Source: a bacterium (lineage in GTDB: Bacteria; Zhuqueibacterota; Zhuqueibacteria; Zhuqueibacterales; Zhuqueibacteraceae). From it: a stretch of 42,393 nt of DNA. A program made the position numbers and the translations under genes. Under the pieces are notes generated by a model, which was given only the letters and a program-made list of their open reading frames with translations, was not told the origin of the DNA and searched no databases. Positions 1 to 42,393 of this stretch are shown here, piece after piece (position 1 is the stretch's first letter; each line of letters starts with the position of its first letter). Where the stretch lies: positions 1 to 42,393 of the forward strand of contig JBIOXB010000064.1 in NCBI GenBank assembly GCA_044869275.1, written 5' to 3'.

Positions 1-1989
1 ACCGGCGCGCCTTTCGGGCGCGCTGTATTGCCAGTTCGCCGGGTTGAGCAAATCGTTAGGATCGGGCTGGTCCACGAACAGCGGCACAAAAAAATCCGAA
101 ACCTTCACTTCGCCGTTCGGCGACAGCCAAATGTTGGCCGGCTTGAGATTGCCATGATAGACGCCTTCGCGATGCGCCGCGTGCAAAATGCGGCATACGC
201 GCATGCCCAATGCCAGCCCCTCCGGCAGCGATAACCGCCGCCCGGTTTGCCGAACCTGTTCGAGTGCCTTGCCCTCCAAATATTCCCGCACGAAGTAGAA
301 AATTTCCTCCTGCCAGCCCATGTCGTAAATCATTGCGATGCCGGGCAGCGCCAGCCGGCCGATTTGCCGTATCGCCGCCACCACTTGTTCGCGCAGCGCC
401 GGCGCTTGCATGAGCTTGTAGCTATTGTGCGGACTGAGCGCTTTCAAAATCACCGCGCGCTCCAGCTCGCGGTCGCGTGCGCGATACGTGCCGGCTTCGC
501 GGCTGCCGCGCAGCTTTTCCGTCACCCAGAATTTGCCTAACGCATGCGGCGTTTTTTCCTGCACATATTCCAGCGGATTGCGCCAAATCGCTTCGCAAAT
601 GTCGGCGTGAAAAAAGGGCACTTCCGCGCGCCTCCGGCCGGCATATTTCGCCGGCATCACTTCGTGGCCGAGGTGATTTTCATAAACCGCGCGCGCGACC
701 ATCAATTTGTTCTGAGGTTTTTCCTGTGGCGTCTTCGCGGTCTTGAGGTCGAGCATGTGCAGAACTTCGTACAACATGCGCCAGGCCAGAAGATCGAGCT
801 TGCCATTGTCATCCGTGCGCGCGTGCACCGTCGTGTGCACCCAGATTTGTGCGGCAGGCTTGGCGGTTACGTTGTAGCGCTCGATTTTGTGCAGCAAGTC
901 GATGGCGGCGATGGCGAGCAGCTTGAGTGAATCGGCGAAAGCCAGCAAGCCGTCGCGCAGGCGGTAGCAAATCGCATTTGCCCCTTTTGCCAAATATTTC
1001 GCTGAGAAGTCGATGAATTTTTCCGCCAGCGCGCCGGCGAGCGCTTCGCCGGCTTCGGCCGTGAGCAGTTCGAGATTGATGATCCTCAGCGCCAACACTT
1101 GCCGCGTGGCGGCGGCGCTTGGAACAATCGGGTTGAGCACGGCCAGGCGTTGCGCCAATTCCTGAACAAAAGCAGCATTGCCGCGGGCGTCATTTTTCGT
1201 ATCCGGCAGGGGAGACCACCCCTGCCGCGGCTGCTGAATGAGCGCCAGGGCCAGGCGCAATGCGCTGAATTCGCGCAGCGCGGCAAAGTGTTCCATCCGG
1301 CCGTAAGTGGATATGGCCTGCACGATGGGCTGCCAGTTGCGCGGCGCCACGTCTTGGCCGGACTCGGTCTGCTGCGCGTCGGCGTGGTGAATCGCATAGG
1401 CGCTGTCCAGTGCGAGCAGACGCCGGAGGCCGGCAGCGTTTTCATTGCGCCCCGCGAGATATTCGAGCACGCTGCGGCTCTCGGCATATTTTTCCAGGCG
1501 CCAGCCAAGCTGCACGAGCTGCGTGAGCGTGCGCATCACCTCGCCGTTTTCCAACAGCGCGGCGCGTTTGAGTGTTTCAAAAGCGGGTTCAGGTTGTTCG
1601 TTCTGCAGAAAATGCTGGGCCAGGGCGTGGAACGTTTCGCGGGGGGCGGGGGGATTGAGCGTGAGCACTTGCCGGTATTGCTGGAGCGCAAAGGTGTCGC
1701 GGGCATTGTGCGCCAACAGTACGTGGCAGATCTTGAGCAGCAGCGCGCGATCGTTCGGAAAAAGCTGCAAGACGTGTTGGTAGGTGTGGCGCGCCGGCTC
1801 GTTGCAGCGATTCAGGCCAAGCAAGGCAAGCGCAAAACTGCGATGCATGGCCGGCACGGGCTGGCCGGATTGCAAGAGCTGCGCGAACTTCTCCGCGGCT
1901 TCGGCGTACTGGCCGCGCGCGAGATAAGCTTCGCCCAAGCTCTGCAGGATATGCGCAACACGATCTGCCTGTGGCTGAAGAGGATTCAT
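1..1989 (-). CDS. TPR-like N-terminus + degenerate class III nucleotide-cyclase-like domain + protein pseudokinase domain (3' end beyond window)
   Basis: Not in the ORF track because no stop is reached. Hand translation from ATG 1989 gives MNPLQPQADRVAHILQSLGEAYLARGQYAEAAEKFAQLL (TPR-like). About 1100-580: VLALRIINLELL...CYRLRDGLLAF...IWVHTTVH...KLMVARAVYE...CEAIW (cyclase-like). From 540: LGKFWVTEKLRGSREAGTYRARDRELERAVILK...IYDMG...FYFVREYLEG...YHGNLKPANIW...VKVSDFF...YSAPE (kinase fold). Positions about 1260-1860 were not translated by hand; the track reports no stop-terminated ORF in this frame. Confidence 0.85.
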   Translation of the reverse strand, partial: MNPLQPQADRVAHILQSLGEAYLARGQYAEAAEKFAQLLQSGQPVPAMHRSFALALLGLNRCNEPARHTYQHVLQLFPNDRALLLKICHVLLAHNARDTFALQQYRQVLTLNPPAPRETFHALAQHFLQNEQPEPAFETLKRAALLENGEVMRTLTQLVQLGWRLEKYAESRSVLEYLAGRNENAAGLRRLLALDSAYAIHHADAQQTESGQDVAPRNWQPIVQAISTYGRMEHFAALREFSALRLALALIQQPRQGWSPLPDTKNDARGNAAFVQELAQRLAVLNPIVPSAAATRQVLALRIINLELLTAEAGEALAGALAEKFIDFSAKYLAKGANAICYRLRDGLLAFADSLKLLAIAAIDLLHKIERYNVTAKPAAQIWVHTTVHARTDDNGKLDLLAWRMLYEVLHMLDLKTAKTPQEKPQNKLMVARAVYENHLGHEVMPAKYAGRRRAEVPFFHADICEAIWRNPLEYVQEKTPHALGKFWVTEKLRGSREAGTYRARDRELERAVILKALSPHNSYKLMQAPALREQVVAAIRQIGRLALPGIAMIYDMGWQEEIFYFVREYLEGKALEQVRQTGRRLSLPEGLALGMRVCRILHAAHREGVYHGNLKPANIWLSPNGEVKVSDFFVPLFVDQPDPNDLLNPANWQYSAPERRAG

Positions 1990-2018
1990 TTCAGATTCGA
2001 GACCAAGCCGCGCGTGCT

Positions 2019-3671
2019 TCAAAACTCCAGCGTTTTGACGTCGCCCTGGGAGACGCTCACACTAACTTTTTGATGCAGCACGTGGCCGGTGCTGTCCTTC
2101 ACCGTAATGGTGTAAACGCCGGGCGGCAGAAAAAAGCCTGCTTCGGCGAGAGGCAGCACAGGCCCGACCTGAAGATCGTTCGCAAAGATTTCCGCGCCGC
2201 TATAGCGCGCCAGATTGAGTCCGGGAAGAAAAATACGCCCGCCGCTTTGCGGCACCAGGCTTTCGGGAGCAGGGTCGGCGTTTTCATCTGGGAGTGTTGG
2301 CTCCGGGTTGGACAGCACCTGGGCCCGCGGCGAAGCAGAATCCTGCGCCGCAACGCTGGGTGCCTGCGCCGGTGGCTCGTGTTCAATTTCGGTGGAGGCT
2401 TCTGCTGCCATGCTTTCAGGAGAGGCCGTCGCGACCGGTACCGGCGGATTCTGTCCGGCTATGGTTGCGACCGAATCGAATGCCAGCGGAGTCAAGCTTT
2501 CCGGATCCGTGGCCGGAGGCGTCTCAAACAGCACTTCACTCGAATCCACGGCGGGGGAGGCAAGACTTTCAGCCGCAGGAATGAAAGGAGCTGGCTCGAG
2601 CTTTGCCGGCGCGGCGGTCTGCGCCGGTTCCGTTGCAACCGGCTCGAAAGGCGGCATCGTGGCCACATTTTCTTCCGTGCGGTTAAAGGGATGCAGAAAG
2701 TATACGGCCACGGCCAAACCCGCGATCATGGCCACCAGCGGGAAAACGCGCATGGCCACGCGTTTGGCTGGGTTCGGCGGCGCCTTTTTCTCGCTCGCGC
2801 CGAAATATTGGCGCCTGATGAATTTTTCTTCGGCCGCCAGCAAAGGTTCGGTTTCTTCCGCGAGCGTCATTTTCACGTGCCTGCTGCGCACCGTGATCGC
2901 GCGCGTCGGCTTCACCCAGGCGAGGGCGGCAGTGATATTGTCGGAGCCATTGCTTTGTTTCGCGCGCTGCACCAGCCGCTCCACTTCCTGCACCAGCGCG
3001 GCTTCGTTGTTGTTTTGCAGGTTTTGTAGAATGGCCTCCGGCGGCAGGGCGTTGTGCAGACCGTCGGTGCACAGCAGAAATTTTTCCGCGCCGTTCAACG
3101 GGAACCATTGTAAATCGATCTTGGTGGCGTGGTGGGTGCCGAGCGCGCGCGTCAACACGTTTTTTTTGCTGAAATGCTGCACCTCGTCCGCACGGATTTC
3201 GCGGTCTTGCAGCAGCTCGTTCACCCAGCTATGATCCTCGGTCAATTGCTGCAAAGCTTTTTGCTTGAGCTGGTAGGCGCGGCTGTCGCCGATGTGCACG
3301 GCGCAGGCGATGGTGTCGTTGAAGGCCATGGCCACCAGCGTCGTGCCCATGCCACGCATGTTTTGCTCCTGCTCGGCCATCAGGAACAGGCGCCGGTTGG
3401 CCAGGCGTGCGCCCGCGAGCAGGCGCAACGCGATTTCCGGCATGCGCTCCTGCTGGTCGCTGCAAAAGAAGCGTAGCTCGGCGAGATCGGGATAGAAAAA
3501 TACGTCGCGCATGGTCTCGCCCGCGATGCGGCTGGCCACCGCTCCGCTCTGGTGCCCGCCCATGCCGTCGCACACCACCACCAGCCTCTTCTCTAGCGAG
3601 TAATAGAAAAAATCTTCATTGGTCTTGCGCACGGTGCCGCAATCCGTCGCGCCTGCGATCACAATTTCCAT
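2019..3671 (-). CDS. PP2C/PPM-family Ser/Thr phosphatase (PrpC/Stp-like) with TM helix, Pro/Ala-rich linker and short C-terminal PEGA-like domain
   Basis: Motifs RKTNED, CDGMGGH, HIGDSRAY, LTRALG, LCTDGL, GSDNIT; hydrophobic VFPLVAMIAGLAVAVYFL; C-terminal LPPGVYTITVK. ATG 3671 (MEIVIAG) preferred over TTG 3683. Confidence 0.93.
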   Translation of the reverse strand: MEIVIAGATDCGTVRKTNEDFFYYSLEKRLVVVCDGMGGHQSGAVASRIAGETMRDVFFYPDLAELRFFCSDQQERMPEIALRLLAGARLANRRLFLMAEQEQNMRGMGTTLVAMAFNDTIACAVHIGDSRAYQLKQKALQQLTEDHSWVNELLQDREIRADEVQHFSKKNVLTRALGTHHATKIDLQWFPLNGAEKFLLCTDGLHNALPPEAILQNLQNNNEAALVQEVERLVQRAKQSNGSDNITAALAWVKPTRAITVRSRHVKMTLAEETEPLLAAEEKFIRRQYFGASEKKAPPNPAKRVAMRVFPLVAMIAGLAVAVYFLHPFNRTEENVATMPPFEPVATEPAQTAAPAKLEPAPFIPAAESLASPAVDSSEVLFETPPATDPESLTPLAFDSVATIAGQNPPVPVATASPESMAAEASTEIEHEPPAQAPSVAAQDSASPRAQVLSNPEPTLPDENADPAPESLVPQSGGRIFLPGLNLARYSGAEIFANDLQVGPVLPLAEAGFFLPPGVYTITVKDSTGHVLHQKVSVSVSQGDVKTLEF

Positions 3672-3854
3672 GGACAATCTCAAGCATTCAAAACAAAAAG
3701 CGTAAAACTGAAAATCCGAACAATTCCGTGCTCAAAAGTTGCAATACTTTGGTAAAATAGCAAGCGGATTGAGCGGGAGTCTGCGACGAGTCTCGAGGCG
3801 AAGCTTTTGCCCGGTCAATCCGCGGAGGCGCGCAGATTTGATGAAGAGAATCAT

Positions 3855-6383
3855 TCAACCCTTTGCAAAGCGCCGCCGGCGCTGTTGGATCCAGAATTTG
3901 GCGGCGTTGATCGCAACGAGCGCGAAAATGCTCCCCACCAGCAATGCCGTCCAGGTTCCCGTGGGGAAATGCGTCACCAACAGCGTGGAAAGATTCGTGG
4001 AACTGCCGTGGCGCTGGCCCCAGATGATGGTGCCGGCAGGCACGCGGCGATTGCTGCGAAACGTGTGCACGACGCCGTCCGCGCTGACCATTAGAATATC
4101 GACCGCCGCTTTGTCGCTCAAATCCGCCAGCAGCGGTGCTTCGCGCGGCACTACGATGGTCTCGCGCTCCTGCCATGAGATCTCGCCGGTTTTGCCGTTG
4201 AGAATTTTGAGCCAGCCGTTGTTTTCAGCGGCCACGACTTCCACGCGCCCGTCGTGATCGAAATCAAACAGCACGGGAAGCTGCACCAGCGGGAGGCCCT
4301 GGGCTTGCCACAATACCGGCTGTTTCTGGCCGTCGCGGCCCAGGCCGCGAAATGCTGAAATCGTGCCTTGCTCATCCACGGCGACCACGTCCGCAAGGCC
4401 GTCGGCATCCACATCTCCCAGCGCGAATGGATAGGAGAAATCCGCCAACGAATCGGGGTGGGTGGCGAGATGGTTCCACCACAACTCGCGCGTTTTGATC
4501 GCTCCGTCTGTCCCTTGGTTGGAAACATCAACGCATACCAAATTGCCCTGCCGGCTGGTGACCAGGAGATCGAGCCGCCCGTCGCCGTTGAAATCCGCCG
4601 CGCTCACGGGATGACGAATCTGATTGCTTTCATCGAAGCGGCCGCGCAGCTTGTTGAGGCTGAGATTGATATTGACGCTTCCGCTCAAACGGCGCTCGCT
4701 GCCGTCATAAATCAGCACCAGCCCGCGCTCGGTTCCGATCAATACCTCCTCGTCGCCGTCGCGATCGAGGTCGGCGCACGACAGCGGCGCCTGCACGATG
4801 ACGCCGGTCTCAATTTCTACCCATTCCGGCTCTTGCCGGCGCGCATAGCCGACGATCATTTTGCCCTGCACGCTCACCACCGCGACGTCGGGACGGCCGT
4901 CGCCGTCAAAATTACCGACCAGGGGCGGGCCGACCAATTCGTGCGCGAGAAAAGGACTCGTCCAGATTTCGGCGCCGTGCTGGCCGTCGATCGCTACCAT
5001 ATGCCCGCTGGCCATGATCGCCACGAGATCCGCCTTGCCATTGCCGTTGAGGTCGGCGGCCGCCACGGGATAGTTGCGGTCCAACACCACTGTGCTGAGG
5101 CGCCAGAGGCGCTGCCGCGTTTTGCCACTGAGCGCGCTGAGCGTGCCGTCGGAGTGCATAAACACCATGTCGGTATGAGCATCGTCATTCACGTGCACCA
5201 GCACCGGCAAAGCCGCATAATCGGAAAGCACGGCCCGGCTTTCTGCGGCCGCTTCCTCTTCGCCGCCGGCGCTGACTTTGGCAAAGCGGTGGTATTGCAT
5301 TTCCAATTTTACAGGAGCGTCTGTCGCCAGCGCGCGATGGTACCACGCATAGGCGCCGATGAGCACGCCCAAGAGCGTGATCACGAGGCTGCCCACGGAA
5401 AGCGCTTGCGCCCGATAACGCAGCCACCAAGCGCCGGTCTTTCGGGGAAAGGAGAAGTCCCAATTGCCTTCAGCGACGAAGCGCAACACCGTGCTTTGCT
5501 GATCGCTCACGATTTCAATTTCGTCGCCGGGTGCGAGCAGCAACTCATCGCTCTCGGCCAGGCGATCCTGATTCAAATACGTGCGGCTTTTGCTGCGTTT
5601 GTCACTGAGATAAAAGTGGTTGTGGCGATGAGAAATCGTGGCGTGGCGGCGCGAAATGCTGGGGTCAATCTCCCCTTTGCGGTTTTCGCGAATGACGATG
5701 TCGTTTAAACGCGCCTCGCGGCCGATTTTGGTTTCGCCGAAATTCAACTGGAACTTTTTGCCGAGATAAGGGCCGTGAATGGCAAGTAGATAATAGGGTG
5801 ATTTCGCCGCAGGATCCGGCGACGCCTCTTGCCCCGCCTGTTCTTGGGGTGCGGCTTGTTCGATGACCTCCGCCAGCTCTTTTTCCAAGCTCACCAGCTC
5901 ATTTTCTTCTTGCGAACGCAACCGTCGCAAACGTTCGAGGTCGCTCGGCTCGCTTCCGCCTGCTTCGCGTTCCAGCGCGGCGCCGAAGCCGGCGTTGCCC
6001 GCCGCAGCGTCGAGTACGGCTTCCTTCGCCTCGCTCCAGAAACTGGCACTGCCACCGGCGGGGCTTTGCGTTTCGCGCGCAGCGGTGAGGGAATGACGAA
6101 ACACCAGCGTGTGCTCACCCAGGCTGATGGCGTCCCCGTCTCCGATCTCGGTTGCGGTGTTGATCTTGATGCCATTGAGGAATGTGCCATACGCGCTTTT
6201 GAGGTCGCGCACGAAGTATTGCACGCCGCGCCGTTCGATGTGCAGATGTTGCAGCGAAACGGTTTTGTCGGCGACGACCACGTGATTTTCGCCGCCGGAG
6301 CCGATGCTGCAAACCGCCCCTGTTTCCGGAAGGGCGAATTCCGCCAGCACCTCTGCTTTTTTCTTCAGAATGATCTTCGGCAT
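3855..6383 (-). CDS. Membrane protein: two FHA domains, TM helix, FG-GAP/PQQ-like beta-propeller, C-terminal TM helix
   Basis: FHA1 (VSLQH...DLKSAYGTFLNG) and FHA2 (IGRE...ISRRHA...DKRSKSRTYLN); TM SVGSLVITLLGVLIGAYAW; repeated ADLNGNGKADL, NFDGDGRPDV, DLDRDGDEEV, DFNGDGRLDL, DVDADGLADV; C-terminal hydrophobic stretch followed by RRRR. Confidence 0.88.
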   Translation of the reverse strand: MPKIILKKKAEVLAEFALPETGAVCSIGSGGENHVVVADKTVSLQHLHIERRGVQYFVRDLKSAYGTFLNGIKINTATEIGDGDAISLGEHTLVFRHSLTAARETQSPAGGSASFWSEAKEAVLDAAAGNAGFGAALEREAGGSEPSDLERLRRLRSQEENELVSLEKELAEVIEQAAPQEQAGQEASPDPAAKSPYYLLAIHGPYLGKKFQLNFGETKIGREARLNDIVIRENRKGEIDPSISRRHATISHRHNHFYLSDKRSKSRTYLNQDRLAESDELLLAPGDEIEIVSDQQSTVLRFVAEGNWDFSFPRKTGAWWLRYRAQALSVGSLVITLLGVLIGAYAWYHRALATDAPVKLEMQYHRFAKVSAGGEEEAAAESRAVLSDYAALPVLVHVNDDAHTDMVFMHSDGTLSALSGKTRQRLWRLSTVVLDRNYPVAAADLNGNGKADLVAIMASGHMVAIDGQHGAEIWTSPFLAHELVGPPLVGNFDGDGRPDVAVVSVQGKMIVGYARRQEPEWVEIETGVIVQAPLSCADLDRDGDEEVLIGTERGLVLIYDGSERRLSGSVNINLSLNKLRGRFDESNQIRHPVSAADFNGDGRLDLLVTSRQGNLVCVDVSNQGTDGAIKTRELWWNHLATHPDSLADFSYPFALGDVDADGLADVVAVDEQGTISAFRGLGRDGQKQPVLWQAQGLPLVQLPVLFDFDHDGRVEVVAAENNGWLKILNGKTGEISWQERETIVVPREAPLLADLSDKAAVDILMVSADGVVHTFRSNRRVPAGTIIWGQRHGSSTNLSTLLVTHFPTGTWTALLVGSIFALVAINAAKFWIQQRRRRFAKG

Positions 6384-6415
6384 TTGTGCTCCCTGCCGCG
6401 GGCAGGCAGAGTTCT

Positions 6416-9088
6416 TTACTGTTGAGGCGATAATTTGAAAACCAGCGTGCGTTGCTCGCTGGCGGTGATTTCATGGTCTTGCGCGACGGCTTGATAACCG
6501 TCTTTGGCGACGCGAATGCTGTAAATTCCGGGCGCGAGCGCATGCACCGCGACGCCATACATATCGGTTCGGCTCAAGAACCTTTCCTCATCATTTGCCA
6601 TCTCCGCATTCCGGCAGCTGATTTCGGCTCCCGCGAGCGGCGCTTCGGTCTGCTCGTCGAGCACCAGAATCTCGACGTCAACGCTGCCGGGCGACATGCG
6701 CGCGATCGCCATGGTGCTGCTCGGCGGAATCGTCAAGGTATAGGTGCCGTAACCTTCTTTGACCAAAGTGACCGTATAGGTCAGCGGCAGCAAGGTGAGC
6801 TCGCACGGGGTTTTGGTTTTTAGCCGTGTGCGCCGGTCACCATACACCAGCTCGGTCACTTGCGCGCCGATATCATTGTCACTGGAGTCAGCGGCTTCTT
6901 TGGCAAATACGCGCACCACGCGCGACAGCATTTCATCATATTCTTCGGGCGAAGCTTCGTCCACCATGGTCTCGAATGTTTTCGGCAAATAACCCGGTTT
7001 TTGCAGCGTAATCGCATGCGAGCCCATGGGCAGGAGCAGCTCGGTGGCATAGCCGGTGACGCCGACCGGGCCGCCGCTGCCGTCGAGAAAGATTTCCGCC
7101 AGGCTGGGCGTGGAATTGATTTTGATTTGCTTGGCAAAAAATCCGGCGACCACGAAATGCTCGCGCTGTCCTTCAATGCGCTCGAATTTCCACAAGCGGC
7201 GGTCCTCGATGGTCTCCGCACCTTCCAGCGTACTCAGCGTGAAGCCGCTCAACGCCATCAAGCCCGGCTTGCGCAATTCGATTTTTAGCGGATCGCCCAC
7301 TTCGACCACCGCACGGCAGGGTGTGGGCTCTGCGTAGGGGATGCCGTTCAAATACACTTCTGCACCCGGTGGCTGTGAGGTGATTTCCAGAATCATTTTG
7401 AACCGGAAGATGTAAGGCTGATCACCCTCACGCTTGCTTTCGCCGGCGACGGCCACGCCGCCCTTGGGCAGCACTTGGATCGAGCGCACGATAGGCTCGA
7501 AGCGCGGCAAGGTCAGCGTGAGCTTGTGCACCCCCGGCGCGATGGCGTCGAGCGCGAGCGGCGTGGTCTTGGGGAGCGGCTTGTCGTCCAAATAGACTTG
7601 CGCGTTGGGTGGAAAGGAAACGATGCGAATGGCTGGCGGAAAAAGATAGTCGTACACTCCCGCGCCCAGCGTGGTCCAGCGCATGAAAATATCCACGATC
7701 AAAAACAGCATGAAGGCCGCCAGCACGCCGGCGCCAGTGCGCAGAATCGCCTGCCGGTGCGTGCGCGCGGAAAGCCGCACGACGTCGATGATCGTGCGCA
7801 CCTCGCCTTCTTCCTCCTCTTCACCGATCACGCGATAGTACGCGCCTTCGGGGGGCGCGGCGAGGCCGCTAAACGGAGTCAAGTCGTTCTCCGCCTGCGG
7901 CGTCACTTCCACTTCCACGGGCGTTTCGTCTTGTTCGATTGCGCCATTGCCGGAAAAAGCCGAAAGGAGATTCGCGTGGTCTTCGTTGAGCTCGAGCACC
8001 AGTTCTGTTTCTGGCGTTTGCAATTCCGGCTGCGCCCGCTTTTCCCCGGCTTGAGGCAGGGTGATTGGAATTGACATTGTGGCCGTCTCCTCAAAATCCG
8101 CTGAGAGATCGGACGCGACCTCATGAAATGGAGCCGTTCTGGGGAGTTGCCTCGCCGGCGCGATTTTCTGCACCATGGTGCCCAGTTCCAGGGCGTAATC
8201 CGTGGCTGGAGCGTGCGCCGAGAGATAGTTCATCAGCTCGAGATACATATGATTCGCGGATTGATAGCGCTGCGCTGGTTCTTTCTGCAGCGCGCGCGCG
8301 AGGACATTCGCCAGCAGGTCCGGCACACCGGCGTGTGACAGCGAAGACAAATCCCACTGGCCGGAGCGAAGTTTTGCGATGGCGGCTTGGGGATCTTTTT
8401 CGGGAAAAAGACGCTTGCCGGTCAGCAATTCATAAAACACCACGCCCAGCGCAAAGAGGTCCGCGCGGTGATCGAGGCGGGTGGTTTCGACTTGCTCTGG
8501 CGCGAGGTAGCCCAGTTTCCCTTGAATCAAGACTTCGTCGTTGCCGCGGGCCAGCCCCAGACCGCGGCGCCGCACGCCCGCCAGGCCGAAATCGATGATT
8601 TTCACCTCCCCGAGGCAATTGATCATCAGGTTCCCCGGCGAAATATCCTGATGCACGAGCTGCAGCGGCTGGTGGGTGTCGGGGTCACGGCGCGTGTGCG
8701 CATAGTCCAAACCAGAGCAGACTTCGGAAACGAGAGCGGCACACAGATGTGCGGGCAATCCGGAATTTTCCTGGCGGTAGGCTTTCAGGAATTGGCGCAG
8801 ATCGGCGCCGTCAACGTACTCCATGATAATGTAGAACTGTCCGCCGGCATCGCGCTTGATGTCGTAGATACGGATGACGTTGTGGTGGTTGAGGCGGGCG
8901 ATGGCCAGCGCTTCCGCTTGAAACAGATCGACGTACTTGGCCTCGCCGAGCAATTCCGGCGGGATGGTTTTGACGGCGACGGGTTTGTCGAACAATAAAT
9001 CACGGCCAAAAGAAATGACGCCGAATCCTCCGCGCTTAATTTCTTCGAGAATTTCGTATTTGCCGTCCAGTATTTTTACGGCTTCCAT
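6416..9088 (-). CDS. Hanks-type transmembrane Ser/Thr protein kinase with extracytoplasmic PEGA repeats and a C-terminal carboxypeptidase-regulatory-like domain
   Basis: RGGFGVI, VAVK, FQAEA, HQDISPGN, DFG, GKLGYLAPE, DLFALG; TM AGVLAAFMLFLIVDIF; PEGA units SFPPNAQVYLD, SQPPGAEVYLNG, STPSLAEIFLDG. Confidence 0.93.
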   Translation of the reverse strand: MEAVKILDGKYEILEEIKRGGFGVISFGRDLLFDKPVAVKTIPPELLGEAKYVDLFQAEALAIARLNHHNVIRIYDIKRDAGGQFYIIMEYVDGADLRQFLKAYRQENSGLPAHLCAALVSEVCSGLDYAHTRRDPDTHQPLQLVHQDISPGNLMINCLGEVKIIDFGLAGVRRRGLGLARGNDEVLIQGKLGYLAPEQVETTRLDHRADLFALGVVFYELLTGKRLFPEKDPQAAIAKLRSGQWDLSSLSHAGVPDLLANVLARALQKEPAQRYQSANHMYLELMNYLSAHAPATDYALELGTMVQKIAPARQLPRTAPFHEVASDLSADFEETATMSIPITLPQAGEKRAQPELQTPETELVLELNEDHANLLSAFSGNGAIEQDETPVEVEVTPQAENDLTPFSGLAAPPEGAYYRVIGEEEEEGEVRTIIDVVRLSARTHRQAILRTGAGVLAAFMLFLIVDIFMRWTTLGAGVYDYLFPPAIRIVSFPPNAQVYLDDKPLPKTTPLALDAIAPGVHKLTLTLPRFEPIVRSIQVLPKGGVAVAGESKREGDQPYIFRFKMILEITSQPPGAEVYLNGIPYAEPTPCRAVVEVGDPLKIELRKPGLMALSGFTLSTLEGAETIEDRRLWKFERIEGQREHFVVAGFFAKQIKINSTPSLAEIFLDGSGGPVGVTGYATELLLPMGSHAITLQKPGYLPKTFETMVDEASPEEYDEMLSRVVRVFAKEAADSSDNDIGAQVTELVYGDRRTRLKTKTPCELTLLPLTYTVTLVKEGYGTYTLTIPPSSTMAIARMSPGSVDVEILVLDEQTEAPLAGAEISCRNAEMANDEERFLSRTDMYGVAVHALAPGIYSIRVAKDGYQAVAQDHEITASEQRTLVFKLSPQQ

Positions 9089-9276
9089 GAGATTGCCTTG
9101 TTAAAGTCGTTCTTGCAACGCGTGCGGTGCCGGATCGTGGAGCGGATTGTTTTAACAATACCATCCATCTCCCGGCTTTGCGAAGAAAGGCTGGCAATCT
9201 TGAGTTTAAAACCTGTTAACAATTGCCGGCGCGGCCTGCTCGTGGCGTTTGCGGTCGCGCGCCACAGAACTTTTGC

Positions 9277-9305
9277 TTGCTTATCAAATGGCGAATATGT
9301 ACAAT
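9277..9305 (+). promoter_or_regulatory. sigma70-type promoter for the polyprenyl synthase/pts genes
   Basis: TTGCTT-N17-TACAAT in the divergent intergenic region. Confidence 0.5.
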
Positions 9306-9468
9306 TGGTATCCTATTGGTATGTCTCTCCGCCGGCGTATATTGAGGCGGAGAAACAATCTGAGCATGAAAAAGTTGCGAATTTCGATTCACCGGCCGAC
9401 CCGGATAGCCGGGAAGATATTTTCGGAAGGCTGACTCATTCAATTCGAGGTGCGGCGAAGGATCATCA

Positions 9469-10470
9469 GTGTTCAACCAGCCTGGCAAATTCTCTGAGTA
9501 CAAAGATCTCATCAATTCCTATCTCGCTTCCTTTCTCAAGCGCCATCGCGACGGCGCCGGTTTGGCGCAACCCCGAAGCCTTTATGATCCGGTTCACTAT
9601 GCGCTGGAAGGCGGCGGCAAGCGCCTGCGCCCCGTGTTGTTGTTGATGTGTTGCGAAGCCCTGGGCGGCGCGCGGCAAAATGCTTTGCCGGCCGCTGCCG
9701 CGGTGGAATTGATGCACAATTTTACGCTAGTCCATGATGACATTATGGACCGGGATGACACGCGGCGCGGCCGGCTGACGGTGCACCGCCAGTGGGGAAA
9801 CGATGTCGCAATTTTGGCGGGCGACGCCCTGGTGGTGCTCGCGTACAAGAGCCTGCTGGAAACCGAAAGCCCGCATTTGCCGGAATTGTGCCGTGTGTTC
9901 ACCGACGGCATCATCGAGATTTGTGAAGGCCAGGCCCTGGATCGCGACTTTGAGCAGGATGATGGCGTCAACTTGCAGCGCTACCAGACCATGATTCTCA
10001 AAAAGACCGCGCGCTTGCTGGCCATCTGTGCGCAAATGGGAGCGAGACTCGGCGGAGGGTCCGAGCGGCAGGCGGAAATATTCAAGTGTTTTGCCGAGCA
10101 CGTGGGCCAGGCCTTTCAAATTCAAGACGATTTGCTCGACATCACCGTGGAGCAAGCCGTCCTCGGCAAAGATTTCGGCAGCGATGTGCGCCGCCACAAG
10201 CGCACGTTCCTGTATGTGCATGCCAAGGAACGTGGCGACGCGCGCCAGCGCCACGAATTGCGCGCTGTTTTCACAAAACACGAAGTGACGGACGGCGATA
10301 TTCTCGCGGCACAGCGTATCTTTCGCGCGACCGGCGCACTCGCCGCCGCGGAAGAAGCTGTGCGCTATCACATGAATTGTGCGCACGCCCATCTGGTTGA
10401 GCTGGGCCGCCTCGGCAACGCCGGCGAGTTTCACGCTTTCCTGGAAATGATCCTGCAGCGTCGCGCCTGA
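9469..10470 (+). CDS. Polyprenyl diphosphate synthase (FPP/GGPP synthase family)
   Basis: GGKRLRP, FARM HDDIMDRDDTRRG, LAGD, GQALD, KTA, SARM FQIQDDLLD. Confidence 0.95.
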   Translation: MFNQPGKFSEYKDLINSYLASFLKRHRDGAGLAQPRSLYDPVHYALEGGGKRLRPVLLLMCCEALGGARQNALPAAAAVELMHNFTLVHDDIMDRDDTRRGRLTVHRQWGNDVAILAGDALVVLAYKSLLETESPHLPELCRVFTDGIIEICEGQALDRDFEQDDGVNLQRYQTMILKKTARLLAICAQMGARLGGGSERQAEIFKCFAEHVGQAFQIQDDLLDITVEQAVLGKDFGSDVRRHKRTFLYVHAKERGDARQRHELRAVFTKHEVTDGDILAAQRIFRATGALAAAEEAVRYHMNCAHAHLVELGRLGNAGEFHAFLEMILQRRA

Positions 10471-10504
10471 AAATCGCCCTGCGCTTCACCACCATATCTA
10501 TTTG

Positions 10505-10567
10505 TGCTCCCACTCCTGCTCTTGCGCTCACGCCGCTGTAGGGCAAGAGCGGGTAAGAGTACGAGTA
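10505..10567. repeat. Hexamer-periodic imperfect inverted repeat
   Basis: GCTCCC ACTCCT GCTCTT GCGCTC ... GCAAGA GCGGGT AAGAGT ACGAGT; the two arms are approximate reverse complements. Confidence 0.5.
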
Positions 10568-10607
10568 ATCAAATGGCGTCAGGAGAATCACCATAATCAA
10601 TTGTTGC

Positions 10608-10877
10608 ATGGTGGAAAAAAAAATCATCGTCAAAAATAAACTCGGTGTGCATGCCCGGCCCGCCGCGATGTTGGTCAAGACTGCGGCGGCTTTTCGCTCG
10701 GACATTCATTTGGCGCGCGAGGGCCAGGTGATCAACGGCAAGAGCATCATGGGCGTGATGATGCTGGCCGCCAATCTGGGCAGCGAGGTCACGATTTCCG
10801 CCAAAGGCGAAGACGAAGAAAAGGCGGTGGAAGCCATTGTCAAGCTTTTTGCAGACAAGTTCGGAGAACCGGAGTAA
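10608..10877 (+). CDS. ptsH: PTS phosphocarrier protein HPr
   Basis: GVHARPAA (His15) and NGKSIMGVMML (Ser46); 89 aa. Confidence 0.97.
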   Translation: MVEKKIIVKNKLGVHARPAAMLVKTAAAFRSDIHLAREGQVINGKSIMGVMMLAANLGSEVTISAKGEDEEKAVEAIVKLFADKFGEPE

Positions 10878-10887
10878 AACGCGGCCG

Positions 10888-12651
10888 ATGAAAAAATTCG
10901 AGCCCAAAGCTGAAGTGGTGCTGCAGGGCGTGCCCGTTTCTATTGGCGTTGCGATCGGCCGCGTGTTCATGCTTTCCGGCACGCTGCCGGTCGTCGAGCG
11001 CCGCACTTTGGAGGCGGACGAGATCGCCGCGGAAATCGAGCGTCTGCACCGCGCCCTGAACAAGACCAAGGACGAGTTGTCGCACGATCAAATCGTCGCG
11101 CATGAGCAAATTGGCGATACTGCCGCGCAAATTTTCGAAGTACACCACATGATTTTGGAGGACCCGGATTTTTTGGGCCAGGTCGAACAATCTATTGCGG
11201 CGCAGAGGCTCAACGCGGAATTCGCGTTTCACAACCTGATGTTGATTTACGCCGACCGCTTGACGCAAAGCGGCGGCTTTTTGATGGATCGCCGCGTGGA
11301 TTTGGAGGACGTTGACCGGCGTGTGGTGCGCAACCTGCTCGGCGACCGGCGCGACTTTCTCAACCAGGTCGAGGGCGCTGCGGTGGTGGTGGCGAGCGAC
11401 CTCACCCCCTCGGCGGCGCTGCTGTTGAATCGCCATCGCATCCGCGGTTTTGCCACGGATTTGGGCGGCAAGACCTCCCATGCCGCCATTATGCTCCATT
11501 CCTACGGCCTGCCCGCCGTGGTCGGCCTGCGCGAAATCACCAAACGCTGCAAAGCCGAAGATCGCATCATCATCGACGGCGACCAGGGGCTGGTGCTGAT
11601 CAATCCCGAGGAAGACACGCTGGCGCGCTATCAGCGCAAGCATAGCGTGTGGATGCAGAAAAAGAATCGCCTCAGCCATTTGCGCGACCTGCCCTCGCGC
11701 ACACGTGATGGCCGCGACGTCGAGCTTTCTGCCAACCTGGAATTTTCCGACGAAGTCAAGCTGGTGCAGGCCAATGGTGCGCACGGCGTGGGATTGTTGC
11801 GCACGGAGTATTTGTATTTGGAGCGCAATGAGCCGCCCTCGGAAGAGGTGCAATACCAGGAATACTATCGCATCGCCGCGGAATTACAGCCTCAGCCCGT
11901 GATTATTCGCACCATGGATCTGGGCGGAGATAAAAGCCCCAAGTGCATCAAAATTCCGCCGGAGACAAATCCCTTTTTGGGCTGGCGCGCCATTCGCATT
12001 TGTTTGGAATTGCCGCATTTGTTCAAAGACCAGATCAAGGCGATTTTGCGTGCCAACACCCTGGGCAACGTGAAAATCATGCTGCCCATGATTTCCGGCG
12101 TGCAGGAATTGGAGGAGGCGCTGGCGTTGATCGAACAATCCAAGCGCGAGCTGAAAAAGGCGGGCAAAACATTCGGCGCCGACACCGAAGTCGGCGTGAT
12201 GATCGAAGTGCCCTCCGCGGCGGTGCTCGCCGATCACATCTCGGAGCGCGTGGATTTCCTCAGCATCGGCACCAACGATTTGATGCAATACACCTTCGCC
12301 GCCGACCGTGGCAACGAACGCATTGCGCATTTGCTGAACCATCTACATCCCGCGCTGCTGCGCTTGATTCGCCTGGTGATTGCGGCGGCGCACAGCCGCG
12401 GCGTGCTGGTAGGCATGTGCGGGGAGATGGCCGCCGACCGCCTGGCCACGGTTTTGCTGGTGGGCATGGAAATCGACCAGCTCAGCGTCAGCCCCATCGA
12501 TGCCCCGGAAATCAAAAAAATCATTCGCAACATCAATTTCAATGAAGCGAAAGAATTGGTGGAGAGCGTCATGGAATTCTCCTCCGCCCGTGAAATACAA
12601 AATTTCGTGCGGCCGTTCATGCGGCGGCGCTTCAAGGATTTGATGATTTAG
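10888..12651 (+). CDS. ptsI: PEP-protein phosphotransferase (PTS enzyme I)
   Basis: GGKTSHAAI phospho-His motif, GVGLLRTE, RTMDLGGDK, ETNPFLGWRAIR, SIGTNDL, GMCGE. ATG 10888 lies just after the ptsH stop. Confidence 0.96.
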   Translation: MKKFEPKAEVVLQGVPVSIGVAIGRVFMLSGTLPVVERRTLEADEIAAEIERLHRALNKTKDELSHDQIVAHEQIGDTAAQIFEVHHMILEDPDFLGQVEQSIAAQRLNAEFAFHNLMLIYADRLTQSGGFLMDRRVDLEDVDRRVVRNLLGDRRDFLNQVEGAAVVVASDLTPSAALLLNRHRIRGFATDLGGKTSHAAIMLHSYGLPAVVGLREITKRCKAEDRIIIDGDQGLVLINPEEDTLARYQRKHSVWMQKKNRLSHLRDLPSRTRDGRDVELSANLEFSDEVKLVQANGAHGVGLLRTEYLYLERNEPPSEEVQYQEYYRIAAELQPQPVIIRTMDLGGDKSPKCIKIPPETNPFLGWRAIRICLELPHLFKDQIKAILRANTLGNVKIMLPMISGVQELEEALALIEQSKRELKKAGKTFGADTEVGVMIEVPSAAVLADHISERVDFLSIGTNDLMQYTFAADRGNERIAHLLNHLHPALLRLIRLVIAAAHSRGVLVGMCGEMAADRLATVLLVGMEIDQLSVSPIDAPEIKKIIRNINFNEAKELVESVMEFSSAREIQNFVRPFMRRRFKDLMI

Positions 12652-12730
12652 TGTAACGATCCAGCTGTTATTTCTTGTAAGCGGATTGCACGGATAAAGT
12701 GGATTTCAATAAAAAAGCAGTCGGAGGAAA

Positions 12731-13798
12731 ATGAATTCCTTGACACCCGAATACATTGCCGCCGTCGACAAGTCCTCAATGCTGGCACGCGTCCTGGCCA
12801 TGCCGCGCCATTTCCAGGAGGCGCTGGCCTCGGCGCAGCAAAATGAATTCAAGCTGGCGGGCTTCCGGCCGCGTGGCCTCGTCGTCGCGGGCATGGGCGG
12901 CTCAGCCATCAGCGGCGATGTGGTGCGGGGCGTCACGCTGGAGGACCTGCCGGTGCCGCTGCACGTTTCGCGCTCGTATGATTTGCCCGGTTGGGTGGAT
13001 GCCAATACCCTGGTCGTCGTTTCCAGTTATTCCGGCCACACGGAAGAATCGTTCTCCGCGCTCATGCAGGCGAAAGCGCGCGGCGCAAAAATCGTCTGCA
13101 TCACCTCCGGCGGGAAAATCGGAGAGTGGGCGCAAAAAAATGGCTGGCCGGTGTTCTCGCTGCCGCCGGGCTTTCCCCCGCGCTCGGCTTTGGCGCATTT
13201 GACCGTGCCTTTATTGATGGTATTGCATCGTCTGCAAATGCTTGCGGATCCGGCAGCCGATATCGCCGAAACCACCACGCTGCTTGAAAAACATGCGCAG
13301 GCGTGGGGCCCGCAATCCGACGCGCAGCACAATTTGGCGAAATTTATCGCCGCCGCTTTGACGGAAAGACTGCCGGTTATTTACGCCGCCCACGGCTTGC
13401 TCGAAATTGCCGCGTGGCGCTGGAAAGAGCAGTTTTGTGAAAACGCGGAAATTTTGTCCTGGCACAACGTCTTTCCGGAAATGAATCACAATGAACTCGT
13501 GGGCTGGGGACAGCGCGCGCCCTCCGATCGCGGCTTCCAGGCGATCTATTTGCGCGACCGCCAGGATCACCCGCGCATTCAAAAAAGAATGGAAATCACA
13601 CGCGCGCTGATCGAAGAGACCGGCGCGCCGGTGCTCGAAGCGTGGAGCGCAGGACAGTCGCGCCTCGCCCGCCTATTCTCTCTGATTTTCCTGGGCGACC
13701 TCGCGAGCGTGTATCTCGCGGCTTTGAACGGCGTCGATCCCACGCCGGTGCACAAAATCGATTTGCTGAAACAGCGGCTCGAGCAATTTCAGAGTTGA
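12731..13798 (+). CDS. Bifunctional phosphoglucose/phosphomannose isomerase (SIS domain)
   Basis: GMGGSAISG, SYSGHTEE, TSGG, PPRSAL, RWKEQFCENA, FPEMNHNE, GVDPTPV; RBS GGAGG upstream. Confidence 0.93.
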   Translation: MNSLTPEYIAAVDKSSMLARVLAMPRHFQEALASAQQNEFKLAGFRPRGLVVAGMGGSAISGDVVRGVTLEDLPVPLHVSRSYDLPGWVDANTLVVVSSYSGHTEESFSALMQAKARGAKIVCITSGGKIGEWAQKNGWPVFSLPPGFPPRSALAHLTVPLLMVLHRLQMLADPAADIAETTTLLEKHAQAWGPQSDAQHNLAKFIAAALTERLPVIYAAHGLLEIAAWRWKEQFCENAEILSWHNVFPEMNHNELVGWGQRAPSDRGFQAIYLRDRQDHPRIQKRMEITRALIEETGAPVLEAWSAGQSRLARLFSLIFLGDLASVYLAALNGVDPTPVHKIDLLKQRLEQFQS

Positions 13799-13804
13799 GG
13801 CTGA

Positions 13805-13980
13805 GCCTGGATAATTCATGAAATTAAACCGCCGAGACGCCGAGTTCACAGAGAACATCAAATTGTCGAATAGCTTTGGTTAGCAGCAACCTCTTCTATG
13901 CTCATTGACGAGAACACCGTATTCTAAACTTTTTCAATCTCCGCGTGCTCGGCGACTCTGCGGTTATGAACTATTCAGGC
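13805..13980. repeat. MITE/REP-like element with about 45-bp imperfect terminal inverted repeats
   Basis: Left arm GCCTGGATAATTCATGAAATTAAACCGCCGAGACGCCGAGTTCACAGAGA; reverse complement of right arm GCCTGAATAGTTCATAACCGCAGAGTCGCCGAGCACGCGGAGA; AT-rich core, no ORF. Confidence 0.65.
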
Positions 13981-14046
13981 GAGCAGCCCGTGATTTGTGA
14001 ATGTTTTTAGTTGAATGGATTTGCGCGCTTGGGACCTGGCGATTTT

Positions 14047-14120
14047 CATTGACCATTCACAATTATCAATTAACAATTATTAATTGCCAATTGATAATTG
14101 TCAATTGTGAATCATCAGTG
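14047..14120. repeat. Heptamer tandem repeat (AATTNNN) arranged as a palindrome
   Basis: cattgac cattcac aattatc aattaac aattatt aattgcc aattgat aattgtc aattgtg aat; ATTCACAATT and AATTGTGAAT are inverted arms. Confidence 0.75.
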
Positions 14121-14188
14121 GCCACTACGCAATGGCCCATTTTTGTAAGCTGAAAACCATCCTTCTCTCATTATTATCAGGAGCACTC

Positions 14189-15322
14189 ATGTCCTCCATG
14201 CTCTTCACTTCGGAATCGGTCACCGAAGGCCATCCCGATAAAATTGCGGATCAAATTTCCGATGCTGTGCTCGACGCGATATTCGCGCAGGACCCCCAAG
14301 CGCGTGTGGCGTGCGAGACCTTCGTCACCACCGGCCTCACGCTGGTGGGCGGCGAAATCACCACGGATTGCTACGTGCACGTTCCAGAAATCGTGCGCAA
14401 AACCATCAAAAAAATCGGCTATGTCGACGCGGCCTACGGTTTCGATTTTGAGACTTGTGCGGTTTTGACTTCGATCGATAAGCAATCGCCCGACATCGCG
14501 ATGGGCGTGGATCGTTCGGGCGCAGGTGATCAGGGCATGATGTTCGGCTACGCCACCAACGAAACCAAGGAATTGATGCCGATGCCAATTTTACTGGCGC
14601 ACAAGCTGGCCCGGCGCCTGGCCGAAGTGCGCAAGCAGGGCATCATCCCCTACCTGCGGCCGGATGGCAAGGCCCAGGTTTCGGTGCGCTACGTCAATGG
14701 CAAGCCCAGAGCGGTAGAAACCATCGTGATCTCGACGCAACATCATCCCGAAGCAACGCTGGAGCAAACGCGCGCCGAGGTGATCGAGAAGGTGATCAAG
14801 CCGGTGATTCCGGCAGAGATGATCGACGATCACAAGATGACTTATCACATCAACCCGACCGGCCGTTTTGTGATCGGCGGGCCGCAGGGCGACGCCGGCT
14901 TGACCGGCCGCAAAATCATTGTCGATACTTACGGCGGCTTTGGCCGCCACGGCGGCGGCGCGTTTTCGGGCAAAGATCCCACGAAAGTCGATCGCTCCGC
15001 GGCCTACGCCGCGCGCCACGTCGCGAAGAATATCGTGGCGGCGGGCTTGGCCGAGCGCTGTGAAATTCAAGTGGCCTATGCCATCGGCGTGGCCGAGCCG
15101 GTTTCGATTTGCGTGGACACCTTCGGCACCGGTAAATTACCGAACGAGGAGCTGGAAAAGCTGGTGCGCAAGAATTGGGATTTGACCCCGCGCGGCATCA
15201 TCGAATATTTCAAATTGCGCCGTCCGATTTACCAAGCCACCGCGGCGTATGGTCACTTCGGCCGTGAAGGTGAGGGCTTTACTTGGGAGAATACCGAGAA
15301 GGCCGCCGAGCTCGCACGATAA
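14189..15322 (+). CDS. metK: S-adenosylmethionine synthetase
   Basis: [65 protein letters not shown] before ATG 14189. Confidence 0.99.
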
Positions 15323-15328
15323 TGTGTG

Positions 15329-15363
15329 AATTGACAATTCACAATGCGCAATTGACAATTATC
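15329..15363. repeat. Heptamer tandem repeat (AATTNNC)
   Basis: aattgac aattcac aatgcgc aattgac aattatc immediately after the metK stop. Confidence 0.6.
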
Positions 15364-15369
15364 GCTAAC

Positions 15370-15398
15370 TTGCTTTCCCGTGGTTGCGTTTGTATATT
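15370..15398 (+). promoter_or_regulatory. sigma70-type promoter for the tRNA
   Basis: TTGCTT-N17-TATATT, about 130 bp upstream of the tRNA; same -35 hexamer as at 9277. Confidence 0.5.
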
Positions 15399-15471
15399 TG
15401 TCATGGCGAGAGATCGCGCCATGTTAAGGAATAACCGCATTTGCGATTCACGAAGCTGCAAAGACGTTCAC

Positions 15472-15523
15472 TTTTGAATTCTTTTGCCCTTTTCTGTTTG
15501 CATTTTGCCTTTTGAATTTGCCC
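15472..15523. repeat. Degenerate heptamer repeat (TTTTGNN) just 5' of the tRNA
   Basis: ttttgaa..ttttgcc cttttct gtttgca ttttgcc ttttgaa tttgcc. Confidence 0.5.
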
Positions 15524-15527
15524 TCCC

Positions 15528-15601
15528 GGGCCCTTAGCTCAGCAGGTTAGAGCGACGGACTCATAATCCGTTGGTCGTAGGTTCGAACCCTACAGGGCCC
15601 A
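15528..15601 (+). tRNA. tRNA with CAT anticodon, most likely tRNA-Ile2 (lysidine-modified); CCA not encoded
   Basis: Acceptor stem GGGCCCT/AGGGCCC, D arm GCTC/GAGC, anticodon arm ACGGA-CTCATAA-TCCGT, T arm GTAGG-TTCGAAC-CCTAC, discriminator A. C4:G69 and C5:G68 (TilS determinants) present; no C1:A72 mismatch or triple G-C anticodon stem, so not initiator Met. Confidence 0.93.
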
Positions 15602-15648
15602 CCGCTTTTCCACTTGCTTCTTGGCTGAGATTCACTATTTTGAAACTA

Positions 15649-15684
15649 TGCAAAACTTTTCCAAGCCTCAGGAAAGGTTTTGCA
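15649..15684 (+). terminator. 14-bp hairpin downstream of the tRNA (terminator or activator-binding palindrome)
   Basis: TGCAAAACTTTTCC-aagcctca-GGAAAGGTTTTGCA followed by CCTTTCTT. Confidence 0.45.
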
Positions 15685-15831
15685 CCTTTCTTGGATCAAA
15701 CCGCAGGACGCTGAACGAGCAAATCTCGCAGCCCATATTTCTCGAGCATTTCGTCGTCAGAATTCTAAACACTTATGCGGCAGCGCTGGCGCTAACCTCT
15801 TGTTGCATTCGCCTTTAGATTGCGCCCTGTG

Positions 15832-15848
15832 CTGGTACGGCGTTTGCA
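15832..15848 (+). promoter_or_regulatory. sigma54 (-24/-12) promoter motif upstream of the TonB-dependent receptor operon
   Basis: CTGGTACGGCGTTTGCA = GG-N10-GC, close to consensus TGGCAC-N5-TTGCA. Overlaps a TTGCAT-N16-TATAAT sigma70-like motif (15844-15871). Confidence 0.6.
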
Positions 15849-16053
15849 TTTATTGATTTGCCACATATAATCGGTAGGTCGTGTCTGGAAGCATCTTGCC
15901 TCGCTTGGCTTTGAGAGTTGTTTTCCCCATTCCTGTGAAACATGGCACCGCTTGCGAAGTCACTTGGTTTTCGGAGCGGGCGGTGTCGTCATTCTCTGCC
16001 GCATATCTTCAAAATTCGCGCTGTGTTGAACTCTAGATTACGGAGGAGTATGT

Positions 16054-19000
16054 ATGATCCCAACGAGAATGCGTAGTCTGGGCATCATCCTCGTCGTTCT
16101 GCTTTGGGCTACGTGGGTGCTGGCTGGCACGACGGGAAAAATTGCCGGAAAAGTCGTCGACCGTGAAACTGGGTTGCCGCTGCCGGGAGCAAATGTCGTT
16201 ATTGTGGGCACGACCTTGGGCGCCGCCACAAATCTTGATGGGGAATATTTTATTTTGAATGTGCAGCCTGGAACGTATGAAGTTCGTGCTTCTATCATTG
16301 GCTATACCAACCTGGTGGAAAAAGGCGTCCGCGTTTTCGCCGATCTCACCACCACCATTAATTTCTCGCTGCCTTCAGAAACCCTGCAACTGGGCGAGGT
16401 GGTGGAAGTGGTGGCGGATCGGCCGCTAATTCAAAAAGACGTCACCGCTTCCGTCAAAGTCTCAACCGACGACCAAATTCAATCGCTGCCGATTACCACA
16501 GTGAATGACGCGGTGGCCTTGAACGCCGGCGCGCAGGGGACCGGCAACAACCTGCACATTCGCGGCGGCCGCGCCGGCGAGACCGCTTATTTGGTGGACG
16601 GCGTGAGCATCGAAGACCCGCAAACGCGCACCATCGGCTTGACTGTCGGCCGCTCCGCGTTGAGCGAGCTGCAAATCATCTCCGGCGGCTTCAATGCGGA
16701 ATACGGCAATGCGCAATCCGGCGTCATCCTGTTGAATACACAAGAAGGCAACAAAGAGCAATACAACGGCCACGTTTTTTATCAAACCGACCATTTCGGC
16801 GACAGCCAACTGGGAGAAAGCTCGCAAAACTTTGATTGGTACGAAGGCAGCCTCGGCGGCCCCGAGCCGATCACAACTTATCTGTTGCCCTCCATCGGTT
16901 TGAAGATTCCGGGCTACATGACGATTTATCTGCAAGGCGAAACCCGTTTCAACGACCGCGCCAACTACCACGAAAATGCGATTGCCGACATCAACGCCAA
17001 ATCGCCGATACAAGAAACCACGCAAATCAATACCTCGCCGTTCTTGCGCAATGAAACGATCTTTGGCAGCTTGTTGGGCCTCGGCGACAATCGTGAGAAC
17101 GTCTTCCAAAATTGGGACACCAAATTGTTGTGGCAATTGGCCCCGAACAAGAAATTGACCTTCGGCTATCGCGGCAATGCCAATAATACCCAGGGCTGGA
17201 CCTTTCAATTTGGCCGGGACGTGCGGGAATTGGTGGCGAAGTCGCATGAATTGGGCATCAGTGATTTGATCGACCAAGACGGCGACGGCCGGCGCGATGA
17301 AGAATTGATGGATGGCATCGATAACGACAGTGACGGCCGCATCGACGAAGACAACAATCTCGATCAGAACTACTATAAGGGTGATTTTGCCTGGGGACTT
17401 GACAATGACGGTGACGGCCGCACCGACGAAGAAGCGCTCAACGCCCTCGATGACGACGGCGATGGCCGGGTGGATGAAGACTTGCAAGGCTATGATTGGA
17501 AAGGATACGACAACATCGCCCGCACCGAGTTTCGCGCCAACCAACTCAACTTGAATTGGACGCACACGCTCAATGCCAAAACGTTTTATGAAGTGAAAGC
17601 AGGACGGTTCTATACCTTCACCGGCACATTGCCCAAGCTCGGCAAAGACGGGCGCTCGCGCTCCAGTTTTGAAGAATTGGATGCCTGGGTGCGGGATTAT
17701 GATGCGATCGTCGCCACCGGTGTGCCGCTGGCAGACCTGCCGTTTTTGATCGAGCCTTATCGCGGCTTTGGCACGCCCGCCGAAATATTCCAGGATTTGA
17801 ACGGCAATCGCAATTACGATCCGGGAGAACTGTTCGAAGATTTCAATGGCAACGGCTTGTACGATCTGAACAACGATCCCGCCGCCAAAAATTCGAACCA
17901 AGTTTGGCAACTGCAGGGTGCCACCCATCCTTTTCGCGGCCAAAACATCAACGGCGTATATCGGTTCAGTGATCGCGCCGCTTTCGACAAGCGTTCCTCA
18001 TTGAACTATTCTCTCAAGTTGGATTTGACCAGCCAGGTTACCCAAAATCATCAAGTCAAGAGCGGATTGGAAGTCAACTATTTCGAGCTGCGCAACACCA
18101 GCCGGCAGTTGTTGGGTCCTTACGACGGGCGCGGTTTGTTCGGCAATTCTTACTCCGTTTTTCCGAACTGGCAAGCCGGGTACATTCAGGACAAAATGGA
18201 GTTCAGCACCGCCATCGTGAATTTAGGCATGCGTGTCGAACGGTTTGACGCCGGCGAGCAGGTTGCCACCCCGGATACTTCCGTGGGGGTGCCGCGCTAT
18301 ACGACGCCCAACGTTAAATGGAGCGTGCTGCCGCGCGTCGGTTTCTCTTTCCCGGTGACCGAGCGCGATATGTTCTACTTCAGCTATGGGCATTTCTACC
18401 AACGGCCACAGTTGACCAACGTCTACACCCAGGTCAATCAGCTCTTGGACAGCCCGAATTCCATTATCGGCAATCCCGACTTGGATCCCGAACAGACGAT
18501 TCAATATGAATTCGGCATTCGGCATCAGTTCGGCCTGAATACGCTCTTCTCCATCACCGGTTTTTTCAAAGATATCGATAACCTGATCCAAATCCGGCAA
18601 GAATTCGACACGGCCGGCAACACTTTTTACACGTACTTCAACGACACCTATGGCACGGTCAAAGGCCTGGAATTGCAGATGAATCAACGCGCCGGCCGCT
18701 ATTTTTCCGGCGATGCCACCTATACTTTCCAAGTTTCCAAAGCCACGCATTCTGATCCGCGCGACACTTATGCCACGCTCGATGTTATCGATGGCGTGGA
18801 GTTTCCTTCGGATTGGGATCAACGCCATCGTTTTGTCGTCAATCTGGATTATCACTATGGTGAGGGCCAGGGCCCGCGCTTGGGCAATTTCAACCTGTTG
18901 GAGAACTTCAATGTAAATGTGCTGGCGCAATTTGGCAGCGGCCAGCCCTACACTCCCAGTTCGCTCTCCAATGCTGCTCAGCTTGAGCAAACGAATAGCC

Positions 19001-19290
19001 GGCGCTATCCTTGGACATATTTGGTCGATCTGCGCGCGCGGCGCTTCTTTGATTTGACCCCGGGCACACGCGCGGGATTGGTTTTCGAAGTGCAAAATCT
19101 CTTGAATCGCCGCAATGCCATTGGCGTGGATGATGGCGGCACGGTGGATACCAATCGCGATTTGATCGGCTTCACCAATGCCGGCACTTCGCGTTCGCGC
19201 AATTATGGCGGTTATAATAATTCCGTCCCGATCCCGAATGCCTGGAACAACGGCCGAATTGTGCGGCTCGGTTTGAATTTGGAATTCTAG
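16054..19290 (+). CDS. TonB-dependent outer-membrane receptor with N-terminal carboxypeptidase-regulatory-like domain and Asp-rich insertions
   Basis: Signal peptide; GTTGKIAGKVVD...GAATNLDGEYFI; TonB-box-like GEVVEVVA; plug HIRGGRAGETAYLVDG...SGGFNAEYGNAQSG; barrel PRVGFSFP, GNPDLDPEQT; C-terminal RLGLNLEF; RBS GGAGG. Confidence 0.93.
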   Translation: MIPTRMRSLGIILVVLLWATWVLAGTTGKIAGKVVDRETGLPLPGANVVIVGTTLGAATNLDGEYFILNVQPGTYEVRASIIGYTNLVEKGVRVFADLTTTINFSLPSETLQLGEVVEVVADRPLIQKDVTASVKVSTDDQIQSLPITTVNDAVALNAGAQGTGNNLHIRGGRAGETAYLVDGVSIEDPQTRTIGLTVGRSALSELQIISGGFNAEYGNAQSGVILLNTQEGNKEQYNGHVFYQTDHFGDSQLGESSQNFDWYEGSLGGPEPITTYLLPSIGLKIPGYMTIYLQGETRFNDRANYHENAIADINAKSPIQETTQINTSPFLRNETIFGSLLGLGDNRENVFQNWDTKLLWQLAPNKKLTFGYRGNANNTQGWTFQFGRDVRELVAKSHELGISDLIDQDGDGRRDEELMDGIDNDSDGRIDEDNNLDQNYYKGDFAWGLDNDGDGRTDEEALNALDDDGDGRVDEDLQGYDWKGYDNIARTEFRANQLNLNWTHTLNAKTFYEVKAGRFYTFTGTLPKLGKDGRSRSSFEELDAWVRDYDAIVATGVPLADLPFLIEPYRGFGTPAEIFQDLNGNRNYDPGELFEDFNGNGLYDLNNDPAAKNSNQVWQLQGATHPFRGQNINGVYRFSDRAAFDKRSSLNYSLKLDLTSQVTQNHQVKSGLEVNYFELRNTSRQLLGPYDGRGLFGNSYSVFPNWQAGYIQDKMEFSTAIVNLGMRVERFDAGEQVATPDTSVGVPRYTTPNVKWSVLPRVGFSFPVTERDMFYFSYGHFYQRPQLTNVYTQVNQLLDSPNSIIGNPDLDPEQTIQYEFGIRHQFGLNTLFSITGFFKDIDNLIQIRQEFDTAGNTFYTYFNDTYGTVKGLELQMNQRAGRYFSGDATYTFQVSKATHSDPRDTYATLDVIDGVEFPSDWDQRHRFVVNLDYHYGEGQGPRLGNFNLLENFNVNVLAQFGSGQPYTPSSLSNAAQLEQTNSRRYPWTYLVDLRARRFFDLTPGTRAGLVFEVQNLLNRRNAIGVDDGGTVDTNRDLIGFTNAGTSRSRNYGGYNNSVPIPNAWNNGRIVRLGLNLEF

Positions 19291-19316
19291 TGCTTTGTTC
19301 TCGGTATCTTTGTGCA

Positions 19317-19418
19317 TGTCATTCCGTAGTCCCGACGCTTCGGGATTCCCACGCGCTTGCGCACGCCTCGGATTCCGAGCAATGTGCATACACTTGGGAA
19401 GATGCTTACAGAATGACA
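19317..19418. repeat. REP-like palindromic element (TGTCATTCCGTA...TACAGAATGACA)
   Basis: 12-bp terminal inverted repeat with one mismatch, internal TCCCGACGCTTCGGGA hairpin. Confidence 0.55.
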
Positions 19419-19492
19419 GTTCGGAGTGGGGGAAGTAATTCTCAGATGCCCACAGAATCTGCATATGCTATGAAAGTAGGGAAGGAGTATTC

Positions 19493-21673
19493 ATGAGACT
19501 TGCAAGACTCATCAGCGTGGCGCTGCTGGCGATCATGCTGGTAACGGCAGTGACGGCGCCAAACGCGTTCAGCCGGGAGCGAAAGACCAGGAAAAAGCAG
19601 GCCGCACAGCCCGCTGACTTGGGTCTGTTCAAGCCCAACGCCATTGCGCCCATTCGCTTTGCCGTGCACGATAAGGGCCTGCAATGGTTGATGATGGCGA
19701 ACTGGGGAGAATTGGGCAACCCGGACGACCGCCCTCCCGGTCCGCCCACGCCTTTTCATCCCTCTTCTTCACAACGCGATTCCAAACTGGAATATCCCGG
19801 CGGTACGGGCACGCGTTTCCTGTTTTCCGGCGGCCTCTGGGTCGGTGCGGTCCGGAACGGTATTCCGATCGTGACCACCGTCACCGATGGCGACAATGGC
19901 ACGCAAGAGGTTGGCCCCTTGTCGACCTGGCTTTATCAAAGCACCGATGATGCATTCAAGGAAAATGATGATGACGGTGACTGGACTATCGCGGACGATA
20001 TGAACGGCGATGGCACGCCCAGCAATGACTGGGATGGCCCGAACGCCGACGCCAACGGCGACGGCATTCTCAATTATGATCCCGAGCCCCACATTGATGA
20101 GGATCAGGTTGGCGACATGTCTGCGGATTTCTTGGACAACGACTTTGACGGCTTGATCGACGGGGATGACGCCGATTTCGACGGCGACAAGGTGCCGGGA
20201 GCTTTGGATGATGACGGCGACGGCAAGGAGGACGAAGATACCACCGCCCGCGGGGCGCAAGAATGGTACACCGCCTATGCCGATACCTGCCGGGATTGCT
20301 TGCGCGATTCTGACGTCGATGGTTTCACCCCGCTGGGCGTGCGCGTGGTGCAACACACCTATCAATGGGCTGAAACTTTCCGCGATGATTTCATCATTCT
20401 GGAATATTTCGTCACCAACATTGGCACTGAAGTTCTGAGTAACGTTTTTTTGGCAACCTTTTTCGATTTTGATGCGCAAATCGAATCGCAAGGCACGGCC
20501 GGCTCTGAAGACGATATCACTTTCTTCATTGATTCATTGGGCACCGCCATCGGCGGCGACGACGATGGTGCGGACATGGCATCGCAATTTTTCGGCATTC
20601 GCGTACTGGAGACACCGCGCACCGGCGTCGGGTTTTCTTATTTGAATTTTGAACGTATCTCCGGCGGCGATCCGAATGACAACGTGCAAAAATACACAAA
20701 AATGTCCAGCGGGGTACGCGACCCGGACCAGTTTGTCAACGGCGATTGGCGCTTCCTGTTTTCCTTTGGTCCGCTGGGTGACGTCGCACCGGGTGAAACC
20801 CTGCCGGTGACGCTGGCCATTGTCAGCGGCGGGCAGGCCGGGCTTTCCACGGAGGAAAATATTGCGCTCATTGCGCAAAATTCCCGCCAAGCCCTGGCTC
20901 TATTCCAAAATGATTTCCGCGGCCCCACCGCCCCCGATGCGCCCAACTTCACGGTCGAAGCATTGGAGCGCGCCGCGCGCATCACCTGGGATGATCGCGC
21001 CGAGCGTTCGGTCGACCCCATTTCCAAAACTCTCGATTTCGACGGCTATCGTGTCTGGCGCTCGCTCGACGGCGTGAATTTCACCGTGCTCGCAGATTAT
21101 GACGCCGTCAACGGCGTGGGCTTTGACCGCGGCTTGCCGTCCAAAAACGCACAGGGAAGATACGAGTTCATCGATCGTGGCGTGCCGCCGTTGGTGCAGG
21201 TGAAATACGTGGTCACGGCCTATGACAATGGCGATAATGGCGATGGCATCAATCATCCGGAGACCGATCGCGTTTCCGGGGGTGTCAGCGTGCTGGAAAA
21301 CTCACTGGGTGTGACCCGGCAAAAAACCGCGGTGCCCAATTCCGCGATCCAAGCGACGTTGGACAATGTCTATGTGGTGCCCAATCCCTACGTGGGTAGC
21401 TCAGAATTCGAGCGGTTTGGCCGTTTTGACGACCAGGGCAACCGTACCTTTCCCAAAGTCATCCAGTTCGTCAATTTGCCGGCACAAGCGACCATTCAAA
21501 TTTTTACGCTCGCCGGTGATTTGGTGCAAACCCTGGAGCACAACGACGGCACCGGCGTGGCAGTGTGGGATTTGCAGACCCGCTTACGCCAGGAAGTTGT
21601 CGGGGGTATTTACATCTATCGCGTCACTGGCGGCGGTCAGGAAAAGGTCAGCAAGTTTGTGGTGGTGAAATGA
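19493..21673 (+). CDS. Secreted protein with Asp-rich repeat insert, FnIII-like domain and T9SS-like C-terminal domain
   Basis: Signal peptide; EYPGGTG..LFSGGLWVGA; Asp-rich region; PDAPNF...ITWD...FDGYRVWRS...YVVTAYD (FnIII-like); tail VYVVPNPY...IQFVNLP...IFTLAGDLV...WDL...GIYIYRV...KFVVVK. Confidence 0.8.
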   Translation: MRLARLISVALLAIMLVTAVTAPNAFSRERKTRKKQAAQPADLGLFKPNAIAPIRFAVHDKGLQWLMMANWGELGNPDDRPPGPPTPFHPSSSQRDSKLEYPGGTGTRFLFSGGLWVGAVRNGIPIVTTVTDGDNGTQEVGPLSTWLYQSTDDAFKENDDDGDWTIADDMNGDGTPSNDWDGPNADANGDGILNYDPEPHIDEDQVGDMSADFLDNDFDGLIDGDDADFDGDKVPGALDDDGDGKEDEDTTARGAQEWYTAYADTCRDCLRDSDVDGFTPLGVRVVQHTYQWAETFRDDFIILEYFVTNIGTEVLSNVFLATFFDFDAQIESQGTAGSEDDITFFIDSLGTAIGGDDDGADMASQFFGIRVLETPRTGVGFSYLNFERISGGDPNDNVQKYTKMSSGVRDPDQFVNGDWRFLFSFGPLGDVAPGETLPVTLAIVSGGQAGLSTEENIALIAQNSRQALALFQNDFRGPTAPDAPNFTVEALERAARITWDDRAERSVDPISKTLDFDGYRVWRSLDGVNFTVLADYDAVNGVGFDRGLPSKNAQGRYEFIDRGVPPLVQVKYVVTAYDNGDNGDGINHPETDRVSGGVSVLENSLGVTRQKTAVPNSAIQATLDNVYVVPNPYVGSSEFERFGRFDDQGNRTFPKVIQFVNLPAQATIQIFTLAGDLVQTLEHNDGTGVAVWDLQTRLRQEVVGGIYIYRVTGGGQEKVSKFVVVK

Positions 21674-21676
21674 GCA

Positions 21677-21801
21677 GTGAGACGTGAGACGATAGATGTG
21701 AGACGTAAAACAGACAAGGTGGAGCAATTACGCATTACGTCTCACGTCTTACTTCTCACGTCTTTCTTCTCACGTCTCACGTCTATCGACTCCCGTCTCA
21801 G
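21677..21801. repeat. Heptamer tandem repeats in inverted orientation (GTGAGAC)n...(GTCTCAC)n
   Basis: gtgagac gtgagac gatagat gtgagac gtaaaac ... gtctcac gtcttac ttctcac gtctttc ttctcac gtctcac gtctatc gactccc gtctcag. Confidence 0.85.
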
Positions 21802-21824
21802 CGAAAAACTCGGAGAATTCGAAT

Positions 21825-22847
21825 ATGAAAAGATACAGTACACTTCTTCTCGCGCTATTGCTGCCCGCGGCCACTTTTGCCATCGAGCGCGTGGGCACGA
21901 CCTCGTTTCAATTCCTGAAGATCCCGGTCGGCGTGCGCGGTATTGGCATGGGCAATGCCTATGTCGCAGGTGCCGTGGACGCTTCCGCGGTGTATTGGAA
22001 TCCCGCCGGACTGGGCTGGGCCACTCATCGCGAAGTCCTGTTCACGCACATCAATATGCCGGCGGATATCAACTATGACAACGTCGCGTTCCTGCTGCCG
22101 TTTTCTGCGTCGGCCGGTAACTTTGGCGTGAACATCAGTGTGCTGCACATGGATGATCTCGCAGTGCGCACGCCGTACCAGCCGGAGGGCACGGGCGAAT
22201 TGTTCACCTCCTCCGATATTGCCGTCAGCCTGGTGTATTCCCGGCAGGTGAGCAACCGCTTCACGTTCGGCGTGAAAGCAAATTATATCCGCGAAGAATT
22301 GGCGAACTTCGTTTCCGACGGCGTCAGCTTCGACGCCGGCCTGCAATATCAAACCGATTTTCGTTCTCTGCGTTTGGGCATGGTCATTCAAAACTTCGGG
22401 CCCGACACGGATTTCAAGGGCTCCTATTCGGACTATCGCACCGCCATCAACACCGGCGGCGAAGTCCAAACTCGCGATTTCGATACCGCGCCTCTGCCTA
22501 TCACCTTCAAAACCGGCTTGATCGCCGATATGGAAACCATGCTGGGCATGGACATGGGTGAAAATATCAAAGGCAACCTCGCCGGACAATTCGAGCATCC
22601 GGGTGATAATAAGGAGAGGTTGAATGCCGGCGCGGAGCTCACTTTCAACGAGCGGTTCTCCCTGCGCGGCGGATACAACTTCAATTATGACACCGATTCC
22701 TTCACGCTGGGCTTCGGCGTCAACGTGCCGTTTGCCGGCAAAAATGCCCTGCGGCTCGATTATGCCTACGCCGATATGGGCGACATGACCGACACCAGCA
22801 CCTTTCTGAACCAGCCGCACCGGTTTTCGCTGGCGTTTCAGTTCTAG
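21825..22847 (+). CDS. PorV/PorQ-family (UPF0164-like) outer-membrane beta-barrel protein
   Basis: Signal peptide; FLKIPVGVRGIGMGNAYVA...DASAVYWNPAGL; FDAGLQY; LSLRGGY-type strand; DYAY; C-terminal HRFSLAFQF. Confidence 0.9.
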   Translation: MKRYSTLLLALLLPAATFAIERVGTTSFQFLKIPVGVRGIGMGNAYVAGAVDASAVYWNPAGLGWATHREVLFTHINMPADINYDNVAFLLPFSASAGNFGVNISVLHMDDLAVRTPYQPEGTGELFTSSDIAVSLVYSRQVSNRFTFGVKANYIREELANFVSDGVSFDAGLQYQTDFRSLRLGMVIQNFGPDTDFKGSYSDYRTAINTGGEVQTRDFDTAPLPITFKTGLIADMETMLGMDMGENIKGNLAGQFEHPGDNKERLNAGAELTFNERFSLRGGYNFNYDTDSFTLGFGVNVPFAGKNALRLDYAYADMGDMTDTSTFLNQPHRFSLAFQF

Positions 22848-22916
22848 GTTTGTAGTGATGCCTTCAGGCATTCTAGCGCAATGAGCGTTTAGTCCCTAAA
22901 GGGACTACTACGAACC
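22847..22916. repeat. GTAG-type REP-like doublet
   Basis: GGTTTGTAGT-GATGCCTTCAGGCAT ... GTCCCTAAAGGGAC-TACTACGAACC; two short hairpins flanked by GTAG/CTAC ends. Confidence 0.55.
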
Positions 22917-22940
22917 CAATGCAACGCACACCATCATGTA

Positions 22941-23016
22941 TGTCATCCCGCTGTTGCGGGATCTTGGTAGAATCAATTACGGCGCTTATACGCCACAAGA
23001 TTCTTTCTGAATGACA
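22941..23016. repeat. REP-like palindromic element (TGTCATCCCG..GGGATCTTG ... CAAGATTC..GAATGACA)
   Basis: Inverted termini; the left end recurs at 32340 (TGTCATCCCGCAGGGATCTTGG) and resembles 19317. Confidence 0.55.
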
Positions 23017-23055
23017 CGCAATGAAAAATACACTCGAAGAATTAGGGAGAACGGG

Positions 23056-24816
23056 ATGAAGTCTATCATCTTTTTGCGCCGCCTCCTGCTGTTCAGCCTG
23101 TGCGGTTTGGGCGTGGCAGCATTGACGAGTTGCGGCATTACCGAGCCCAAAGACGCTGCGCTCAAAGAAAATCTCGTGCCGGACACGCGCATCACTTCCG
23201 GCCCGAAAGAATCCAGCACCTTCAGTTATTTTGTCAAAATCGCCTGGATCGGCGAGGACAATGACGGCGTCGTGAATGGCTATAATTTGGTGGTCGATGG
23301 CAATACCGTCTTTGTTACTCGAACGGATTCGACCTTTGCGTTCAGCGCCGCCAACCAGAATGAGCAACACACGATTGCAGTGGCTGCCGTAGACAATAGC
23401 GGCGCAGTCGATCCTACCCCCGCTTCGCTCACTTTCACCGCCACCAATTCGCCTCCCAACACTTTGTTGTCGATTGCCGGCAATCCTGCGCCCGGCGCCA
23501 CCTTTGGACGCGGCGCAATTTTTACGGTGGAGGGTGTTGATGTCGATAACGGACCGGAATTCTCCTACCGCTATAACCTTGACGGCGGCGCCTGGTCGGA
23601 TTGGCTGGCCAGCAACGTAATTGAGTTCAGCCAGACCTCTCCTTTTGGGCTGCTGCCGGAAGGCCAGCATACTTTCAATGCGCAAGTGCGCGACGCGGCT
23701 TTGGCGGTGGATGAAACACCTGCTTCTTTTCCGCTCGTGGTTTCCGCCGCGGTCAAGCCGGAGGTCGTGTTGAACGCGCAGCAAAACAGCCGGCCATTTT
23801 TTGAAGACAATTCCGCCTTTTCATACACCGCGGGAAACACCGTGCAGTTTTCCTGGTCGCCCGTTTTCAACTACGCCGGCGGCGCCTCCACGGGCAGCCG
23901 GTATCGCCTCGACGGCGGCGCATGGACGGAATACTCCACCGCCGTCTCTTCTTTGGAATTGACGAGTGTCGCCGCCGGCCCACATTCGTTCGAAGTGCAA
24001 TATCGCGATCTGGGCGGCGCGGAAAGCGAAATTCGAAGATTTGATTATGAAATCGTGGCCCCAACTTTCAGCGCCGGAGTATTGGTGGTGGATGACGGCA
24101 ATGGCCAGTTGGCCGGGCGGCCGCCGGCCACCGGTGATGCGAATGCCAAGGCTTTTTACAATCAGATTCTAACCGCGCTGGGCGTGAGCTATGCGATATG
24201 GGATATTCCAACGCAGGGCAATCCCACTCCCAAGAAAGGCATGGCGAATTATTCCACCGTGCTTTGGGCGAGCGATGAAGCCAATTTTGCGGTTTTGCCC
24301 CGCCAGATTCAATTGGCAACGGAATATCTGAATCTCGGTGGAAATTTGTGGATCGTAGGCTGGCGCGGCGTGAACCTGATTACCGGCACCACGCCGGTGC
24401 CGGACTTCGATCCTTCCCAAGCCGCTCCGCCGGCAAATGCCGATTTTATCTGGAACTATTTGAAGATTGCCTCGACGCGCCAAACCCCGGGTAATTTATT
24501 CGATTTCAATAGCGCAGTCGGCGCCAGTGGTTATCCGAACATGACGGTCGATACACCCAAGAATCCGATTCCCAACCGGCCCGGGCTTTCGCCCATCGAC
24601 GTGTACACCGTGCGCACGGGCGTGGCGGGTGCGGAAGCAATTTACGCTTTTGGCTCTGCTTCGGGCAATGTAGATTTTGCCGGCGCGGTTTGCGGCGTCA
24701 AATATCTCGGCACGGATTTCAAAACCGTGGTTTTTGGATTCCCGTTGTATCACATGCTTGCTGCCGAGGCGCAAGCCGCAGTGCAGAAAATCCTAACGGA
24801 CCTGGGCGAGCTGTAG
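23056..24816 (+). CDS. Lipoprotein with Ig-like/Y_Y_Y-like repeats and a C-terminal alpha/beta domain
   Basis: MKSIIFLRR...VAALTS-C lipobox; repeats YRYNLDGGAWS...EGQHTFNAQVRD and RYRLDGGAWT...AGPHSFEVQYRD; GVLVVDD...YSTVLW...YLNLGGNLWIVG. ATG 23056 has a GGGAG RBS. Confidence 0.82.
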   Translation: MKSIIFLRRLLLFSLCGLGVAALTSCGITEPKDAALKENLVPDTRITSGPKESSTFSYFVKIAWIGEDNDGVVNGYNLVVDGNTVFVTRTDSTFAFSAANQNEQHTIAVAAVDNSGAVDPTPASLTFTATNSPPNTLLSIAGNPAPGATFGRGAIFTVEGVDVDNGPEFSYRYNLDGGAWSDWLASNVIEFSQTSPFGLLPEGQHTFNAQVRDAALAVDETPASFPLVVSAAVKPEVVLNAQQNSRPFFEDNSAFSYTAGNTVQFSWSPVFNYAGGASTGSRYRLDGGAWTEYSTAVSSLELTSVAAGPHSFEVQYRDLGGAESEIRRFDYEIVAPTFSAGVLVVDDGNGQLAGRPPATGDANAKAFYNQILTALGVSYAIWDIPTQGNPTPKKGMANYSTVLWASDEANFAVLPRQIQLATEYLNLGGNLWIVGWRGVNLITGTTPVPDFDPSQAAPPANADFIWNYLKIASTRQTPGNLFDFNSAVGASGYPNMTVDTPKNPIPNRPGLSPIDVYTVRTGVAGAEAIYAFGSASGNVDFAGAVCGVKYLGTDFKTVVFGFPLYHMLAAEAQAAVQKILTDLGEL

Positions 24817-25182
24817 GGAAGGGCCAGACGCAAAAAAAATCTGCAGTTCCAAGGAGATTTCTTTGTCCCGTCAGCATTGGTAAAAATAAATTTGAGAATT
24901 GAAACTCACTTGCCAAAGCCTCTCAAATGATTCCCAGCATTGCTGAAGGAGGTGATGTGCCCCAATAGAACCATCGAGGTATGGGTGCACCATCAGTTGC
25001 AGGCAACTCTCTAATCTTTGCCCGTGCCAAGATAATTTTTAGAAAATCTTTGCGCTGTGCAATGTAAGAAACGATTTGCCTGCCAGTGATCAACTTCGTA
25101 TTTGAGGTCTTTCCAAAACTCCAGAACAAATCCGTGGAAAGGCACGAATACGACGAACCGAATGTCACGGGAGGTAGTAGCT

Positions 25183-27015
25183 ATGCGGCATTTTTTTACG
25201 ATCACGTTGGCTGTTCTGTTTGGGATTTCCAGTCTTTGGGCGGGCGAGAAAAATCTGCGCCAAAAGTTCAACCGGGCGGACAAACAAAAAATTGCCGGGG
25301 AAGCCTGGTCCAACGGCGTTGTTTTCCCGAAGCGACCGCAGGGCACAATAGCCAAGACCAATACTCCACCTGGAACTTTGATTTTTTCCTCGAAATACGA
25401 TGTTCACACCAACGGCTCCATCCAAAATGGTCTCATCAACTATGGAGACGGCACTCTGGGGTTTGCCCGCATGGGTGCATCGGCCGTAAGCGCGACGAAC
25501 CAATTCCGGGGTTCCTACTTCTCTTACTTCGATGGCAACGCCTGGACGCCCGCAGTGCAAGTCGAGTCAGCTATTGGGCGAGGTTGGACTTCCACAGATG
25601 CTCTATCGGATGGTCGCCAAGTGATCCTCTCCCATGTCGGTGATGAATGTAATGTCGATGCGCTGAAAGGGTTCGGTATTTGGACCTCAACACTCACCGG
25701 CTACATTCAAGGCGCCGCCGACCATATTTGGGCGCGAGTGGCAGTTGATGGCGCCGATAACATCCATTTTGTCAGCACCGTGCGGGCAAGAATTGGTAAC
25801 GCGCGTTACGCCACGTATTATCCGGTGCATTCTTGGTCAACGGATGAAGGTGCGACTTTTCGGCACCAGTGGATTTTCGGCGACCCGTTTACCGAATTGG
25901 ACACCACGGGTGGTCAATGGCAGGGCTTCATGGTCGATGCCTACGCCATCGATACATGGGGACCGAATAAAGTCGCCATTGCCGCATTGTCCAGCAGCAG
26001 CATTGCAGCCGAAAACATCTGGCTCGCTGTGTCAGAAAACAACGGCGCGACGTGGACACCACAAAAACTGGAAAATAACCCCAACTTGCCTCCAGCGGGT
26101 GTTGAACAGTACGTGCCCACCACGGCTTTAGATGTGATTTTCGATAAGAACGGGAACCCGCACATTTTCAGCACGACGACTTTGGCGCTTCTGGATAGCG
26201 CAGGCACAAACGCCGACACTTTCCATAGTGTCGAAGCTCCTTTGCGTCACTGGAGCCAGGCCACTGGCTGGAATGTTGTATGCACGTATCAAAACATTCC
26301 CGGCTATGACCCAAACGAAAATCCCTTCGACGGTGGCACAGCTGGCGCCGTGAATGACGCAGGTGGAAATAACACCTTGCTACAAATGCCAAATGCGGGT
26401 GTTGATGCCGATGGAAATATTTACGTCATCTTTAACACGGTCGTTCCAAAAGATACCCTGCCAGATGGAGCTAACTGGATGGATGTTTACGCGGCGGGAT
26501 CGGGAGATGGGGGCGCTTCTTGGGGCCCGCCGGTGAATGTCACGAGCAATCCCGGTGCCCAGGATTTGTGGGGCACTTTGGCGGACTTGGTCGATGCGAA
26601 TTTACACATCGTCTATGGTACCCATAACTACCTCGGCGATTTAACCAATGCCGCCGGCGCTGCCTTGGATCATTATTATCTCGCTGTTCCGAAAACAAGC
26701 ATACCCTTGGTCGGCGGCCGTGTGGATGATCGCCCAGGCGCAGGCGTGCCGAACAGCTTCGTGCTGCAGCAAAATCATCCTAACCCGTTCAATCCTTCCA
26801 CGGCCATCACATTCTCGCTGCCCGCCAGCGTGAACGTGACGCTGGAAGTTTACAACATGGTCGGGCAGAAAGTGGCAACGCTGGTGGATGGCAAGCTCGC
26901 CGCCGGCGACCACACCGTCAACTGGAATGCGCAAGAGGTGCCTTCGGGTGTTTATTTTTACAAGCTCGAAGCGACAAACTTCAGCCAGACGCGCAAGATG
27001 GTGTTGATGAAATAG
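25183..27015 (+). CDS. Secreted Asp-box (BNR) beta-propeller protein with T9SS type A sorting domain
   Basis: Signal peptide; STDEGATF, SENNGATW, SGDGGASW; CTD QNHPNPFNPST...SGVYFYKL...RKMVLMK; GGAGGT RBS before ATG 25183. Confidence 0.85.
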   Translation: MRHFFTITLAVLFGISSLWAGEKNLRQKFNRADKQKIAGEAWSNGVVFPKRPQGTIAKTNTPPGTLIFSSKYDVHTNGSIQNGLINYGDGTLGFARMGASAVSATNQFRGSYFSYFDGNAWTPAVQVESAIGRGWTSTDALSDGRQVILSHVGDECNVDALKGFGIWTSTLTGYIQGAADHIWARVAVDGADNIHFVSTVRARIGNARYATYYPVHSWSTDEGATFRHQWIFGDPFTELDTTGGQWQGFMVDAYAIDTWGPNKVAIAALSSSSIAAENIWLAVSENNGATWTPQKLENNPNLPPAGVEQYVPTTALDVIFDKNGNPHIFSTTTLALLDSAGTNADTFHSVEAPLRHWSQATGWNVVCTYQNIPGYDPNENPFDGGTAGAVNDAGGNNTLLQMPNAGVDADGNIYVIFNTVVPKDTLPDGANWMDVYAAGSGDGGASWGPPVNVTSNPGAQDLWGTLADLVDANLHIVYGTHNYLGDLTNAAGAALDHYYLAVPKTSIPLVGGRVDDRPGAGVPNSFVLQQNHPNPFNPSTAITFSLPASVNVTLEVYNMVGQKVATLVDGKLAAGDHTVNWNAQEVPSGVYFYKLEATNFSQTRKMVLMK

Positions 27016-27037
27016 GTCATTTGGCTGCAGAGAATGG

Positions 27038-27076
27038 AAAGCCCCTGCCTGTTCCTTTACGGCCGGGGCTTTTTTT
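27038..27076 (+). terminator. Rho-independent terminator
   Basis: AAAGCCCCTGCC-loop-GGCCGGGGCTTTTTTT. Confidence 0.8.
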
Positions 27077-27123
27077 GCAGCAGATTCGAATACAAAGCAC
27101 ACAACCATTCAATGTTTTCTGGC

Positions 27124-27152
27124 TTGACTTTGATGGGTGGGGCGTTTAAGAT
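27124..27152 (+). promoter_or_regulatory. sigma70-type promoter
   Basis: TTGACT-N17-TAAGAT between the terminator and the second propeller gene. Confidence 0.55.
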
Positions 27153-27260
27153 CGAAAAAGCTGATGAATTCATATTCGATGTTGTTCGCCCAGCAGAAGC
27201 TTGATTCGAGCGTTGTTGTGCGAACACGGGTTGAACTTCAATAACGGAGGTTGATTGCAT

Positions 27261-29141
27261 ATGCACAATTTTTTTACACGTTTGCTGCGAGGAAAATCCG
27301 CGTCTCTATTCTTCCTCCTGTTCTTGTTGTTTTCTGTCGCCGCTTCTGCCGCTGACAGAAGATTGCAGAGAGCGAAGCGCTTACCAATGATTGGGCCGGA
27401 TAGTCCCGGTAATGCGCAAGCACTACCGGCTGGCAATCTGCTCAAATCAGCAGCCAAAATAGGCCCGGGATTGTCGTTGTTCGGGACCACATATGATTTC
27501 ATGACCAACAATTCCATGGGCCGCCATATTCACAACTACAGCGATGGCACCATGGCCATTGCGAGAACGTCCGCTCTGGGCGCTATTGGGACATGGCCCG
27601 ATCGCGGCACCATGCATGTTTTTAACGATGGCAGTGCCTGGCTGCTGCCCGCTGCCAAAGTCGAAACCGGACGTGCTGGATGGGGCAATATCTCCGCCTT
27701 GAGTCAGGGCGAGGAGGTGATCGCTTCCCACGCCGGCCTGCAGGTAAACGTCGACGCTTTGAAAGGCTTCGGCATCTGGACGGCCAGTGTAACGGGTGAA
27801 TATCCCATCTCTCCCCCGGGCTCGGATTTGACATGGCCGCGCGTGGTGGTGGACGGGAAAAACAACATTCACATCGTGGTCACCTATTTTACTTTTGACC
27901 CCTTTCCGGGTTTGGGCGGCGGCACTTACCCCGTTTATGCGCGTTCTACGGACGGAGGTCTGACCTGGTCTTTTCGGTTCTTGTTCCAGAAACCCGGCGC
28001 AGCTCCCGGCGATCCGCCAGACACGACCGGAGGGTTGTGGGTTGGGGGCGGCGACTCCGATTCTTATGCCATTGATGCTTGGGGTGACAAGGTCGGCGTC
28101 ATCGCTTGGACCATTTACACTTTAGGTGATGGCAGTGCATTCCGCGGTCAGGATATTCTTTTTGCGGAATCAACTGACAACGGTGCGACGTGGACCTGGC
28201 AAAACATCTCCAACACCGGTACAGCCGTTCCACCGGCGACCGGCAGTTACGCGCCCACTGGCCACCTGGATCTCATTTATGACACAAACGGCGTACCACA
28301 CGTCATTTGGGGCAACTTTTTGGCATTGCCCGATTCAGCTGGCCTGAATGCCAATATGTTCTTGGATACCCTTGCCCCGTTGAGTCACTGGAGCCCTACA
28401 ACAGGTGCCTCTACCGTTGTTTCTCGTGCTGACATCGTCGACGCCGATATAAACGCCTTTCCAGGTTCTGAAACTTGGGCACGAGGCAACGGGAGTGGCT
28501 TGTTCTGGCCCTCGATCGGTGTTGGTAATAACAACACTTTGTATCTTATCTTTAGCGCGCCAACAGCCAATGATGTCGACGCTGATACCGTGGATTACCT
28601 GGATATCTATGCCACGGGTTCGGCAGACGGAGGCAGAACTTGGGGTTCACCGGCAGTGAATATCACCAATTCTCCCGGCACCGAAGACAAGTATGGCTCG
28701 CTGGCCAAATTGGTCGACGACAGTTTGCGTATCGTTTACGGCTCGGATGAGGTGAATGGCGGCATTGTCCAACCCGGCAATCAAACCACGAACTCAGCAA
28801 CTGTATATCTGGGCTTCGCTGCCAACCAAGTTCCGACAACGACTTCTGCAGTTGCTGACCGCCCGACCGGTGTTCCCGAGGCTTTCGCCTTAGAGCAAAA
28901 CTACCCAAATCCGTTCAATCCTTCCACCTCCATCGCCTTCTCGCTGCCCGCCAGCGTGGGTGTGAAGCTGGAAGTCTATAACATGATCGGGCAAAAGGTG
29001 GCTACGTTAGTGAACGGCAAACTGGCCGCAGGCAATCACACCATCAATTGGGAGGCGCGAGACGTGCCTTCCGGCATTTACTTCTACAAGCTTGAGGCCG
29101 CGAATTTTTCTCAAACCCGCAAGATGCTGCTCATGAAATAA
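27261..29141 (+). CDS. Secreted Asp-box beta-propeller protein with T9SS type A sorting domain (paralog of 25183-27015)
   Basis: Signal peptide; STDGGLTW, STDNGATW, SADGGRTW; shares NVDALKGFGIWT with the upstream paralog; CTD QNYPNPFNPST...RKMLLMK; GGAGG RBS. Confidence 0.85.
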   Translation: MHNFFTRLLRGKSASLFFLLFLLFSVAASAADRRLQRAKRLPMIGPDSPGNAQALPAGNLLKSAAKIGPGLSLFGTTYDFMTNNSMGRHIHNYSDGTMAIARTSALGAIGTWPDRGTMHVFNDGSAWLLPAAKVETGRAGWGNISALSQGEEVIASHAGLQVNVDALKGFGIWTASVTGEYPISPPGSDLTWPRVVVDGKNNIHIVVTYFTFDPFPGLGGGTYPVYARSTDGGLTWSFRFLFQKPGAAPGDPPDTTGGLWVGGGDSDSYAIDAWGDKVGVIAWTIYTLGDGSAFRGQDILFAESTDNGATWTWQNISNTGTAVPPATGSYAPTGHLDLIYDTNGVPHVIWGNFLALPDSAGLNANMFLDTLAPLSHWSPTTGASTVVSRADIVDADINAFPGSETWARGNGSGLFWPSIGVGNNNTLYLIFSAPTANDVDADTVDYLDIYATGSADGGRTWGSPAVNITNSPGTEDKYGSLAKLVDDSLRIVYGSDEVNGGIVQPGNQTTNSATVYLGFAANQVPTTTSAVADRPTGVPEAFALEQNYPNPFNPSTSIAFSLPASVGVKLEVYNMIGQKVATLVNGKLAAGNHTINWEARDVPSGIYFYKLEAANFSQTRKMLLMK

Positions 29142-29152
29142 GGTCAAAAGTC

Positions 29153-29214
29153 ACTGACCGGTCACTACTGCAAATCATTATCCAACAAAACAGCTGCAGA
29201 AGTGACCGGTCAGT
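29153..29214. repeat. 20-bp inverted repeat whose arms each contain the palindrome TGACCGGTCA
   Basis: ACTGACCGGTCACTACTGCA ... TGCAGAAGTGACCGGTCAGT (one mismatch). Confidence 0.7.
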
Positions 29215-29277
29215 TTACCTAGTGGGAAATAAACCTGCAACAGGGTCGCGGCCAGCGATCTCTCCCCTGCCAAAACG

Positions 29278-29312
29278 AAAGGCCGGCGCATTTTGCCGGC
29301 TTTTTTGTTTTT
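29278..29312 (+). terminator. Rho-independent terminator
   Basis: AAAGGCCGGC-GCATTTT-GCCGGC-TTTTTTGTTTTT. Confidence 0.8.
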
Positions 29313-29388
29313 ACCGTGCTTGAACTTTGCAGAATATTTGCTAAATTGTCGCCATGACAAGGCAAAAGCATCATTTATCGAGGACGAC

Positions 29389-32304
29389 ATGAATGTTCAG
29401 CACGGTTTCGAGCTGCTGCGCCAGCAGGAAATTCCCGAATTGAAAGCCCGGGCTTTGCTTTTTCGCCATAAGAGAACCGGCGCGGAACTGCTGTCGCTGG
29501 AAAATGACGACGAAAATAAAGTTTTCGGCATCACCTTCCGCACGCCTCCGCCAGATTCCACCGGCGTCGCGCACATTTTGGAGCATACGGTGCTCTGCGG
29601 CTCTCGTAAATTCCCCGTCAAAGATCCGTTCGTGCAAATGATCAAGGGCTCGCTCAACACCTTCTTGAACGCGCTCACTTTTCCGGACAAAACTTGTTAT
29701 CCCGTGGCCAGCACGAACTTGCAGGACTTTTATAACTTGATCGAGGTGTATCTCGACGCGGTACTTTATCCGCGCTTGACCAGGCATAAGTTTCAACAGG
29801 AGGGCTGGCGCTACGAATTGGAAAAGCCGGAGGCGCCGCTGACCTTCAAAGGCATCGTGTTCAACGAAATGAAAGGCGCTTATTCCTCTCCCGATCGTTT
29901 GCTCGGCGAGTATGCGCAGCAGTCGCTTTTCGCCGGCCATGTCTATGGCGTCGATTCCGGTGGCCATCCGCGCCACATTCCGGATTTGACCTACGAGCAA
30001 TTCGCCGCTTTTCATCAGAAGTATTACCACCCCTCAAATGCCCGCCTCTATTTTTACGGCAATGACGATCCGGAAAGGCGTCTGCAAATTGCTCATGCCT
30101 ACATGCAAGACTTCGACCGCCAGGAAGTCGCCTCGGCGATTTCATTGCACCAGGGCCCCCAACAGCCGCAGAGCTTCCAGTACAAGTTTCAGGCGGGAGA
30201 GGAAACGCATGCCGCGGCCGCGGGGAGAATGATGGTGAATTGGCTTTTCCCGGAGGCGCAAGATCCCGTGCTGATGCTGGAATTGAGCCTGCTTTCGCGC
30301 ATTCTGATCGGCACGCCGGCCGCGCCGCTGTATAAAGCGTTGATCGATTCCGGCCTGGGCGAGGACGTGACCGGCGGCCTGGAAAGCGAAATTCGCCAGA
30401 TGTATTTTTCCGCCGGCTTGAAGGGCATCGCTAAGGAAAATGCCGGGAAGGTCGAAGCGCTCATTTTTGAAACGCTGCGCCAACTGGCCGCCAAGGGCAT
30501 CGAGCCGGACACGATTGCCGCCTCGTTAAACACCATCGAGTTTCGCCTGCGTGAAAAAAATACCGGCTCGTATCCGCGCGGCTTGGCTTTGATGTTCAGC
30601 GCGCTCACGACCTGGCTGCATGGCGGCGACCCACTGGCGCCGCTGGCCTACGAGGCGCCGCTGGCAACGGTGAAAGAACGCGCGGCGAGTCAGTCGCGTT
30701 ATTTTGAAGAGATGATCATGCGTTATTTGCTGGAGAACCCGCAGCGCACCACCGTCGTGCTCGTGCCGGACGCCGAGGTGGGCAAATTGGAGGAAGAGCG
30801 GGAAAAGAAGCGTCTGGCCGAAGCGCGCGCCCGCATGAGCCCGGCCGAACTGCAGGCCGTGATCGAAAACACGCGCGCGTTGAGCGCGTGGCAGGAAACT
30901 CCGGATCCGCCGGAAGCCCTGGCGACGCTGCCCTTTTTAAAACGGTCGGACCTCGACCGTTACAATCAGAAAATCCCTCTCGCGGTGCGCGCGCACCGCG
31001 GCACTCCCGTGCTGTATCACGATTTGTTTACGAATGGCATCGTTTATCTCGAAGTGGGCTTCAATCTGCGCAGCTTGCCGCAGGAGTTGCTGCCTTATCT
31101 TTCGCTGTTCAGCAGCGCGCTGCTGCAGATGGGCACCACGGCAGAAACATTCGTGCAGCTCACGCAGCGCATCGGCCGCAAGACCGGCGGGGTCTGGCCG
31201 AGCACGCTCGTTTCCATGAAACAAGGCGAGGAGGTCGCGACCACCTGGCTGTTTCTGCGCGGCAAATCGATGGTCTCGCAAGCAGAGGAACTGCTGGCGA
31301 TTGTGCACGACGTGCTGCTGACGGCACGCTTCGATGATCGCGAGCGCTTCCGGCAATTGGTGCTCGATGAAAAATCCAGCCTGGAATCGGGCTTGGTGCC
31401 GCGCGGCTCCGGCGTGGTGAGCGCGAGATTGAACGCGCGCTTTCACGAAGCGGGCTGGCTGAGCGAGCAGATGGGCGGCATTACCTATCTTTTCTTCGTG
31501 CGCCGCCTGGCGGAAATGGTCGATTCCGATTGGCCGAGCGTGCAAGCGGCTTTGGAAAAAATCCGCCGTTTGCTGGTGAATCGCCGCCATATGATTTGCA
31601 ACCTCACGCTCGACGCGGCGAATGACGTGCTTTTCGAGCCGCATCTGCAAGACTTTCTGGAAACGCTGCCCGAACAAGAATCGCTTTTGCAAACCTGGAC
31701 GCCGCAATACGATTCCGCGCATGAGGGTTTGACCATTCCCGCGCAAGTGAATTACGTGGGCAAGGGCGCGAATCTATACCGGCAGGGCTACAAATTTCAC
31801 GGCTCGGCTTTTGTGATTACCAATTTTCTGCGCACCACCTGGTTGTGGGAGCGCGTGCGCATGCAGGGCGGCGCCTATGGCGGCTCTTGCGGCTTCGACC
31901 GGCGCTCGGGCGTGTTCAATTTCGTGTCTTACCGGGATCCGAATTTGTTGAAGACGCTGGAGAATTACGACTCGGCCAGCCGCTTTCTGCGCGAGGTGGA
32001 ATTGAATGAAGAGGAATTGACCAAAAGCATTATCGGCACGATCGGCGACTTGGACGCGTATCAGTTGCCCGACGCCAAGGGCTACGCTTCGATGGTGCGC
32101 TATCTGGTGGGCGACACGGAGGAGGAGCGCCAGCGCATGCGCGAGGAAGTGCTGGGCACGACCGCGCAGGAGTTCAGAGATTTTGCCGAGGCTTTGCAAA
32201 AAGTCCAGCAACACGGCACGGTCGTCGTGATGGGTTCGCCAAATGCGATTGCTTCCGCAAATGCGGAAAGGAAAGATTGGCTGAAGGTGACGAAGGTGTT
32301 GTAA
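29389..32304 (+). CDS. M16C (insulinase family) presequence-protease-like zinc metallopeptidase, cytoplasmic
   Basis: STGVAHILEHTVLCGSRKFP (HXXEH), LNALTFPDKTCYP, GIVFNEMKG, YHPSNA, VRMQGGAYG, SYRDP; no signal peptide; ATG 29389 after GAGG. Confidence 0.95.
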   Translation: MNVQHGFELLRQQEIPELKARALLFRHKRTGAELLSLENDDENKVFGITFRTPPPDSTGVAHILEHTVLCGSRKFPVKDPFVQMIKGSLNTFLNALTFPDKTCYPVASTNLQDFYNLIEVYLDAVLYPRLTRHKFQQEGWRYELEKPEAPLTFKGIVFNEMKGAYSSPDRLLGEYAQQSLFAGHVYGVDSGGHPRHIPDLTYEQFAAFHQKYYHPSNARLYFYGNDDPERRLQIAHAYMQDFDRQEVASAISLHQGPQQPQSFQYKFQAGEETHAAAAGRMMVNWLFPEAQDPVLMLELSLLSRILIGTPAAPLYKALIDSGLGEDVTGGLESEIRQMYFSAGLKGIAKENAGKVEALIFETLRQLAAKGIEPDTIAASLNTIEFRLREKNTGSYPRGLALMFSALTTWLHGGDPLAPLAYEAPLATVKERAASQSRYFEEMIMRYLLENPQRTTVVLVPDAEVGKLEEEREKKRLAEARARMSPAELQAVIENTRALSAWQETPDPPEALATLPFLKRSDLDRYNQKIPLAVRAHRGTPVLYHDLFTNGIVYLEVGFNLRSLPQELLPYLSLFSSALLQMGTTAETFVQLTQRIGRKTGGVWPSTLVSMKQGEEVATTWLFLRGKSMVSQAEELLAIVHDVLLTARFDDRERFRQLVLDEKSSLESGLVPRGSGVVSARLNARFHEAGWLSEQMGGITYLFFVRRLAEMVDSDWPSVQAALEKIRRLLVNRRHMICNLTLDAANDVLFEPHLQDFLETLPEQESLLQTWTPQYDSAHEGLTIPAQVNYVGKGANLYRQGYKFHGSAFVITNFLRTTWLWERVRMQGGAYGGSCGFDRRSGVFNFVSYRDPNLLKTLENYDSASRFLREVELNEEELTKSIIGTIGDLDAYQLPDAKGYASMVRYLVGDTEEERQRMREEVLGTTAQEFRDFAEALQKVQQHGTVVVMGSPNAIASANAERKDWLKVTKVL

Positions 32305-32413
32305 GCAAGGAGCTTCTAGCCTTTTCGAAAACACTGAAATGTCATCCCGCAGGGATCTTGGTTGACTCGAGTGCAGCACCTAGTTCAGGCCTTGGGCAAG
32401 CGAAACTTGAAAA

Positions 32414-32463
32414 CTCTCGTTCCACCGCTGCGCGGTGGAATGCATACGACGACGCTCTGCGTC
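32414..32463. repeat. REP-like element
   Basis: CTCTCGTTCCACCGCTGCGCGGTGGAATGCATAC-GAC-GACGCTCTGCGTC: two adjacent hairpins (TTCCACCGC/GCGGTGGAA and GACGC/GCGTC). Confidence 0.55.
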
Positions 32464-32562
32464 CGAAAAAATTAGGCTGTAATAAGTATTGCGAAAATAA
32501 ATAGGCTGCACGCGAATTCTCTTCTCCAAATTTCTCAAAGCCCGAAAACTCTAGCCCCTCCC

Positions 32563-34413
32563 ATGCCCCAACGCTCGCCGCTGCGCCGGTTTCTCGCCTA
32601 CGTCATGCCATACCGCGGGTTAGTGGCGAGTGCGGCCTTCATGGGTATTCTCAAATTTTGCCTGCCTCTGCTTTTCCCGCTCGCGCTCAAATTCATCACC
32701 GATGATATTCTCGTGGGACAATCCTCCGTGCCGCAGGCGCGCGATGCCTTCAGCAAACTCTTCATGTGGTGGGCCACGCATGTGGCCGCGTGGTTGCCGT
32801 TTCTCGGGAGTGGAAAAATGGCACTGCTCAATGCCACGGCGCTCACCATGCTGGTGGTTTATATCGTGCTCGCCGTGGCGACGTTTTACCGGAGCTGGCT
32901 GGCCGGCGTCGCCGGGCAAAGATTGGTGTTCGATCTGCGCTTTGATTTCTATCAGCACATTCAAAGCATGTCGCACAATTTTTTCACCAGCCAGCGTTCG
33001 GGCAATATCGTGTCGCGCTTCATGAGCGACGTGACGCTGGCGCAAAACTTCGTCGGCAGCGCACTCACCAATGTTTGGATGGACGGCGCCTCGCTCTTTT
33101 TCGTCGTCTATATTCTGTTCTATCTCGAGGCGCGCCTGGCCTGGGTGGCACTGGCGGTCATGCCCTGCTATGTCGTTTTGATTCGCTTTATGAGCCCGCG
33201 CATTAAAAAAGCCAGCCGCAGCGCGCAGGAAAAATTGGAAGAAATGAGCGGTGATTTGCAGGAAAAAATCGGCGGCATGAGTGTGATCAAGGCTTTTCAT
33301 CAGGAACGCCGCGAAGCACTCCGCTTTTTCCGCCTCAGCCACCGCTTGTTTAATTATTTCAAAGATAACGTGTATTTGAATTCGTGGAATCAGGCCTACA
33401 GCGGATTTCTCACCACCGTCGCGCCGCTGGTGGTGGTGTGGGTGGCGGCCACTTTTGTCTTGCGCGCCGAGATGACCGTGGGCACCATGATCGCGTTTTA
33501 CGGCTTTCTCGGCTCCCTGTACTTGCCGCTGCAGCGCTTCAGCGAATTGGGCCTGATCGTGAGCAATGCGCTCGCCGCCATCGAGCGCATTTTCGAGTAT
33601 TTCGACATTCCACCGCAGATCCAGGAAAAACCCGACGCCCAAACGCTGCCGGGGATTCGCGGCCACATTCGCTTCGAGCGCGCGCATTTCGCATATGACC
33701 AGCAATTGCCGGCGTTGAGCGATATTGATTTCGAGATCAAGCCCGGAGAGATGGTGGCGCTGGTGGGGGCCAGCGGCTCGGGCAAATCCACGCTGGTCAG
33801 CTTGATTCCGCGCTTTTACGACGTCACTTCCGGACGCGTGCTCATCGACAATTATGACGTTCGCGCGGCGACGTTCAAATCGCTGCGCCGGCAAATCGGC
33901 ATCGTGCTGCAGGAATCGATATTGTTCAGCACGACTTTGCGAGAAAATTTGCTGTATGGCCGGCCGCATGCTACGGAGGCGGAAGTGCTTTCCGCCGCCG
34001 AAGCGGCGAACGCCATCGAGTTTATCAAAGCTTTGCCCCAGGGATTTGACACGGTCATCGGCGAACGCGGAGTCAAATTATCCGGCGGCCAGCGCCAGCG
34101 CGTCGCCATTGCGCGCGCGTTCTTGAAAAATCCGCGCATTCTGATTCTGGATGAAGCGACTTCTTCATTGGATTCGGAATCCGAGCATCTGATCCAAGAA
34201 GCGCTGGCGCGGCTGATGCGGGGCCGCACCACGATCGTGATTGCGCATCGTCTTTCCACCGTGGTCGAGGCGGACAAAATCGTGGTGCTGCAAAACGGCC
34301 GGGTCGTGGAGATCGGCCGCCACGAAGAATTGTTATTGCGCGGCGGCCACTATGCCTTTCTCGCGCGGCGGCAATTTCGCGATACGCTGCCCTTGCGCGC
34401 CGAGGCGGCATGA
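32563..34413 (+). CDS. ABC exporter, fused permease/ATP-binding half-transporter (Sav1866/MsbA-like)
   Basis: N-terminal TM domain; Walker A GASGSGKST, signature LSGGQRQR, Walker B ILILDEATS, H-loop IAHRLST. Confidence 0.95.
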   Translation: MPQRSPLRRFLAYVMPYRGLVASAAFMGILKFCLPLLFPLALKFITDDILVGQSSVPQARDAFSKLFMWWATHVAAWLPFLGSGKMALLNATALTMLVVYIVLAVATFYRSWLAGVAGQRLVFDLRFDFYQHIQSMSHNFFTSQRSGNIVSRFMSDVTLAQNFVGSALTNVWMDGASLFFVVYILFYLEARLAWVALAVMPCYVVLIRFMSPRIKKASRSAQEKLEEMSGDLQEKIGGMSVIKAFHQERREALRFFRLSHRLFNYFKDNVYLNSWNQAYSGFLTTVAPLVVVWVAATFVLRAEMTVGTMIAFYGFLGSLYLPLQRFSELGLIVSNALAAIERIFEYFDIPPQIQEKPDAQTLPGIRGHIRFERAHFAYDQQLPALSDIDFEIKPGEMVALVGASGSGKSTLVSLIPRFYDVTSGRVLIDNYDVRAATFKSLRRQIGIVLQESILFSTTLRENLLYGRPHATEAEVLSAAEAANAIEFIKALPQGFDTVIGERGVKLSGGQRQRVAIARAFLKNPRILILDEATSSLDSESEHLIQEALARLMRGRTTIVIAHRLSTVVEADKIVVLQNGRVVEIGRHEELLLRGGHYAFLARRQFRDTLPLRAEAA

Positions 34414-34424
34414 AGCAGTTGCTA

Positions 34425-37400
34425 CTACTCCAATACCATCATCTTCCGCACTTGCCGGAATTCCCGCCTGCCTTCGTTTGAGACGGCGCGCAGGCGATAG
34501 AAATAAATGCCGTTCGTTACCATCCGGCCCCGATCGTCGCGGCCGGCCCAGCGGATCAGGTGCGCGCCTGCGGGTTTGCGGCCCGACGGCAGGGTTGCGA
34601 CGCGCTGCCCCAGCACATCAAAAATCGTGATTTCAATTTCAGCGGGCGCAGCCAAATCAACGCGAATGCTGGTGGTGGCGCTCGAGCCCTGTGCCTCGCG
34701 TCGCATGAAAGGATTCGGATAGTTTTGATGCAACGCAAACGCGGCAGGCAAAACCGAAGGCGCTTCGCGTTCTTCTACGGCCACGGCACCGGACGCGGTG
34801 ATTTGAATGTCGTCCACGAACCAGCCGCGCCGGCCCGTTTGCGGTTGATTGTCGGTTTGCACGCGAAACCGCAAGCGCACGTCGCTGAACGCCGCCCCGG
34901 TGAATGCCGTGAGCGCATAGGTTTTTTTCTGCCAGCCCGTGCCCAGGCCGCGAAATTCTTCGCTGAGCGTGCTCCAATTTTGCCCGCCGTCGCTGCTGAT
35001 CTCGACCACGCCGAAATCTTCCTGATTGGCTTGAAAGAGATGCAGCTCGGCGAAAGACAATTGTGCGGCCGCGGTATCGGAAAAATCGAGTGGAAACGCC
35101 AGGGTCAGAGCCGTGTTCAGATTTTGCTCGTAGTTCGCAAGCTGCGGCGACTGGTTCGCCGCATACCTTCCTGAAAATTTCGCGATGGTCGCAAGTCCCC
35201 AGCCGTTGCTGGGCACGCTCCAATCATCCAAACCGTTTTCAAAATCTTCCAATCCGACGATGAAGCTTCTGGTTTCCGACACGCCGCGATTGCCGGCGAG
35301 AGCGAGATCGCGCGCGCGCGCTTGATAGGTTACGGTATCACCATAAACAAAATTCCCCGCCAGGCTGCCGGCAAAACCGTCGAGCTGTGCGGCGGGGCTG
35401 AGCTGCACGCTGTCGCGCACCCCCGAGGTGCTGTGAAAGAGAACGAATACCGAGTTGAAATCGACGCCGAGGTTGTCCCTGGCCTCGACGGCAACCGGAT
35501 AGCTGTCGAGTTTCCTGATGCGGTTCGGAATCGCGGTCAGGTTTGCCAGCTGCGGCGGCATACGGTCGGGCCGGACGGCATAGGCATACTGGGAGAGCGG
35601 CGTGGCGAAGTTATTCGCGGTACGCGCGAAAATAAAATACTCCACATTTTTGTTGCTCTGCGCCGGAATGCTCGCACTGTAATTGCCGTTGCCGTCATGG
35701 GTCATTTCGATGCGGTTGAAAGGCATCGCGCCGTCAGTGTCCCAATACAACGCCACGCTCGCCATCTGGCTTACGGTCGAAGTAACTTTAGCAAGAACTG
35801 GCCGTGCCGCAGTGGTGTCTTCGGTGTCGCGCAGCGGCGTGTGCTCGAGGGTGACACCATTGAGCCAATTGATCACGCGCGGCATCACTTCGCTGCGCAC
35901 ACTGCTTTCAACAATTGCTTCGTAGCCGCCAAAAGCGAAATAGACCGTACGATAACTTCCGGCATGGCGCACGGCGCCGGAGCGATTGTTGGAATAATCA
36001 AAAACGCTGACGGCGGGCGCGAGCGCTTCGATCTCGCTGGGGAATTGTTCGGTGCCGGCCCGGCCAGGTTGTGAAACACTGAAACTCAAACCCGCGCCGA
36101 TAGGGTCGCCGGCGCTGCCGGTCAAATTGGAAAAAGGCGAATCGTCGGCGAGATAGCGCGCATGCAAATAGGCTTCATAGAATACCAGTGAGGCGCCGTC
36201 GGAAATGGTGAATTCATTCGCCACCCCGGGCTCTTGCTCGCACAAGTCCCAGCCAATGTCCTGGCCGGATAAAAAGAGATTGCCGCCGGCATCGAGAAAT
36301 TTGCTCAATTCAGCGCGGTCGATGGAGTCCAGTGCCGGGAACGCCCATTCGCACCCCCACACCACGGTGCTGTATTGCTGCATCAAGCTAGCCGGCGGCG
36401 TGCCTTGCCGGCTGTGATCCCAGGAATCGGCGCCGATCCCGTATTGCGCGAAAGCCTCGTGGTAGAAACTTTCTATGTTGTTGATGCCGTCGTCGTCGTC
36501 TACAAGCAATACGCTGGGCAGGATCGTCCAGGCAAACTCGAACTCTTCAGTATATCCGCCGGCGGCGACGCGTAGCCGAAAAGGAACGCGTTCCGGCAAA
36601 GCTTCGGCGCCTGCGCTCACCGTTAACTGTGAAGCCGGAATCGTGACGAAGGAATTGCCGTAATCCGCCACGCCCGGAAAATTTCCGATGGTGGTCGTGC
36701 CACTTACCACGCTTGCCGCCCAGTGCGCAGCACTCAACTGCACTTGCACATTCGCGGCATTGCCCAGCACATTCCGCAGACGAATCTCGAAGCCGGCGGT
36801 TTCACCGGCTTCCCATACGCCGTTGCCGTTTCCGCCGGCGGCATCGTTCAAAGCGACGCTGACAAAATCAATATCCGGCGGCAAAGCCGCGGCAGGCGCG
36901 GCGACCGCGCGTTGCGCATTGACCAAGCCGTATCCCATCCGGCCTTGCAAGCCGGGGTTCGCCGCCTCGAGGTTGTCGGCCGTGCCGCAAAGCTGCAAGA
37001 AAATCTCGCCGGCGGTACGCGCGGGATTTTGCTGCTTGAGCAAGGCCGCGATGCCGGCGACGATCGGACTCGAAAACGAAGTTCCGGCTTCAAGAATAAA
37101 TTGCTGGCCATTGTTGCTGGGATTGCCGGGATCGGTGGTGGTCAGCACATTCTCGCCGGGCGCAAAGAGCTGCACGAATTTGGTGCGGCCGTAATTCGAG
37201 AAACCGGACTTGCGATTGTTGCTTTGTACCGCGCCCACGGACAAGACGCCGGGAAAGCTGGCAGGATAATACGGCGCCAGCTCGCTGTCATCACCCACAT
37301 TGTCGGGGCCGCCATTGCCGGCTGCGGCCACCAGCAACACGCCCATGCGCAGGGCCGCGTCAACCATATCCGCTTCGAAGGGCGAGAAGCCCGTGCCGCC

Positions 37401-38465
37401 AAAGCTCATGTTGATGATGTGCGCCCCGGCGAGCGCTTGATACATGAGACCTTCGGAATAGAAAAAGACCGCGGTGTTCGCCGGATTGCCGCCGGAGGGA
37501 ATGTCGCTGCCATGTTTGGTGAACATCAAGGTGCAGCGGAAGCCCGCGCCCACCACGCCGAAGTTGTTGTCCCCGATGGCGGAAACACAGCCCGCGGTTT
37601 CCACGCCGTGCGAGCCACCAAAGCCGGTGCCGGCTTGCGCGAAATTGTCCGGGTGGAAGATGACGTCGATAAAGCGGCCCACGAAATCCCATCCCGCCAC
37701 GTCGTCGACAAAACCATTGCTGTCATTGTCGATGCCGTCTTCGTCGCCGCCCGAACTCGTGGGCGCATCGTCAAAGCGGCCGTTGCCATTGACATCTTCC
37801 GCCGCATTCACCCAAATGCGCCGTGCCAGATCGGGGTGATCGAAATCAAAGCCGCTGTCGACCATGCCGACGATGACGGTCGAGTCCGCGCGCACCGCAT
37901 CCCACGCGAGCGAAGCTTTAACTTGTTGCAACCAGCTTTGCTCGCCGAAACGTGGATCGTTGGGAGTGTAAGCGGTGAGTTTATCGAGATCGCCATTTTC
38001 CATGGCGCGCACGAGGGCAGCGGGATGATCAGCGCGCGCATGATAGCGAATGAAATCCGGCACGGCGTATTCCACCGCGCCGGTGGCCTGCAATTGCGCG
38101 CAGAGCGAGGCGACGTCACTCGACGGCGCAAAGATCAGTTTGTAATAGACCGATAAATCCGGCAACGGCCGGGAATCTTGAATGCGCCGCGCAAGCGTGC
38201 GCGTGTATTCGCCGGGGAAAATTGCCCGGGCTTCTATGGCGCCGGCTTTCTGCACGAGACTTTGCGCCACTGCCGCGCTTTGCTGTTGCAGGCCGCTTCC
38301 GGATTTGATTTTTACAATGACGTAACCCGGCACATGCGGCGGCAACATGCGGATTTTCTTCTGCGCGAGCCCCTCATTTCCAAAAGAGAAAAACAAAACA
38401 GCGGTGCAGTAAAGATGAAAAACATATTGCCCGGTCGTTCTGCAAAAGCGCAGCGCATGCAGCAT
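34425..38465 (-). CDS. Secreted multidomain S8 (subtilisin-like) serine protease with C-terminal FlgD-Ig/T9SS-type sorting domain
   Basis: Signal peptide and propeptide; catalytic VDSG, SHGVETAG, AAAGN, GTSFSSP; Ig-like, alpha/beta and MAM-like (EDFENG...GWFVDDI) domains; QNYPNPF...GIYFYRL...RKMMVLE. Confidence 0.93.
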   Translation of the reverse strand: MLHALRFCRTTGQYVFHLYCTAVLFFSFGNEGLAQKKIRMLPPHVPGYVIVKIKSGSGLQQQSAAVAQSLVQKAGAIEARAIFPGEYTRTLARRIQDSRPLPDLSVYYKLIFAPSSDVASLCAQLQATGAVEYAVPDFIRYHARADHPAALVRAMENGDLDKLTAYTPNDPRFGEQSWLQQVKASLAWDAVRADSTVIVGMVDSGFDFDHPDLARRIWVNAAEDVNGNGRFDDAPTSSGGDEDGIDNDSNGFVDDVAGWDFVGRFIDVIFHPDNFAQAGTGFGGSHGVETAGCVSAIGDNNFGVVGAGFRCTLMFTKHGSDIPSGGNPANTAVFFYSEGLMYQALAGAHIINMSFGGTGFSPFEADMVDAALRMGVLLVAAAGNGGPDNVGDDSELAPYYPASFPGVLSVGAVQSNNRKSGFSNYGRTKFVQLFAPGENVLTTTDPGNPSNNGQQFILEAGTSFSSPIVAGIAALLKQQNPARTAGEIFLQLCGTADNLEAANPGLQGRMGYGLVNAQRAVAAPAAALPPDIDFVSVALNDAAGGNGNGVWEAGETAGFEIRLRNVLGNAANVQVQLSAAHWAASVVSGTTTIGNFPGVADYGNSFVTIPASQLTVSAGAEALPERVPFRLRVAAGGYTEEFEFAWTILPSVLLVDDDDGINNIESFYHEAFAQYGIGADSWDHSRQGTPPASLMQQYSTVVWGCEWAFPALDSIDRAELSKFLDAGGNLFLSGQDIGWDLCEQEPGVANEFTISDGASLVFYEAYLHARYLADDSPFSNLTGSAGDPIGAGLSFSVSQPGRAGTEQFPSEIEALAPAVSVFDYSNNRSGAVRHAGSYRTVYFAFGGYEAIVESSVRSEVMPRVINWLNGVTLEHTPLRDTEDTTAARPVLAKVTSTVSQMASVALYWDTDGAMPFNRIEMTHDGNGNYSASIPAQSNKNVEYFIFARTANNFATPLSQYAYAVRPDRMPPQLANLTAIPNRIRKLDSYPVAVEARDNLGVDFNSVFVLFHSTSGVRDSVQLSPAAQLDGFAGSLAGNFVYGDTVTYQARARDLALAGNRGVSETRSFIVGLEDFENGLDDWSVPSNGWGLATIAKFSGRYAANQSPQLANYEQNLNTALTLAFPLDFSDTAAAQLSFAELHLFQANQEDFGVVEISSDGGQNWSTLSEEFRGLGTGWQKKTYALTAFTGAAFSDVRLRFRVQTDNQPQTGRRGWFVDDIQITASGAVAVEEREAPSVLPAAFALHQNYPNPFMRREAQGSSATTSIRVDLAAPAEIEITIFDVLGQRVATLPSGRKPAGAHLIRWAGRDDRGRMVTNGIYFYRLRAVSNEGRREFRQVRKMMVLE

Positions 38466-38492
38466 GGTGAGGTCCTTTCTGTCATAGGTGCG

Positions 38493-38522
38493 ATTTTAGA
38501 GGCATTCCAGCCTCGTTGTCAA
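38493..38522 (-). promoter_or_regulatory. sigma70-type promoter for the 34425-38465 protease gene
   Basis: Minus strand TTGACA-N18-TAAAAT, then AAAGGA RBS before ATG 38465. Confidence 0.6.
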
Positions 38523-38594
38523 GATAAATATCCCGTAAAAACTCGCTCAAGCTTCGTGATTTCAGAATAACATATGGGAAAATGCTGCGCCACA

Positions 38595-41500
38595 TTAAGG
38601 CATCACCACCATTTTTCGTACGGCTTGAAAGACGTCTTCGCCGCCCGCCGGTGCGGCCTGCAAACGATAGAGATAAATTCCCGCCGCCACACGCCGGCCG
38701 TTTTCATCCGCGCCGTTCCAGCGCAGAAAATGCGCGCCGGCGTTTTTTCTTTCATGCACCAGCGTGGCAATGCGCCTGCCCAGCAAATCATAAATCGACA
38801 AAGTTACTTCCGCCGGCGCAGGCAAATCGAAACGCAGCGCGGTGAAGTTTGCGGCGGCTGCGTTCACCGAAAAGGGGTTGGGAAAATTCTGCCGCAGGGC
38901 AAAATCTTTGGGGATGGCCTGAAACTCGGCTCGTTCCTGCACACCTACTGCGACGCTTTCCACCACTCGAACCTGATCAATGAACCAGCCCGGCAAGGGT
39001 GCGTTCGGCAGTGAATCTGTGACGACGCGAAAGCGCAGGCGCACATCCGGGTTGCCATGAAACAATTCGTGAACTTCATGTTGGATTTGCCATTGCGTTT
39101 GTGTACCCCGAAATTCCCGCTGCGAGATCCAGCTCTGTCCGCCGTCGACGCTGATCTCCAGCACGCCATAGTCTTGCTGATCGGGGGCGAAGTATCGTTG
39201 CTCCGCGAACGAGATACTCACTTGGCGCAAGCCGGTGACCTGCGAGAAATTCAGTGGAAACGCCAAAGCCAGTGCCATATTCCCGTGCAACGGATAAACC
39301 CGGCCGGGATTGCTGTTCACCGCAAACCTGCCGGAATATACCCTGGCCGAAGTCAGGCCCCAGCCGCTCAACGGCGAGCCGCTGGAATCGATCACCCACT
39401 CGCGCAAAGATCCGTCATCGAAATCATTCAATCCCATCACAAAATATCTCTCCGGCGTCTCCGCGGAATTGCGGCGGAGTGCGAGATCATTCACGCTGGC
39501 GGAATAAAAAACCGTGTCTCCGTAAAACCAACCGCCGGGAATGCCGCCTTCAAATCTCTCTGGCTGCGAGGCTTGCGGTCGCATGAAGGTGATTCCGCTC
39601 TGGCCGGAGGTCGTGCGAAAATGAAGCTTGACATTGCCGGAGTCGATGCCGCTGAAATCACGCGCCTCTATGCTGACCGCGTAGGGTCCGGCCGAGTTCA
39701 ACGTGTGCGGCACTTGTGTCAAGCTTTCCACCACCGGCGGAATCGTGTCCGGAAAAGTCGCGTACGAAAACCTTTGCAGCGGTGCCGCAAATCCGCGTGC
39801 CGTGGTCACGAAGAAAAAATACTCCACTTTTTTCTTGAATTGCGGTGGAATTTCGGCGCGATACTCACCGTTGCCCTCGTGATTCATGGTGACTCTACTG
39901 AAGGGCAATTGCCCGTCGGTGTCCCAATACAGTTCGACGCGTTGCGGCGGGCTAATTTCCGACATAATTTTTGCGGTCACACGGCGGGCGCGGGTGGTGT
40001 CGTCCGTGTCGCGCAAGGGCGTGTGTTCGAGCTGAAAGCCGTTGAGCCAGTTCAGCACGCGCGGCATCAGCACCTCGCGCTGCGATTTTTGCACGATGGC
40101 TTCGAAGCCGCCGAAAGCGAAATAAACCAGACGATAATCGCCGGCGTAGCGCAACGCGCCGGTTTGGTAGCTTGGATATTTGAAAATGCTCAGCGCCGGC
40201 GCCAGTGGAAAAATTTCGCTGGGCAACTGTTCGCTCACCGTGCGGCCCGGCTGTCGAATACTGCATTGCAAACTGGCGCTGATGGGATCGGCATGATCGC
40301 CTGCAATCTGCGAAGCATTGGCGTCGTCGCGCAGATAAAGCGCGTGTAAGAATTGCTCATAGAAAGTTTGGGAAGCACCGCCGGAAATATTGAACTCGTT
40401 GGGGGATCCGGGTGCGGGATCGCACAAATCCCAGCCGAGATCCTGGCCGGAAAGAAAGAGATGGCCGCCGGCCTGCAAATACTGCTGCAGCTCGGCGCGA
40501 TCATTCGCATTCAAGCTTGGAAAAGCCCATTCGCAGGCCCAAATCACCGTGGCGTATTTCCGCAGCAGCCGCGGTGGAAGCTCGGCGCCGGCGTGCTTGA
40601 AGATATCGAAGCTCACGCCCAAACTGTCCAAAACTTCAGTATAGTAATTTTCGACGTTGTTCTTGCCATCGTCATCATCGCTGAGCAGCACCGATGGCGT
40701 GATCGCGAGAGAGAAATCGAAAGATTGCCGATAGCCGCCGCCCGCCTGCACATAAAGCTTGAAACTTATGCGATGCGGCAGCGCCTCGGGAATGGCTGCC
40801 AGAATAAAGGGATCGCCCTGATTGCTCTGCGGTTGGACGGACAAATCCGAGAGACCGGGCAGCGTACCATAATTGGCCGTGGCTTTCAAAAGACGAACGG
40901 CATGATCTTCACAAGAGATTTCCGCGGAGAGATGGTGGGCATCGCCCCAAGTATTGCGCAAGAAAACGGTGAGTTGAAGCGTTTCTCCGGCATCCCAGAA
41001 GCCATTGCCGTTGCCGGCGGCGTCATCGATCTCAATTTTTTCGAGTGCAATTTGCGGCGCGGCCATGACGCTCTCCGAGAGCGCGCGCTGCGCGTTGATG
41101 CGGCCGCGTCCCAATTTGCCTTGCACAAAATCGGGATTGAGCGCATCGACGTTGTCGGCCGTTTCCACGACTTGAAACGTGACCTGCGCGGGCGGCCAGT
41201 CGGGATGCTGCGATTTCACCAACGCGGCGAGCGCAGCGGCCAGCGGCGCGGCGAAGGAAGTGCCCTGCAATTCCTGGTAACCGTGGTTCAAATAGGTCGT
41301 CAAAATGCCGGGCCGGCGTGGCTTGAGATCGCCGCCCGGGGCGCACACCTTCACCCAATCTCCGAAGGAAGTATAAGAGGCATGCTCGTCGAGATCGTTC
41401 ACCGCCGCAACCGTGATCGCGAAGGGCGCCAAGTTGAGGCCGAAAGCTTCCTCATTGCTGGAGTTGCCCGCGGCGCTGGTGACGACCACGCCCCTCTGAA

Positions 41501-42392
41501 AGGCGTAGGCAGCGGCCTCCGCGACCACGCGCGAGCTGCCCGCGCTCAAATTGGCAACATGCGCGCCGTTGTCGGCGGCATATACAAAAGCCGCAGCGGT
41601 CCAGGCTACGTCCACCAGACTGACACCGTCCAGACGCAGGTAGCCCACACGCAACGGCATGATCTTCACGTTCCAAGACAGCGCCGCGATGCCGGTCGTA
41701 TTATCCGTCACCGCAGCAGCCACGCCGGCAACGCCGGTGCCGTGGCCGGCAAAATCCATGGGATCGTTGTCGGGCGTGCTCGCATCCTCGCCGGGATAAG
41801 GATAGGGAGGATCATGCACAAAATCCCAGCCGCGCACGTCGTCGATAAAACCATTGTGGTCGTTGTCGAGCCCGTCGAGAATTTCACCGGCATTCCTCCA
41901 AATATTCTCCGCGAGATCGGGATGCTGCCAGTCTGTGCCGCTGTCGATGATGGCGATGATCACATTCGAATCGCCGCGGGCGATTTTCCACGCAATCGGT
42001 GCATTGATTTGCGGCAAGTATTGCTGCCGGGCAAAGAGGGAATCATTCGGAATGACGTCGAGCGGAATGAGATAGTCCGGCTCGGCATATTCGACGATCG
42101 GGCTTTGTTGCAATTGCGCCGCCAATACTTCTATATCGGTGTGCGGCGAAGCTTCCATGATCATGAGGCGCGACAGGCCGGCGTGATCTGATGCGGCAAT
42201 GGAGGCCTCGCGCGCCTGCGCGAAAAGCGGGCGCGCGTGCGTGATTTGATGTGCGCTCATCAGGGCGCGTAACCGCGCATCGTCGGCAGGGCTTTTGATT
42301 TCTGGTTTCAATTTGACGAGGACGCGGCCGGGATAATACGTCCAGGATGAAGGCGGACCGTTTTTCATTTTTTGGGCCGGCGGCTCGGCTTG
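38595..42392 (-). CDS. Secreted multidomain S8 serine protease, paralog of 34425-38465 (5' end beyond window)
   Basis: IDSG, GHGTGVAG, AAGN, GTSFAAP; same domain order; CTD QNFPNPF...RKMVVMP. The frame stays open upstream of ATG 42368 (QAEPPAQK) to the window edge and no signal peptide is visible, so the true start probably lies outside. Confidence 0.92.
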   Translation of the reverse strand, partial: QAEPPAQKMKNGPPSSWTYYPGRVLVKLKPEIKSPADDARLRALMSAHQITHARPLFAQAREASIAASDHAGLSRLMIMEASPHTDIEVLAAQLQQSPIVEYAEPDYLIPLDVIPNDSLFARQQYLPQINAPIAWKIARGDSNVIIAIIDSGTDWQHPDLAENIWRNAGEILDGLDNDHNGFIDDVRGWDFVHDPPYPYPGEDASTPDNDPMDFAGHGTGVAGVAAAVTDNTTGIAALSWNVKIMPLRVGYLRLDGVSLVDVAWTAAAFVYAADNGAHVANLSAGSSRVVAEAAAYAFQRGVVVTSAAGNSSNEEAFGLNLAPFAITVAAVNDLDEHASYTSFGDWVKVCAPGGDLKPRRPGILTTYLNHGYQELQGTSFAAPLAAALAALVKSQHPDWPPAQVTFQVVETADNVDALNPDFVQGKLGRGRINAQRALSESVMAAPQIALEKIEIDDAAGNGNGFWDAGETLQLTVFLRNTWGDAHHLSAEISCEDHAVRLLKATANYGTLPGLSDLSVQPQSNQGDPFILAAIPEALPHRISFKLYVQAGGGYRQSFDFSLAITPSVLLSDDDDGKNNVENYYTEVLDSLGVSFDIFKHAGAELPPRLLRKYATVIWACEWAFPSLNANDRAELQQYLQAGGHLFLSGQDLGWDLCDPAPGSPNEFNISGGASQTFYEQFLHALYLRDDANASQIAGDHADPISASLQCSIRQPGRTVSEQLPSEIFPLAPALSIFKYPSYQTGALRYAGDYRLVYFAFGGFEAIVQKSQREVLMPRVLNWLNGFQLEHTPLRDTDDTTRARRVTAKIMSEISPPQRVELYWDTDGQLPFSRVTMNHEGNGEYRAEIPPQFKKKVEYFFFVTTARGFAAPLQRFSYATFPDTIPPVVESLTQVPHTLNSAGPYAVSIEARDFSGIDSGNVKLHFRTTSGQSGITFMRPQASQPERFEGGIPGGWFYGDTVFYSASVNDLALRRNSAETPERYFVMGLNDFDDGSLREWVIDSSGSPLSGWGLTSARVYSGRFAVNSNPGRVYPLHGNMALALAFPLNFSQVTGLRQVSISFAEQRYFAPDQQDYGVLEISVDGGQSWISQREFRGTQTQWQIQHEVHELFHGNPDVRLRFRVVTDSLPNAPLPGWFIDQVRVVESVAVGVQERAEFQAIPKDFALRQNFPNPFSVNAAAANFTALRFDLPAPAEVTLSIYDLLGRRIATLVHERKNAGAHFLRWNGADENGRRVAAGIYLYRLQAAPAGGEDVFQAVRKMVVMP

Positions 42393-42393
42393 C

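What the first reader, a model, noticed from the sequence alone, without database searches (positions are those of the whole stretch)
16054..24816. SusD-less TonB-dependent cassette with its own PorV-like barrel, a CTD-tagged partner and a lipoprotein
Seen: four co-oriented envelope genes (TBDR, secreted protein with a T9SS-like tail, PorV/PorQ-family barrel, multidomain lipoprotein), with no SusD-like TPR lipoprotein. Established: in Bacteroidota, PorV and PorQ barrels bind CTD-bearing T9SS substrates at the surface, and SusC-type TBDRs use a SusD lid. Inference: the local PorV-like barrel holds the partner's CTD so the partner acts as the receptor's substrate-binding lid, i.e. an uptake or sensing machine assembled from T9SS parts. 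I know of no experimental characterisation of such a complex, but I cannot exclude that the gene order has been noted.
Basis: partly seen in the sequence, partly recalled or inferred. Interest (0 to 1): 0.82.

Follow-up and report, generated by a model that had tools for sequence, protein, structure and literature searches.

The report
TonB importer with barrel-tethered surface partner
Four adjacent outer-membrane genes (a TonB-type import channel, a secreted protein of no named family, a small PorV-like barrel and a lipoprotein) keep the same order in related uncultured bacteria, and the first three recur many times per genome; they likely form an undescribed nutrient-capture unit in which the barrel holds the secreted protein beside the channel, doing the job SusD does in Bacteroides.

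Summary
The four genes are real, co-oriented, and in the same order in 13 of 13 orthologous loci. The core (receptor, tail-bearing partner, PorV/PorQ-family barrel) is a widespread module. This genome, probably KSB1, has 15 such receptors, about 14 partners and 14 such barrels but one SusD, which lies beside an unrelated receptor. In relatives, 47 of 54 non-housekeeping barrels sit in the direct triad. The barrel is not the canonical PorV, a separate single-copy gene in 12 of 12 relatives. Partner tails form their own clade beside the uncleaved PorZ/PorU tails, which suggests retention on the cognate barrel. The partner is modelled as beta-supersandwich + FN3 + tail, not TPR. The lipoprotein is fixed in this subtype but optional family-wide, and receptor and partner both carry Asp-rich calcium-loop-like arrays. 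The 'lid' contact is untested: the complex predictor's queue was full. Orphan partners and partner-less receptors exist, and the substrate is unknown. Nine paper searches found no description; the scan noted this triad before (25 findings, at least 21 genomes). Verdict: new variant built from known parts; physical lid about 0.5.

The parts
16054..19290 (+). TonB-dependent transporter: signal peptide, CarboxypepD_reg-like N-terminal domain, plug, 22-strand barrel with two very large extracellular loops; member of a subfamily with 15 copies in this genome
   Evidence: Pfam; AF2 model pLDDT 84.9, pTM 0.83; Foldseek top hits are classical TBDRs PhuR/PqqU/PfeA, no SusC in the rows shown; paralogue census
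17272..17481 (+). Four Dx[DN]x[DN]G calcium-loop-like motifs in the loop between barrel strands 5 and 6 (a fifth at 17839 in the next loop)
   Evidence: motif scan; strand positions; metal binding is inferred
19493..21673 (+). Partner protein: signal peptide, beta-supersandwich (about residues 54-477) with an Asp-rich insertion, FN3-like domain (about 480-615), T9SS type A-like C-terminal domain of a distinct subtype
   Evidence: AF2 pLDDT 83.2, pTM 0.70; VIA Z 20.1, rmsd 2.9, 234 aligned to the glucodextranase N-domain, then GH15/GH116/GH94/GH65 N-domains; FN3 hits
19997..20338 (+). Six Dx[DN]x[DN]G calcium-loop-like motifs in the partner (residues 169-282)
   Evidence: many of these Asp residues are invariant in 73 homologues
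21353..21673 (+). Partner's C-terminal tail (CTD), PorZ/PorU-side subtype, with the near-invariant C-terminal Lys (K721)
   Evidence: TIGR04183 and NF052228 region hit; VIA Z 11.9, rmsd 2.4, 28% identity to the PorZ CTD, 5m11; clade of 13; K721 97% conserved
21825..22847 (+). PorV/PorQ-family (FadL-like) small barrel of the cassette-specific group; not canonical PorV or PorQ
23056..24816 (+). Lipoprotein (lipobox LTSC; the ORF as called starts at 23011): Ig/FN3/PKD-like repeats, then a C-terminal alpha/beta domain of uncertain family; fixed in this subtype, optional in the family
   Evidence: Atlas leads at score 0.90 or below are weak
25183..27015 (+). Asp-box/BNR (sialidase-like propeller) protein with an ordinary CTD, conserved downstream of the cassette
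27261..29141 (+). Paralogue of the previous gene (45% identical), ordinary CTD
15843..15871 (+). Sigma70-like promoter match (10 of 12) between the tRNA-Met hairpin and the receptor gene; consensus match only
   Evidence: 16 sites found against 9.6 +/- 3.2 in shuffles

Best explanation
The four genes encode a TonB-type importer, a secreted beta-supersandwich protein with a special type-IX tail, a cassette-specific PorV-like barrel and a lipoprotein; the partner is likely exported through SprA, likely kept uncleaved on its own barrel, and would then sit over the importer as a substrate-capturing cover in place of SusD. Shown: gene identities, conserved order, near 1:1:1 copy numbers, a separate tail clade, a barrel group apart from true PorV, presence of SprA/PorU/PorZ/TonB. 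Predicted by modelling: folds of receptor and partner. Inferred from the PorQ-PorZ and type-B CTD/shuttle precedents: the barrel collects the partner from SprA and retains it (about 0.85). Inferred from linkage and from neighbours of paralogues: the function is nutrient uptake (about 0.8). Untested: direct partner-receptor contact and lid movement (about 0.5 overall), calcium binding, the substrate, and the lipoprotein's role (an accessory surface binder in this subtype is my guess).
For: Order: 13 of 13 orthologous loci keep all four genes. In this genome, of 15 subfamily receptors 8 are direct triads, 2 have the partner and then a contig end, 1 is rearranged and 4 end at a contig edge; none is followed by SusD, and the single SusD follows an unrelated receptor. 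In relatives, 47 of 54 non-housekeeping barrels are direct triads and 4 more adjoin the receptor. Five relatives hold 0-5 SusD matches against 8-20 barrel matches. Tail: 13 partner tails form an exclusive clade (0.926) among 209 tails, inside a 16-tip group with the PorZ and PorU tails (0.948); those tails are not cleaved and PorZ is anchored by PorQ (PMC10947112, passages). Partner-domain homologues that carry an ordinary tail are in a triad in 0 of 5 readable loci, against 30 of 38 for partner-type tails. The three genes' trees mirror each other (r 0.90-0.91 over 53 triads; 0.51-0.77 among 9 paralogues of one genome). Paralogous cassettes lie beside GH16/GH5/CBM6, CBM4_9, glucoamylase, heparinase-like and sugar-binding genes. 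A FadL-family barrel that docks on a larger barrel and carries a surface canopy has a precedent in BamG (PMC12611786, passages).
Against: 15 of 45 partner-type proteins with a readable downstream flank have no adjacent barrel, and 8 of 38 have neither neighbour. 5 of 17 subfamily receptors in five other genomes have neither partner nor barrel. Some loci pair one receptor and one barrel with 2-3 partners (L131, L141-L145), unlike a fixed 1:1 lid. Mirror trees follow from linkage alone. The barrel group has only moderate support (83/77). The supersandwich fold also occurs in lyases, mutarotases and GH174, and this subtype conserves many polar residues, so an enzyme is possible. GldM and GldN were not found here (for five relatives, with no positive control), and the true PorV is missing from this assembly, so the export route is incompletely shown. 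This copy has no carbohydrate-active gene with a firm assignment next to it.
Confidence: 0.52

Rival explanations
1. The partner is held on its barrel but works as an independent surface binding protein or enzyme (like SusE/F or SusG) that enriches or trims substrate near the importer, without capping it.
For: Orphan and tandem partners (L030 has four in a row), several partners per receptor, partner-less receptors, fold shared with carbohydrate-active enzymes, conserved Asp/Arg/Trp set in this subtype.
Against: Only six residues of the N-domain (G72, P102, P142, N309, D341, G426) are over 85% conserved across 100 triads, so there is no clear shared catalytic set. The best fold matches are to the non-catalytic N-domains of GH15/GH94/GH65-type enzymes (that they are non-catalytic is recalled). 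A cassette-specific barrel co-inherited with each receptor is harder to explain without contact.
Confidence: 0.28
2. The barrel is only a dedicated shuttle that extracts the partner from SprA; the partner is then released or handed on as a diffusible scavenger (hemophore-like) that returns ligand to the receptor.
For: Cognate shuttles encoded directly downstream of their cargo are known for type B tails and set the final destination (PMC12618676, abstract, passages, Discussion). PorU is present in the genome.
Against: The tail groups with the uncleaved PorZ/PorU tails, not with the roughly 190 ordinary tails.
Confidence: 0.12
3. The unit is not mainly for uptake: it is a surface-sensing, adhesion or Oar-like structural assembly, with the calcium-loop arrays serving adhesion.
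For: Asp-rich arrays on both proteins; weak OMP_b-brl_4 hit; no substrate clue at this locus.
Against: Plug and 22-strand barrel are complete; 11 TonB_C matches in the genome; paralogues sit among degradative enzymes and sugar-binding proteins; most paralogues lack the arrays.
Confidence: 0.08

Closest known systems
SusC/SusD (RagA/RagB) pairs and utilisomes of Bacteroidota PULs
   Same: TonB-dependent barrel with a CarboxypepD_reg-like N-terminal domain, followed directly by a large surface partner; many paralogues per genome; some near CAZymes; optional extra lipoprotein.
   Different: The receptor fails the SusC model (63/368 bits). The partner is a beta-supersandwich/FN3 protein with a C-terminal secretion tail, not an N-lipidated TPR protein. 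A third, PorV-like gene is part of the unit.
PorQ-PorZ and PorV-PorU of the T9SS attachment complex (PMC10947112, passages)
   Same: PorV/PorQ-family barrel plus a cargo whose tail groups with and folds like the PorZ tail.
   Different: Multi-copy, one barrel per cassette, tied to a TonB-dependent receptor. The barrel is below the PorV and PorQ cut-offs. PorZ, PorU and a PorQ-like gene are separate genes in this genome.
Type B CTD cargo with cognate PorP/SprF shuttle (PMC12618676; PMC9143113 listing only)
   Same: Cargo gene directly upstream of its own small barrel; orphan cargoes exist.
   Different: Type A-like tail and PorV-family barrel (PorP/SprF 18.5/90.55 bits). 'TonB' does not occur in the main text of PMC12618676.
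BamG-BamH-BamM canopy on BamA (PMC12611786, passages)
   Same: A FadL-family barrel serves as a scaffold beside a larger barrel and carries extracellular subunits.
   Different: There the canopy is made of lipoproteins and the machine folds proteins; here the larger barrel is a transporter and any contact is unproven.

Membership tests
TonB-dependent transporter | plug plus 22-strand barrel | tested here: met
   PF07715 and PF00593 over cut-off; model; Foldseek
SusC/SusD pair | receptor passes TIGR04056 | tested here: not met
   63.2 bits against 368.25, N-terminal part only
SusC/SusD pair | adjacent SusD-family TPR lipoprotein | tested here: not met
   the next gene has no Pfam hit and is modelled as beta-sandwiches; the genome's only PF07980 match is on another contig
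SusC/SusD pair | partner caps the barrel and binds substrate | not tested
   no complex model could be obtained; needs modelling or experiment
PorV/PorQ family (NF033709) | score over the family cut-off; homology to solved PorV | tested here: met
   196/90 bits; profile to 6h3i_F E 1.8e-37
canonical PorV (NF033710) | equivalog cut-off 250; single housekeeping copy | tested here: not met
   63.5 bits; 4 of 4 tested single-copy genes from relatives pass and form their own branch, 100/100
canonical PorQ (NF033711) | equivalog cut-off 220 | tested here: not met
   111.6 bits; the best PorQ-like gene of the genome is C4 at 182 bits
T9SS type A cargo | signal peptide plus C-terminal Ig-like tail with terminal Lys | tested here: met
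   TIGR04183 32/23 bits; tail fold Z 11.9 to PorZ; K721; signal peptide read from the sequence
T9SS type A cargo | host has a complete T9SS (SprA, PorU, PorZ, PorV, GldKLMN) | tested here: inconclusive
   SprA, PorU, PorZ over cut-off; PorV in relatives only; GldM and GldN not found, no positive control; GldK and GldL not searched
PorZ/PorU-type retained cargo | tail not cleaved, bound to its barrel | not testable with these tools
   only tree placement and fold similarity
type B CTD / PorP-SprF pair | type B tail and PorP/SprF barrel | tested here: not met
   no CHU_C hit on the partner; TIGR03519 18.5/90.55

The most novel reading that the evidence does not exclude
A second, independently evolved lidded TonB-transporter class spans many FCB phyla: receptor and PorV-like barrel form a fixed membrane core, and T9SS-exported supersandwich proteins dock on it by a dedicated tail as exchangeable lids, so one channel can be re-specified by swapping partners. 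In this subtype, calcium-loop arrays on lid and channel would form the contact.
Probability: 0.4. Interest if true: 0.87.

Novelty: new variant of a known kind. Interest (0 to 1): 0.66.

Why it matters
PUL prediction rests on susC/susD pairs, so KSB1, Calditrichota, Ignavibacteria, Cloacimonadota, Eisenbacteria and Krumholzibacteria look poor in uptake loci. This triad gives a marker for theirs: about 14 copies here against one SusD, and the receptor subfamily in 100 of 201 genomes sampled from another phylum. It would also explain why these genomes carry 8-20 'PorV/PorQ family' genes, and would extend the cognate tail-shuttle code from type B tails to a type A-like subtype. If the lid is real, T9SS display parts were recruited into nutrient import, and the comparison with SusCD becomes directly testable by cryo-EM.

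Tried and rejected
Complex prediction: a job for a same-genome paralogue (receptor barrel plus its small barrel, 100-row alignments A4/A5) could not be queued because the queue was full, so no interface was modelled. Inter-protein covariation (MI-APC, 100 triads, effective number 79): too shallow; top inter-protein pairs (z up to 6.0) are no higher than intra-protein ones and show no pattern; not used. Calcium-motif counts in receptor and partner correlate (Spearman 0.74, 53 triads), but this is driven by one clade of orthologues; not taken as evidence of contact. Expression: no RNA holder listed. Riboswitch or other RNA upstream: only a tRNA at Rfam gathering scores, so no substrate clue. Metagenome scan with the barrel alignment was not possible (no conserved word). 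ESM Atlas: the partner's 30 nearest clusters have no common Pfam family; for the lipoprotein's C-domain only weak leads. No PDB sequence hit for the receptor alone. Rejected: that the barrel is the housekeeping PorV; that the lipoprotein is a core part; that the opposite-strand ORFs (16462-17943, 18223-19464, 21855-22871, 22873-23784) are genes (they overlap the family-matched or conserved + strand genes; not scanned separately). Literature: nine searches listed no paper on this triad; the Caldithrix (PMC5317091) and Melioribacter (PMC3534657) genome papers do not mention it in the passages found. The library lacks most subscription papers, and I opened no supplements, where a gene-order note could lie.
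Full report
Observation. The lipoprotein probably starts at 23056. Upstream lie metK, tRNA-Met(CAT) at 15528-15603, a hairpin and a promoter-like site, so the unit likely has its own promoter. Downstream lie two paralogous Asp-box proteins with ordinary tails. Named homologues of the partner at 57% identity come from candidate division KSB1. The genome is a 6.67 Mb assembly, 94% complete; the runs that hold it are soil metagenomes, one possibly its source.

Anatomy. The receptor model (pLDDT 84.9) has a plug and, by my count of its strands, a 22-strand barrel; its nearest solved folds are classical TBDRs, with no SusC among the rows shown, and it fails the SusC model. Two long extracellular loops carry five Dx[DN]x[DN]G motifs. 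The partner model (pLDDT 83.2, pTM 0.70) is a beta-supersandwich (Z 20.1 to the glucodextranase N-domain, followed by GH116, GH94 and GH65 N-domains), an FN3-like domain, and a tail whose listed match is the PorZ tail (Z 11.9, 28% identity). It carries six of the same Asp motifs. It is unrelated to SusD. The barrel is homologous to solved PorV (E 1.8e-37 by profile) but far below the PorV and PorQ equivalog cut-offs. The lipoprotein has Ig/FN3/PKD-like repeats and an unassigned C-terminal domain.

Conservation of this cassette. A search of 167 genomes of the phylum with the partner alignment matched 45 at E <= 1e-60 (only 6 candidates scored per genome) and gave 13 full-length orthologues outside this genome. 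All 13 keep receptor-partner-barrel-lipoprotein, some cut by contig ends; 7 of the 8 with readable downstream sequence continue with a homologue of the Asp-box proteins.

The general module. This genome has 20 NF033709 barrels over cut-off, 209 tail-bearing ORFs by my iterated profile and one SusD match. Fifteen receptors form the subfamily. The first profile was built from them; a broader one still separates them, 484-998 bits against 278 or less. Eight are direct triads, two have the partner and then a contig end, one is rearranged, four end at a contig edge. The SusD follows a different receptor. Starting from barrels: I fetched 60 of the 150 listed barrel matches, from eight relatives. Six are the housekeeping type; of the other 54, 47 are direct triads, 4 adjoin the receptor in another order, and 3 show no receptor. 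Starting from partners: of 75 loci across named records (a partial scan), 9 weak hits were dropped and 10 had the tail cut or unread. Of 38 partner-type tails with both flanks readable, 30 are triads (one, L010, re-binned by eye) and 8 stand alone; 0 of 5 homologues with ordinary tails are. Record titles of triad loci include Krumholzibacteriia, Eisenbacteria, Cloacimonadota and Caldithrix; such titles can be wrong. Starting from receptors in five other genomes (17 of 19 matches; two already seen were left out): 8 direct triads, 1 with an inserted gene, 1 cut by a contig end, 2 receptor-barrel only, and 5 with neither. The receptor subfamily matched 100 of 201 genomes sampled from the phylum of G169.

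Is the barrel part of the canonical T9SS? No. Each of 12 relatives has one barrel at 307-331 bits; 4 of 4 tested pass the PorV cut-off. That gene is missing from this assembly, probably in a gap. In a 29-row tree the true PorVs form one branch (100/100) and the cassette barrels another, with moderate support (83/77). SprA, PorU and PorZ are present, as are 11 TonB_C matches. GldM and GldN were not found, but no positive control rang.

The tail. In a tree of 209 tails the 13 partner tails form an exclusive clade (0.926), nested with one orphan and the PorZ and PorU tails (0.948). The 13 were first picked by profile rank, so the clade is partly circular; independently, 12 of them lie directly after such a receptor or before such a barrel. 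PorU and PorZ tails are not cleaved, and PorQ is proposed to collect PorZ from the translocon and anchor it (PMC10947112, passages). Cognate cargo-shuttle gene pairs with orphans are established for type B tails (PMC12618676: abstract, passages, Discussion). PorV binds type A tails through a plastic hydrophobic pocket (PMC10994853, passages). Retention of the partner on its own barrel is therefore a well-grounded inference, not a result.

Coupling to the receptor. The three trees mirror each other (r 0.90-0.91 over 53 triads; 0.66, 0.51 and 0.77 among nine paralogues of this genome), which shows co-inheritance, not contact. Neighbours of paralogous cassettes include GH16, GH5, CBM6, CBM4_9, glucoamylase, heparinase-like, deacetylase and sugar-binding genes, which points to uptake. 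BamG shows that a FadL-family barrel can dock on a larger barrel and carry a canopy (PMC12611786, passages). Against a fixed lid stand the orphan partners, the loci with 2-3 partners per receptor and barrel and the partner-less receptors. No interface model exists, because the complex queue was full, and covariation was too shallow. The substrate of this copy is unknown.

Comparison. It likely works like SusC/SusD but is not a member: both testable defining features fail. It borrows the PorQ-PorZ display principle without being the attachment complex. Nine searches listed no description. PMC11285876, PMC11205867, PMC12204202, PMC5317091 and PMC3534657 were seen as passages only and do not describe it there; PMC9143113 was seen as a listing; no supplement was opened. 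The scan has noted the triad in 25 findings from at least 21 genomes, and at other loci of this genome. These notes are not independent support; I formed the reading before opening them and tested its main points here.

Verdict. A real, conserved and apparently undescribed module built from known parts. Barrel-retained partner about 0.85, uptake role about 0.8, physical lid about 0.5. Novelty: new variant of a known kind. Interest 0.66.

Noticed in passing
window 25183-27015 and 27261-29141: Two paralogous Asp-box/sialidase-like propeller proteins with ordinary tails follow the cassette here and in 7 of 8 readable orthologous loci; they are the best lead to the substrate.
   Followed up: partly
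window 15528-15684: tRNA-Met(CAT) and a 14-pair hairpin between metK and the cassette; metK is also upstream in L134, L138 and L140.
   Followed up: partly
G000 whole genome; L162:2483-3574 for comparison: The true PorV orthologue, single-copy in 12 of 12 relatives and followed in at least two by an M6-like T9SS protein (NF052323 region), is missing from this assembly. GldM/GldN were not found although SprA, PorU and PorZ are present, which hints at a T9SS without the usual motor.
   Followed up: partly
L131, L141-L145; L030: One receptor and one barrel flank 2-3 partner paralogues; L030 has four partners in tandem with no barrel in view.
   Followed up: partly
L131-L132 (G151:C7), L136-L137 (G150:C38): The orthologue of this cassette lies directly behind a second cassette type (the C197 type), which is on another contig in this genome.
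   Followed up: no
window about 16867-16910 and 18856-18906 (receptor residues 272-286 and 935-951): The receptor subfamily has a conserved helix-bearing insert (after GGPEP) and a hydrophobic hairpin at two periplasmic turns; candidate docking sites for the small barrel.
   Followed up: no
G000 C11:23062-24975, C34:25604-27079, C14:31586-33700 (L088, L091, L092): PorV-family barrels fused to OmpA, SH3 or TPR domains, each downstream of its own tail-bearing gene (one of 4219 aa): further cognate cargo-barrel pairs without a receptor.
   Followed up: partly
window 2019-9088 (minus strand): PP2C phosphatase, FHA + FG-GAP propeller protein and Ser/Thr kinase with PEGA repeats form a signalling cluster.
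   Followed up: no
window 34425-42368 (minus strand): Two tandem large S8 proteases with T9SS-like tails.
   Followed up: no
G000 C230:101684-104611; L014, L016, L033, L040, L074: The partner's supersandwich domain also occurs in proteins with an ordinary tail and no receptor or barrel beside them.
   Followed up: partly
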